From Diplonema japonicum (taxonomy: Eukaryota > Protista > Euglenozoa: Diplonemea): 64,000 nt of DNA. The position numbers and the translations under genes are program-made. Positions 1 to 64,000 of the stretch are shown piece after piece; position 1 is the stretch's first letter; each line of letters begins with the position of its first letter. The stretch covers positions 248,001 to 312,000 of the forward strand of contig OZ025666.1 in NCBI GenBank assembly GCA_964019335.1. The letters run 5' to 3'. The notes beneath the pieces are model-generated. The model searched no databases and was not told the DNA's origin. It saw only the letters and a list, made by a program, of their open reading frames with translations.

Positions 1-285
1 GTTTCCGACGAATCATCAATGGTTTGATCCTTCCCAGCACGACGCTCGACGCGGCTTGTGAGGGGTGATAAAAAAAAGCGGGGGGGGGGGGGGGGGGGGA
101 AGGATATTACGATGCGTCATGTCACTTTAAGAAAAGAAAAGGGAGGGAAAAAAAAAAGAGATGAGACAAACAAAAAGCCGTAAGTAATTAAAAAAAAAAT
201 TTTTTTTTTCATTCAAGACGAATCTTCCAACGAAACAATAAAAAGGAGGGGTGGGAGGAAAAAAAAAAAAAAAAAAAAAAAAAAA

Positions 286-744
286 GGTTTCTTAAATCTC
301 GACCCCTAGGTTTTAAAATGCTTGAATTCGGTCCCCTTAGTTTCATAAATGCTCAAAGTAGACCCCCTTGGTTTTCAAAATGTTCAAATCCGGACCCCTT
401 AGTTTCGGGTTAGTTTTGGGTTTGCGGAAATACACAACCTGGGCCCCCTAGGTTTCTTCATTTGTGAAACTAAGGGGAGGTTTTTTGAGCATTTTGAAAA
501 CTAAGGGGTTGACTGTTTGAGCGATTTCCCGCCGTAGGGGCCTAGTTAGGGCATTTGAAAACCTGAGGGGGCGGACTTTGAACACTTTGGAAACTTAGGG
601 GGCGGGATTTGAGCGTTTTGAAGACTTAGGGGGTGGACTTTGAGCATTTCGGAAACCTAGGGGGTGGACTTTGAGCATTTTGGAAACTTAGGGGTCGGAA
701 TTTAAGCATTTCGAAAACTTAGGGGTCAAGTTAGGACTCTACCC
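286..744. mobile_element. Foldback/Mutator-like non-autonomous element built from ~31-bp subrepeats in two inverted arms
   Basis: Left arm has 4-5 units like AAT-CGGACCCCTTAGTTT--AAAATGCTCA. Right arm has ~9 reverse-complement units like GAAACTTAGGGGTCGGAATTTGAGCATTTT. Starts GG, ends CCC, flanked on both sides by A-runs (possible A-run TSD). Superfamily assignment is inference. Confidence 0.6.
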
Positions 745-755
745 AAAAAAAAAAA

Positions 756-1835
756 ATGACAGCGCCCCTCTCAGGGATCAAGGTGGTGGAGATGGCAGGG
801 CTTGCCCCGGGGCCTTTTGCGGGAATGGTATTGTGTGATTTCGGTGCGGAGGTGGTTCGTGTCGACAGGGCAGGGGGCAGCGGTATGTCAGCGGACCCAT
901 TGTGCAGAGGGAAGAAATCAGTGGCACTCGACCTCAAGTCCGAAGACGGAATTCGAAAAGTGAAACAACTAGTAACCCACGCCGATGTACTAATCGAACC
1001 CTTCCGCCCAGGCGTCATGGAACGTCTGGGACTAGGCCCAGACATCCTATGTGAACTAAACCCCCGTTTAATCTACGCAAGGATGACAGGGTTCGGACAA
1101 GGCGGCGACAATTCTGTAGAACTAGCTGCGGGCCACGACATAAACTACCTAGCACTGTCCGGCGTCTTATCCACTCTTAAAGTAGATGGAAAACCGGTTC
1201 CTCCTGTAAACGTTTTGGGTGATTTTGCAGGAGGCGGCATGATGTGCGCATTTGGAATTCTCATGGCACTCCTCGAGCGAGAAAAATCAAACAGGGGTCA
1301 GGTAGTGGACACTGCTATGGTCGACGGTGCTGCATACCTTTCAACATTCGTTTTGAAAATGTATGAGTTAAACGGGTGGAAGATACAAACCGCCGGAAAG
1401 CATCTTTTAGATGGCGGTGCGCCTTTTTACGGAACGTACGAATGCAAGTGCGGAGGGTGGTTTTCCGTTGGAGCGTTGGAACCTCAATTTTATAAATTGT
1501 TTATCGCAAAGTTGGGGGTCAAACCCGCAACAGGGCAGTTTAACGCAAAGGGCTACCCCGCCATGAAACAGCTGTTCACGGAAACATTCCTCACCAAAAC
1601 CCGCGATGAGTGGACCACAGTGTTTCATGGTGTAGATGCGTGTGCTTTCCCTGTCCTCACGCCTCAGGAAGCTGCCAAGGAACCGCACAACGTGAAACGG
1701 GGGACATTCATGGGTAAGAAATCAATTCCCGACCCCGCACCGGCACCCAAGCTGTCCCGCACTCCCGGCATCAACAGCATCAGACCTATGCCAAAAATAG
1801 GCCAGCACACAGACGAGATATTTTCGAAATTGTAG
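756..1835 (+). CDS. AMACR: Alpha-methylacyl-CoA racemase (CaiB/BaiF CoA-transferase III family), peroxisomal/glycosomal
   Basis: PLSGIKVVEMAGLAPGPF, RGKKSVALDLK, GHDINY and DFAGG motifs; C-terminal PTS1 -SKL. Confidence 0.92.
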   Translation: MTAPLSGIKVVEMAGLAPGPFAGMVLCDFGAEVVRVDRAGGSGMSADPLCRGKKSVALDLKSEDGIRKVKQLVTHADVLIEPFRPGVMERLGLGPDILCELNPRLIYARMTGFGQGGDNSVELAAGHDINYLALSGVLSTLKVDGKPVPPVNVLGDFAGGGMMCAFGILMALLEREKSNRGQVVDTAMVDGAAYLSTFVLKMYELNGWKIQTAGKHLLDGGAPFYGTYECKCGGWFSVGALEPQFYKLFIAKLGVKPATGQFNAKGYPAMKQLFTETFLTKTRDEWTTVFHGVDACAFPVLTPQEAAKEPHNVKRGTFMGKKSIPDPAPAPKLSRTPGINSIRPMPKIGQHTDEIFSKL

Positions 1836-2052
1836 CACCTTAAAAAAAAAAAAAAGAGAAAAACTCCTCATATATCGATTCCCTCTTTTTTTTAAAAATA
1901 CCCCCCCCCACTTTAAAAAATGTCAGACAACCATATTTGATACTTTAATTCTTTTTTTTTAAAAAAACCCCATTGACTCTTTCCCCCCCCCCCTCCTTTT
2001 TTCCTAATAACCGAAACAGGGCGGAAGAAACGGAGGGAGGGAGGGAGGGAGA

Positions 2053-4659
2053 ATGGCCCAATCAGTTGTAATGGCTTGGGTGAAGGTAAGGGCAGCAGAA
2101 GACCTAGTTGGGGTCGCCAAGGACAACACAAGCAGCGTGCAAGTTCGAGTGAGTGTAGGTGAGACCGTGGTGTTTCAAACAAGTGTGAAGGAGAACAACG
2201 TCAACCCAATCTTCGAGGAAGAAGGCGAAGAAAGCCTAAGCCTATCCACGAAGGAAGCCCGAAAGATACACGTAACAGTGCATCACATACAAAGCGGCGA
2301 GGAAATATTCTTAGGGTACGTTGGCCTACCGTTGTTGGACAACCTTGAGAGGGATCCAAGGACACGTCCGTTAAAGCTCGGCCCACGGCCGCAAAACTAC
2401 GAACGAGACATGCGGCTCAACGAAAACGGGTTGGGCTTTGGAACGGTGGCTGTAGGCTGGAGGTTCACCGTGTCAAACGCCTCTCATGAAACCTATGAAG
2501 GGGCCTCCGATGCTTCAGATGACGGAGAGGTTGATCATTCATCAACAAGCGAGGCTGAAGATGATAAAGACGGTGACATTCCCGAAGTCACCAAGACCCC
2601 ATCCTTCGTAGGCATCCAGATCCTTACGGACCGCCAGGCTGTCTTTGATGACCCGTCCAAACTCCCTTTGAAATGGCTAATCCCGACCCTTCCTTGCACA
2701 CTCGTCATCACCATTGATGACATGCGTGCCGAGGTAGCCCTCGAGCAGGTGTCCCATGGTGCTGCCGTAGCGAACATACCCCTCACGCTGCTTAAGATGA
2801 CCTGCGTCACAGAGATCTACTCTGTCAACATCTCCATCATCCCGAATGTTAAGGAAGGCCTTCCTGTGTGGCGTATCCCCTCTCTACCTAGCATCCTTGG
2901 TATCGATATTGATAAGATGCGAATTGAGGTTGCGGTGGGGCACCTCACGGACCTACGATCCTTGGAGTTCAACCCTGTGTCGGACGATCTTCTTATGGAG
3001 CTCAACGAAGACCAAGAGGTTGAGACGCTCCCTGGGATGTTGAAGAGGCACCCCCCACCACCCCCACCTCCCGCGCCGCTTCCTGAAGCGGAAAACGTTG
3101 TGCTTCAAGATGTTGACGAAGAGTCGCAGCCCGAACAGGAAAAAGCACAGGAAGAACAAGAACCGAAGAGCACGCCACGACAAGAACTGCAGCCGACCGG
3201 CGAAGCACTAGAAACATTGAAGGAGATGAACGCGCCGGCTGATGGTGACAACAAATGGCTTGTTGCACCTTATGAGTACCACTTCCCCGGACAAGCACCT
3301 GTTCAATACGATGACGACGGCAACCCTGTGGTGGTGCGGTACCTGGTGCGCCCGCCGAACAACATGGACTACAGCAGCCCTCTGTACACGAACATCCTCG
3401 GCGGGCAAAAGGGCACACGTGCTTACACAAAACCACGAGTCTACGACAAGCAAGACGCAGTCGTGGAGACGGACCTCACAATGGGCGACATAGACATGCT
3501 GCAGAGCTACGAACAGAGCTTCTCTGACGAAGAGTCATATGAATATGAGGAGGAGCCTGAGGAAGAGCAAGCTGCGACGGAACGATCAACATCCAATCAG
3601 ATGTCTTCGTTCAGATCCTTCAGATCGTTCAAGTCGAGATCCAGCGGCAAGTCGAGCAGCATGCGGAGGGCAGCAAAGAACATAGTGAAGCACGGGGCCA
3701 TACTGCAATGCCCGAGCGAGCGTTGCGGCAAGAACAACATTGTGGAGTTCCTCAACGGGAAAGGGGACTACGTGAAAAACGTGAAGTACTGCGGCTCATG
3801 CGGGTGCCACTTGCACACCGCCACCCCTGACGGCGCAATGGAGGAAATGCACAATCTACGCTTAGAACTGGAGGCGTATAAACAAGAAATGCTGAGGATG
3901 GAGAACCAATTATTTGTATTGAGCAAGACGCACAGTCACGTGAAAACACCATCTGGTGTGAAATCATGGTCGGAGGCTGCAACGCAACAGATGAGAAGCC
4001 TCTCAGGGAGGCAAGTGGGAACGGCAAAAATAGAGCAAGCAAAGGCAAGGCGTCGGAAGGAAAAGGCAGACAGGAAGAAAACAGAGCGTGAGCTGCAAGC
4101 GTACTCAGCACAGATGAACAGGATGCGGCTGAAAATGTACGGCGACAAGGAAAACCTATTCGCGGCTGCTGAGAATGGCGCGACCGAAGTCTTTCAACGA
4201 TTGAGAAAGGTGGACAGAGGGCTCACCGGTATGCACATGTGTATCGACACACAAGGGCGTACACCACTGCACATTGCCGCACTTCATGGACACGTGAATA
4301 TCCTAATAGAGACACTTCGCGAAGACCCCTTGGCACGCGTTGAGGACACTGTGTCTGGTGGAAGTCTCGATGATGATGAAATAATGCTGTGCTTCCCCAC
4401 CACGTTGGGGCGGTCAAGTATGTTGCACTGCGCTGTGACGTCCGGCAAGATCGCGTGTGTGGAGTACCTTCTGACTCGTTTTGCGTTCAACCCCAAGCTC
4501 CCCCAGCTCATCTCGCTCAAAACTAAAGTTGGCCACACCGCCCTTGAGTTGAGTAATTTGCACCAGTTCAACCACATCTCCGCCTACCTTGAGACACACC
4601 TCCGCAACACCGACAAGAAGAGGAAGGTGCTGAAGCTGACCGGAAACATGAGTCCTTAA
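2053..4659 (+). CDS. C2-domain and ankyrin-repeat protein with coiled coil and CxxxxC/CxxC zinc-ribbon-like segment
   Basis: N-terminal VKVRAAEDL...QTSVKENNVNPIFEE (C2-like); C-terminal GRTPLHIAALHGH, SMLHCAVTSG, GHTALEL ankyrin repeats; 868-aa uninterrupted ORF. Confidence 0.75.
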   Translation: MAQSVVMAWVKVRAAEDLVGVAKDNTSSVQVRVSVGETVVFQTSVKENNVNPIFEEEGEESLSLSTKEARKIHVTVHHIQSGEEIFLGYVGLPLLDNLERDPRTRPLKLGPRPQNYERDMRLNENGLGFGTVAVGWRFTVSNASHETYEGASDASDDGEVDHSSTSEAEDDKDGDIPEVTKTPSFVGIQILTDRQAVFDDPSKLPLKWLIPTLPCTLVITIDDMRAEVALEQVSHGAAVANIPLTLLKMTCVTEIYSVNISIIPNVKEGLPVWRIPSLPSILGIDIDKMRIEVAVGHLTDLRSLEFNPVSDDLLMELNEDQEVETLPGMLKRHPPPPPPPAPLPEAENVVLQDVDEESQPEQEKAQEEQEPKSTPRQELQPTGEALETLKEMNAPADGDNKWLVAPYEYHFPGQAPVQYDDDGNPVVVRYLVRPPNNMDYSSPLYTNILGGQKGTRAYTKPRVYDKQDAVVETDLTMGDIDMLQSYEQSFSDEESYEYEEEPEEEQAATERSTSNQMSSFRSFRSFKSRSSGKSSSMRRAAKNIVKHGAILQCPSERCGKNNIVEFLNGKGDYVKNVKYCGSCGCHLHTATPDGAMEEMHNLRLELEAYKQEMLRMENQLFVLSKTHSHVKTPSGVKSWSEAATQQMRSLSGRQVGTAKIEQAKARRRKEKADRKKTERELQAYSAQMNRMRLKMYGDKENLFAAAENGATEVFQRLRKVDRGLTGMHMCIDTQGRTPLHIAALHGHVNILIETLREDPLARVEDTVSGGSLDDDEIMLCFPTTLGRSSMLHCAVTSGKIACVEYLLTRFAFNPKLPQLISLKTKVGHTALELSNLHQFNHISAYLETHLRNTDKKRKVLKLTGNMSP

Positions 4660-5023
4660 AAAAATTTTTCTTTTTTTACTGTTATTATTTTTCTTCTCTC
4701 CTTTATATTGTCCCGATACGGTTTTTGTTCTGTTGTTTACCTCTCCCCCCCCCCGCCTTGAGAAGGGCGCTGAAAAAAAAAAAAGAGGGGGAAAAAAAAG
4801 GGAAAAAAAAAAAAAAAACGGAGAAGTGGGGAGCAGGCTTATCTTTCTTACAAAAAGTACAACTTTACCACCCTAAGAAATATGGGGTGTTATGCTCTGT
4901 GTGTGTACCTTTAAAAAAAAAAAACCCCCCCAGGAGGGTTATACTCCTTTATGTTGTACCCATCTCATTATCACTACCACAAAAAGGAGAGGGGGGGAGG
5001 GGGAAAAAAAAAAGGGGGGGGAA

Positions 5024-6193
5024 ATGGCTATTGCAGGGGGGGTGGATTGGGTACCACCGCAGTATTTAAGAGCGCTAAGGCCGTTGATGCCGGGCGATGT
5101 GGAATTCAGAATGATGGAATATCAGTTGAAGCTTGCTCTGCGGTCGGCCACCGCGAGGATCCTGTCTGTGCATGCTTTGCACGATCCCGACGAAAATATA
5201 AAATTCGAGCGATCCCACATTGGGAGCGTGGTGCTGGACTCATGGGTGTACTCCCCGGCACTTCCTGAGGACAACAGTGTTGCACAAATAGCGACACACG
5301 GCGGCCGTTTCAGAATAGGCGATCCTTCCAAAGGCGCGTTGTTCAGCAGCGGCGGGATCCGATTGCACAGCGATGAGTCAGGCGATGAATACACCCAAAG
5401 AAACCGACCTCCTGGCGCCATGCAGCTCGAGTTCCTTCACCTCCGCCTCTGCACAGGACAGTCCTTCTTAATGGAACGCGAGCAGATAGGGAAGCACCCG
5501 GTCCCCGAGGGATATCACTCCATTAAGGTTCACCGTGACTCTACAGACCCACATGATTTCTACCATGAGTATATCATCAATGATGAATCGAGGGTGTGGC
5601 CTGATTTTGTTGTGAATTGTGTGTATGATCCTGAAGAGGACCGGCGGGGTTTGGCTGGCCTACAGAACAAGGTGGCGAACTGGCGGATACACTGTTATCA
5701 AGATATGTTTGGCCAGCTGGGCGACGAACTAGAAATGCAGAAACGACAAGTAGAGGAACGCAAGAGAACAATAACAGCTCAACTGTCTGATATCGACAAC
5801 AAAATGAATGCTGTGACGCAAAACCACGCACACGCTCAGGACAGAATCTACGCTGTTGTTCAAGCTGCAGTTCAGATGTTGCATGACCGCACCCAAGCGA
5901 AGTTGAATTTACTGCAATCTGACGATGTAGAACTTCGCAGGCAGCTCAACTACTTTGAATGGTCCGATAATTTCCTTTCCTACCAAAAGACGCTTCTGGA
6001 GAGGGGCCTCCTCGACCCTGTTGAATTCCTTCAGAACGCCACGCAGCACAAGCAGACAATCGAGGAAGCGCCGTGTGAGATTGCCGATGCGTACCACAGC
6101 GTGTCCGCGGACCTGAAGGTTGTCGGCAACCTCACCATCCTGGTCGACGACAAGGCGGTTCCCGGAAGCAACTACTACGAGCATATCGGTTGA
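5024..6193 (+). CDS. Hypothetical protein: PARP/ADP-ribosyltransferase-like fold followed by coiled coil
   Basis: ATG at 5024 follows a purine run. LRLCTGQSF and HEYIINDESRVWPDFVV resemble the PARP catalytic C-terminal strands (LCRVxxG ... EYVVYDxxQVYPEY). C-terminal heptad region. Confidence 0.55.
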   Translation: MAIAGGVDWVPPQYLRALRPLMPGDVEFRMMEYQLKLALRSATARILSVHALHDPDENIKFERSHIGSVVLDSWVYSPALPEDNSVAQIATHGGRFRIGDPSKGALFSSGGIRLHSDESGDEYTQRNRPPGAMQLEFLHLRLCTGQSFLMEREQIGKHPVPEGYHSIKVHRDSTDPHDFYHEYIINDESRVWPDFVVNCVYDPEEDRRGLAGLQNKVANWRIHCYQDMFGQLGDELEMQKRQVEERKRTITAQLSDIDNKMNAVTQNHAHAQDRIYAVVQAAVQMLHDRTQAKLNLLQSDDVELRRQLNYFEWSDNFLSYQKTLLERGLLDPVEFLQNATQHKQTIEEAPCEIADAYHSVSADLKVVGNLTILVDDKAVPGSNYYEHIG

Positions 6194-6583
6194 GAAAATA
6201 GAAGCGCTGTATGGAAGATAGATCTATATATATTTTTTTTTATTGTCCCCTACCCCATTTCCATAGATTTTTAGATGATTTTTTTTTTGTTTTTTCTTCC
6301 ATACTCTCCCCCTTTTTTTAAAAAAAAAATGGAAATGATAGAGAAAAAAAAAAGAAAAGAAAAGAAAAGAAGAAGAAAAAAAAAACTGTGGGCTTTTTTG
6401 TTGTTGGTATTGCCCATTCTCCCCTCATCGTTTTTTTTTCCCCCCCGTTTTCTTTTTTTTTTTGTTAAGAAATTCCTATTTGCTAACGGAGAGGGAAGAT
6501 GGCAACAAAAAAAAAAAAAAAAAAGGAGTGCGCAAACCCGAGCGGGGGGGAGCGTGAGTGGGCAACAAAAAAAAAAAAAAAAA

Positions 6584-9034
6584 ATGTCAGAAAATGGGAT
6601 GCCAAACATACCGCAGTCGAGGGTGTCAATCGACCCACCCACGTATACTCCTGGCGCGACAGGGGAGGTAGAGATGGACGTCGGTGTCGGGATGAAAAAA
6701 TACAAGTGGCTATTCGACGGAAAGGATTTCTCGTGGGAGTGTTGGGACACAGACAGATGGTACAAAATGCTAGGGAAGAAGGTCTTTTTGAACGTGTTGA
6801 AACAGATGCGAGAGGAGGACCGATCCTGGGGCGAGGCGACCATCCCCAAAGGGGACAAAGTCGCTGCCCACAACGTCAAAGTCTGGCGGAGGAAAGCATC
6901 CCACAAAGAAGCACGAATCGACGAGGTCAAAGTAGAAGCAGACTACCACGGCCAAAGCCCTTCTGAATTATACAACCTCCTCCATGAACACGCCTTCAGA
7001 GCAACATGGGACACATACATGAAAAAAGGTTTCAACATCGCAAGATTCTCCCTAAACAACGACATAGGCTACTACGAAGCAGCCTTGCCCTTCCTCTCAG
7101 GTCGGGATTTTGTGAACCAACGAGGGTGGGTAGAAATGGGCAAGGAACACTACATGATAGCGAACTACTCGACACCCCACGCCTCGATGCCTCCCGGCAA
7201 AGCAATCAGAGGCAGATCTTTCATCACCGCGTACTATATCCGACCCTGCCACACAGACCCAACAGGAAGCACGATTACATATCTCACTTGTTCTGACCCC
7301 AGTGGGTGGATACCCGCAATGGCTTTGAACAAGGTAACCACCGTTCAAGGCCCTGGCATGATGGTGGGCTTGGCCGTCAACGCGAAAAAACTCCCCGAAT
7401 GGCTGGAAAAAAGCTACAAGGAATACGTGGCGAACGGGAAGGTTGCACTAAAAGGCCCGTGGGACAACACCTTTTCAAAGCCGAATATGTTCCACCCGAG
7501 AGACCCTGCAGTGCCTGGCGACTACCGTGTAAGCGTTACTCCATTGGACTTGGAGAAGAAACAGGTTGAAGAGCTGAACCGTGAACAGGATAAGAGCATC
7601 AAACAACTGATGCAGGAGGCGAGCGAAGAATGGGCTAAAATAATGTCAGAGATGAACGGGAAGACCGGGTCGGTCAGACGGAGCGCGAGCTTTAAAAAGG
7701 GAACGTTTAACGAGGTGAAGGAGGTCTTTGAGCCCAACACACAAAACGCCGCGGGGAGCCCCAGAAAAAAAAAGTCGGCCGATGTGTCAAAACGTCTTGA
7801 AGACGTGGAAGCAGCAGTGAAACGGTGCGAGGTGGAGAACACCTGCCTCAAGGAGCGTCTGGCGGTGTTTTCTCGAACCCCGGGTGCCGACCCTTTTACG
7901 AGACAACCCTCCGATGAGCCGACTGTCTGCGCGGACTTCCGATCGAAAATAGCGGAAATTACCACCACCGTGGCCATAGAGCTCGAAGAAACAGGCAAGG
8001 CAGAACAGATCACAGTTGAAGAGTACCTCACCTCTGTTTTAAACAAACTAGAAGTTACCTATCCCCTTCCAGAGGAGGACCGACCCCGGTGCCCCATAGG
8101 CGTGGCCATGGAGGGCCCCGTGCAGGGTACCGTGTCTTATGACGAGCTGTGGAAGCTGATTGAATACGTTGAAAAACCGGATTCGATGGATGCACAGATT
8201 GTGGTATTTCACGGCGGGAAAAAAAAAAAAAAAAAAAAAAAAAAACAGCGTTTTGCCTTGCTGTTGTTGTTGTTCAGCACAGTTGTGAACCTTGTCGTGG
8301 CTGTGCATCATCTTAGGGAGAATTATTGGGAGATGGGTATGTGGAGAAGAAAAAAAAAATTTTTTTTTTAAAAAAAAAAGGTCTCATGACCCTTGTAGTC
8401 GTCACGCTTGGCGACTGGTGTTTATGGTGGAGCTGCCGAGACGTCCACTACAAGGACAGGCCGTTCAGTACGGGTGGGCAGGCCGCGCCCTTGCTGTGGC
8501 CAATGCGGCTGCAGCTTATTCCATTGATCCCCGCAATGGCAACTATGTTGCTGCTAAGGATCCCAAAGGAGATGACAGACGAAGAGAGCACCCCCACCCA
8601 CGCCAACATTATGTATAGGTTTTCATTCTTTTATACGTTCATGAGGATGTTGCTGCATAACGCACCGGTGGTATGTATTTTTTTTTTTTTTTTTTTTTTT
8701 CCAAAAAAAAAAATAGATGTATCTCTTCGGGGTGGCTCAGCATCGTTCCAACTCTCGGGGGAAAGACGCTGATCACGTCTCAGGGCGTCCTGTACTTGGT
8801 GATGATTTCTGGATGATTGTTATTGTAGCCAACGTAACCTTTGCAGCTTGGGTTCTCTTATGGGCTTTCCGTGTTTTTTTCTCCACCCCCTCTCCTACTG
8901 AACGGAGGCACAACATATGCGGGCTTCCAAGGTTCCAGAGAGGGTACACTACAGGGTTTGGCACGTTTCTTGTACTTTGCATTATGGGTGCGGTTAGTAT
9001 CCTGCTGTTCCTCGACGATACCTACTCTCCTTGA
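6584..9034 (+). CDS. START (PCTP/STARD10-like) lipid-transfer domain protein with C-terminal multi-pass membrane region; 4 exons
   Basis: RATWD, RDFV, SDPSGWIP START motifs. GT-AG introns 8204-8248, 8337-8380 and 8671-8716 join the ORF-track fragments in frame into hydrophobic TM segments; stop at 9034. Confidence 0.75.
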
Positions 9035-9714
9035 GGTAAACTAAATATTGGGGAAAGAGGATGAGATTGATGAAAAATAGACTGCATTTTCCCCCCCCCC
9101 CCATTTTGTAAAGATTATCGTTTGCCCCATTTTTTTCTTTGCCCCCCTCCCCCTGAATATTTGTGTAGTATCCCCTTATGTCCCTTTTTCATTTTCGTTT
9201 CTGTTTCTCCCCCTCAAAATATAACACCCCCGAGAAAAAAGAGATCGGCAAAGGGAAGAAAGCGGGGGGGGGGGGGGGGGGACAATGACAAAAAAAGGAA
9301 ATTTTGAAGGGTAAACAAAAAAAAAGGAAAAGGATGGGGGGAGGGAAAGGGGATGGAGAGGGTGAGAAATCCTTTCCCATTCGATTTTCCCCCCCCCAGT
9401 TTTTTTTTTTCTTTTTTGTTTGTTTTGCTTTGCTCTTTTTTTTGTTTTTGTTCCCTCTTTTTCCGTTTTTGTTTTACCCACCCCACCCCACCCCACTTCC
9501 CCTTTATACCCTCCTTTTTTTTTGTCAATCCCCTTTTTTTTGTCCACTCTTTTTCTCCCACCAAGAACAGAAAGAAAAAAAAAAAAAGAAATACAACAAG
9601 AAAAAAGATGTTATTGGTATCTGTGATCTTTTTTTTGAAATATGTTACTTCACCTCTATTTCTTTCTCAAAGGTGAGGGGGGGGGGGGGGGGGGGAAAGG
9701 TAGGTGCGTAAAAT

Positions 9715-10101
9715 ATGCAGCAGGAGACACGCAGTAATGATGTACAGCAAGAACAGGCTCTAAGTGATGAGGCCCTGTACAAGATAATGCGAGAGGGGGA
9801 AGTACAAGCGTACCATCACATTATAAGGGCGCTCGTGATGAGAAATGGCCCTAGTATGGTGGGGATTTCGGAGAGTATGTTGCAGGATGTGCGGAGTCTA
9901 CTCAACATTCCCGAAGAACGGCATGCGTGTGAACTGCGTGCAGCTCTCCTGTCACCAGATGTTCTTGCTGCCGTTTCTGTGCCTCCTTCACGGAAACGTG
10001 TATTAGAGCAGACGTGTGATTGGTCCTTCACGAGTGCTTGTGACAGTGACTCGACCGAAGACGACAGCAATCCTCCCATAAAACGAGTACGCGGGAGGTA
10101 G
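9715..10101 (+). CDS. EMSY N-terminal (ENT) domain protein
   Basis: EVQAYHHIIRAL...LQDVRSLLNIPEERHACELRAA matches the ENT pattern (ELEAY..VI.AL...L.EL...L.IS.ERH.AE.RRA); basic NLS-like tail. Confidence 0.7.
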   Translation: MQQETRSNDVQQEQALSDEALYKIMREGEVQAYHHIIRALVMRNGPSMVGISESMLQDVRSLLNIPEERHACELRAALLSPDVLAAVSVPPSRKRVLEQTCDWSFTSACDSDSTEDDSNPPIKRVRGR

Positions 10102-10195
10102 CAGGGAAGCCTTGTTTTCTCTTCTTTTTTCCCCCCCTTTTTTCTTCGTTTCTCCTTTAAAACACTCCCATCCAGATTTCATATAGCAAAAAAAA

Positions 10196-10759
10196 ATGGT
10201 TCGCAAGTACCGTGAGTTCGGCAAGGTCTACAAGAACCCCCGTCGTCCGTTCGAGAAGGAGAGGTTGGACAAGGAGCTGAAGCTTGTTGGTGAGTACGGT
10301 CTCAGGTGCAAGCGTGAGGTTTGGAGGGTTGCCCTTACCCTTGCCAAGATGAGGAAGTGTGCCCGTACCCTTCTGACCCTTGACGCCGACTCTGAGCGTC
10401 GTGTCCTCGAGGGTGGTGCCCTTCTCAGGAGGTGCCTCAGGTACGGTCTCCTTGACCAGGAGCACATGAAGCTCGACTACGTGCTTGGTCTGACCCTTCA
10501 GGACTTCTTGGAGCGCCGTCTCCAGACCCTTGTGTTCAAGCACGGTCTTGCCAAGTCCATCCACCACGCCCGTGTGATGATCCGTCAGCGTCACATCTGC
10601 GTTGGCAAGCAGATGGTCACTGTCCCCTCTTTCTGGGTCAGGACCGACAGCGAGAAGCACATTGACCTCGCCCCCACCTCTTCCCTTGGTGCTGGTGGCC
10701 CCGGCCGTGTGAAGCGTTCCAGGAAGACTAGCGGTGGTGGTGGTGGTGACGAGGAATAG
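10196..10759 (+). CDS. RPS9: 40S ribosomal protein S9 (uS4), copy 1
   Basis: [47 protein letters not shown]. Confidence 0.97.
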
Positions 10760-10960
10760 AAACGTAAGCGACATCAAACCCAGTGTTATTGCGGAGGCAT
10801 CATATCATCCTGTGTAGTGCAGGTGTGGCTCGTATTGCAGTTTTCTTTTTTATATACCTTTACCGAGTTGAGCATTCTGTTTTTCTTTCGTTGGTCTTCA
10901 GTGCTAGCATGTGTCTTTCCGGTCAGTCCCACCCAAATTTACAGTTTTACTACAAGAAAA

Positions 10961-11524
10961 ATGGTTCGCAAGTACCGTGAGTTCGGCAAGGTCTACAAGA
11001 ACCCCCGTCGTCCGTTCGAGAAGGAGAGGTTGGACAAGGAGCTGAAGCTTGTTGGTGAGTACGGTCTCAGGTGCAAGCGTGAGGTTTGGAGGGTTGCCCT
11101 TACCCTTGCCAAGATGAGGAAGTGTGCCCGTACCCTTCTGACCCTTGACGCCGACTCTGAGCGTCGTGTCCTCGAGGGTGGTGCCCTTCTCAGGAGGTGC
11201 CTCAGGTACGGTCTCCTTGACCAGGAGCACATGAAGCTTGACTACGTGCTTGGTCTGACCCTTCAGGACTTCTTGGAGCGCCGTCTCCAGACCCTTGTGT
11301 TCAAGCACGGTCTTGCCAAGTCCATCCACCACGCCCGTGTGATGATCCGTCAGCGTCACATCTGCGTTGGCAAGCAGATGGTCACCGTCCCCTCTTTCTG
11401 GGTCAGGACTGACAGCGAGAAGCACATTGACCTCGCCCCCACCTCTTCCCTTGGTGCTGGTGGCCCCGGCCGTGTGAAGCGTTCCAGGAAGACCAGCGGC
11501 GGTGGTGGTGGTGACGAGGAATAG
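10961..11524 (+). CDS. RPS9: 40S ribosomal protein S9 (uS4), copy 2
   Basis: Same 187-aa protein as copy 1. Confidence 0.97.
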
Positions 11525-11638
11525 GAAAAAAAAAGATATTTAGTGTTTTTCAAAAAAAAAAAGGAAACTCTTATCATTGAATGGCTAACTGCACACTACA
11601 CTGCACAACATCCCAGGTCTCATAAGTGTCCTTTAAAA

Positions 11639-12202
11639 ATGGTTCGCAAGTACCGTGAGTTCGGCAAGGTCTACAAGAACCCCCGTCGTCCGTTCGAGAA
11701 GGAGAGGTTGGACAAGGAGCTGAAGCTTGTTGGTGAGTACGGTCTCAGGTGCAAGCGTGAGGTTTGGAGGGTTGCCCTTACCCTTGCCAAGATGAGGAAG
11801 TGTGCCCGTACCCTTCTGACCCTTGACGCCGACTCTGAGCGTCGTGTCCTTGAGGGTGGTGCCCTTCTCAGGAGGTGCCTCAGGTACGGTCTCCTTGACC
11901 AGGAGCACATGAAGCTCGACTACGTGCTTGGTCTGACCCTTCAGGACTTCTTGGAGCGCCGTCTCCAGACCCTTGTGTTCAAGCACGGTCTTGCCAAGTC
12001 CATCCACCACGCCCGTGTGATGATCCGTCAGCGTCACATCTGCGTTGGCAAGCAGATGGTCACTGTCCCCTCTTTCTGGGTCAGGACTGACAGCGAGAAG
12101 CACATTGACCTCGCCCCCACCTCTTCCCTTGGTGCTGGTGGCCCCGGCCGTGTGAAGCGTTCCAGGAAGACCAGCGGCGGCGGTGGTGGTGACGAGGAAT
12201 AG
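11639..12202 (+). CDS. RPS9: 40S ribosomal protein S9 (uS4), copy 3
   Basis: Same 187-aa protein as copy 1. Confidence 0.97.
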
Positions 12203-12296
12203 ATCCATGGCTAAAGGACACAATGATAGCTGAATCATTTATTTTACCAAGCATTTACACCGCAAACCTTACTACAGATAAACTACAACATCAAAA

Positions 12297-12860
12297 ATGG
12301 TTCGCAAGTACCGTGAGTTCGGCAAGGTCTACAAGAACCCCCGTCGTCCGTTCGAGAAGGAGAGGTTGGACAAGGAGCTGAAGCTTGTTGGTGAGTACGG
12401 TCTCAGGTGCAAGCGTGAGGTTTGGAGGGTTGCCCTTACCCTTGCCAAGATGAGGAAGTGTGCCCGTACCCTTCTGACCCTTGACGCCGACTCTGAGCGT
12501 CGTGTCCTCGAGGGTGGTGCCCTTCTCAGGAGGTGCCTCAGGTACGGTCTCCTTGACCAGGAGCACATGAAGCTCGACTACGTGCTTGGTCTGACCCTTC
12601 AGGACTTCTTGGAGCGCCGTCTCCAGACCCTTGTGTTCAAGCACGGTCTTGCCAAGTCCATCCACCACGCCCGTGTGATGATCCGTCAGCGTCACATCTG
12701 CGTTGGCAAGCAGATGGTCACCGTCCCCTCTTTCTGGGTCAGGACTGACAGCGAGAAGCACATTGACCTCGCCCCCACCTCTTCCCTTGGTGCTGGTGGC
12801 CCCGGCCGTGTGAAGCGTTCCAGGAAGACCAGCGGCGGTGGTGGTGGTGACGAGGAATAG
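12297..12860 (+). CDS. RPS9: 40S ribosomal protein S9 (uS4), copy 4
   Basis: Same 187-aa protein as copy 1. Confidence 0.97.
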
Positions 12861-12954
12861 ATGTTGGTTTAATGAACTTTTTTAAGGGATCAATTTATTT
12901 TACTGCAAAACTTCACCCACATTAGTCCCGCACAGGTAATACAACAAAGGCAAA

Positions 12955-15900
12955 ATGAGCGAACTCATGAAACCCGGCACCAAGGTGTTCTATGTGAACC
13001 CTACCTCTGGCTGGGCCATCGGTACTCTTATTGAGTATGGGAAGAAGTGCAAGGTCGATGGTGAGGGCGGCCCATACACTGTGATCCAGGACGAGGTTCA
13101 CTTGCACACTGACGGTGCGTACGACAGGAGCTTCCAGAACTTGTTCTCGATGGGTGACCTCCACCAGGCTACACTTCTGTACTGCCTGAAGGGACGTTAC
13201 GAGGAAGACGGAATGATGTTCACCAGGATGGGTGAGATCATCATCTCGATCAACCCTTTCTGCTTCAAGGAGTACAACAGCAGGGAGGCCATGGAAGATC
13301 ACACCAAGAAGGAGAAGTGGGCCCAGCCCCACACCTGGGAGGTCGCTCACCAGGCGTACAAGAAGATCATTGTCATGGACCGCAACAACCAGTCCATCCT
13401 GATCTCCGGTGAGTCCGGTGCCGGGAAGACCGAGACCGCCAAGACGCTTATCGACTACCTTGGTATGATGTCGTCCTCGCACAGCTGCAACGCCGTGCAG
13501 AAGACCCTCGCCGAGGGTGTGAACAAGAAGCTGAAGGCTTCGAACCCTATTCTGGAATCCTTCGGTAACGCCAAGACCTCGCGTAACGACAACTCATCGC
13601 GTTTCGGTAAGTACATCAAGCTGTTCTTCGACAAGGATTCCGGTGTGCTGACCGGTGCTGAGATGGTTCACTACCTTCTGGAGAAGTCCCGTATCGTGAC
13701 CCAGAATGAGGGCGAGAGAGGGTACCACGTGTTCTACGAGCTCCTCGCAGGTGCCACCCCAGAGATGAAGAAGAAGTACCACATCACTGGCAAGCCTCAG
13801 GACTACGCCTGCCTGAGCAAGGGCAACCAGTTCATCCGAGAGCTGAACGGCCACGTCACAGAGGACACTGAAGAGTACAAGCACCTTATGCAGGCCTTCA
13901 AGGACACTGGTATCAGTGACGATCAGCAAGACTCCATCTTCCGTGTGCTGAGTGCTATCCTCAACTTGCAGAACGTGAACTTCGTTACCGACGAGTCCAC
14001 TGGCAAGGCCAAGATCGAAAACCCCGAACTCGTAAAGATTGTCGCGGGGCTCCTGAACTGCAACGAGGAGGCCTTCCACGAGTGCCTCAAGGTTAAAGCC
14101 AAGACCGCCATCATGACTCAGTACGCTGATGTGTCCGAGGCGCAGGACATGAGGGACGCCCTGTCGAAGGGTCTGTACTCTGGTGTCTTCGACTGGTTGG
14201 TCGGGAAGCTTAACACTGTCATCGCCCCTGACAGCAGGAGCAAGCAGAAGAACCTCCGCTACATTGGTCTGCTGGATATCTTCGGTTTCGAGAACTTCAA
14301 GATTAACAGCTTCGAGCAGTTCTGCATCAACTACACCAACGAGTCCCTGCAGAACCATTACAACAAGTACACTTTCGTGCAGGACAAGGAGGAGTGTGAC
14401 GCCGAGGGTATCAAGTGCCCCATTGTGAACTACCCCGACAACGGTCCCTGCCTTGAGATGCTCCAGAAGGACAAGGGTGGTGTGATGGCCCAGCTTGACG
14501 GCGAGTGCGCCTTCAAGCTCGGTACCGACGGTTCCTTCACTGAGAAGGCGTGGGGTACCCACGGTGAGTCTGAGTTCTTCATCAAGCCCAAGGCCACCGT
14601 CCCTGACAGGTTCGGCATTAAGCATTACGCCGCTGACGTGACCTACATGACGGCAGGGTGGCTCGAGAAGAACTCCGACACCCTCAAGGACGAGATGAAG
14701 AAGGTTGTGAACGCATCCACCACTGAGTTCATCGCCGCCCTCCTTGGTGAGGTCGAGGACCAAGTCGGTGGCAAGAAGAAGCCCACTGTCAGCTTCAAGT
14801 TCAAGAAGCAGCTGGAGCAACTGAAGGAAGAGCTGAACTCCACTGACTCTCACTTCATCAGGACCGTGAAGCCCAACCCTCAGATGAAGGCCGGTATCAT
14901 CAACAACGCTTACGTCATGACCCAGCTGACATGCGCTGGTGTGATGGAGACCATCATCATGAAGCGTCAGGGTTACCCCGTCAGGCAGACCCACAAGGAC
15001 TTCTGGCTGAGGTACCGCATCATCGCACCCAAGGATGTGAAGAAGAAGTACCCCGCCGGTACCCACCCTCCCGAAGATGAGATGCCCCAGGCATGCAGGT
15101 CCATCGCGTCCTTCTGGGCTGACATCCTTTACCTGAAGGCACCCCACTTTGACATTGGTCACTCGAAAGTGTTTTCGAAGGCCAAGGTGAACGAGGGTCT
15201 TGAGACTGTGAGGCACAAGAAGGTGAAGACGCTGATGCCAAAGTGCATCCCGTACCTGATCAGGTGGATCCAGGCATACAAGAAGAAGAAGGCCGAGCTC
15301 GAGGAGAAGAGGAGGCTTGCCCAACTGGAGATCCAGAGGGCCGCCGAGGAGGCGAGGAACAGGAAGCCGGGCGATGTAACTTCATCTGGCAGCGGGTTGG
15401 AGTCCGAGAAGGAGAAGCACTTCGCATCCTTCGTGGACCTGTTCCCCCACTTCGACTTGGGTGTCATCCTCAACATCGTCGAAAACGCTCCTACCAAAGA
15501 CCTGGCGATGGACTTCCTGCTCGACATGCAGAAGCAGCGTGTGTCGGAGGCCCTGCCTTCCACCGTTAAGACCGTGTTCGAGGAAGCCAACCTCAGAGCC
15601 TCGACGCAGGAGACGCTGATTGAGAGGGGTGTCACTGACAGGGAGAAGCTCTACGAGCTGTCCTCGGTATGCTGTTGTTGTTGATTTTGTTATCACCTTT
15701 AAAGGACGAGATGGCCGAGATCGGTTTCACCCAAGAGGAGAGGGACAACCTGGCCGGTGTGCTGCTCAGCCAGCAGTCGAACTGGATCGTGAACCAGAGG
15801 CTTAACCTGCTCATGGGCGCCGACGGTAGGGACGAAAAGGAAATCGGTATGAAAAAAAAAAAATGGAAAAAAAAAAACCCCAAAAAACAGAGGAGGACAT

Positions 15901-16431
15901 GGCCATGCTTGAGAAGGCCGCCGCTGAAGTGAAGAAGGACCTTGAGGGACACCTTGCAGGGAAGTACGCCAAGAAGTTCGGCTACAGCGACAACTCGAAG
16001 CTTCCGCCTTCGCAAGATCAGGTAAAATGGTGTTGTGTTTGCGGGAGGAGGGACAAGCCCATGGAACTAAGAACAGGCGGGTGGAAGTGCACCACATGCA
16101 AAGGAATGAAACCCAGCACGGAGGTTGCGGCAAAGTACGCAAGGCTCGGCTTGAAACAACCGCAGAGCAGTACTCCTGCGCCAGCTCCTCCTCGGCCTAA
16201 AGGCTATGCCAAGGCCCCTCCTGGGTCTTGCAGCGTGAAACACCCCGCTGGCACCTTGAAACCACGGGCTGAAACCACAGGTGCAGCCACGCCCCAAGCC
16301 AACCCCGAAGTGGTAAGGCCTTTGCTTTGGGAGGGGGTCAGAAAAATTCCTATTTTTTTTGGAAATGGGGATGGGCTAGGACACGGGATTTTCGAGGGGT
16401 GGGAACAAAAAAAAAAAAAAAGAAATTGGGG

Positions 16432-16464
<33 letters not shown>

Positions 16465-16633
16465 ACACAGATCAAGCGTTTCATCTCCATGGGTTTCACT
16501 GAGGAGAGGGCTAAGGATGCTCTTAAGAGGTCTGGCAATGACGCAGCAAAGGCCTGCGAAATCCTGCTGAGCGGTATGGGAAAAAAAGAAAAGGGAATTT
16601 ATTTTTTTTTAAAATTCATATACAGGGGCATAA
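12955..16633 (+). CDS. Unconventional myosin heavy chain with CUE-like, SAM-like and C-terminal UBA domains (resembles kinetoplastid myosin XXI/XIII); 5 exons
   Basis: GESGAGKT, NDNSSRFGK, LLDIFGFE motor motifs. Introns 15667-15704, 15847-15890, 16313-16470 (alternative donor at 16022) and 16574-16625. IKRFISMGFTEERAKDALKRSGND is a UBA motif. TAA at 16631-16633. Confidence 0.88.
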
Positions 16634-17245
16634 AAGAAGCAGCGAACAATTATATTATCCGAGATATTTTGGAGGAAAAAAAAAAGAAAACCACATTTTC
16701 TCTCCCCCCCCCTTCTTTTTTTGTGAACTAGTGTTTACCCCATTCTACATTCTCACCCCATATTTTTTTCTTTTTTTTGCTTGATCCGCTCACCGATTTA
16801 TTTTATTTTCTTCCCCCCCCCTCTTTTTTTACGAGAAAGAATAAATGGTTTCAAAAAAAAAAGTAGGAACGGATAGAGGTGTATGGTGGGTTAATACAAA
16901 AAAAATAGCACAATGGGAATTTTAGAATGGAGATGTAAGTGAAACGAGAAAGGTAGAGGAAAAAGAAAAACGGGGGGGAAACAAGAAAAGAAAAAGAAGA
17001 GAATAAACCAGAATCCCCCCCCCTCCCTCTTTTTCATTCAAATCGACTTTTTATCCTTTTTCTTTTAAAAAAATAGACTTCACTCTAATTGAAATGTCCT
17101 CCTTTTTTTTGTTACATTTTTTTTTTTTCCTCCCTTGAAGGACTTGTGTTTTGAGATGGTGAAGAAACACGAACACTTTTGTTCAACCCCCGTTTTTTCT
17201 TTTTCCAGAATCCCACAGGAGTGTTTTTCTCTATTTTTTTCCCCC

Positions 17246-17276
<31 letters not shown>

Positions 17277-17785
17277 GCGAAACAAATTACTGAAGACCCC
17301 GTTTCCTTCTTTGCCAACGAAATGAGAAATGAAAAAGAAAAAAAAAAAATAAGCAGGAGGTAAAGAAATACACGTTTGCTGTCTCACTCCCTCCCCCTCC
17401 CAATCCCCATTAAATGCCCCCAACAAACAATGGAAAAAAAAAAAAAATACAGAAATATTATAAAAAAAAACTGAAAATCTCAGCATCCGTAAAAGTAAGG
17501 TGATTGAATAATAATAAAAAAAAAACAAAAAAAAAAAGAGAGAAATGAAGAGAGTGACAGGTTTCTTTCTTGATTTTTCTTTCCCTTCCCCCTCTTTTTT
17601 TTTTTTTTTACTTCTTCTTTTCTCTCTCTTATCTCGTGCCTTGGATTTCTCTTTATTTTATACCCTCGGACCCTCTTCTTTTTTGTTTTGATTTATTTAT
17701 TTCTCGTATCCCCCCCTCCCCATTCCCCTTTTTTCCCAATGTTAGGTGAGCAAGGAACAGAGACACTGCCGTCGAATCTTTAAAG

Positions 17786-17825
<40 letters not shown>

Positions 17826-18308
17826 TGCGCTCAATATGGATCAGGAGTGATCCCAGGAAGTTTTTTTGCACAGGAAAAGGAAAGAAGAAAGAAGAGAAAA
17901 AAAAATAAAAAAAACAGCTTCTTTGGCTCAAAGTTGTCACCTCTCCTTTTCTCTCCCCCGTTTCTCTCTTCCCCCCTTCTTTTTTATTTTTGGGATTTTT
18001 AACCTTTTTTTTCTTTTTCTTTCCTTTCTCTGCAGGGGTTTTTGACTTTTAAAAAAAAAAAACAAAAAAACCAAATTAAAAAAAATACTTTTTCAATAAA
18101 GGAACCTGCCACCCCCCCCCCCCCCCCCCCCCCTCTCCTCCACGTTTTTTTTTCTTCTTTCTCCCTCCTCTCCCCGCTTTTTTTTTCTTCGTTTTTTTTT
18201 TTAAAAACTTATTTTCATGTTGCCACGGTTCGGAACTTTTTTAAAAAAAAACAAGAGGGGGGGAGGGGGTGAGCCCTGAGGGAAAAAAAAAAAAAAGAAT
18301 ACCACATA

Positions 18309-21300
18309 ATGGGATGCTGTGGGGGTAAGGAGGAAGGCACAAAAAGCAAGAACTTGGTCCGGCCCGAAGTAAACAAAAAAATAAAAGAGGAAAACAAAAT
18401 GAGGCTGAACGGCGACAACGCCGCCTCCAAGAAGGGACTGGGTCTTTTCGCAAGCCCCTCCGCAGAGGCGGGACCCACAATGAAGCTAAGATCCGTGACC
18501 TGCCAAGGCTGCGGACAGAAAATGCTCGAACAGCTCCTACCATTCTGCCCCGAGAAAAACAAAGTAACCCTCCGAAACGGGTTACAGTTCACAGATGGGT
18601 CCCCTCTATGCCGCGCCACTGTGAAAGAAACTGTCACAGCAATGCTACGATCCGAAATGCAAGCTTTGAAAGCACACCACAAAGTAAGCCGAGAACAGTA
18701 TTCCGCTGCAAGGATACAACGATGGTGGCGTCGAGTACTCCTTCACCGACTGTGGTTCGGTGCTCTGTTCAACCACCTCTACCGAAAACTCGACAAATGG
18801 CAAGAACGGGATAAAACCCGCCTTCCAGCAAACACCCATATAGATGGCAACAAAGGCCAACCTGAACCAGTTGACCGTACGTTCAGCAACGGCCTGACCT
18901 GGCCGCCAGAAGCACTTCACAACTCCGACGACAAGGATTCCATCGTTAAAGCTGTTGTTGCCATTGTCGGTGATGGGGAAAGACTACCTGCATCGTTTGT
19001 CAAACCGCTTCTTATTGAAGCTGAGGCGCATCTTAAAAAACGAAGCAATATTCAACGAGTGACCCTTGAGGCACACGGGAGCTGTGTCGTGGTAGGCGAT
19101 CTTCACGGCCAGCTTGCCGACCTTCTCCGGATTCTCCGAGAGTTCGGGCTTCCTGATAAAAATCGACATTACGTGTTTAACGGTGATTTCGTGGACCGCG
19201 GCCCGAAGGGCTGCGAAGTGTCCTGTTTGATCCTAACACTGCTCCTCGCCTACCCAGAACAAGTGTTCATGAACCGTGGTAACCACGAAGACGAACCGAT
19301 GTGCGAGAACTACGAGTTCATGGAGGAGGTTCTGAACAAGTACTCCAGCACTAACTATCAAAGGTTTCTTCGGGTGTTCCGTGCCATCCCACTGTGCACC
19401 ATTGTGCACGACGAAGTGTTCGTGGTGCATGGGGGTGTCCCCCGTGATCCTGTCACCCTCGGGGAGATAAACAGTTGTAACCGATTCCGCGACATTCCCA
19501 TGGTGTCCAACAAAGCAGAGACATACACCACTATAGACAAGCGTATGATAGCAGACATGACATGGTCTGACCCTGTAGAGGACGATCCATTCGAAGGCTT
19601 CCCCAAAGGAAAAACGTATATGCACAACATGGACAGGGGAAACGGAATTTGGTACAAAAAGGAGCACACCGAGTCGTTTCTACGCCGCAACGCTTTGCGT
19701 CTTCTCATCCGTTCGCACGAGGCACCGGACCCCGGGTTCGCGTTGCACCACGATTCAATGGCTGTTACAATATTCAGTGCGTCGTACTACGCGGGGATTC
19801 AACGGAACGACGGTGCGGTGGCTGTGATAACATTAGAATCGAAGCAACACCACACATCACCGCAAAGACAAGGGCTGTCAACGGGTAACGTGGTAATTGG
19901 ATTCGACACTTGGAAAGTTTATGAAGAAACAGAAGGGGTCATCGGCGGTCCCGAGGTAGCTCCCGCTCTCCACGGCGCAGGTGTCATACAAGAAGTCCTT
20001 CGCGTAACACGAGACTTCGTCCACGACCACCGACATCGATTAATGACAGCATTCACCTCTCGAGATGAACTACGCCAAGCCGGTGCTGTGGGATGCTTGG
20101 AATGGTCGCACTTCATGCGGGATGTATCAGGATGCTACGACGTCCCATGGGAGTTCATCCGCCCATGGATGGCCGAGGCAGTATGGCCAACCGACACCGA
20201 AGAAGTCCTCGGCACAACATCTATCCCATTCCCCGCGTTTTTAAGACGCTTCGCCGTCCCATTAGAAGACAGACTGTTCAGAAAATGGGCTCCAAACATC
20301 GTCCGATGGATCTGGCACCGTGCTATGAGCACGTCGGTAAGAGGTGACAGACGGTATAGTGATGCACGGGCACTGTTTGACTCCGCGTGTCCGGAGGGAT
20401 GTCTAATGACATATCAACGATTTTTCTCGCTAATCGTGAACGATTTGCAGACGCAACTTTCCAGCGATATCGTCTTCCAATTGTTCTGCTACTTCGACAA
20501 GGAGGGCGGGATGCCGGGCTACCTCCGCAGGGAGAACTGGGAACGACACTTCGAGGAGGCGGAACTCCACGGTGTTCAAACCGACGAAGTCGAAGAAGAA
20601 GAAGAACTAGACGCGGAATGGATTCTTTACGACAACACATTCCACATGTGGGACTACTGGTTGGTCCAACGTCTTCGAGACCATGTTAAAAGATGTGTAT
20701 CACCAATCGCAGCTTTCAAAATGTTCGACAGCGATGGCGACGGTGTACTGGGGATTGAAGATTTAAAATCTGCGATAGATAGATTGGGGTTGAGCAGGTT
20801 ACAATGCCCTGCACGGAGAACTACCTATCAATTTGCAGCCAAGCCTGGGACCCCAAAGGAAGCTATTGAAATGACCGCTGTTGGGGAGCTATTCGGAATC
20901 ACAGATAAAGACGTGAATTTAATCGCTTCGCGAGATCCTGCCACGACAGGGCTTGTCGCCACCATCACTACGTGGCCTCTAAGTAATACGCAGCTTACCG
21001 CTTTGCTTCATAATCTTGATTATGATGGTGACGGGAAAGTTACACTTGAGGATTTTCTCAGGGCTTTTTATGTGGTCGACCTGAATGAGACTGCCGCGCT
21101 GCTCGTGTTCCACGAGCCTATCGTTCCCAAGAAGCATTCTTTCCAGTCGCATTTTTCTCTCGTGAACAGTCCAAGCAGCCCGAAAAAGGTATTTTTTTTT
21201 TTTTTTTTTGAAATTAAAAAATGTATCCCTCTTTTTTTCTCATAGGCTTTAGAACAAGCTTGTGCATCATTTAGAAAAGTAAAAACTCGGTCTGGTTCCA

Positions 21301-21476
21301 TTGCTCTCTCGGAGGTATATCCTGCTGGGAAATCTCTTGACGCTCTTGCGGTATGGGAAAAAAAAAAAAAAAAAATAAATAAAATGAAATAAACCATCCA
21401 GGGTATCCAACTGCTGAGCGATGGCTCCGAATCGGAAGAAGAGGAAGACAAAGCAAACGCTGAGAAGGATGGATGA
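18309..21476 (+). CDS. PPEF: Ser/Thr protein phosphatase with EF-hands (PPEF/rdgC family), N-acylated; 3 exons
   Basis: MGCCG N-terminus (myristoylation/palmitoylation); IQ-like AARIQRWWR; GDLHG, GDFVDRG, RGNHE and SASYY phosphatase motifs; DSDGDG and DYDGDG EF-hands. Introns 21189-21245 and 21351-21401; TGA at 21474-21476. Confidence 0.88.
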
Positions 21477-22291
21477 AAAAAACAATTTTTTTTTTTGATT
21501 TTTTTTTTTCCTCTGTCTGGTAATCAACCTCTCTCCCTGCCGTTCCCTCTTATATGTGTGGGATGTGATCTTTTTTAACTGAAGTATGTATTCTTTGTTT
21601 TTTCTTTGAAGAAACAGGAGAAGGGAAGGAAAAATGGGGAGAGAGAGAGAGGTGAGGAGTAAGCTAGATGTGAACTGCATTCCCTGGATTACTGCAATGA
21701 AAAGAAAGAAAAGAAATCCTTTTTGTAATATTTTCCCTTTTTTTTCTTCTTTTTTAAAGGGCCAACCACCTTCGGTCTTTTATAAAGCCCTTGATGGGGG
21801 GGGGGGGGGGGGGGGGGGGAGAAGGTACTTTTTTGTTTTTGTTTTTGTTTTTGTTTTTTCCTTTTTTTTTTCCTGCTTATCCCCCCTTCTCGAACGGTTT
21901 ACTTTATGAAAAGATTGTGTTTTTTTTTTTGAGTAGAAAATGATTCTGCCTGCATTCCGACTGAAAAAAAAAAGAACGTATTTTTGTGCAAACCTTATGA
22001 GGCTTTTGGCAGAAGCATTTATTTTTTTTTTTCACTAGAAAGAAAATTCTCTTGGGGACTTATACTCTTCCCTGTCCATTCTCTCCATCCCCTCTTCCCC
22101 CCCACCCACCCACCTCCCTTTTTCTTGCATTGCAAAAATATTCACCTCACCTTAAAGAAGGGAGTGAAAACAAAAAAAAAAGAAAGAACAAAGTTCCCCC
22201 CCCCCCTCCCCAGCTGTTATGTGATTTTTTTTTCTTCTTTCAAACTCAAAGAAAATATTTTAAAAAAGGAATTCACTATAAAAAAAAAAAA

Positions 22292-23449
22292 ATGGAACAA
22301 CAAATGGCAGAAATTCGTCGCATGCACGCCGAGAGGGCGAAGATGCAACGGAAGCAAGAAGACACAGAGATGAAAGGCGGAGAACCCGCGGCTAAGAAGG
22401 GAAAGGTGATAGGGGGGAAGTACTTCGCAAACCCACCGAAGCAGATCGGGATGAAGGAGTACGAGTCCCTCATCAACAGGTACCAGCGAATCCAGCGGCA
22501 GAAAAAGTGCGCGATCGAGAAAATCGAGGTTGACTCCGACACGGTGATGTTCTTTCAGTCATTTCTGCGCGCAAGGGAGTTCAAAGTCCAAAGAATAGCA
22601 TACATGTACGGCACTGTCGAGGGCGGGCTGGTCAAATGCCACTGTTGCTACGAACCTGAACAAGAGTCTAGTCAGGACGGGTACAAGGTCCTACCAGACA
22701 ACAGACTTGCCAAGGCTGACGGTATCGCTGCTTTGTTCGGATTGCAACGTGTAGGCGTGCTTGTTTCCGCACCACCGGCAACCCCTTCTGACCCGGTTTT
22801 AACCGCAGAAGAGGTACTTCTTGTTGCGAATGATCAAGCGAAACACGGTTCCCACTGTTGCTTGGTTCAGGTACGGTTATCTGAGGATTTGTCGGAGGTC
22901 AAGGTCGAGGCTTATCAAGCGTCAGCTCAGTGTGTTGAAATTTACAAAGAAGGCACTTTGTCAGCAAACCCAAAGGACACAAAATTGGTAACAAGTGAGC
23001 GAGAATTGGAAGCGGTGCAAGAGGTATGGAAAGAAAAAAAAAAAAAGAAAAAAAAAAAAAAAAAAAAACAGGAATCACAAGGTTCATCTGGGCACAAGGC
23101 ACTCGTTTCCAAACAGCCCACTCACCACGTAGACACAGCGTGGTTCACCGTTCCCGTGCCCATTGGGGGGTTCGAGAGTACTGTTGTGTCCAACCGGTTC
23201 ATCAGGCTAAACCGACCGGGGGAGATCCCTCCTACCTGGGAGAACGTCAAAATTTTCCTGAAAGACCCTAGAAGAGCAGGGAAAGCCTTCGCGGAGCAGG
23301 TCCGCGACTACCAGCTCATCCTATTCCTCTCAAACTGGTTTGATGTGAAACAAGAAATGCCCGCCTTTGTGGCTGCCGCTATGGCTTCTGACCCGCATGC
23401 CATGTCGGGGTTCGAGACCACTATAAAGGCCTACGCGGGAATGATTTAA
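22292..23449 (+). CDS. NPL4: NPL4-family protein (Cdc48/p97-Ufd1-Npl4 cofactor); 2 exons
   Basis: FKVQRIAYMYG, YEPEQ, FGLQRVG, EAYQAS..CVE motifs of the NPL4 MPN-like domain; 48-nt intron 23024-23071. Confidence 0.8.
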   Translation: MEQQMAEIRRMHAERAKMQRKQEDTEMKGGEPAAKKGKVIGGKYFANPPKQIGMKEYESLINRYQRIQRQKKCAIEKIEVDSDTVMFFQSFLRAREFKVQRIAYMYGTVEGGLVKCHCCYEPEQESSQDGYKVLPDNRLAKADGIAALFGLQRVGVLVSAPPATPSDPVLTAEEVLLVANDQAKHGSHCCLVQVRLSEDLSEVKVEAYQASAQCVEIYKEGTLSANPKDTKLVTSERELEAVQEVWKEKKKKKKKKKKKQESQGSSGHKALVSKQPTHHVDTAWFTVPVPIGGFESTVVSNRFIRLNRPGEIPPTWENVKIFLKDPRRAGKAFAEQVRDYQLILFLSNWFDVKQEMPAFVAAAMASDPHAMSGFETTIKAYAGMI

Positions 23450-24026
23450 TGATTTAGATCCCCCCCCTTGCAAAGTGTGCTTTTTATGTTTCTGTCCCCC
23501 TTGCCACATATAGATTTTTTTTTTTTTTTTTTGAATAGACACAAAAAAAAAAGAAAGTGTTTGTTTTTTTTTTTCTCTTCGCAAACCCGGGGAGAGGGGG
23601 GGAGAAAAAGGAAATTTGAGGTATGACATATTGTTGGCTAACTTAAATGTGGCTTTTTTTTTTAATATTTTTTTTTTCCTCCCAGACAAGTGTTTGTGTA
23701 AAGTCTTCTTTTTTCTGGGATTTGTTTCAAAAAGAAAAAAAAAGGGCAGCCCTTCCACCCGTGTCTAGCCAGATAAGTGCCTAGAGGAGCCTTTAAAAAA
23801 TGTCCCCCCCTCCCCCCCTTTGGCTTTTCTGCTGCGACGAATTTTAACAAATTTTTTCCTATGCTTGAGGGTTCCCCCAATCCTTTGGGTGCGTGATCGT
23901 ATTTTTGATCGATTCTTTTTTTTTTTTTTGTCAATTCTTTTCCCTTACATTTTTATTCTGTTGTTATGCAAAACGAAATATTGAAAGTGAGGGGAAAAAG
24001 AGGGCAAAAAAAAAAAAAAAAAAAAA

Positions 24027-25367
24027 ATGTCTGACAAAAAGACGACACCTGAGGGAACAAGGCCTGATGAGCCCTGCGAAAAGCCTGCTGGTGAAAGCGA
24101 TCGTGCAGATGAAGCCTTCTACGACTTTTTGAAAAAGACAGGACACTCTTCCAAGACACGCGTCAAGCGCCCTTTCCACGTTCCTTCCTTGATGCCCTCC
24201 GCTGTGAGTGAGATCGCGTCCATCAAGAGCCACAGCGACCTGAAAATGTACTTCTCCAAACACACCATCAGCGCCCTGCTCCAAGCTTTCTGCGAGATGG
24301 AAGTTAGCTTTACCCGTATCATAGGTTACCTTGCCGACCTTGTTGAGGGAGCAGCAAGCGTCTTCAAAGAACATCAATTAGGCCCCCTCACACCAGGGAG
24401 AAGCATCCATGTCGACCGTTTGCAAGCAGCCACGTTGCTTGCTTGTATGTTCTTCGGGCTTTTCAAAGACGAATCGCTCAGCTTCGTGAAGATGTTCTCA
24501 AGCCGCCACCCTGCTAAGGTGGAGTTTTGCAAATGCTTGATACACTACTTCGACACAGTCAGTAGAATACCCAGGTCTGACCTTCAAGCTGGGTCCGTTA
24601 TCTTTGAGAAGGTTCGTGCGTCGGATCGTCTCTTCCCTTCAAAAAAACCCACAACCCTGCTTCCCATTGTGGTAGACACCAAGGGTTCTGTTGAAGACTG
24701 TAAGAATGCTTGGATAGCCGACTTTGCGAACAGCAGCCTTGGGGGTGGGGTGCTTGGGAGCTTTGGGAGCGTTCAGGAGGAGATCCTGTTCATCACACAC
24801 CCAGAGTGCATCACAGCCATGCTGTACTGTGATAACTTAACCGACTGGGAGGCGGTTCATATGAAAGGGTGCGCCCGGTACTCCACCTTCACAGGGTACA
24901 GGGATACCTTCAAGTTCACGGGAGGAAAACCACGAGAAACACAAAATATTGTTGCCTTTGATGCCTTGGACTTGGTGGGAGAACGTGACCAGTACACTGC
25001 ACAGGCCATCGACCGTGAGATCAGGAAATGCTACGCGGCAGCTAATGGGGCTAAACAGTTCGCGACGGGAAACTGGGGATGCGGGGCCTTCAAAGGAGAC
25101 GTACACCTCAAGGCCCTCCTCCAGTGGATCGGCACGTCGTGCGGTGGGGCCACTATGGTGTACCACACTTACGGAAACGAAGATCTGGGAAAGTTTCTAT
25201 GCGACATCTCGGAGAAGTACTCTTCCACTGACGTAGATCTGCTGCGCATACAACTGATTAAAGTCTGCAACCTCGACAACGAACGCATTAAGCTCCTTGG
25301 AGATGGGTCGCTGGAAGTGATGAAACATGTCCTGCAGCAGACCGCCGACACGAAGACACGCCAGTGA
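24027..25367 (+). CDS. PARG: Poly(ADP-ribose) glycohydrolase
   Basis: DFAN..LGGGVL...VQEEILF catalytic GGG-x-QEE signature; ATGNWGCGAF. Confidence 0.92.
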   Translation: MSDKKTTPEGTRPDEPCEKPAGESDRADEAFYDFLKKTGHSSKTRVKRPFHVPSLMPSAVSEIASIKSHSDLKMYFSKHTISALLQAFCEMEVSFTRIIGYLADLVEGAASVFKEHQLGPLTPGRSIHVDRLQAATLLACMFFGLFKDESLSFVKMFSSRHPAKVEFCKCLIHYFDTVSRIPRSDLQAGSVIFEKVRASDRLFPSKKPTTLLPIVVDTKGSVEDCKNAWIADFANSSLGGGVLGSFGSVQEEILFITHPECITAMLYCDNLTDWEAVHMKGCARYSTFTGYRDTFKFTGGKPRETQNIVAFDALDLVGERDQYTAQAIDREIRKCYAAANGAKQFATGNWGCGAFKGDVHLKALLQWIGTSCGGATMVYHTYGNEDLGKFLCDISEKYSSTDVDLLRIQLIKVCNLDNERIKLLGDGSLEVMKHVLQQTADTKTRQ

Positions 25368-25504
25368 GGCGTGCACCGTCTTCTTATTTATCCTTGGTTC
25401 CTCTCCCCCTCGCTCCATTTCTAACCTAAAGGGCGGGTTTTCTTTTGTTGTTTTTGTTTTTGTTTTTTTAAAACAACAAAGAACCACAGGATCAAAGGGG
25501 GAGC

Positions 25505-26086
25505 ATGACGTTATGCGAAGATCAGGATGAGATGGAACGCAGGCTCTTCAATGTTGTTGGTAAACAAGGCAGCGTAGCCTTTCGTCCACGTTCACAAAAT
25601 CGAGTGAAGGAAAATACAAGAGAGAAGCTGTACAAACAAGAGCTGAGACGATGGAGGGATGAGGAAGTAGCAAGGGAAGAAGAAGAGGAGAAAACCCGTG
25701 CATGGAAGGTCGCAAGAGAACGGCGGGCCAATGCAGAGCTTGCAAAGAGGACTAGACTGGCAGACAGGAAGAATTTTGCCATGTTAACTGCATGCCAAGC
25801 ACAACACCAGGACTCTATAGTGCTGGAAGAAGAAGCCTCACGGTGTGATCTGGAACATACCTTCAACTTCTTGTTGTGCGCCTCCGTAGAATCTGTGGTG
25901 AGAGCCTCCATCGTTTCAGACTTTGTGCAAACCTCGGCTCACTTGTACGGCTTGGAGAAGCATGGCAGCTTTATTGCGTCGGAGTCAGAGTACCGGGCGT
26001 TACTAGAGACCGTTTCAGCCATGTCCAGGCGTGTGATTGAAGAGGACCTTGGGATATATGCCTCATTTACACGGGGTTGTTTTTGA
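25505..26086 (+). CDS. Hypothetical coiled-coil protein
   Basis: 193-aa ORF, co-directional with neighbours, E/R-rich helical composition; no recognised motif. Confidence 0.55.
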   Translation: MTLCEDQDEMERRLFNVVGKQGSVAFRPRSQNRVKENTREKLYKQELRRWRDEEVAREEEEEKTRAWKVARERRANAELAKRTRLADRKNFAMLTACQAQHQDSIVLEEEASRCDLEHTFNFLLCASVESVVRASIVSDFVQTSAHLYGLEKHGSFIASESEYRALLETVSAMSRRVIEEDLGIYASFTRGCF

Positions 26087-26157
26087 AATACGAGTTTCTT
26101 TTTTATTAACCCTCCCCCCCTTTGAAGGTAGCATATTGAGTTATCGGGGACTTGTGC

Positions 26158-26255
26158 ATGATGACAAACCATGTTTAGTGTAGTGCGCATCTGACACCCC
26201 TCTTGCAGGTGGTGGTTGAGAATACATACATCGGTCTAGACTCGTTTATGACTGA
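26158..26255 (+). ncRNA. Box C/D snoRNA CD1 (copies 27374-27471, 33446-33543, 53028-53125, 54034-54132)
   Basis: C box ATGATGA; D' CTGA preceded by TAGTGTAGTGCGC, antisense to SSU GCGC(A/G)CUACACU; terminal D CTGA. Confidence 0.85.
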
Positions 26256-26365
26256 CCTTTCCCTGCTTTGTTTTATTTGGCCAAACATGTCGAGAAGCAT
26301 CCTTTCCTTCCCGTTGTTTCCCAGTTAGTGAAAAGAAGCGGAAAGAGGGAGGCTGAGTGGCTTTT

Positions 26366-26396
<31 letters not shown>

Positions 26397-26485
26397 GCAT
26401 TTAAGGCAAGGGAATGAAGTAGTTAGTCTTGTTTATCCCTAGTCATTGTGGGGCAAATCTGCTTGTGAAGATGGGTAAAAAAGAA

Positions 26486-26557
26486 TACCGGAAACACTCC
26501 ACGGTTGCCCTCTTCCTTTAAGTGGAGGTGATGACCACCAGACCCCTGGTTAGAGTC
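26486..26557 (+). ncRNA. AGA-box H/ACA-like hairpin RNA HA1 (other full copies 26778, 27267, 27633, 52551, 52924, 53438, 53927; variant 33771; truncated 33406)
   Basis: ACCRG/CTGGT basal stem, CTCCAC/GTGGAG upper stem. All copies end at TAGA, after which the flanks mostly diverge. Target not identified. Confidence 0.65.
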
Positions 26558-26588
26558 TTTGAGAAGGTCGATGTGGCGTGCATCGTGC

Positions 26589-26652
26589 ATCGTCCCTCGC
26601 TATGCCTGCTGAGCGGACATGCCCAGGAGAGTACGTAAGGGGCGAGAGATGT
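26589..26652 (+). ncRNA. AGA-box H/ACA-like RNA HA4 (copies 33213, 33838)
   Basis: TCGTCCCT/AGGGGCGA stem followed by GAGA; 5' pocket CGCTATG antisense to LSU CAUAGCG (in CAAGCGUUCAUAGCG). Confidence 0.65.
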
Positions 26653-26676
26653 GCTGTGGGCGATGCTCTGGTATGA

Positions 26677-26741
26677 TCATCCCGCGGTGCCTGTCGGGCT
26701 GCATTTCGTGCTTGAGAGTGTACGTATGGGATGGGAGAGGG
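26677..26741 (+). ncRNA. AGA-box H/ACA-like RNA HA5 (copies 33301; 52468 with small deletion)
   Basis: CATCCCG/TGGGATG basal stem, TCGGGC/GCTTGA upper stem, AGA 2 nt after the stem. Confidence 0.55.
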
Positions 26742-26876
26742 AGGGCCGGTGTGGGAGATTAAATATAGATAAGATTATACCAGAAACACTCCACGGTTGC
26801 CCTCTTCCCTTAAGTGGAGGTGATGACCACCAGACCCCTGGTTAGATGTTTTCCCCATGTGGGCACAGAAAGACAG

Positions 26877-26944
26877 AAGCATCCCATTCCTTCACGTTGT
26901 TTCCCAGTTAGTGAAAAGAAGCGGAAAGAGGGAGGCTGAGACAG
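26877..26944 (+). ncRNA. AGA-box H/ACA-like RNA HA2 (copies 26296 with mutated box, 27512, 27733, 33938, 53166, 53538)
   Basis: AGCATCCC/GGGAGGCT stem, TTCAC/GTGAA upper stem, terminal GAGA; conservation between copies ends at the box. Confidence 0.6.
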
Positions 26945-26989
26945 CTGACTGAATGTACAGCATAGTTCGTTTGATTTCTTTCCTTCGGA

Positions 26990-27090
26990 ATGATGAGAAA
27001 CAAAATTCATAGATCTCGTTCGTCTGAGCAGACTTCCATTTTTTTGGAGGGCTGCGTGTGACTGATTAGAATTTTCGGCCTTCAAGCTGA
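26990..27090 (+). ncRNA. Box C/D snoRNA CD2, double guide (copies 33078 with altered C box, 33619, 53650; 5' stub at 53271)
   Basis: D' guide AGATCTCGTTCGT is antisense to SSU ACGAACGAGA. D guide TTCGGCCTTCAA is antisense to LSU UUGAAGGCCGAA. Confidence 0.9.
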
Positions 27091-27141
27091 CCTTATTTTT
27101 GCTGCCCCTCTCACTCTGTTGGCTGCAGGCCTTCACACCCT

Positions 27142-27227
27142 GTGATGAGAACAACGACATCAACACTCTCGTTCTTCTGATTTTAGTTATGAAGACAGAT
27201 GTTCCGTTCATGCTTCTGCAATGCTGA
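27142..27227 (+). ncRNA. Box C/D snoRNA CD3, double guide (copies 52809-52894, 53802-53887)
   Basis: D' guide CACTCTCGTTCTT is antisense to SSU AAGAACG(A)AGU; the +5 rule gives the yeast Am974-equivalent. D guide TTCTGCAAT is antisense to 5.8S AUUGCAGAA; the +5 rule gives the Gm75-equivalent. Confidence 0.9.
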
Positions 27228-27837
27228 GGATATGCGACATAAATAAAATAAAGTTCTTTTTCCAAATACCAGAAACACTCCACGGTTGCCCTCTTCCCTT
27301 AAGTGGAGGTGATGACCACCAGACCCCTGGTTAGAGGTGAACGAGATATCGAGAGTCATCAGGGACTTGTGGCATGATGACAAACCATATTTAGTGTAGT
27401 GCGCATCTGACACCCCTCTTGCAGGTGGTGGTTGAGAATACATACATCGGTCTAGACTCGTTTATGACTGACCTTTCCCTGCTTTGTTTTATTTGGCCAA
27501 ACATGTCGAGAAGCATCCTTTCCTTCCCGTTGTTTCTCTGTTAGTGAAAAGAAGCGGAAAGAGGGAGGCTGAGATGTCCGGAAGAAGATTGGCGTGTTTT
27601 GTTGATCCCTTGTGAGCAAAGGAAAAAAGAAATACCAGAAACACTCCACGGTAGCCCTCTTCCCTTAAGTGGAGGTGATGACCACCAGACCCCTGGTTAG
27701 ATGTTTTCCCCATGTGGGCACAGAAAGACAGAAACATCCCATTCCTTCACGTTGTTTCCCAGTTAGTGAAAAGAAGCGGAAAGAGGGAGGCTGAGACACC
27801 CGCATTGGAGGGACAGCAGCAGCGGCAGTATTCTGCA

Positions 27838-27907
27838 AACCTTCACCATTACCCCCCAGCGTAGCTTTTTGAAGTGTGCTGGAGGGCAAGTTTGGAAGGT
27901 GAGAGTG
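27838..27907 (+). ncRNA. AGA-box H/ACA-like RNA HA6 (copy 34043-34112)
   Basis: ACCTTC/GAAGGT and CCAGCGT/GTGCTGG stems, then AGA. Pockets CCATT and AAGTTTG bracket LSU CAAACUU-UA-AAUGG. Confidence 0.75.
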
Positions 27908-27963
27908 GAAGAGAAGCAGCTGAGGTCTTTTGTGTGGTGGTGAGGAGGGGCAAGAAAACCGAC

Positions 27964-28036
27964 ATGATGACCACATCATATCCACTAAATTTTCTGATGA
28001 AGAGTCTTAAAATCTACAATGTCATAGTTACTCTGA
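27964..28036 (+). ncRNA. Box C/D snoRNA CD4, snR63-like (copy 34169-34241)
   Basis: D guide GTCATAGTTACT is a perfect 12-nt antisense to LSU helix 69 AGUAACUAUGAC; the +5 rule gives the yeast Am2256-equivalent. Confidence 0.9.
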
Positions 28037-28121
28037 TCTCTCCTTTCTTGTCTTTTCCCAACTAGAACTAGTCACTTTTTTTTCACCCAACAAACACCAA
28101 CTCTTTTTTTTTTTTTTTTGA

Positions 28122-28221
28122 ATGATGAAAATATATTCTGTCAGTGCTGGCACCAGAGCAGAGCTGCGGAGGGGTAGCACCCTTTGTGACCATGAGCACA
28201 TTTTTTATTATCCGCTGCTGA
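28122..28221 (+). ncRNA. Box C/D snoRNA CD5 (copy 34326-34425)
   Basis: C box ATGATGA; GTGCTGGCACCAGA is a 14-nt antisense to SSU UCUGGUGCCAGCAC, followed by D'-like CAGA; terminal CTGA. Confidence 0.85.
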
Positions 28222-28274
28222 AATGAAAAGAAAGCTTACCCCACGAATACCTGGCAACAACAACCACAACCCAC

Positions 28275-28343
28275 CCCCCGCATTTAAGGCAAGGGAATGA
28301 AGCATTTAGTCTTGTTTATCCCTAGTCATTGTGGGGCAGATAT
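28275..28343 (+). ncRNA. AGA-box H/ACA-like RNA HA3 (copies 26393 with AAA box, 34485, 53343)
   Basis: CCCCGCA/TGTGGGG stem followed by AGA. Pockets TTTAAGG and GTCAT bracket LSU AUGAC-UC-UCUUAAG (helix 69, yeast Psi2264-equivalent). Confidence 0.75.
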
Positions 28344-28371
28344 GGCTTCAGGAGGGCAGCAGCACAGCCGT

Positions 28372-28438
28372 GTGATGACCAACACGAGGCATTTTTGCGA
28401 CGATTATAAAAACGTATTCTACCTTAACTTACCGCTGA
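28372..28438 (+). ncRNA. Box C/D snoRNA CD6, snR13-like (single copy in window)
   Basis: C box GTGATGA; ACGAGGCATTT antisense to LSU AAAUGCCUCGU; extra tract CTACCTTAA antisense to the adjacent UUAAGGUAG; D box CTGA. Confidence 0.8.
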
Positions 28439-28526
28439 CGTTTGTGTTGCTGTGCTTGGGCCCCTTTTCTTGATTTCCCTCTATTTTTTCTTTCCTCACC
28501 ACCCCCTTTTTTTTGCACCTGTCCCA

Positions 28527-28594
28527 CCGGGGTGCAATTCTGCTGGGCTGAACACCCCCATGTCCTTCATCAGCGGGAAACACCCCGCAGATCA
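28527..28594 (+). ncRNA. Possible additional AGA-box hairpin RNA
   Basis: CGGGGTG/CACCCCG and TTCTGCTG/CAGCGGGA stems followed by AGA. Single copy, no target found. Confidence 0.35.
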
Positions 28595-28748
28595 GTACCT
28601 CCGCTCGCCAATTGGCTGCGTGGATGAACTTACCAGCAATATCCTTTCAAATTGTAGGTTATAAACCCGTAAACACGTTGTCAACGTTTTCACACAAAGA
28701 CCCATTCTTTCAGGGTGGGGGTGGGGGAACACAAAAACAACAACAACG

Positions 28749-30041
28749 ATGTCGGTTCGCACGATAAGCGAGCTCTTCATCCTGTCGCGAAGCGGGAGGA
28801 CCCTCGTGCACCACCGATGGGGAAAGGCCGTCGACGGAGTGGAGAACATTGTGTTCCGTAGAATCTCAGAACAGTGCGAACCAATCATACAGTTGGGGGG
28901 AAATGGATTGGCAGGATGGGTGGAGCGCGACGGTGTGCTCTTCGTGGGGGTAGGGTACTGCGGTAAGACAAGGAGGAACCCCACTCTGCTTCTCGACACG
29001 CTGCTTCGTCTTCACGTGATTCTAAGCGATCAGATCGGCATTGTCAACGATTGCAACGTTCTGGAAAATCAGGTGTTAATAATGGAGGTTTTTTCCGAAT
29101 TCTTTCTGGACGGAATCCCGCAGGACATAGACAGTGCGCCTTTGCATCTCCCGTTGTCTTCTGGCGTCACTACCGGGGTGGGTAGATCCATCCGCTGTCC
29201 GAAAGGAAAGATTCCAAACCAAAGAGAAACCCAGCCAGACATTTACATCGATCAGATAGAAGCTCACTCCGCAACGTTTCTTTCGAACGGTTCGCCTGAT
29301 AAAAGACACTTGAAAGGTTGTGTGTTGTTGAAATCGTTCAGTGATGAGCTGGCAAAGGTGGGCATTCCTTTCAAGTCTCGGGAGCCTTCGCTGCGGTTTG
29401 CCCTGCACCCTGGGTTGGACAAGACCCTTTGGAACGAGAAGGCGATAGCCTCCCACTACGAAGGGTATCCGAAAGGAAGCAGCAAAGTACTTTCTTACTC
29501 AACAGATTTGCCCGAAGGTGATTCTTCACCACTGTTTCTATTGTGCTCATCAGTCGTGAATTGCAACGGTGTGTCTGAAGTACGAGTGAAGGTGACAAGG
29601 AATACGGAAGAAACTGCCAGAAGCGTAGTGTTGGAAATCCCGTTCCCCAAGACTGTAGAGGGGCACCCTGTGGTAATATTCGAAATCGGTCAGGGTGGAT
29701 TTCTCGTTGCTAAGCGAGGCAAGGCCTTCGCCACGCATTCTGTGCGTTGCCACCTCACCTTGGAAGCCTCTAAAGAACACACTGTTTGTGTTAAGTATCC
29801 TCTCTCTTCTTCGTCACGTTTCGCTGCTGTAGCGTCTCTTTCATTTGAGGTTTTAAACACTGTTTCTCCTGTTCTCTCAATGGCGCCACCCAACTTGGAG
29901 CACTCTCCTACCACTCTCACTCCGAACATCTTCTTGCGGACCATCTCTCATGCAGCTTCTTACACAGTGCTTATAAACAGTGCCGGCACGACCCGTCCAG
30001 CCCTTCCTCTTGCATATGCTCCCCTTGCCATTACTTCCTAG
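28749..30041 (+). CDS. Divergent adaptor-complex medium (mu) subunit, AP-4 mu-like
   Basis: ISELFILSRSGRTL longin-type N-terminus; IYIDQIE, GCVLLKSF, SLSFEV elements of the mu-homology domain. Confidence 0.65.
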   Translation: MSVRTISELFILSRSGRTLVHHRWGKAVDGVENIVFRRISEQCEPIIQLGGNGLAGWVERDGVLFVGVGYCGKTRRNPTLLLDTLLRLHVILSDQIGIVNDCNVLENQVLIMEVFSEFFLDGIPQDIDSAPLHLPLSSGVTTGVGRSIRCPKGKIPNQRETQPDIYIDQIEAHSATFLSNGSPDKRHLKGCVLLKSFSDELAKVGIPFKSREPSLRFALHPGLDKTLWNEKAIASHYEGYPKGSSKVLSYSTDLPEGDSSPLFLLCSSVVNCNGVSEVRVKVTRNTEETARSVVLEIPFPKTVEGHPVVIFEIGQGGFLVAKRGKAFATHSVRCHLTLEASKEHTVCVKYPLSSSSRFAAVASLSFEVLNTVSPVLSMAPPNLEHSPTTLTPNIFLRTISHAASYTVLINSAGTTRPALPLAYAPLAITS

Positions 30042-30199
30042 CGTAATTGCCGACTTCCTAGTGGTGTTCCCATTTACATGGCGTGGGGAAACCTTAGCGG
30101 CCATGCTAACGAAGTTTTCCTCTTTTTTTTTTTCTTGACCATTTTTAAAGTACCAACTCGTACTGCCAACTATACAGTTTTATCTGTTTAAATCTCAAA

Positions 30200-31695
30200 A
30201 TGCGCGTCATGATGGGCCTATGTGTGGCCGCACTGGCTGTTTCAGCCATGGCGGACGACGACAAGAAGAAAATCGAGGGTCCCGTTATCGGGATCGATCT
30301 TGGGACGACCTACTCCGTGGTGGGTGTGTGGCAGAACGGGCAGGTGGAGATCATCTCCAACGAGATGGGTAACCGTATCACCCCCTCCGTCGTCGCCTTC
30401 ACTGAGACCGAGCGTCTCATCGGTGACGGTGCCAAGAACCAGATGTCCCAGAACCCCGACAACACCATCTACACCGTGAAGCGTCTTATCGGTCGCAAGT
30501 ACACCGACAAGGTATGTTTAGTTATTGTGATCAATCAAAATCACACAATCACAGTCCGTGCAAAGCGACAAGAAGCTTCTCTCCTTCAGGATCGTGTCTG
30601 GTGCCGATGGGCAGCCCAACGTGAAGGTGCACTACAAGGGTGAGGACAAGCAGTACACTGCGGAGGAGATCTCTGCGATGGTGTTGACGAAGATGAAGGA
30701 CATCGCTGAGGAGTTCCTCGGGAAGAGCCTGAAGAACGCTGTGGTGACTGTGCCCGCCTACTTCAACGACGCTCAGCGTCAGTCGACGAAGGACGCTGGT
30801 ACGATCGCCGGTTTGAACGTTGTGCGTATCATCAACGAGCCCACGGCCGCAGCCATCGCCTACGGGCTGGACAAGAGGGACGAGGGTGAGAAGAACATCC
30901 TTGTCTTCGACCTTGGTGGTGGTACCTTCGATGTGTCGCTTCTCCAGATCGACGACGGTTTCTTCGAGGTGATCGCCACCAACGGTGACACCCACTTGGG
31001 TGGTGAGGACTTCGACAACAGGATGGTATGTTAAAGGGGGAAAGCAACATGAAAATAAACCAACCATGTCCCTCACAGGTGAAGCACTTCCTGAACGTGA
31101 TCCAGAAGAAGCACGGAAAGGACCTGTCGAAGAACCAGAGGTCCCTCGCCCGTTTGAGGAAGGCCTGTGAGTCGGCGAAGCGTCAGCTCTCCTCGCAGCC
31201 CGAGGCCCGTGTTGAGGTGGACGGGTTGGACGAGGGTCTGGACTTCTCCGAGAAGCTTACCCGTGCCAAGTTCGAGGAGCTGAACATGGACCTGTTCAAG
31301 GGTACCCTGAACCCCGTGAAGGCTGTTCTGGATGACTCCAAGCTGAAGAAGACCGACGTTGACGAGATCGTGCTTGTCGGTGGGTCCACCCGTATCCCCA
31401 AGGTCCAGAACCTCATCAAGGACTTCTTCAACGGGAAGGAGCCCAACAAGGGGATCAACCCTGACGAGTCTGTTGCCTACGGTGCCGCTGTTCAGGGGGC
31501 CGTGATGAGCGGCGAGAGCGAGCTTCAGTCGAAGGTGCTTCTCGTTGACGTGATCCCCCTGTCCATGGGTATCGAGACCGTGGGAGGAGTCATGACCAAG
31601 CTGATCGAGCGTAACACTCCCATCCCCGCCAAGAAGGCCCAGACCTTCTCCACCTACCAGGACAACCAGCCCGGTGTGAACATCCAGGTGTGGAA

Positions 31696-31728
<33 letters not shown>

Positions 31729-32325
31729 ACCCCAAACAACCAGGTCTTCGAGGGTGAGCGTTCGATGACGAAGGACAACAGGCTTCTCGGGAAGTTCGAG
31801 CTGTCGGGGATCCCTCCCGCCCCCCGTGGTGTGCCGCAGATCGAGGTGTCGTTCGACGTTGACGCGAACGGGATCCTCACCGTGGGTGCGGAGGACAAGG
31901 GCTCTGGCAGCAAGGAGGCGATCACGATCACCAACGACAAGGGAAGGCTCAGCGAGGAGGAGATCGAGAAGATGGTTCGCGAGGCCGAGGAGTTCCAGGA
32001 GGAGGACAAGAAGCTGAAGGAGAGGGTGGAGGCGAAGAACGCCCTCGAGTCGACCGCCTACAACCTGAAGAACCAGGTGAACGACGACGAGAAGCTCGGC
32101 GGGAAGCTCGACGAGGACGACAAGACGGCGATCGAGGAGGCGGTGAAGGAGGCTCTTGACTGGTTGGACGAGAACCCGTCGGCCGACAAGGAGGAGTACG
32201 ACGAGCAGCTCCAGAGCCTCCAGAGCATCACCAACCCCATCGTCTCCAAGGTCTACCAGCAGGGCGCCACTGAGGGCGGTGCTGGTGGTGAGGACGAGGA
32301 CGCGGGCGACTCTGACGAGCTCTGA
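30200..32325 (+). CDS. BiP: ER luminal HSP70 BiP/GRP78, copy 1; 4 exons
   Basis: Signal peptide; [32 protein letters not shown]; C-terminal SDEL. Introns 30512-30554, 31026-31078, 31688-31743. Confidence 0.96.
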
Positions 32326-32679
32326 GCGGTTTAGTGACAACTACATACGAGGTAAAAGCCTATTTCCGGAACAAAAGTAGAAGCAGCGAAAAAAAAAAAA
32401 AAACTAAAACTCTTTTTAATTGATGCTTACTTTTTTATTTTTATTTTCCCTTTTTTTTTTCCCTTTTTTGGTTCTCCCTTCCTACTCGAAGGTATGGGAT
32501 ATCTCTTCGGATGGACAGATATCTGCTGCCTCGGGTAACTTAAATGTATGCAAAGCAGAACTTTGCATCGTTTAGCCTTGTGAGTTGTGATTGTTATTTT
32601 TTTTTTTGGTGTTTCAATGAAAATGTTTACCGTACTTTGCGTTGCTTGATATTCATCAAAATAGATAATTAATCTCAAA

Positions 32680-35600
32680 ATGCGCGTCATGATGGGCCTA
32701 TGTGTGGCCGCACTGGCTGTTTCAGCCATGGCGGACGACGACAAGAAGAAAATCGAGGGTCCCGTTATCGGGATCGATCTTGGGACGACCTACTCCGTGG
32801 TGGGTGTGTGGCAGAACGGGCAGGTGGAGATCATCTCCAACGAGATGGGTAACCGTATCACCCCCTCCGTCGTCGCCTTCACTGAGACCGAGCGTCTCAT
32901 CGGTGACGGTGCCAAGAACCAGATGTCCCAGAACCCCGACAACACCATCTACACCGTGAAGCGTCTTATCGGTCGCAAGTACACCGACAAGGTATGTTTT
33001 TTTGGAAGAAAAAAAAAAGAGGTTCTTGTTTTCTTTCTTTTCCGGTTTTTGTTTCCTGCTCAAGGAGTGCCTGTTGCAGGATGAGAAACAAAATTCATAG
33101 ATCTCGTTCGTCTGAGCAGACTTCCATTTTTTTGGAGGGCTGCGTGTGACTGATTAGAATTTTCGGCCTTCAAGCTGACAAACAGTCCAAATGGGGTCCT
33201 TTTCTTTCGTGCATCGTCCCTCGCTATGCCTGCTGAGCGGACATGCCCAGGAGAGTACGTAAGGGGCGAGAGATGTGCTGTGGGCGATGCTCTGGTATGA
33301 TCATCCCGCGGTGCCTGTCGGGCTGCATTTCGTGCTTGAGAGTGTACGTATGGGATGGGAGAGGGAGGGCCGGTGTGGGAGATTAAATAAAGTATTAAAT
33401 AAGATACCGGAACACTCCACGGCTGAGAAGCAGAGAACTTGTGGCATGATGACAAACCATGTTTAGTGTAGTGCGCATCTGACACCCCTCTTGCAGGTGG
33501 TGGTTGAGAATACATACATCGGTCTAGACTCGTTTATGACTGACCTTTCTACCTGCTTTGCTTCAAAAGAAGATCACCGCTTCCTTGTTCCCAGTTAGTG
33601 AAGTCACTTTCCTTCGGAATGATGAGAAATAAAATTCATAGATCTCGTTCGTCTGAGCAGACTTCCATTTTTTGGAAGGCTACGTGTGACTGATAAGAAT
33701 TTTCGGCCTTCAAGCTGACCTTATTGCCGGCCGTTTTTCCCAGGAGAACAGAGAAGCCTTAGTTCAAGCATACCATTACAACGCCCGCCCACCCGGCATT
33801 AGGGATGACCACAAGACCCTGGTTAGAGTCTTTATGCATCGTCCCTCGCTATGCCTGCTGAGCGGACATGCCCAGGAGAGTACGTAAGGGGCGAGAGATG
33901 TGCTGTGGGCGATGTTCTGAGGTGGTCAGCAGACAGAAGCATCCCATTCCTTCACGTTGTTTCCCAGTTAGTGAAAAGAAGCGGAAAGAGGGAGGCTGAG
34001 ACACCCGCATTGGAGGGACAGCAGCAGCGGCAGTATTCTGCAAACCTTCACCATTACCCCCCAGCGTAGCTTTTTGAAGTGTGCTGGAGGGCAAGTTTGG
34101 AAGGTGAGAGTGGAAGAGAAGCAGCTGAGGTCTTTTGTGTGGTGGTGAGGAGGGGCAAGAAAACCGACATGATGACCACATCATATCCACTAAATTTTCT
34201 GATGAAGAGTCTTAAAATCTACAATGTCATAGTTACTCTGATCTCTCCTTTCTTGTCTTTTCCCAACTAGAACTAGTCACTTTTTTTTCACCCAACAAAC
34301 ACCAACTCTTTTTTTTTTTTTTTGAATGATGAAAATATATTCTGTCAGTGCTGGCACCAGAGCAGAGCTGCGGAGGGGTAGCACCCTTTGTGACCATGAG
34401 CACATTTTTTATTATCCGCTGCTGAAAAGAAAAGAAGTGAAAAGAAAGTTAATCCCACGAATACCTGGCAACAACCCCCCCACCCCCCGCATTTAAGGCA
34501 AGGGAATGAAGCATTTAGTCTTGTTTATCCCTAGTCATTGTGGGGTAGATACAACGAAAATGCGACAAGACTGTTGTGTGCTTTTTTTTTTATAACGCGT
34601 CACGCGCATGATGATCAGAGAATACAATCCAATGACTGCTGTTTCCATGAGAAGCCATCTTCGGTGACATAAATTGTTTCTTAAAAATCTTCAAAACTGA
34701 CATACGACTATTGTTAACATTTTAATTCTGATGGCGGTGGTGGCTTCTCGCTGCTCGGCTGTTTCTGCGCAGTTATCCTGCTCTCCCAAACCTGCCGGCA
34801 CTCTATTCCATCTGACTTGTGCTTGAGCCTTCTCCCACATGATGATTAGCTTGCTTTTTCTACTTCGGATGGTGCCTGCACCCTGACGATCAAATTGTAT
34901 CACAATCACAGTCCGTGCAAAGCGACAAGAAGCTTCTCTCCTTCAGGATCGTGTCTGGTGCCGATGGGCAGCCCAACGTGAAGGTGCACTACAAGGGTGA
35001 GGACAAGCAGTACACTGCGGAGGAGATCTCTGCGATGGTGTTGACGAAGATGAAGGACATCGCTGAGGAGTTCCTCGGGAAGAGCCTGAAGAACGCTGTG
35101 GTGACTGTGCCCGCCTACTTCAACGACGCTCAGCGTCAGTCGACGAAGGACGCTGGTACGATCGCCGGTTTGAACGTTGTGCGTATCATCAACGAGCCCA
35201 CGGCCGCAGCCATCGCCTACGGGCTGGACAAGAGGGACGAGGGTGAGAAGAACATCCTTGTCTTCGACCTTGGTGGTGGTACCTTCGATGTGTCGCTTCT
35301 CCAGATCGACGACGGTTTCTTCGAGGTGATCGCCACCAACGGTGACACCCACTTGGGTGGTGAGGACTTCGACAACAGGATGGTATGTTAAAGGGGGAAA
35401 GCAACATGAAAATAAACCAACCATGTCCCTCACAGGTGAAGCACTTCCTGAACGTGATCCAGAAGAAGCACGGAAAGGACCTGTCGAAGAACCAGAGGTC
35501 CCTCGCCCGTTTGAGGAAGGCCTGTGAGTCGGCGAAGCGTCAGCTCTCCTCGCAGCCCGAGGCCCGTGTTGAGGTGGACGGGTTGGACGAGGGTCTGGAC

Positions 35601-36052
35601 TTCTCCGAGAAGCTTACCCGTGCCAAGTTCGAGGAGCTGAACATGGACCTGTTCAAGGGTACCCTGAACCCCGTGAAGGCTGTTCTGGATGACTCCAAGC
35701 TGAAGAAGACCGACGTTGACGAGATCGTGCTTGTCGGTGGGTCCACCCGTATCCCCAAGGTCCAGAACCTCATCAAGGACTTCTTCAACGGGAAGGAGCC
35801 CAACAAGGGGATCAACCCTGACGAGTCTGTTGCCTACGGTGCCGCTGTTCAGGGGGCCGTGATGAGCGGCGAGAGCGAGCTTCAGTCGAAGGTGCTTCTC
35901 GTTGACGTGATCCCCCTGTCCATGGGTATCGAGACCGTGGGAGGAGTCATGACCAAGCTGATCGAGCGTAACACTCCCATCCCCGCCAAGAAGGCCCAGA
36001 CCTTCTCCACCTACCAGGACAACCAGCCCGGTGTGAACATCCAGGTGTGGAA

Positions 36053-36087
<35 letters not shown>

Positions 36088-36684
36088 ACCCCAAACAACC
36101 AGGTCTTCGAGGGTGAGCGTTCGATGACGAAGGACAACAGGCTTCTCGGGAAGTTCGAGCTGTCGGGGATCCCTCCCGCCCCCCGTGGTGTGCCGCAGAT
36201 CGAGGTGTCGTTCGACGTTGACGCGAACGGGATCCTCACCGTGGGTGCGGAGGACAAGGGCTCTGGCAGCAAGGAGGCGATCACGATCACCAACGACAAG
36301 GGAAGGCTCAGCGAGGAGGAGATCGAGAAGATGGTTCGCGAGGCCGAGGAGTTCCAGGAGGAGGACAAGAAGCTGAAGGAGAGGGTGGAGGCGAAGAACG
36401 CCCTCGAGTCGACCGCCTACAACCTGAAGAACCAGGTGAACGACGACGAGAAGCTCGGCGGGAAGCTCGACGAGGACGACAAGACGGCGATCGAGGAGGC
36501 GGTGAAGGAGGCTCTTGACTGGTTGGACGAGAACCCGTCGGCCGACAAGGAGGAGTACGACGAGCAGCTCCAGAGCCTCCAGAGCATCACCAACCCCATC
36601 GTCTCCAAGGTCTACCAGCAGGGCGCCACTGAGGGCGGTGCTGGTGGTGAGGACGAGGACGCGGGCGACTCTGACGAGCTCTGA
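32680..36684 (+). CDS. BiP: ER luminal HSP70 BiP/GRP78, copy 2; intron 1 expanded to 1920 nt
   Basis: Exons appear identical to copy 1 by eye. Introns 32992-34911, 35383-35435, 36045-36102. Confidence 0.94.
33078..34700 (+). ncRNA. snoRNA cluster B (inside BiP copy 2 intron 1): CD2', HA4, HA5, CD1, CD2, HA1-variant, HA4, HA2, HA6, CD4, CD5, HA3, CD7
   Basis: Same modules as cluster A, in the sense orientation of the host gene. Confidence 0.9.
34608..34700 (+). ncRNA. Box C/D snoRNA CD7 (copies 52658-52748, 54207-54298)
   Basis: C box ATGATGA, D box CTGA. ACAATCCAATG is antisense to LSU CGUUGGAUUGU (helix 92/A-loop region). The sequence just before the D box varies between copies. Confidence 0.75.
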
Positions 36685-37393
36685 GCGGTTTCTTGAAGAA
36701 GCCTTTCTTCCTCTTTTTTTTGCGTAACGTTCACAACGAAATCAGGATTTTTTTTTTTATTTAGTTTTTAATTTTTTTGCATCCGAAGAAAAAGAAATTA
36801 AAAAGTAGAAAAGAGGCAAAAAGAGAAATGAAAAGGAGGAAAAAAAAAAAGAAAAAGAAAAGTCACTGTTGCTGACAAGGAAGAGCGAGTTTGGGGGAAT
36901 AAAAAGAATGCGTAAAAGACATATTCATCAGGACCATGACCCTGGGGATGCGTTCGTAAATCCTTTTAAGTCCCTCCTTGCAATTTTTTTTGTTGTCATT
37001 CTTCAATTGATTACTTCGGTTTCTTTTTTTTTTCTTTATTGTTTTTTGTTGCTCCACCCCCCTTTCCTCTTTCTTCAACAGAAAAAAAAAAAAAAAACAC
37101 CCCCCTCTTTTTTTTTCTTTTTCTTTTTTTTTTAAAGCTGACATCTCTGCCTTTGATGTCGTTTCCCCCTCATTTTTCTCCGCACCACATTTCCCCCTTT
37201 CTTTTTTATTTTTCTAAATCAGCTTTTTATTAGAATTGCGACAGTTCTAATAAAAAAATTGTGATTTTTTTTTTTTTTTTTTTACCATCTCCAACCCGAA
37301 AAAAACTTTTTTTTTATTCTAATTCCCCGTCCAACCCCCGCACCCAAAAATTTATTCTTAAAAAGGAGGGGTGGGGTAATAGGAGGTGGGGGA

Positions 37394-40300
37394 ATGCCGC
37401 CGAAGAAATCATTCCATGGGAAGTACCGTAGGAGGCACGACAAGGTGGCCGCAGGGGAGGCCAGGGTACTCTTGATTGTTCTGGAGGACCTGGCGATAGA
37501 CAACAGCGAAGACATCATCCTTAACATGTTTTGGGTGATGGCACAGTTTGGCGTCGTAGAAAAAATCTCCAGATTCTTGAATAATGACATGAAAGAACAG
37601 GTCCTTGTTCAGTTCAAGGAGAGCACCGCTGCTGAAGTCGCTATGTCATACCTTAACACACGCGACGGGCATTTCGACAAAACTAACGGCCACGCCGCGC
37701 GGCCGTGGTCATGCAAGTTCGCAATCGTCCCCTCCTCCGTATCCCAGTTGACCTTCAAAAAAGAAGACGAGCGCAACAGAGAATTCACCGCCTTCAACGA
37801 CAAATTACAATGTGGGGACGAGCTCCCAATTTACGATTTTATATGGGGAAAATATATACAAGGAGAAGGATGGCTCTGTCCAAAACAACCAGACTGCGAT
37901 AAAGGCATGATTCCAACCAAACAGGAAGGTCTTCCTAAGGGTGAAGTTGGTGTATGCGTGTATCTAGCAAGCCTACCAGACATCTCGGCAGAGCAGCTAT
38001 TCAGAGTAGGAGGTCAGTACGGAGTGGTGGTTGCTGCGAAAATGTTGCAAAAGCACTCTGGAAAGGCGCTTTTGCAATACGAGAAAAAAGGCGACGCAGA
38101 AACCGCGAGGAAAAAGCTCGATGGAGTGCAGCTTTTCGGAAAGAAGCTAGTAGTGAAGCAGTCGCCCCACGCCAATGCGTTGCATTGGAATGGTGTTCAA
38201 ACGGAAGAACCGAAGCTTTACAGCATGAAGGACGCACCACCTCCCGAACCGTGCCAGGTTAAGAACCCCCCGTCAAGATTCGTGTGGCTGAAAGGAAGTG
38301 GGGATGAAATCGAGAACGCGGTTGTTTTGCATCTTCACAGTAAGAATGCGTTGCAGCCGGTTATGAAGAGATGCCCTACACACACAATATTGGATTTTAT
38401 GAATATTGAAGATGCGTTCAAGTGTGTGATGCACTTGAATGGGCGGACGTGTCAGCTTGCTGGTGGATTTGAGTTCCGGTTCAGCATGGGGTTTGACCAG
38501 CCTGACATGTTGATACCCCTCACCGCGCCTCTGTTGCACCACGACCTTCGGTCTGCTACCATGCCAACCGCTTCTACACCCGCCCCGCCCCTCGTCTATC
38601 GAATGAAAGCCGACAAAAAAGAAACAATTCAGGGGCTGCTCGTCAGGCTTGAACTTAACGAATATGTATGGAATAACTGGTGGAAAAAGCGTGACAAAAA
38701 AAAATAAAATAAAAAAAATTAACCATCTACCAACGGACCATTTTTGCCCACCAGGGGGTAAATTTTCAAAACTTCAAAAAAAGCTATTCTAGCGCAACGC
38801 CGGGGCTATATGCCCCCGAAAATGCCTCCAGATGTCCCAATTCTAGAGAGAGGGTGCCCACAGCAGGGCCCACCCCCACAACATTGTCAAAAATATCGTT
38901 CCTGAAGTGCTCGAGAGGGGGTACAAAAAACAAGTCAAAAAAAATCGACTGTAAAATTCTATAAAAAGCTATTTAAGGCCTTCTTGTCGCGGTTCGTACG
39001 TGCCCCAGGGCTGGGGGACTTCTTTTTTGACCCCGAGAGGGGTTTCTGGGGGGTATCCCCGGCAAGGTGGCAGTCTTTGAAGCACGGAGTCACGCAAAGT
39101 TGTACCAAGCAGGCTGAACACTGAAATAGGGGTCTTTTCGACTTGAAATGCTTGCACCGCACGTTGCACTACTTTTTCGGGGAAATGGTCCCAGAAGGTA
39201 CTGTCACGGCGCATTGGGGTCTCAGAGCACTCGTTCTGTGTTTCGGGGCATGGTATTGGGGCAGCCTGCTCTGTTGTTGACTTTATCTGTTTAGACTGCC
39301 TCCCTAGTAGCCCTTCGATGACTGCCTCTTTGAAAGGCGTCAATACACTGTCGTTCGTACTCAGGGTGTTGGGGGGCAAGGCTTCTTTCCAAACAAGCCA
39401 AGCATTCGCCAGAGATTTACCTAACAAGTACGAAAATACTTTTAGGGGCCACTTTTAAGTCATAAGGGTGCGTTTATGGCGTTTTGTCGCAGCGTCACCC
39501 AGGTCGGTTCCGCCCATTGCGGTGTTGTAAATATGCACTTGGTGGGGAACAAGATGTCCTTTCCGGCTTTCATTCTCTTTTGGCGGACGGTCAAATTTGA
39601 CTTCACTGGAACATCCAACGTCGATAGAAAGCACACAGGCTTGATGTCATGCCACGTTGTGGTGCAAAGGATGCTCGCGTGCTGGTGGAACTGTGTCCCC
39701 ACGGGATGCGCGTCCTTGGGCTTGCGGCCTCGCTTCTTTGGGGCATCCATGATCTCCGGGAGGCCTTCGCGATAGGTAGAAGTCAGCACGCTTGTTTGTT
39801 TCGCTGTGGAAACACAGATTTCCCAGAATAGTCAAAAAGCGGTCTCTTGACATGACGGTAGCGTACCCAGGTGTAGTTGAGAAACGTGGAGCCAGTGCAC
39901 CAGTAATCAGAATAATCTGGCTTGATATCCAAGTCCATCGACAAAAGGACACCTAGGAAGGTACGCAGAGAAGCAGCATCGAGATCCAGGGAGACACCTT
40001 TTTTAGCCGCATTTGCCACATTGTTCGAAGTTATGACCCGAATAAAGTTTGGACGAGCATTTGGGAGAATATATGGAATGGCGTTGAGCCTCTGATGTCA
40101 AAACAGGGTCCACAAGGATTCCGATCTTCACGAAACCGGATGCCTTCCAACTGCTCCGGCTTTGCCGTCCAATCACCCTGCTGTGACTCGGAATCGGTCG
40201 AATTCGTGTCAGAATCACTGTTTGTATCAAAATTGCATAATAGGGATGAGCCATCAGCGCTGCCATCACTCATAACGTCCTCTTCCGGCCTCTTTCCGGG

Positions 40301-41574
40301 CGCCTTTTTTTGAAGTGATTTTTAAGGGTAAATTTGGGCTGGCGTTTTTTTTTATTTTTTCATTTTCTTGTTAAGTTAGGGCAGCATTTAGTTTATATTT
40401 TTCATATTTTCCGCGCAGGACCCCGCCGGCAAGAAAGGGCCGGGCCGTATTGCATTGAAAGCCCTTTGCGTAAAAGATTTTTTTTCAAATCGTCTATATA
40501 TAGACGCTCGTTGATAGATGGTTAAATAAAAATAAAAAAACAGGGTTACTTTGAAAAACTGGACTCTGAAGGTTACGAGCGTGCGAGCGACCTTGGGGGG
40601 TCGCAACCTGAGAAATTGGAAAAACTCGGTATGTGTTATCCCCTATTTTTTTTTTTTAATTTTTTTTTTTTTATTACTGAAAAAAAAGGTATCAAAGCCG
40701 GCCACGTGAGAAGAATGCTGAACGACGTTGAAAGCTACCAGTTCAGCCACGAGGCGTTCGTCCCGCAGCAGTTCGAAGAGGAGCTGGTATGACAACGAGT
40801 AAAGAAAAAGAAAAAAAAAAAGGATTAAAAAAAAAAACAAAAAAAAAACAGGCTTCGCGGGCGAAGACAGCACCCCCGAATGTGATCCCAAACTTCAACC
40901 TGATTGCCGAGCAGGACAGTGCGAGAAACGGCGCTGGGCCTTTAATAACGAAATCCGTGTGCATCGACCCTCAGTACACAAAGCTGATGGCAGCCGCGGG
41001 AGGCAACGTTGTAACCGGCAACAGCACTGGAGGCAGCGGTGGGACTATACCAGGCCCTGTTGCCCCTGCTCCTGTCCCGATGAAGGCGATGGGTTCTCTA
41101 CATGACGAGGAAGTGCAGGTTTTTTTTTTTTTTTTTGGAGGGGAGGGGAAAAAAAAAAATTCACACAGCGATCCATGACATGCCCGACATCAACCCGCCG
41201 GGGGACGGCTCAAGGTGGTGTGATGTCGTTTATCACATCACTCTCAGGCTCTCCGCCGCTGGACGATCTCAGCAGAAGGACGAAGACGTGCCCAGGTGGG
41301 CCTACTCCGCCTCTCTTTGGCGAACGGCCAGATGAAGACAGTGATGAAATCCTTCAGAGGCTCAGCCTCGAGCTGCAAAGCACAGGGGACATGGCTCGCA
41401 CGAAAACAGCACCTATGGCAGAGGACGAACAGTTTGTTGCCTCTGGGAAAATTACGCTTGAGAGCTTATTGAACGGGACAGACTTTGTATGTGGGGTGGG
41501 TTAGCGGAACTTTAAAAAAAAAAAAAAAGTGGTCTGGTGAACGCTCCCAAACCCTTCCTGGTCGTCCGCGATGA
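37394..41574 (+). CDS. PTB/hnRNP-L-like multi-RRM protein with SAM domain; 6 exons
   Basis: QFGVVEKI...QVLVQF and QYGVVVAAK...ALLQY RRM motifs. Introns 38666-40543, 40629-40688, 40787-40851, 41119-41168 and 41487-41529 rebuild a SAM-like domain (LLVRLELNEY|GYFEKL...LEKLG|IKAGHVRRML). TGA at 41572-41574. Confidence 0.75.
38723..40521 (-). mobile_element. Degenerate piggyBac transposon within an intron
   Basis: TTAA on both sides (38719-38722, 40522-40525); 13-bp TIRs CCATCTACCAACG / CGTTGATAGATGG with 1 mismatch; transposase remnants on the minus strand. Confidence 0.88.
38959..40273 (-). pseudogene. piggyBac transposase pseudogene (frameshifted, internally deleted)
   Basis: Fragments in different frames: acidic N-terminus, LRTFLGVLLSM..DYW, MSRDRFLTILGNLCF, WHDIKPVCFLST, ANAWLVW, and a C-terminal Cys-rich CSACLVQLCVTPCFKDCH domain. 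The first catalytic DDD segment is apparently missing. Confidence 0.82.
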
Positions 41575-44500
41575 CTTTGAGGGGAAAGAAGAAAGAAAGA
41601 AAAAAAGGAGGGGAAAAAAACGGGTTGGGGTGGGGGGGGAAGGAAAAAAAAGTTGTCATCATCTGTATCCCCCCCCCCCCTCTTCATCTATTATTACTAC
41701 GTGCATGCATTTTGTTTTCTTTTATTCCTTTCAAGTCTTCAGTAAAAAAAAAAAAAGCAAAAAAGAAAAAGGAGAGAGAGAAAGCGTGAAAAACCTTGTG
41801 AAAGAAAGAGGGGGGGAGGGGTGTGTGGGATGGAAAAAAAAAAAAAAAGAGAAAAAAAAAGAAAATAATGGAAACCCAAGTGCGCCCAATCAATACAACA
41901 GTTATAGCTAAATAAATTTTAAAATATGAAGTTTTTTTTCTTCTTTTTTTTTTGTGGGCCGTTGCTAACCACTTCGTTCTTATCATTGTGATTTTTTTTT
42001 TGTTCTTCTTCTTTTGCTCTCGCGATCTTCTATTCAGTTCAGCGCATGTGTTTTGGGGTCACAGGGGGGAAGGGCACTGAACGAAACTTGAGAAGGGGGG
42101 GGGGGGGGGGGGAGCGAGAGGGGGGAACAAGGTAGCCCTATCACGCAAAAACTATAACTATAACGTCTATCTTTTCTCTTATTTTCCTTTTTTTTCTTTC
42201 TTCTTCCCTCTTCTCCCGGGGGGGGGGGGGGGGGGGGGGACCACTTTAAAGGTGGAAGGGTAAAAAGAAGAAGGTCTACCTTCAGTCATAAACCCCTTCC
42301 ACCCTCACCCCTCAGTGCTGTTTCTCTGTGTCTTACGTGTCCAAAGCACCCACTTGAACCATTAGTTACTAGTTACTGTTGTCCACTCTTACTTAAAGGC
42401 AACGAGGGTATAGCGATTTGAAAGATGGTTCGAGGGCTATCGGAAAAAAAAAAAAAAAAAAAAAAGCTGCCTACACCGGTGCTCTATCTAAGGGTCCAGC
42501 CCTCGGTTACTTTTAAACCCCCTTTGTGTGAGCTCACAATGACGTGTATTTTTTTTTCTTCTTTTTTTTTTAAGCATTTAGAAAAAGAATATAAGCGTCA
42601 TGAGACGCACGTGTTTCCTGTATCAGGAAGTGTCCCAAATAAAGGGGGGGGGACAAAAAAGCGGGGACAAAAAAAAACATGATAAGGTGGCCATAACCTG
42701 TTGGCTGCTCTCTCCTGCCGCCTCACTGCTTCCCTTCTTCCTCTCTATTCCCTCCCTTCTCCCGTGCCCCTTACATTCCATCACAAAACTAGAATCCCCC
42801 CCCCCCCCTCCCATTTTTTATTTTGAAGACTAGAACAGGTGGATTTAGTGTGAAAAAAAAAATGAAAAGAATTTAAAAAAAAAAGAACAAGAAAAGAATT
42901 CTTGTTCTTTTTTTTTCTTTCTTTTTTTTTCTTTTTTTTTTTCCCTCCTCGAAGTTTTCTCTCCCTGTTTCCCTCCCTCTTCTCCTACTTCTCCCCCCCT
43001 TTTTTTTCTTTCTTTTTTCTGTGGGGACAACATGGGGATTTAAAGAAGTACATCAGATGTGTTGTTCGCTCTCCAGTCGCCACCGCCCGCCACCATAGTG
43101 GAAGAACATGTTTTTTGCAGATGCTGTGCGTGACGAACAGGCGACTGCTTCCCCTGTAATGAAGTAGACAGTCAGACCACCAACTCTGGCCTCCTTTATC
43201 TTTTTTAAGATTTTTGCAGGGATTTCCCCCTCAAGAACTTCACCGACATTGGCATCCCTTTTTTTTTTTTTTTTAAAAAAAAAAGATATTTCACCCTAAA
43301 TTTCTATAGTTTCTTGAGTAGTTGATCGGCATTCGTTACAAAAGCAATAAAGCAACACGGAGTTTCATTAAATGCATATCAGCCAAGAAAAGTGAGGGAG
43401 GGGGGAAAAAAAATAAGAAAAGAAAAAAAACCCAAGTCGCACCGTTAAAAAAAAGGGGGGGACCAAAGGTATTGAGTAGTGTCTATGAGTTTTTTATTTA
43501 TTTTTTTTTTTCAAATAATTGCAGGAGCTGAGAAGGGGTGTTCTGATGGTTTTTCCCTTACAGGTGTTCTTGCTTTATTGGCAACAAAGAAAAAAAAAAT
43601 AAAAATAATATTGATAATAATAATAAACAACAAAAAGAAAAAAAAAAAAAAGATTCCTGACTGACAAATTCCGAGTTTTTTTTCCCCCCTTCTTTTTTTT
43701 TTAAAGAGCGAAGTACTGATAGTCACGATCACGAGAGACCCAGGACAGGCTGAAGGAGCTAGAAAGGGACTAGTTTGCCGCTCGAGTGGAAGAATGTGTT
43801 GCAGATGCTCGGGGAGACGAACAGGCTGCAAACTGCATGAGAGCAGAATCTTGGTTATACTCAGGACGCCCCCCTGTAATCAAGTAGATACTTCAATGTT
43901 TTGTTGCACACGTAACGCCACTAGTGTTGCAATCAAAGCCCCATTTTTTTTTTTTTTTTTTCCCTTTTCCCCGCAGGAGATAGGTCCGAGCGTCCATGCT
44001 CATGGAGGGCCTATCATCAATCAGGATTGATATTGTCAGTAAAGCAATATTTGTCAGGAAGAAGAAAAAAATTGCTGCCATTGGGTAACAATCCTGTATA
44101 ATTGACTCCCCCCCCCCCCCCCCAATTTATGCCTACTATGGGAACACCGAGAAAGTTAAGCCCATTGTCTCACCGGAAAGAACGAAAAAAAAAAAAAAAA
44201 CGCCAAATTCCCCCAACCCCCCGCCCTCAGCAGAATTTTTTATTTATTTATCCCCCCCCCATGACGCTTCCTCTCTTGCTGTTGCTTTAGACAGCACTGG
44301 TGGGAATGCAATATTTTCTTCTTTTTTTTTCTTTTTTCTTTTTAGCGGTGTCATAAGGATTATGTACAATAAATATTTTAGTGGGTGACCCGCAATGCAC
44401 GTAACTAGTTTTTTTTTATTTATTTCCTTTTTTTTATTTCCCTCCTCGCAGAAAAACGAAGAAAAATAAAAGATTGGTAGTGGTCAGGTAGCACGTCTGG

Positions 44501-44913
44501 ATCTCACACGCTCACTTTTTAAATCGCCCCCCCCCCCCCCCCCCCCTCCCCCAATTCGCTCTTTTCCTTTTTTTATTTGTTTCTTTGAGAACCTTAATGT
44601 CAAGGCTGGTGAGTGGCCAAAAAAAGAAAAAAGAAATAAAAGAATGAATTGAGAGAGAGAGAGAGAAGAATAAAAGAAAACCATCCCCCCCCCCCCCCGC
44701 TGCCCACACTCTTGTCCCTGCAGATGATGACAACTTATTTTTATTTTTTGACATGGTTTCCTTCTACCCAACCTTTTCACTTTTTTTTTTTTGTGTTTTG
44801 CCCTTTTTTTTTCCACGGTTTATTTTTTTTTTTTGTGATTGCAAACAGAAAACCTTTTTTTTTTTTTATATATTATTATTACCTTGATTGCCTCTACAAT
44901 AGATGAAAAAAAG

Positions 44914-44950
<37 letters not shown>

Positions 44951-44969
44951 AATAAAATATAAAAAATAA

Positions 44970-46310
44970 ATGAGTCGCTACTTTCGAAGCCTCCCGTTCC
45001 TGTGCTCCGTGGGGGTCCTTCTAGTGCTGTGTTTTTCTATAGAAAATCCGATTGAAAACCGGCGAATAATAAAACTATTAAGCTCGGGACCTGTAGCGTC
45101 CAGCTTTTTCGGGACGCATTGCGAGGCCCCGAAAGAAATGGAAGAAGGTGCCGCCGAAGGCGTTTTGGGTTTTTGCTTGAAAAGCCCAAGTCAAGCGGAG
45201 AAGGAAGGCATTCGAATATTGCTCCCCAAAGGTGACGAAATAGGACCCAGTGCAGCACCCATTCACAACCCCGACGATACGTTTTTATTGAAAAAGCTCG
45301 AACACCTGCTGGTAGAGGGGTGCCGTGACTACACGATTTCTTCCTGCGGAGCGCTTCAAGAGTACGGTTTCGGCGCGATGCTGAACGGGATGGTGAAGTC
45401 GGCCTCTCTCGCGGTTAGCAGCAACCAATCGTTTTACTACAGAGACCTTGAAGGTATATGGTCAGGCGGCGGCCCTGCAGCGAAAAAAAACCTCTTTCAA
45501 AAATTCTTCCCGAAATTGCCTTGCAGCTCCGCGTGCAGCCTCAACTCCACCATCTCAAACCACAGGACAATCTACTCCTGCAGAACAATTTCAAAACGCA
45601 AGAAGAAATGCAGTCACAGCTCCATCCCATACCCGATCAAAGACCTTCTCCCGCCAACCTGCTCGCCCCTGTGGTGGTCGGGTGGCGTCCTCCACCATCT
45701 CCTCAAAGGCCACAACATTTCCGTTCAAACAACCATGGCTCTCTTGAACATCACACCTGACTCCTACCCGATGCTAGGGGTTCATATTAGGCATGGTGAT
45801 TCTTGTAATGGGATCCTTCATAGGTCAGCAGGCCGGCAATGTGACGCAATTTCCGTGTATGTCCCTATGGTGAACTTCATGGTGAAGAGGTACGGGTACA
45901 AGTCTATCTTTGTTGCAACAGACAACAACGAGCTCAAGGATTTGTTGAAGAAAGGTGGTGTGGGTAAGGTGTTTACGGTGCCCGTTTTCACACCAGACTG
46001 GGAGGTCCCCGTGTTTCGCGACGCGTCCCGGAACCTCACTGCGATCGAACACGCGGCCCCTGGCTCGTTCGACCCCTTGGAAACCGGTTTGCAGTTCATC
46101 ACCGAAACCCTTCTCCTTGCTAAGTGTCAAGGGTTTGTCGGTAAGTTCACCTCGAACTTCTTCCGCAACGCCTATGCCCTTTCTTCTCACGACACCGTCT
46201 CCAAGGGAATATGCTTGAAACCCGTCATCTCACTGGATTCCCCTATGTGCATGGACTTCGCAGTTCGTGGCGGAACAAACTGCCAGACCGGCGAAAGGTT
46301 CTATTGTTAG
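44970..46310 (+). CDS. Type II membrane fucosyltransferase-like glycosyltransferase (FUT8/NodZ, GT23-like)
   Basis: N-terminal signal anchor; LGVHIRHGD, IFVATD and LAKCQGFVGKFTSNF motifs I-III. Confidence 0.82.
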   Translation: MSRYFRSLPFLCSVGVLLVLCFSIENPIENRRIIKLLSSGPVASSFFGTHCEAPKEMEEGAAEGVLGFCLKSPSQAEKEGIRILLPKGDEIGPSAAPIHNPDDTFLLKKLEHLLVEGCRDYTISSCGALQEYGFGAMLNGMVKSASLAVSSNQSFYYRDLEGIWSGGGPAAKKNLFQKFFPKLPCSSACSLNSTISNHRTIYSCRTISKRKKKCSHSSIPYPIKDLLPPTCSPLWWSGGVLHHLLKGHNISVQTTMALLNITPDSYPMLGVHIRHGDSCNGILHRSAGRQCDAISVYVPMVNFMVKRYGYKSIFVATDNNELKDLLKKGGVGKVFTVPVFTPDWEVPVFRDASRNLTAIEHAAPGSFDPLETGLQFITETLLLAKCQGFVGKFTSNFFRNAYALSSHDTVSKGICLKPVISLDSPMCMDFAVRGGTNCQTGERFYC

Positions 46311-46519
46311 TGCAACGGGCGCAACTACCTTTTCTCATTTACACATTTAGAGTGGCAATACTTTCTTTTTTTTTCTTCTTTTTGTTGGTTTGTTTTATAC
46401 GGGTTCTGGGAACAAAGTATACACACACACAGGCCCTGTAGGGGGAAAGGGGTTGTAGAGGGAAGTGGGGTGTTCTTTTAACAGACCACCTCCCCCACCC
46501 TTCACACCGTACTTATTAC

Positions 46520-49500
46520 ATGCATCTTAAGCTTATTCTTGTGTCGGCGGCACTGATAACAACAGCTGGGGGAGTGTGTCCATGTTTTCATGATTGCGGG
46601 GACGGGCGGTTCTACGAGAAAATGGAAGGGGGGTGCTTTAGGTACAACCATGCCGGGGAGGGGTGGGAAGAAGCACAGAGGGCATGCGGGCTAGATGGAG
46701 GAATGCTTGCTGAGAACGAACGGTTCCTGGAGCAGTACTCTGCACTGATTGACACGTGGGTGGGCGCACGCTACACCGCGGGAATGCGGTGGAACAGCAG
46801 CGGTGCGCTTGTCAGCAGCGCCTTTAACCCTACTGGGGGAAAAGATCTTGACTGCGGGTTTCTACTCCAGGGCACTGTGTACCCTTGGAGCGACTGTACT
46901 GATCCCCTCGCCTTTCTTTGTGAAAAGCGGCAGATCCAATTCACGCCGATGGCTCACACCTTTACCGCCGCGGGCGGGCAAGGGCCTTCCTTTGGCAGCT
47001 CCAACCCGAACATCACAATCTCCACAACAACCACACCAACACCACGGCTGCTTTATAAGCTGTCGCAGGACTCGACGTGCCCGCCGCAGCAAGCTTCGTC
47101 TTTAACTGAAGCTGACGGCACCGACATGCTGCGCCTCCCAAAGCTCTCTGTAGGTGTGACGTACACCCTGTGCTGGTATGGTCCTGTGATAGTAGAAGGC
47201 CTTGGCACTGTAGAGATGGAAGCAGCTCCTATCACCGTTACGACACAGCCCCTCCCTACGCTCGATGATGCCACCCATGCCATCCCCGTAGGTGTCCTGC
47301 CCGCCTCTGTGACGTTTGAGGGTTCGAACCTCATGAAGGACGCGATGGTCGCCTTGTTCACTGGCACCAACTGCGACGGGACTCTAATCGCAACCTCCGA
47401 CACACCGCAGCTAACTATTCCCGACGGGACATCCGCTGGCACCTACTACTGCTGCGTAGCTGCGTGGGGGGGCCTCGATGACACAGGGTTTGTGCCCACG
47501 TACACCCCCACGTCTGCTGTTGTCACTGTCATTCCGGAGCCTGTCTTCACAGCAGCTAACATGTACGTGCCTTTGGCCGTTGGATTGAGCGGAGGGGTTC
47601 TGACGCTGACTGGCAGCAACGTCGCACAGAAATACATCTGGGTCTCCTTGCGGCCAGTCCCCACATGCGGGGGATCGTACCCGACTGTTGTGCTGAGTAA
47701 CGAAGGCACTTTCGGGATACCCACGGATGGCTCTGTTTTAACTGGGATGCCTCTCTACGTGTGTTACACGACGTCGCAGTCGAACACCGCGCACAGTGAT
47801 GTGTTCCAGTCGACAGGCGTGACAGTGACCATCACACCTGAACCCGTCATCACGCTTTCTGATGATGAAGTGATGGCTTCGTATGCTGAAGGGCTTGTGG
47901 GGCCTGCCGTCACAATCAACGGGCGAAACCTTGTGACTCGAGAGTCATCGTCCATGCTATATGCCCTCACGGGGATCGACAGGAAGTGCACAGCTAATGT
48001 TTCTGTTGGCTCAGAATTGACATCTACCAGCCTGTCTGCGTCGGGGCGTGTGGCGTTGGGTCTCACCGGAGAGTACTACGTGTGTGTAGGGAGTATGCCC
48101 TCCCAAAGCTCAGAGCCGCTGCAAGTGTTCGAGACAGGCCTTCGGGTGTCTATCTACCCTCCACCTTCCTTTGAGGAAGCTACTTTGTGGACCTCCAGCC
48201 AACCAGCAGGTCTTCCTGCTGGCAACTACACTGACCGCCCTAGCGGCATGCACTACGCTCTGGCTACTGCCCAAGACTGCTCATCACCTGAGTACATTTC
48301 CACCAATGGTGCACTCCCATCTGTCCCTGAGCCTGACACCCTTACGCAACTGACTCTGTGTTGGACAGTCAGCAGCACACCCGCTGTCTGGAACACGACA
48401 CTGGTGACGTACATGTATCTACCCGTGCCGACAGTGCTCCCTCAGCCGTCTGTAGTGACCGTGCCTGATGAGGTGTACTTTGGCACGAAGCTGCAGGTCT
48501 CTGGGAAGTATTTCCGGAGCGTCACGGTAAGATATGTAGAAGAGAGCTCCAGCTGTTTGGTTTCGAACAGTTTCAAAAATGTGCAAGAGGAGTGCAGACC
48601 GTACTGTGACCAGTTTGACTCGCTCATCCCTGCAGGGCTGGCGGCGGCAAGCTCTTACAGGGTGTGTGTGGGCAGCGAGGACACGGGCATTGTTGTGCGT
48701 GTGACGCCGTTCCCTACAATCGAGGCAGAATTCCACACCGTCGGTTTAGGGGAGTACCACAAGGGGTTCACAGTACCTGTAACGGGGGAAAATATTTTGT
48801 TTGCGTTTGTCAAGTTCGTGACGGACGACTGTCAGCGGGATGGCGAGGTGGCTGTCCTCTCAACGGTGGTTCGCTTCAACGAGACAGACCAGAGGCTAGC
48901 GCCAGGCACACGATACATCATGTGCATTGCTACAGGAAGAGCTGATGTTCCCGAGTCTATCTGGGTTAGTTCTGGAGTGCTGTTGGAAGTGAAGGGCATC
49001 CCAGTGTTCAATAGCACAGTATTTGCGCCGCAGCCAGATGAGATATGGGGCAGCAGCAACGCGGTAACAGCAAGCTTAACGGGCACACACATAAACCAAC
49101 TGTTGTGGTTCGCATATTGCAAAAGCAGTTCCGATCCTTGTGCCAACTGCACTGACGTGCAGCAGTCGTCTTCCGGCAGCGTGGTGTTACCGACAGATGT
49201 GGTCTCCACAACAGTTGCAGAGGTGCTGCACATCTGCTGGGCTCCTGTGGACGATGCCGCCCTTGCTGCCACTTCAGCAACGCTTGCGTCTCCTGTAGCG
49301 AATCCTTTTCCTCCTCAGGACATCAGTCTAACGTACGGTGAGTCCCTCAAAGGCGTGCAGATGACGCCAGCCATCAATGTTGCAGGACTTCACGCCGCAT
49401 TCAGTAGCACCAAGGGCACCACGCTCTGGAAGCCCCTCAATAGTGGCAAATACAGTGGTGAGCTACCAGCTAGCCAGGCCGGCGTTTACCACACACTGCT

Positions 49501-52015
49501 CCTTAGCTATAGCAGCAGCCCTTCCACTTCCTCAGCTGTGATCTTAACCACAGGTGTAGGTGTGACATGGATGGGTCCTCCTACGTTCACCCCACAAGCA
49601 CTCCAGGTGTCTCTAGCTCAGCTTGTTTCAGGCACTGCAGCTATGGATTTCGAAGGCAGTTTCATAAGCAGGGGTGTGTATGTCAGGATAGGCTGTGGTG
49701 GCAGCCCTTCCCCGTTGGGTCTCCCTGCTGTGCCGATCGAAGATGATTCTGCTGCTCTACCTATGCCTGTGTTGGGTGTGTTCGCTGGTGGAGTCTTCGA
49801 CATATGCTGGGCGCCCTATGATCCTGTTTTGAGTGCACCTGACTGGACGGCGGGAGGTGAAACGGGTGTCACCGTTGCACTGCAAGCTGTACCAGTGTTT
49901 GGCAATGCGAAGATCACTATCTCGCGACACGAGCTGCTTTCTGCTACACCTGTCACACCCAGCCTCAGTGGGAGTGGGTTGACAACGCCGTTGGCTGTGC
50001 ACGTCTGCAGCAAGGCCAGCGTCTCGTATGCGTTCACTGCTGTGAATGCCACGTACGGCACCTTTACGGTGAGCAACGCGCAGGACCTGTTCGATGAGCC
50101 CGTGACGAACGCACCACTGTGCTGGTCCCTTGTAGGTGCTGACACGGTGTATGATATAGCGGGTGGGAGCATGAGCACAATGGGCGTGCCTGGTTTCAGG
50201 GCTGTTAGCGACACTGTTACTGTGCGCAACGTGGTGGCGGGATACCCTCTGCTTGTCCTGCAGGGTGTTGTAGATGACGACCTGTTCTTTGAGATAAGGA
50301 GCGGATCGTGCACAGGCGTTAAAGTTCTGAACGGGACGCACCAAGATCTCCTCCTTACGGAGGATGTGGACCTCCACGACGCCACCACTTTGGCTGCTTG
50401 CTGGAGTGTCGTAGACACTGATGGTACAGTTCTCACTGGCCCCTTTGCAGTATCAAACTGGGAAGTTACTCTTGAAGGTTTTCCTATCGTGACTGCCATC
50501 AACGATGCGTCCCTCCCTCTGTCCGATCCTTTCACCATCACTAACAATGTTGTCATCAACATCAAAGGCACCAACCTTGACAATGCCTTCTTCGCGGTTG
50601 CCACATCTTGCAACACTGTTGTGCAGCCCACCTCTTTCCCTATCGACCTGCGCGGGTTGAGTGGCGTGTACTCGCTCTGCATCTCGATATCAGGCTCTGT
50701 TGGCACTTTCAACCAGCTTGTTGTTTTGGACATACTTGTGCCAACAACAGCTGCCCCAACAGACGCCCCAGCAACGCCGTTTCCCGACACAGAGGCGCCT
50801 GCAACATCCGCTCCGCCAACTCTGACGCCTACAGACACACCGCCTGGTGTTACTAAGGCACCTGATACAGATGCACCTGACACGGACGCTCCGAAAACAC
50901 CGTCACCGGATACCAGGGCCCCAGACACGGATGCACCTGACACACAGGCACCCGACACCCTAGCTCCTGACACAGACGCCCCATACACAGACGCCCCAGA
51001 CACGATGGAGCCGATGTCTAACGCGCCTAATGCCACAAACCCCCCAGACACTGATGCTCCTGATACCGATGCTCCTGACACTGATGCCCCAGACACCGAT
51101 GCCCCCGATACGGACGCACCAGACACTAACCCACCTTACACAGATGCACCTGACACCGATGTCCCTGAGACAGATGCTCCGGATACGGATGCGCCTGACA
51201 CTAATGTGACAGCACCGGGGGACACCATGTCGCCGATGACGGACGCTCCTGCGACAGACACACCCAGCCCTGATACGGAGACACCGTGCAAGAGCTTGGC
51301 GGCGCTGGGAGAGGTTTCTGCATATGAATGCTTTGGCTCGTTGAATGAGGCGGGGAGGCTTGTAGGGTGTCTGCGGACAGGGGGCGTCAACACAGGATGC
51401 CTGGCGACATATGATAGGTGTGTGGAGAACCTCGTAGGGGAGTGCCCACCGAAGGGGGTGGCGTACAAAGAGAAGTCACAACCGCTGAGCGTTCTGTTAG
51501 GCCTGGACAACGATGACTTCCAACTGGCGGTGCATGGCGGACTATTCACAGCGGCAGTGGCGGCAGAGATGAGGATTGTGCCGTGGCTTGTAAATGTGAC
51601 ACGGGTGGAGCAGGGGTCGGTACTGGTGACATTTGAGGTCAGCGGTCCTGGGGCAGACGTGGCGAAGGATGAACTGCAGAAGAAGCTTGATGCAGGAGTG
51701 AACCCCTTCACAGCATACAGCTGGCAGATCCTCTCAAGCAACAACACGAACAGTACTGCACCTGCAGATCATTCTTCGGGTGAAGAGGTTCCCGTGATCC
51801 TCTTAATACTGTGTGCTGTGGCCTTCATGATTTGCTTGATTCTTCTTGTATGCATCACAATGACAAAGACTTACATGCCACTCCCGCCCATCCCCCCCGA
51901 ACTCGCCATGGAAGAGGGTCGAACCACCATAGCTGACTTAGTGTCCTCGCCCTCCCCGACCGCATCTCAGCCGCAAGCTTCGAAGCCCCTACCCCACCCT
52001 CCTGCTTCACCTTAG
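46520..52015 (+). CDS. Large type I surface protein: C-type lectin domain, repeated beta-rich modules, TDAP mucin-like stalk, TM helix, Pro-rich tail
   Basis: Signal peptide; CFRY..WEEAQRAC..GGMLA, TWVG, WSDC...FLCEK (CTLD); recurring Y.VC/LCW modules; TM VILLILCAVAFMICLILLVCI. Confidence 0.8.
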   Translation: MHLKLILVSAALITTAGGVCPCFHDCGDGRFYEKMEGGCFRYNHAGEGWEEAQRACGLDGGMLAENERFLEQYSALIDTWVGARYTAGMRWNSSGALVSSAFNPTGGKDLDCGFLLQGTVYPWSDCTDPLAFLCEKRQIQFTPMAHTFTAAGGQGPSFGSSNPNITISTTTTPTPRLLYKLSQDSTCPPQQASSLTEADGTDMLRLPKLSVGVTYTLCWYGPVIVEGLGTVEMEAAPITVTTQPLPTLDDATHAIPVGVLPASVTFEGSNLMKDAMVALFTGTNCDGTLIATSDTPQLTIPDGTSAGTYYCCVAAWGGLDDTGFVPTYTPTSAVVTVIPEPVFTAANMYVPLAVGLSGGVLTLTGSNVAQKYIWVSLRPVPTCGGSYPTVVLSNEGTFGIPTDGSVLTGMPLYVCYTTSQSNTAHSDVFQSTGVTVTITPEPVITLSDDEVMASYAEGLVGPAVTINGRNLVTRESSSMLYALTGIDRKCTANVSVGSELTSTSLSASGRVALGLTGEYYVCVGSMPSQSSEPLQVFETGLRVSIYPPPSFEEATLWTSSQPAGLPAGNYTDRPSGMHYALATAQDCSSPEYISTNGALPSVPEPDTLTQLTLCWTVSSTPAVWNTTLVTYMYLPVPTVLPQPSVVTVPDEVYFGTKLQVSGKYFRSVTVRYVEESSSCLVSNSFKNVQEECRPYCDQFDSLIPAGLAAASSYRVCVGSEDTGIVVRVTPFPTIEAEFHTVGLGEYHKGFTVPVTGENILFAFVKFVTDDCQRDGEVAVLSTVVRFNETDQRLAPGTRYIMCIATGRADVPESIWVSSGVLLEVKGIPVFNSTVFAPQPDEIWGSSNAVTASLTGTHINQLLWFAYCKSSSDPCANCTDVQQSSSGSVVLPTDVVSTTVAEVLHICWAPVDDAALAATSATLASPVANPFPPQDISLTYGESLKGVQMTPAINVAGLHAAFSSTKGTTLWKPLNSGKYSGELPASQAGVYHTLLLSYSSSPSTSSAVILTTGVGVTWMGPPTFTPQALQVSLAQLVSGTAAMDFEGSFISRGVYVRIGCGGSPSPLGLPAVPIEDDSAALPMPVLGVFAGGVFDICWAPYDPVLSAPDWTAGGETGVTVALQAVPVFGNAKITISRHELLSATPVTPSLSGSGLTTPLAVHVCSKASVSYAFTAVNATYGTFTVSNAQDLFDEPVTNAPLCWSLVGADTVYDIAGGSMSTMGVPGFRAVSDTVTVRNVVAGYPLLVLQGVVDDDLFFEIRSGSCTGVKVLNGTHQDLLLTEDVDLHDATTLAACWSVVDTDGTVLTGPFAVSNWEVTLEGFPIVTAINDASLPLSDPFTITNNVVINIKGTNLDNAFFAVATSCNTVVQPTSFPIDLRGLSGVYSLCISISGSVGTFNQLVVLDILVPTTAAPTDAPATPFPDTEAPATSAPPTLTPTDTPPGVTKAPDTDAPDTDAPKTPSPDTRAPDTDAPDTQAPDTLAPDTDAPYTDAPDTMEPMSNAPNATNPPDTDAPDTDAPDTDAPDTDAPDTDAPDTNPPYTDAPDTDVPETDAPDTDAPDTNVTAPGDTMSPMTDAPATDTPSPDTETPCKSLAALGEVSAYECFGSLNEAGRLVGCLRTGGVNTGCLATYDRCVENLVGECPPKGVAYKEKSQPLSVLLGLDNDDFQLAVHGGLFTAAVAAEMRIVPWLVNVTRVEQGSVLVTFEVSGPGADVAKDELQKKLDAGVNPFTAYSWQILSSNNTNSTAPADHSSGEEVPVILLILCAVAFMICLILLVCITMTKTYMPLPPIPPELAMEEGRTTIADLVSSPSPTASQPQASKPLPHPPASP
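50743..51283 (+). repeat. Coding 15-bp (PDTDA) degenerate tandem repeat
   Basis: Many PDTDA/PxTxA pentapeptides with synonymous divergence between units. Confidence 0.9.
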
Positions 52016-52467
52016 AATTTAGAATTTAGAGAACCCATCCCCTTTTCTCATTCTCTCCAAAGAGAAATTGCAGCTTTAGCTACTATATTATTCCCGTTTT
52101 TTTACGTAGAGTTTTTGTCCTTTTTAAAAACTATTCTGGTGCTGTTTGTTGTGCAGGACTGCAAGAAGATTGCAGGAAAGAAGAAAAAGCTGCCCCTCCC
52201 CAGAAGGGAGGTAGGCACGGGTCGTTGCTCACCCACTTCGTTTCCCTATGTAATTTTCTTTTTCTTTTTTTCTTTTTTCGTTAGCCCCCATCGCCTCTTC
52301 CCTTCCCATTTTTCTTCTTCTTTTTTCTTTTTGCCCTTCTAGATTTGGCTAGAGTTATTATTCCTTGTTCTCTTTTTATACCCTGCTACGACGGACATGG
52401 ATTTGTTTGGAAATCCAAAAAAAAAAAAAAAAAAACGATTTTCATTTTAACAAAGATTACTAGTATG

Positions 52468-54298
52468 ACATCCCGCGGTGCCTGTCGGCATTTCGTGCTT
52501 GAGAGTGTACGTATGGGATGGGAGAGGGAGGGCCTGAAATACACACGAGATACCAGAAACACTCCACGGTTGCCCTCTTCCCTTAAGTGGAGGTGATGAC
52601 CACCAGACCCCTGGTTAGAATGTTGTGCATTTTTAGGTTTCATGTTGTCACACGCGCATGATGATCAGAGAATACAATCCAATGACTGCTGTTTCCATGA
52701 GAAGCCATCTTCGGTGACATTAATTGTTTCTTTAAATTCTAAAACTGACATAGTTGAGGGTTTTTTCACGTTGGCCAGGGTATGAGGACCAAGCAGTGGA
52801 ACGCGCCTGTGATGAGAACAACGACATCAACACTCTCGTTCTTCTGATTTTAGTTATGAAGACAGATGTTCCGTTCATGCTTCTGCAATGCTGAGGATAT
52901 GTGACAATGATCTTTTTCCCAAATACCAGAAACACTCCACGGTTGCCCTCTTCCCTTAAGTGGAGGTGATGACCACCAGACCCCTGGTTAGAAGTGAACA
53001 ATGAGTAGTGAGAAGCAGATTTAAGGCATGATGACAAACCATGTTTAGTGTAGTGCGCATCTGACACCCCTCTTGCAGGTGGTGGTTGAGAATACATACA
53101 TCGGTCTAGACTCGTTTATGACTGACCTTTCCCTGCTTTGTTTTATTTGGCCAAACATGTCGAGAAGCATCCTTTCCTTCACGTTGTTTCCCAGTTAGTG
53201 AAAAGAAGCGGAAAGAGGGAGGCTGAGATGGAGCATGCAGCCGAAGCACTGTGGTCTGTCATCTGTGGCTTCGGAATGATGAGAAACTCCGTCCTTTCCC
53301 TTTCTCGCTTTTTAACTCTCCACAAAACAAGAATAACCCACCCCCCGCATTTAAGGCAAGGGAATGAAGCATTTAGTCTTGTTTATCCCTAGTCATTGTG
53401 GGGTAGATCCGCAAGCACATCAAGACCGAGAATATAATACCGGAAACACTCCACGGTTGCCCTCTTCCCTTAAGTGGAGGTGATGACCACCAGACCCCTG
53501 GTTAGATGTTTTCCCCATGTGGGCACAGAAAGACAGAAGCATCCCATTCCTTCACGTTGTTTCCCAGTTAGTGAAAAGAAGCGGAAAGAGGGAGGCTGAG
53601 ACAGCTGACTGAATGTACAGCATAGTTCGTTTGATTTCTTTCCTTCGGAATGATGAGAAACAAAATTCATAGATCTCGTTCGTCTGAGCAGACTTCCATT
53701 TTTTTGGAGGGCTGCGTGTGACTGATTAGAATTTTCGGCCTTCAAGCTGACCTTATTTTTGCTGCCCCTCTCACTCTGTTGGCTGCAGGCCTTCACACCC
53801 TGTGATGAGAACAACGACATCAACACTCTCGTTCTTCTGATTTTAGTTATGAAGACAGATGTTCCGTTCATGCTTCTGCAATGCTGAGGATATGCGACAT
53901 AAATAAAATAAAGTTCTTTTTCCAAATACCAGAAACACTCCACGGTTGCCCTCTTCCCTTAAGTGGAGGTGATGACCACCAGACCCCTGGTTAGAGGTGA
54001 ACGAGATATCGAGAGTCATCAGGGACTTGTGGCATGATGACAAACCATGTTTAGTGTAGTGCGCATCTGACACCCCTCTTGCAGGTGGTGGTTGAGAATA
54101 CATACATCGGTCTAGACTCGTTTATCAACTGACCTTTCCAGGAGTTTCCCGCCTGCTTTATACTTTTTCAAGCTGTGTCCTAGCCCCCATACTCCCACCG
54201 CTCCGCATGATGATCAGAGAATACAATCCAATGACTGCTGTTTCCATGAGAAGCCATCTTCGGTGACATAAATTGTTTCTTAAAAATTTCAAAACTGA
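52468..54298 (+). ncRNA. snoRNA cluster C (intergenic): HA5', HA1, CD7, CD3, HA1, CD1, HA2, CD2-stub, HA3, HA1, HA2, CD2, CD3, HA1, CD1, CD7
   Basis: Same modules as clusters A and B; 53437-54125 is nearly identical to 26777-27465. Confidence 0.9.
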
Positions 54299-54482
54299 CA
54301 AACTGTGGTTTTCCATGTTTTCTTCAAAGAGTCTTCAGCTGAAGTCATTATTTTCTTTTGCACTCCCATTCTCATTCGTTTCAAAGGCCCTGTCCTGTGT
54401 TAGATTACAGCTGCTTTGTCTTCGAACCTCTTCCACACAGCACAATCTTCCTTTCTTCTTATTCTTCTCCTTCTTCAAGAAA

Positions 54483-55358
54483 ATGACGCGTTCCACTATG
54501 ATGCTCGCGATGCTGCCTGTTGTGGCGTCTCTGCAGATGGAGATGAGCTGCCTGATGGACGTGGGGATGGGGGCTTACGGGCTGATCGACGCTGGTCTGG
54601 GGATCAACAGCGCTGTGTCCTCGTGCGGGGATGCGGGGAAGAAGGGGCAGTGCACCGCGGACATCGGGAAGGTGGTGTCTGGTCTGGGGAGCACGAGCGC
54701 GTACATCTCGATGGCGGTGGGGGACTGCGGGGGCGAGGGGAACCAGTGCGCGGTGGACGTGTCGCAGGCGGTGTCGTCCCTCGGGAAGGCTGTGCAGGAT
54801 GCGGGGAAGGCTGAGCAGTCGTGCAGGCAGAACGCGTCGAGGGCCCTGTGCGCGTCGGATGTGCTGGCGGCTGGGTCGAAGGTGGCGCTCGCGGCGAGCC
54901 AGGTGCAGGCGGCGAAGGGGAGCTGCGCGACCGTGGCGGAGAAGAAGGTGGCGGATTTGAAGAACTTCAACATGAACTGCATCATGGACGTGGCGATGGC
55001 CGCCTTCGGGCTGGTGAACGGGGGCCTCGCCGTGAACGCGGCGGTGGCGGACTGCGGGGCGGAGGGGAGCTCCGGGGCCTGCGCTGAGGACATCGGGAAG
55101 ATGGTGTCTGGGCTGGGGTCCGCGAGCGCGCAGATCAGCGCGGCTGTCGGGGACTGCGGCGGGGCGACGCAGCAGTGCTCCGTCGACGTGTCGAAGGCGG
55201 TGGCCTCCTTCGGGAAGGCGACCGAGGAGGCAGGGAAGGCGGCACAGGTCTGCGGCGACAAGACCCAGTCCGCCCTCTGCGTCTCCTACCTCCTCGCCTC
55301 CGGCTCAGGCATCTCCCTCGCCGTCAGCGACATCCAGGCGGCCTCCAAGTCTTGCTAG
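54483..55358 (+). CDS. Secreted Cys/Ala/Gly-rich protein with two ~130-aa tandem repeats
   Basis: Signal peptide MTRSTMMLAMLPVVAS; repeats M.C.MDV.M...GL...GL..N.AV..CG with conserved cysteines; very GC-rich. Confidence 0.75.
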   Translation: MTRSTMMLAMLPVVASLQMEMSCLMDVGMGAYGLIDAGLGINSAVSSCGDAGKKGQCTADIGKVVSGLGSTSAYISMAVGDCGGEGNQCAVDVSQAVSSLGKAVQDAGKAEQSCRQNASRALCASDVLAAGSKVALAASQVQAAKGSCATVAEKKVADLKNFNMNCIMDVAMAAFGLVNGGLAVNAAVADCGAEGSSGACAEDIGKMVSGLGSASAQISAAVGDCGGATQQCSVDVSKAVASFGKATEEAGKAAQVCGDKTQSALCVSYLLASGSGISLAVSDIQAASKSC

Positions 55359-55840
55359 GCTTAGCTCGAAAACAGAGATCTATTCTCTATTCACTTTCAT
55401 TTCTTCTTCTTGCTACAGATAGCCTCCCATACTAAAAGGTATTACAGTGGCAAAACAGCAATGTGTTTTTTTTTTTTTCGATCAAGAGATAGATTGAGAC
55501 TCTTCAGGCGTCCTGCCACATACCGCAGGTACCCTTAAATGTCTCTTTTTTTTTTTTTTTTTCCCTTAAAATTCGACGTGGCATGTGGAGCCTTGTGGTT
55601 CTTTTTATGCTCCTGCACTTCCCTCCCTCCCTTCCTCCCTTCCTGGATGCTTATCTCCGACAGAGGAGGTCCTTTCAATACCCGTCCTCTGCTCTTGCTC
55701 ACCTATTTGAGATGCAGCATGTCTGCTTTTTCGAGCGAAAAAAAAAAAAAAAAAAAAAAAAAACATGTTATTTTAATTAATTTCCCCTTTCGATTCCTTC
55801 TTCTTCTTCTTTTTTTTTTTTATCCACACAAGAGGAGAGG

Positions 55841-56671
55841 ATGGGGAAGAAGAAACAAAAGACGAAACGAGACGATGTCGTGAAGGAAAAACAGGTGGCG
55901 AACTTGGAGCTGCAGAAGCTGAACACGAAGCTAAGCGGGCTGAAAAACGAGCTGGCGGAGCTCAGGAAAAAGGAAAACGGATACCGAGAACAATTGGAGA
56001 CCGAAACAAAAACCGAGGCAGAGGGAGATCCCGAGAACCTCGTCATCGACGAGGGGGCAGTATCAGAACTTTTCGACATTCTTAACACAAACAAAGACTA
56101 TTTTCTAAACAGAGAAACACGAGGGGAGCACAATGCAGTACTACCAGTACTGATAGGGGGTACGCAGGCTAAGCGGAGAGCCACTATAAACGAGTTGCCG
56201 TCGTTGTTGAAGCAACATATGGAGCCTTTTAAGCATGTGATGCTGTTTAAAATTTCATTCACGGGAGAGACTCCCGTTTCAGCATCTCGACATCTTTCCC
56301 CGTTCGCACAGATTTCCGCACGCACCGTCCACCATATCTGCAGCAACAGCAATTTCAATGAGGTGGCAGAACATTTCGATGAAACAGTTGCATTACACGA
56401 TGTAGTTTTGAAGTTGATGTCCACAGTCGAGACACCTTGGGACTGGGACTCTGTCGCGGTCCTCCTCACCCTTGATGCCGTGCACTGTCTGTGCACTGCC
56501 ACCGATAAGCAACTCCTCACCGATGTGGTTGAGTCCGTCCTCCACGCCAGATTCCAAAATGAATCTCCGTACTTTATTTTCCCTGTCTTGAATTTCGATG
56601 CCACGCAGGAGGAGCTCCTCCAGCACTTTCTTACTCTTAAGCCGCACAAGACCTTTATCAAGCTTTCCTAA
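55841..56671 (+). CDS. Hypothetical protein with N-terminal coiled coil
   Basis: 276-aa ORF, co-directional, leucine heptads LQKLNTKLSGLKNELAEL. Confidence 0.6.
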   Translation: MGKKKQKTKRDDVVKEKQVANLELQKLNTKLSGLKNELAELRKKENGYREQLETETKTEAEGDPENLVIDEGAVSELFDILNTNKDYFLNRETRGEHNAVLPVLIGGTQAKRRATINELPSLLKQHMEPFKHVMLFKISFTGETPVSASRHLSPFAQISARTVHHICSNSNFNEVAEHFDETVALHDVVLKLMSTVETPWDWDSVAVLLTLDAVHCLCTATDKQLLTDVVESVLHARFQNESPYFIFPVLNFDATQEELLQHFLTLKPHKTFIKLS

Positions 56672-56836
56672 GAAGAAAAAAAGAAAAATCAAAAAAAAAA
56701 GGTAAAACCTACCGTTAATTTCTCATCTCCATCCCCCCCCCCCGCCCACTTTTTTGTTTTGTTTTTTTGTTTTCTTTGAATTCTTTGAATATAATTCAAA
56801 AAAAGAAAAAAGGAAAAAAAAAAAGTAAATAAAACA

Positions 56837-57532
56837 ATGCACGCTCCCGTTATGATGTTTGGAAACAAGAGCAGCAAGTTCGGTGTGAAGGAGGAGGAGG
56901 TGGCACGGACGGCCGCAGGAGGTGTGATGGGGTGCGCACCAAAGGTGCCATCGCCGAAGGAAGGGCACGCAAGGCGGGACAGCTTAGGGAGCATGAGCGA
57001 AGTGACATCTTCCTATGGAAGTGCCTTGTCAACCTTCACACATGACCCTTACTCATGGGGCGAGGTCAAGCGGGCTGTCAGCGGAGTGTCTCGAAGCTCA
57101 TCTGTTTCATCCTGCGATGGGTTATCTGTGGCAAGCAGTTCTGTGTCAAAGGAGGGTTCCTACCCCATCTCAACCCACCAGCTTTTGAGGTCTCATCCCA
57201 ACCAACGATTCGGGGCATGGATCCGAGGTAACTCCATCACAAATGTTGTTCCTGAGGGCCCCGCCGACATCGCTGGTCTTGCGGTAGGCATGCGTATCCT
57301 TGCTGTTGACAATGTGGCCGCCGATCCCGCTACCGTTTCTGCTGTTATTAGAAAGACGTGGAAGGAGCTTGGGTGCATCAACCTGCTTATCGAAGCACGT
57401 CCCCCTGGCACGAGGTCCAAGCGCTCCATGGCTAAAGCAAGGTCCCGGCAGAGGTCCCGCGCAGCTGCCGCCGCGGCGTGCCCTGCCGAAGTTGACTCTA
57501 CTCAATTTGGAGAAACCGTGGATGAATGCTGA
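56837..57532 (+). CDS. PDZ-domain protein
   Basis: QRFGAWIRGNSITNVVPEGPADIAGLAVGMRILAVDN matches the PDZ consensus. Confidence 0.75.
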   Translation: MHAPVMMFGNKSSKFGVKEEEVARTAAGGVMGCAPKVPSPKEGHARRDSLGSMSEVTSSYGSALSTFTHDPYSWGEVKRAVSGVSRSSSVSSCDGLSVASSSVSKEGSYPISTHQLLRSHPNQRFGAWIRGNSITNVVPEGPADIAGLAVGMRILAVDNVAADPATVSAVIRKTWKELGCINLLIEARPPGTRSKRSMAKARSRQRSRAAAAAACPAEVDSTQFGETVDEC

Positions 57533-58437
57533 TGATTTTTTTTTGGTGGGGGGGGAACATTTTTTCTCTTTTTTATCCAGCAAAACAAAAAAAAAAAAAA
57601 AAAAAAAAAAAAAAACGCACACAACAATGGAGTGGAAGGGGGTGAATGTTTTTTTTTTTTTTTTTTTTTTAAAGTTCTACCTTCTTCCCTCTTTCTTTTT
57701 TTTTTTTATTTGTACTGCGATAGCACTTTCATTACTAGTTTCCCCCCCAAAAGTTATTCACTCTTTGGTGCTTGTTGTTGTTGTTTTTTTTTTTTATGCC
57801 CCTTTCGTTGTTTTTTTTTTTTTTTTTTTTTTTTCCCTCGGCACGCGTGTTTCAAGTCCACACGCTTACCCTCGCCCCCCCCCTTTTTTTTCTAAAAAAG
57901 AAAGAATTTGCAGCATTGGCATATTTTAAAGGGAAAAGGGAGTACGAGAAAAGTGCAATTCTTTGAGTGTGCGGGTGAGATAGAATTGCCTACCTCCAAC
58001 ATCTCTCCCCCCTTTTTCTCTTCACCCCCCACCCCCTCCCCCGTCCTCTTGTGTTCACTGAAGTGAAAAAACAGTGGGAACGGAAGAAGGGGGAAAGCAA
58101 AAAAAAAGGGGGAAAGGCCCAATAGTTTTTTTTTCTTCTTTGGCTCCTCAGGTTTTTCTTTTATTTATTTACCCGCTTCTATTCTTTTTTTTTATGTCGA
58201 TTCTTTTTTATTATTCTTTTTGGTCCCCTTTTTTTTATTTAGTAGCCATGTGTATGGAGGGACTCATCCACCATATTAAAAAAAAATTTTTTTTTTCTTG
58301 CTCATGCTCGGTTGTAGTATAATACCTCTGAAGCCCAACTCCTGTAAAGAAAAAAAAAAAAAAAAAAAAAAAAGCACTGGTGAAAAAAAAAAAAAAAGGG
58401 GGAGAGGGAGGGAATTCAAATAATTCTTTTTTATTTA

Positions 58438-58705
58438 CTGTAAAACAAAAATCACCGGAAGATAAAATATCCGGAAGTTCTGGCGGTCTGGATATTTTTT
58501 TCTTCCGGACATTTTTTTCCCGGGACCCCCTTTTCTTTTTTTAAAGGGCTGGACCAGAAACCGGATGAAACTAGTTTCTGTAGCAAGAGAAAAATCAAAC
58601 GAAAATCAGAGAGAATTGCAACGGACTTTTCTAAGAACTAAAAGACACCTCAGACTATGCGTAAGGCTTGGTACCCCTTATCTTCCGGTGGATTTTTGTT
58701 TTACA

Positions 58706-58706
<1 letters not shown>
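58438..58706. mobile_element. MITE, Tc1/mariner-pogo type, with TA target duplication
   Basis: TA + CTGTAAAACAAAAATCACCGGAAGATAA ... TTATCTTCCGGTGGATTTTTGTTTTACAG + TA: 28-bp TIR with a single 1-nt indel; internal CCGGA repeats; no coding capacity. Confidence 0.8.
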
Positions 58707-58745
<39 letters not shown>

Positions 58746-59117
58746 CTACAGAAACTTTAAAAAAAAAAAAAGGAAAAAAAAAAAAAAAAAAAAAAAAAGG
58801 AAATTTGCCAACTTGCCACATTATTTTTCTTTTCAAACGAAAAAGTTTTTTTTTTTTATATGATGAAGAAAAAAATCAAAATGAAAAAAATATTTTTTTA
58901 CATGAAAAAGAAAATGAAGAAGAAGAAAAAAGAAATATAATACTGTATAGACCGATAAATGAGCTTCAGATTTTTTTTTTTTGTGTAATCATAAAGATTT
59001 TGTAGGTTTGATAAACCAACGAAGCTTACGTTAAACCAAATGCAACGAACTGATGAACTTAATCCTCGAGAAGGGGTTTTTTAAATTTTTTTTTTAAATT
59101 GGTTACAGTAATGGAAA

Positions 59118-59151
<34 letters not shown>

Positions 59152-59277
59152 ATGTACAACACAACTTTGATTGGCAGAATCATGTTTCCTTCTATTTTTT
59201 TTTTCTTCTACTCGCACATCTTTCCTGATCTTTTTTTTCTTTGCTTGTTGTCTAAACAAAGGGAATGTTGCATCATG

Positions 59278-59311
<34 letters not shown>

Positions 59312-61164
59312 CCTTCGGGTTGGAAATAAATTAACTTTATCCAGGCTTATTCGACCCCGTCAATGAAACAAACAACAAATCCCTGTATTTTTTTCTTGAA
59401 ATTAAAGAAAATTAATAAAAAATTATCAAATCTGTTTTTTTTTTTTTTTTTCTTTTTCATCTTCAAAATTCAAAACCAAAATTTATTTCAAAGGAGGGTG
59501 GTGGGGCAATATATAAATATATATATATATATTTTTTTTTTAAATTTCCCTTCCCACCAATAAAACCTTGTGCACGATCTCAAAAAAAGAAATATTTTAA
59601 CACCAAATCTGGTTTTTTTTTTTTTTTTTTTTTGAAAGTTTTTGAATTCTTGATTTTTTTTTTCTTCCGTCCCGAGTTAACCAAAAGGAAAATTTTAAAA
59701 TATTTAAAAAAAAAAAAAAAAAAGATGAACGATATTTTTTTTTCTGCTTCTGTTGTAAGCCCTCCAAGTGGTCGATTTCTTTTTATTTTATTTTTTCCTT
59801 TTTACTAAAGCAGCGTCCGACAACATTAGACTGGAGGGGGGGGTAGGTTGTAGGGTTGAGAAAGAAAAAAATTAACTTTTTTAGTTCTTTTTTTTTATTA
59901 ATTCTCTCTCGTAGCAGCCATCCCCCCTTCTTCCCCCTTTTTTATTTACTCTATCCCTTTCCAGTTTCCCCCCCCCCCCCCCCCTTTTTGAAATCGTTAA
60001 GCAAAAGAAAAAAAAAAGAATCTTCGTAATGGGCCTCAGGCTTAACCTGAAAAAACGTTAATAGTTACTTTAACAATGAAAAAAAAAAAGAAAAAAAAAC
60101 TTAAAACTGTCACCTACATATATCTTGCTAACTTAAACACACCCTCCCCCCCCAAAAAAAATTCCCCAACACCTTCGAAACACGGGCTACTCTGTAGCCT
60201 GCAAAAAAATATCTCTCTCATGTTTTTCAACCTTTTCTCCGTTCGCCAGGGCACCTTTTCTTAAACTTCTTCCTCCCTGCCCCCTGTTTAGGGGGGTGAC
60301 ACAGGGGTGGCAAGACCAAAGGGGCACAAGATGTGGACACGAAGAGCGCTTAGGATGCAATGTTGCAACCACCCCTCCCTTTTAGCATAAACCTACGTAT
60401 GCTATTTTTTTTTTTTTTTTTTTTTCCCTCTCTCCCCCTTTTTCGCACACACGCTCCTTTGCGCCTTATTTTTTTTTTTTTTTATTTTATTATTTTTTTT
60501 TTCTTTTTCCTATTTATTATGCCTCTCTCGTTCCTTTTCCAAAAAAAAAAAGAAGAAAAAAATTCTACTTTTTTTTAATTTATTTTTTCCCTACCCCCCC
60601 TTGATTAACAAGAAATGCCGGTTTTTTTTTCTTCCACATTTATTCACATTTTTAGCCAGAATAACGCGGGTAAAGGGGAGGGAGGGGAGAGAAAAATAAG
60701 TTGACAAACAATTCACAAATACAAAAAAAAAGAGAGAAATCGGGGAAGCGAGGGGAGGGGAGGGGGGAGGAAAAAGGGAAAAAAGAAATACAGAGTATTC
60801 TAACCTGAAAGTAAGGGATCCATGAAGAATAGGAAGACTTGTTTTCTTTCTTCTTTTATTCTTCTTCGGTTTTCTCTATCTCCCATTTATTTTTTCCCTC
60901 GTTCCTTTCTCCCCCCCCTAACCCTTCCCTTTTCCGTCCTCTGTGCCAGTTGCACTTTTTCTTTCCTCGGGTTCTCCCCATATCCACCCCCCTTCCCTTT
61001 CTTGTATTTTGACAGTTTTTTGTTGTCTCATCCAAGTAGGGCAGGGTTACTTACGTTAAGCAAAGAAAAAAAAGCCTTTTATATTGATTTTACGCAGCTC
61101 TGTACATTCTTCATTTTTTTTTTTTTGTACTTTTAAGTTTTTAAATCGCCACTTGCGCACTCAG

Positions 61165-61200
<36 letters not shown>

Positions 61201-61225
61201 GAATGAAAATTTTAGTAACTTTAAT

Positions 61226-61264
<39 letters not shown>

Positions 61265-61322
61265 TACTCGGTCCACCTCGCTTACCAACAAGGTAGTACG
61301 CACCCTCTTCCTACTGTCTCCT

Positions 61323-61354
<32 letters not shown>

Positions 61355-61525
61355 TCAGGCAGCGCAGGGAAACAAAGGGTGTGTTTATCTTGGTGATAGT
61401 TTAATAAAATTGTCACTGGCCTAAACAAAATATTAGGAGGAGAAGGGGGGGGAAAAAAGAGAGAAGGGGAAAGAGAAAAAAAAAAAAAGAAGAGGATAAG
61501 AGGAGAACGAATGTGGGAGTGTGAT

Positions 61526-61576
<51 letters not shown>

Positions 61577-61812
61577 CCTCCTGTTTTGTTCTCACTCATT
61601 TCCGTTTTTTTTTTTTTTTTTTTTTTTTTCCATTCTTTTTTTTTTTCTTCTTCTCCCTCTCCTTATTCCGAAGAAAAAGGCTATTGGGCGATCGGTGTAC
61701 TGAAATCATCTTTTCCCCCCCCCCTTTTTTTTTTCCTCCCTACATTTCCTTTCATTCATTGTCGTTTAATTTCTTTCTTTTTATCGTCTTTTATTGAAGA
61801 GAAATTTGTTTT

Positions 61813-61861
<49 letters not shown>

Positions 61862-62701
61862 CACCCTTTTTTTGCTGTACAATCTCACCACTATTCACAT
61901 TCAGGATCGCGAGACGGGGAAAACCATTCCTCTTTTCTCCTGACGTGTGGATTTCCTTTGGGAAAAAAATTTTTGAATTTTTTTTTTTTTCTTGCTAGCC
62001 TGGAATAGGCCGTATTAACCACCACATTTGTTTTTTTGTGGTATTTTTTTTTCTCCTTTTTTTTTTCCCCTTCTCTTCAAAATATCGACACCCGCAAATA
62101 CCAATCAGTTATTTTGTCGATATTCAAATTCTTTACGCAAATTTCCCCCTCCATTTGTATGCTCATATTTTGGCCCAATAATGGCAAAGTCTTCATCTTC
62201 CGTGCCATTTATACATTTTATATCTCATGGGGGGGTCTTCTTTTTTTTTTCTTCATTCTTCCGTGGGGCAGTAGTTTTCATCTTTTTTTTAGTGCCCCAT
62301 TCCCTTTCTTTGAGTACTCCCTTATCTTGCTTCTAAGTACCTTATTTATTTTTCTCCCCCCCGTTCTTCATTTACTTTTACAAACACCAGCAATGCACAC
62401 GCAAAACAAAAGCAAAACAAAAAAAAAAAAAAAAAAAAAAACATTTCTTACTCTTACCTTTTTTTTTCTTTTCTTTTTTTTTTTCCCTTATACCCTCCTC
62501 TTCATACTATTATTACTTCAATTTTTTTTTGAAAAAAAAAAAAATTCTTTTGTAATAAAAACCAATGCAATATTTTATAAAAAAAATCATCTTCAGGGCG
62601 GAAAGCAAAAAAAAAAAAAGATAAAAAACGGAAAAAAATAACAATATAAAAAAAAAAAAAAGAAGAGACAGATTTCCGTCCGTCCGCAAAGTATGATGTA
62701 G

Positions 62702-64000
62702 ATGCACAGCAAGGGGGTTACGGGGCCTTGTGAAATGGCGGAAAGGCAGCTTAGGAAAGAATTGTCGCAAAGATGTGAAGGGTCAAACGAACTGTATAAG
62801 GCTGTTGAGAACGTGTGTAAAGGAGCCGACGAAGGACTGCTTCGGTCGGGCTTAAGGCTGTTGGATGACTTAGCTGAGAAGGATGAGTGCTGGAGGGTAG
62901 TCTTCTCTCGGTGCTTAGCCAAGAAGTTTGCATATTTGCTTAAATCAGTCGGGTGTGGCACTCCTACCGATTTCAACAGTTTATTCGAGCGCTATCTATC
63001 CCAAGCACTCCCCACCCTCCCTGCCTCCCCGTACCTCGCCCCGTACCTTGTTGAGCTTAGACGCGACCACCCGTCTCTCACGCATGATGTAAAGCAAGCC
63101 ATCAAACGCATTCCCCGCGACGCCTCACGGCTCCCCACCCTCTCATTTGACTATTCTCACCTCACCATCGACACCTACCCCGCGGGCAGGAAAAAAGGCC
63201 AATGGGTCACACTCGGCCGTGGCGCCATATGCACTGTCATCTCCGCCACTTTCCTCCGCAAGCCCGTCGCCATCAAGGAATGGCAGGTCCCCGACACCAC
63301 CAAGCAAGCAGTCGTTGCGAAGCTTCACGGAGAAGTGCTCGCACTGGAGCACCTATGCCACATCAACCTGGCCGCTGTCTATGGTGTTGTGCACGATGCC
63401 AACGGCGAGCCACCGCAGGGCCTCACTGCAGACGTGGGCATCCTGACAGACAGGGTGCAGATGACATTGGGCGACCTCCTCTTCGAGGAAGACCCCATGC
63501 CTTTAGACAAGCTGCTGGCCATTTGTGTGGAAGCGGCAGCAGGCACAGTTTATCTGCACCAGTGCTCCATCCATGCCAACATCAAGCCCAGCAACGTGGG
63601 TCTCACCATGACAGGCTCTGTCAAGCTTCTCGACTACGGCCCGTGGCGCAACCCTGACCACGACTGGGCAGCACCTGAGGTCGTACGCGGTCAAGCGCTG
63701 CTTCTGTCAGACGTCTACAGCTGGGCTGCCATCTGCCTGTCGGGCATATCTCAGCAACGACCACGGAAGGGCCAAAGCGGTGTGATCCCTGAACGGTCTT
63801 CGTCAGGTGACGTTGTGAGTTCTGGTATGAGCGCGCTCCTGTCGGAGTGCCTCTCCGAAACTCCCACGCTGCGGCCGAACATGGCCGACTGCTACAAGAG
63901 AGCCACCATGTCGCATGGCGACAACGAGGGCCACCGCCCTCATCAAATGCAACCAGAAGACACTCAGCAGCAGCTTGAAGCTGTGCCGCTCCCTGAAGAG
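62702..64000 (+). CDS. Protein kinase-like protein (TKL-like, probable pseudokinase), runs off the window end
   Basis: Open frame from ATG 62702 (or 62734), absent from the ORF track because it has no stop in the window. LGRGAICTV, PVAIKE, IHANIKPSNV, KLLDYG, WAAPEV, SDVYSWA motifs. Confidence 0.8.
   Translation, partial: MHSKGVTGPCEMAERQLRKELSQRCEGSNELYKAVENVCKGADEGLLRSGLRLLDDLAEKDECWRVVFSRCLAKKFAYLLKSVGCGTPTDFNSLFERYLSQALPTLPASPYLAPYLVELRRDHPSLTHDVKQAIKRIPRDASRLPTLSFDYSHLTIDTYPAGRKKGQWVTLGRGAICTVISATFLRKPVAIKEWQVPDTTKQAVVAKLHGEVLALEHLCHINLAAVYGVVHDANGEPPQGLTADVGILTDRVQMTLGDLLFEEDPMPLDKLLAICVEAAAGTVYLHQCSIHANIKPSNVGLTMTGSVKLLDYGPWRNPDHDWAAPEVVRGQALLLSDVYSWAAICLSGISQQRPRKGQSGVIPERSSSGDVVSSGMSALLSECLSETPTLRPNMADCYKRATMSHGDNEGHRPHQMQPEDTQQQLEAVPLPEE

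Follow-up and report, generated by a model that had tools for sequence, protein, structure and literature searches.

A cluster of snoRNA-like genes in the predicted first intron of one of two tandem BiP genes in Diplonema japonicum

The tandem BiP genes and their first introns

The window, meaning the whole stretch of 64,000 nt analysed here, carries two tandem BiP genes that differ greatly in the length of intron 1:

30200..32325, plus strand: BiP copy 1, with four exons (30200-30511, 30555-31025, 31079-31687 and 31744-32325)
30512-30554, plus strand: intron 1 of copy 1, 43 nt
32680..36684, plus strand: BiP copy 2, host of the cluster, with exons 32680-32991, 34912-35382, 35436-36044 and 36103-36684
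32992..34911, plus strand: predicted intron 1 of copy 2 (GTATG...CAG), 1920 nt

Comparison of the spliced exon models revealed that the coding sequences of the two copies are identical over 1974 nt, and either product has 657 residues, no internal stop and the C-terminus SDEL. An Hsp70 sequence that clusters with BiP, in addition to this ER-retention C-terminus, identifies the protein as BiP/GRP78. The spliced protein shares 87-92% identity with Diplonema BiP proteins; in a tree of 18 rows it lies within a diplonemid clade, grouped with D. japonicum BiP (92% identity, support 100/99). Exon 3 is 91% identical to the luminal-binding protein of Diplonema papillatum, a species that also has tandem BiP, with nine cluster members over two contigs. 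All introns of both copies are in phase 0. Intron 2 (53 nt) has the same sequence in the two copies, and intron 3 (56 and 58 nt) differs solely in the length of an A run, which, apart from this run, confirms the preliminary description of matching exons and introns 2 and 3 beside an intron 1 of 43 versus 1920 nt. It was also right in placing the cluster in one BiP paralog only, between the canonical splice sites of copy 2. Intron 3 (31688-31743 and 36045-36102) has a GTGTG donor and consists mostly of a single long A run.

The two versions of intron 1 both start with GTATGTTT and end with CACAATCACAG, so that the copies agree over the first 8 and the last 11 nt; the last ~25 nt are homologous, yet diverged. 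Reading through the long intron leads to an in-frame stop. Its splice sites agree with the pattern given for D. japonicum in the available text of PMC12621601, namely a GTATG donor, an A-rich 3′ end and CAG; the same source reports a median intron of 41 nt, though its authors warn that long introns could have escaped detection. Among four introns tested, the long one alone has a YTRAY motif within 50 nt of the 3′ splice site. This sole motif (34883-34887), the predicted branch-point motif, takes in box D of unit G at a distance of 25 nt from the splice site.

Of 30 ORFs scanned with Pfam on the plus strand alone, 12 gave matches (E up to 0.001), in keeping with the description of D. papillatum gene arrays as unidirectional and co-transcribed in the part of PMC10161547 available (section 9). 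The window also holds four near-identical tandem copies of a ribosomal protein S4/S9 gene (10187-12862), direct and inverted nested repeats of ~100 nt (291-730), an ORF of 1857 residues (46442-52015) that has 15-nt tandem repeats at 50852-51221 and no Pfam match, and, likewise without a Pfam match, a GC-rich ORF (54484-55358) that encodes cysteines and a likely signal peptide and has an internal duplication of 270 nt (71%).

Four of 21 public sequencing runs (X1, X2, X6 and X12) were compared with the window over 32300-34280. In X1, a leader-like sequence, which we take to be the spliced leader, is joined to the 5′ UTR of copy 1, poly(A) follows 32617, and exon 1 continues into exon 2, features from which the run is judged to be RNA. 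This poly(A) site lies ~47 nt before the AG at 32663-32664, a possible leader acceptor for copy 2. The spliced junction between exons 1 and 2 is present in X1 and X12, in exons common to both copies; it is spliced in some BiP copy. As to the junction 32991^34912, put forward earlier as a check, the exon 1-exon 2 sequence was seen, but it could not be assigned to copy 2, because the exons are shared and the leader joined in X1 is that of copy 1. The spliced contig of X12 starts at 32671, where the leaders of the copies diverge, and weakly hints at two leaders; it may belong to another paralog or organism, since the run is labelled “DNA?” and the contig has a variant base.

Two X2 contigs, covering 32970-33103 (depth 503) and 33360-33460 (depth 406), match the intron start and a unique spacer with no mismatch, and the 5′ start of the long intron exists in this one public run. 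In X2, a unique intergenic contig has a depth of 448 and the shared exon 1 one of 986, depth being no copy number, and the contig that joins the exon end to the long intron holds 22 exon letters, under the 31-letter bridging rule. A 398-nt contig of X6 fits 32303-32700, from the end of copy 1 to the start of copy 2, and supports the tandem arrangement. It is very improbable that repeated cluster sequence was misjoined into copy 2 during assembly: near-identical repeats make up a mosaic here, and only two intron-specific pieces are confirmed, in one of the four runs, possibly related to the source of the window, but the X2 contigs are error-free at the 5′ junction and the unique spacer at single-copy-like depth, the X6 contig fits the stretch between the two genes, several hundred intron bases occur nowhere else in the window, and the 3′ end of the intron is a diverged homologue of that of copy 1.

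Loose ends in X2 at 32999 fit the intron of copy 1 mixed with a third intron-1 type, and all four runs have variant bases at 32778 and 32833-32838; the variants and the third intron-1 start suggest further BiP paralogs elsewhere in the genome. The exon-1 contig of X6 continues unbranched into another intron, which could reflect strain polymorphism or graph simplification. The intron-specific spacers and the stretch 32618-32670 are absent from X1 and X12, X6 lacks depth over 33037-33237, and the bin 33774-33840, with a degenerate unit of family M that is thus unconfirmed, is empty in all four runs; these are gaps in cover and were not counted as evidence.

The units of the long intron

From 5′ to 3′, the long intron contains the following features:

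33032..33079, plus strand: pyrimidine tract (26 of 30) followed by CAG, a candidate internal acceptor (trans or cis)
33078..33178, plus strand: C/D unit A1, with an altered box C (AGGATGA), a D′ guide to SSU and a D guide to LSU
33212..33276, plus strand: AGA-box hairpin J1, AGA at 33271
33299..33365, plus strand: AGA-box hairpin K, AGA at 33360, fold z -1.74
33405..33424, plus strand: 5′ fragment of AGA family M, from self-comparison of the window
33446..33543, plus strand: C/D unit B, with both guides directed at SSU, their sites 18 nt apart
33619..33718, plus strand: C/D unit A2, boxes intact, with both guides of A1
33770..33830, plus strand: degenerate family-M unit, 3′ half retained, pocket lost
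33838..33901, plus strand: AGA-box hairpin J2, AGA at 33896, from fold and AGA scan
33938..34004, plus strand: AGA-box hairpin N, AGA at 33999, z -0.80, failed the AGA scan
34043..34112, plus strand: AGA-box hairpin O, AGA at 34107, z -3.37
34169..34241, plus strand: C/D unit C, D guide with 12 nt antisense to LSU
34326..34425, plus strand: C/D unit E, internal 14-nt guide antisense to SSU (partly circular)
34484..34552, plus strand: AGA-box hairpin P, AGA at 34547, z -3.06
34608..34700, plus strand: C/D unit F, weak internal SSU guide, further copies only in the downstream cluster
34728..34815, plus strand: tentative C/D unit Q, without canonical box C, D guide score 12, no copy elsewhere in the window
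34839..34886, plus strand: short C/D unit G, 48 nt, 15-nt LSU guide, no copy elsewhere in the window

All 13 modules reported earlier were recovered, as seven C/D units (A1, B, A2, C, E, F and G) and six AGA hairpins (J1, K, J2, N, O and P), in addition to three broken or tentative units, namely the family-M fragment, the degenerate M unit and unit Q. Every unit lies in sense with BiP, and the minus strand of the intron has no C box. Units of the form RTGATGA...CTGA number six in the 1920-nt intron versus eight in the 57,838 nt outside the three clusters of the window. Several sense snoRNA-like genes lie between a single pair of splice sites, as in an intronic polycistronic snoRNA cluster.

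Six of the C/D units have a canonical box C (RUGAUGA) and box D (CUGA), A1 has one substitution, and Q is without a canonical box C. An Rfam search of the whole window found no significant snoRNA family, the best matches in the clusters having E above 1. For the guide targets, 116 loci were fetched by a motif that we take to be typical of euglenozoan SSU, and Rfam confirmed SSU, 5.8S and LSU, whole or partial, on the 12 of these that were checked. The targets used were locus L015, in which two motifs presumably resemble diplonemid primers, and the 3′ LSU of L005, both being rRNA of related euglenozoans and not of this organism itself. L001, from a scan of viral contigs, proved not to be rRNA. 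The euglenozoan-type SSU motif was present in sixteen contigs (L002-L017) of bacterial genome records, seven of which were checked by Rfam and are eukaryotic rDNA, likely contamination.

C/D methylation guides are defined by 10-21 nt antisense to rRNA at D or D′. Against this related euglenozoan rRNA, 8 of the 12 intron guides adjacent to a CTGA box (six distinct) score at least 12, and for none of the eight did more than 5 of 200 shuffles attain the same score. The background was 6 of 300 positions, and the sense-strand control scored at most 10.5 in 15 guides. The four guides that failed this rRNA antisense test are the D′ guide of C and the D guides of E, F and G. The target of unit C is GGAGUA[A]CUAUGAC, a site that presumably corresponds to yeast Am2256. 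The internal matches of E and G are 14-15 nt long, whereas that of F is weak; the 14-nt SSU match of E is partly circular, because it coincides in part with the motif by which the loci had been selected. The internal guide of G includes three G-U pairs, and its LSU site neighbors that of the D guide of A. A scan of viral contigs gave four matches, rejected as chance matches without box C, and another such scan gave none.

In form, the AGA units resemble the class described in PMC2613932 (in the part available), a single hairpin followed by an AGA box, which is also defined by Cbf5-dependent stability. In the AGA scan J1, K, J2, O and P pass and N does not; the AGA sites that pass number 8 of 51 for the intron, compared to 9 of 262 for the non-coding controls and 9 of 39 for the coding control. 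Units O and P have fold z values close to -3, yet the AGA scan does not separate the units from the coding control. In the search for a bipartite pocket around an rRNA uridine, none of the seven intron AGA units clearly beat the control, and intergenic family M alone did so (13 bp versus 7.5). Families N and P have compensatory changes at 0 of 17 and 0 of 20 pairs, their divergence being too small to tell. Altogether, it is well supported by the rRNA-antisense guides that the C/D units are snoRNA-like methylation guides, which bears out the preliminary description for this class, whereas the scan and pocket results leave it plausible that the AGA units are H/ACA-like guide RNAs.

Intergenic clusters and the origin of the insert

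Two intergenic clusters in the window resemble the intronic one:

26140..28440, plus strand: upstream intergenic snoRNA-like cluster, the likely donor of most units
52460..54300, plus strand: downstream intergenic snoRNA-like cluster, with the same families

Self-comparison of the window showed that 1417 of the 1920 intron nt (74%) have copies elsewhere in it, the upstream cluster covering 1301 nt (68%). The extra sequence had been described as a sense-oriented mosaic of the upstream modules; the orientation holds, whereas the upstream cluster cannot account for all of it, since F recurs in the downstream cluster only and G and Q have no copy in the rest of the window. A 621-nt intron block, spacers included, is 96% identical to 27726-28342, and the unit orders J-K-M and M-J are kept between the intron and the intergenic clusters. 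The copied spacers, the kept orders and this block point to DNA-level copying or conversion among the clusters. Retroposition was rejected, as it would hardly account for copied spacers and an insert that begins with a pyrimidine tract and not with a leader.

The intergenic clusters are themselves similar, 53428-54139 being 99% identical to 26768-27478. They contain eight intact copies of AGA family M (in 26484-27700 and 52550-53995), with a 13-bp pocket around an SSU uridine. In addition, they contain C/D unit H (27142-27227, 52809-52894 and 53802-53887), with guides to SSU (score 14) and 5.8S (15.5), and C/D unit I (28372-28438), with an LSU guide scoring 12; both H and I are absent from the intron.

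Compared to the closest intergenic blocks, the intron shows 8 differences over 872 nt of units and 17 over 384 nt of spacer (p=0.0001, or p=0.03 when substitutions alone are counted). With constraint assumed for the intergenic copies alone, the contrast has p=0.03 for all events and p=0.31 for substitutions, and in view of the latter it is no demonstration of function of the intron copies. It is quite doubtful that the cluster is a mere passenger, that is, a real insertion whose host copy is poorly processed or whose snoRNA copies fail to mature and are drifting. Such a fate would suit the mutated box C of A1, the broken family M, the five differences in the 100 nt of A2, the redundancy of 74% of the intron in the window, and a box D of G that coincides with the predicted branch point, 25 nt before the 3′ splice site. 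However, the changes in A2 spare both boxes and guides, the units J1, K, B, J2, O, C and E are identical to the nearest copies between genes while the spacers do differ, and the coding sequence of copy 2 is intact.

Our best reading is that a mixed snoRNA cluster of trypanosome type was copied as DNA into the intron of a co-transcribed gene. A gain by copy 2 is favoured, because D. japonicum introns are short (PMC12621601, as far as its available text goes) and other types of intron 1 occur in the species. Damage to units gives no direction and was rejected as proof of one, because intergenic copies are damaged too, as in a P unit at 26390 without AGA and a lone box C at 53276. It is quite improbable that the cluster is instead the ancestral intron 1 of BiP, lost from copy 1 and other paralogs, with which the intergenic clusters exchange units. 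Units G and Q without a copy elsewhere in the window, intron-1 ends that differ between copies with identical exons, and fragments in all three clusters would fit this older state; by contrast, X2 has at least two other intron-1 starts, one of them fitting copy 1, family M is broken in both halves in the intron while its eight intergenic copies are intact, and introns in D. japonicum are short.

As to timing, the identical exons around diverged intron-1 ends suggest ongoing exon homogenisation around an older difference, and the copying is not necessarily a recent event; such homogenisation of the two BiP genes would have spared the inside of intron 1. The earlier view of the locus as a snapshot of relocation was thus too strong, given diverged intron-1 ends beside 1974 nt of identical coding sequence.

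Expression of the cluster and related systems

Resuming the gain by copy 2, we propose, with about an even chance of being right, that its ~13 snoRNA-like genes, likely copied as DNA from the intergenic clusters, are likely released from the excised intron as rRNA guides. The BiP locus would be transcribed within a polycistron, and copy 2 would receive a spliced leader and then be cis-spliced at 32991^34912, with CTGAC of unit G as the predicted branch point. The intron would be cleaved between its units, each then being trimmed back to the boxes in the manner of the intergenic clusters, and its copies would mostly add dosage to guides also made nearby, by constrained drift and not by ER-stress regulation.

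An alternative fate of the transcript centers on the tract at 33032-33079, which the preliminary description had passed over, as it had the overlap of box D of G with the branch-point motif. If it served as a leader acceptor, part or all of the copy 2 transcript would be a capped snoRNA precursor and not BiP mRNA, which we consider unlikely. The tract, with 26 of 30 pyrimidines, is like those leading the intergenic clusters (26 and 29) and the BiP copies (27 and 29), compared to only 21-49% pyrimidine in the three short, A-rich cis introns; similarity to the other clusters begins at 33080, directly after the CAG, and cis use of this CAG would lead to a stop after six codons. Moreover, snoRNA precursors in trypanosomes are trans-spliced and polyadenylated (PMC6562600 and PMC3273796, available parts). 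Nevertheless, a leader joined at 33080 was not found among the loose ends listed in the runs, copy 2 keeps its donor, its 3′ CAG and all its exons intact, and use of this AG would cut box C of A1. It is rather improbable that both outcomes arise from one pre-mRNA of copy 2, giving either BiP mRNA plus an intronic snoRNA polycistron or, by leader addition at 33079, a precursor of trypanosome type, with the snoRNP on G competing with splicing and setting the balance. If true, this switch would place a single gene midway between the kinetoplastid and the intronic mode of snoRNA expression.

Returning to release from the excised intron, the suggested coupling of guide production to ER-chaperone expression found no support, because diplonemid genes, according to the part of PMC10161547 available (section 9), are co-transcribed and not primarily regulated at initiation, and because most of the guides are redundant, with 74% of the intron having copies in the window. 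The locus would be closer to “constrained drift”, an established model of snoRNA mobility in which snoRNAs relocate wherever expression suffices, including introns of broadly expressed genes (PMC3511168, available part); that case concerns a single snoRNA, whereas here a multi-gene block moved, apparently as DNA.

In cluster type, the locus is trypanosomatid-like, and in location it is like the intronic clusters of plants, Chlamydomonas and Ostreococcus tauri (PMC7671301, available part). Similar to the trypanosomatid clusters (PMC2613932, PMC6562600 and PMC3273796, available parts), it mixes C/D and single-hairpin AGA-box units in repeated clusters, with a second location nearby and a polycistronic context. 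Those clusters are described as trans-spliced, polyadenylated polycistronic precursors (PMC6562600, PMC3273796), consistent with the earlier statement that kinetoplastid clusters differ from the intronic type, whereas here a protein gene houses one of the clusters in an intron predicted to be cis-spliced. With the plant and algal clusters it shares several snoRNAs in one intron of a housekeeping gene, which implies cutting between units; in contrast to them, it belongs to another supergroup, has AGA single hairpins and a trans-splicing host, and sits in one of two identical tandem paralogs. The clustered snoRNA genes of Euglena gracilis (Moore and Russell 2012, cited in PMC7671301) are likewise euglenozoan, polycistronic and present as multiple isoforms, and an intronic location is not mentioned where they are cited.

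The preliminary description had further stated that hsp70-family introns host snoRNAs in vertebrates and in plants. For plants, a snoRNA cluster is said to lie in a rice hsp70 gene, which our literature search did not find. The vertebrate part stands, U14 (SNORD14) residing in introns of hsc70 (PMC7277114, available part), which is also an hsp70-family host. That case involves a cytosolic paralog with three copies of one family, whereas here a single intron of an ER paralog holds about ten families; because Rfam found no U14 match in the window, the likeness is an analogy, and descent from the vertebrate arrangement was rejected on this ground and on the different paralog.

A literature search with limited reach into subscription papers turned up no account of modification-guide snoRNAs in diplonemids or of any euglenozoan cluster inside an intron. 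In the available part of PMC11613528, snoRNAs are mentioned only in connection with PAP1, and the main text and seven supplement files of PMC10161547 do not contain “snoRNA”.

Since intronic snoRNA clusters are widespread among other eukaryotes, the arrangement as such is less surprising. The D. japonicum locus nevertheless has a built-in control, with two exon-identical genes with and without the cluster, and guide copies in the intron that can be told from the intergenic ones by single bases (33630, 33677, 33682 and 33695 in A2, 33939 in N and 34546 in P). It makes testable the processing of intronic snoRNAs in a trans-splicing organism, competition between cis- and trans-splicing, and snoRNA relocation as drift.
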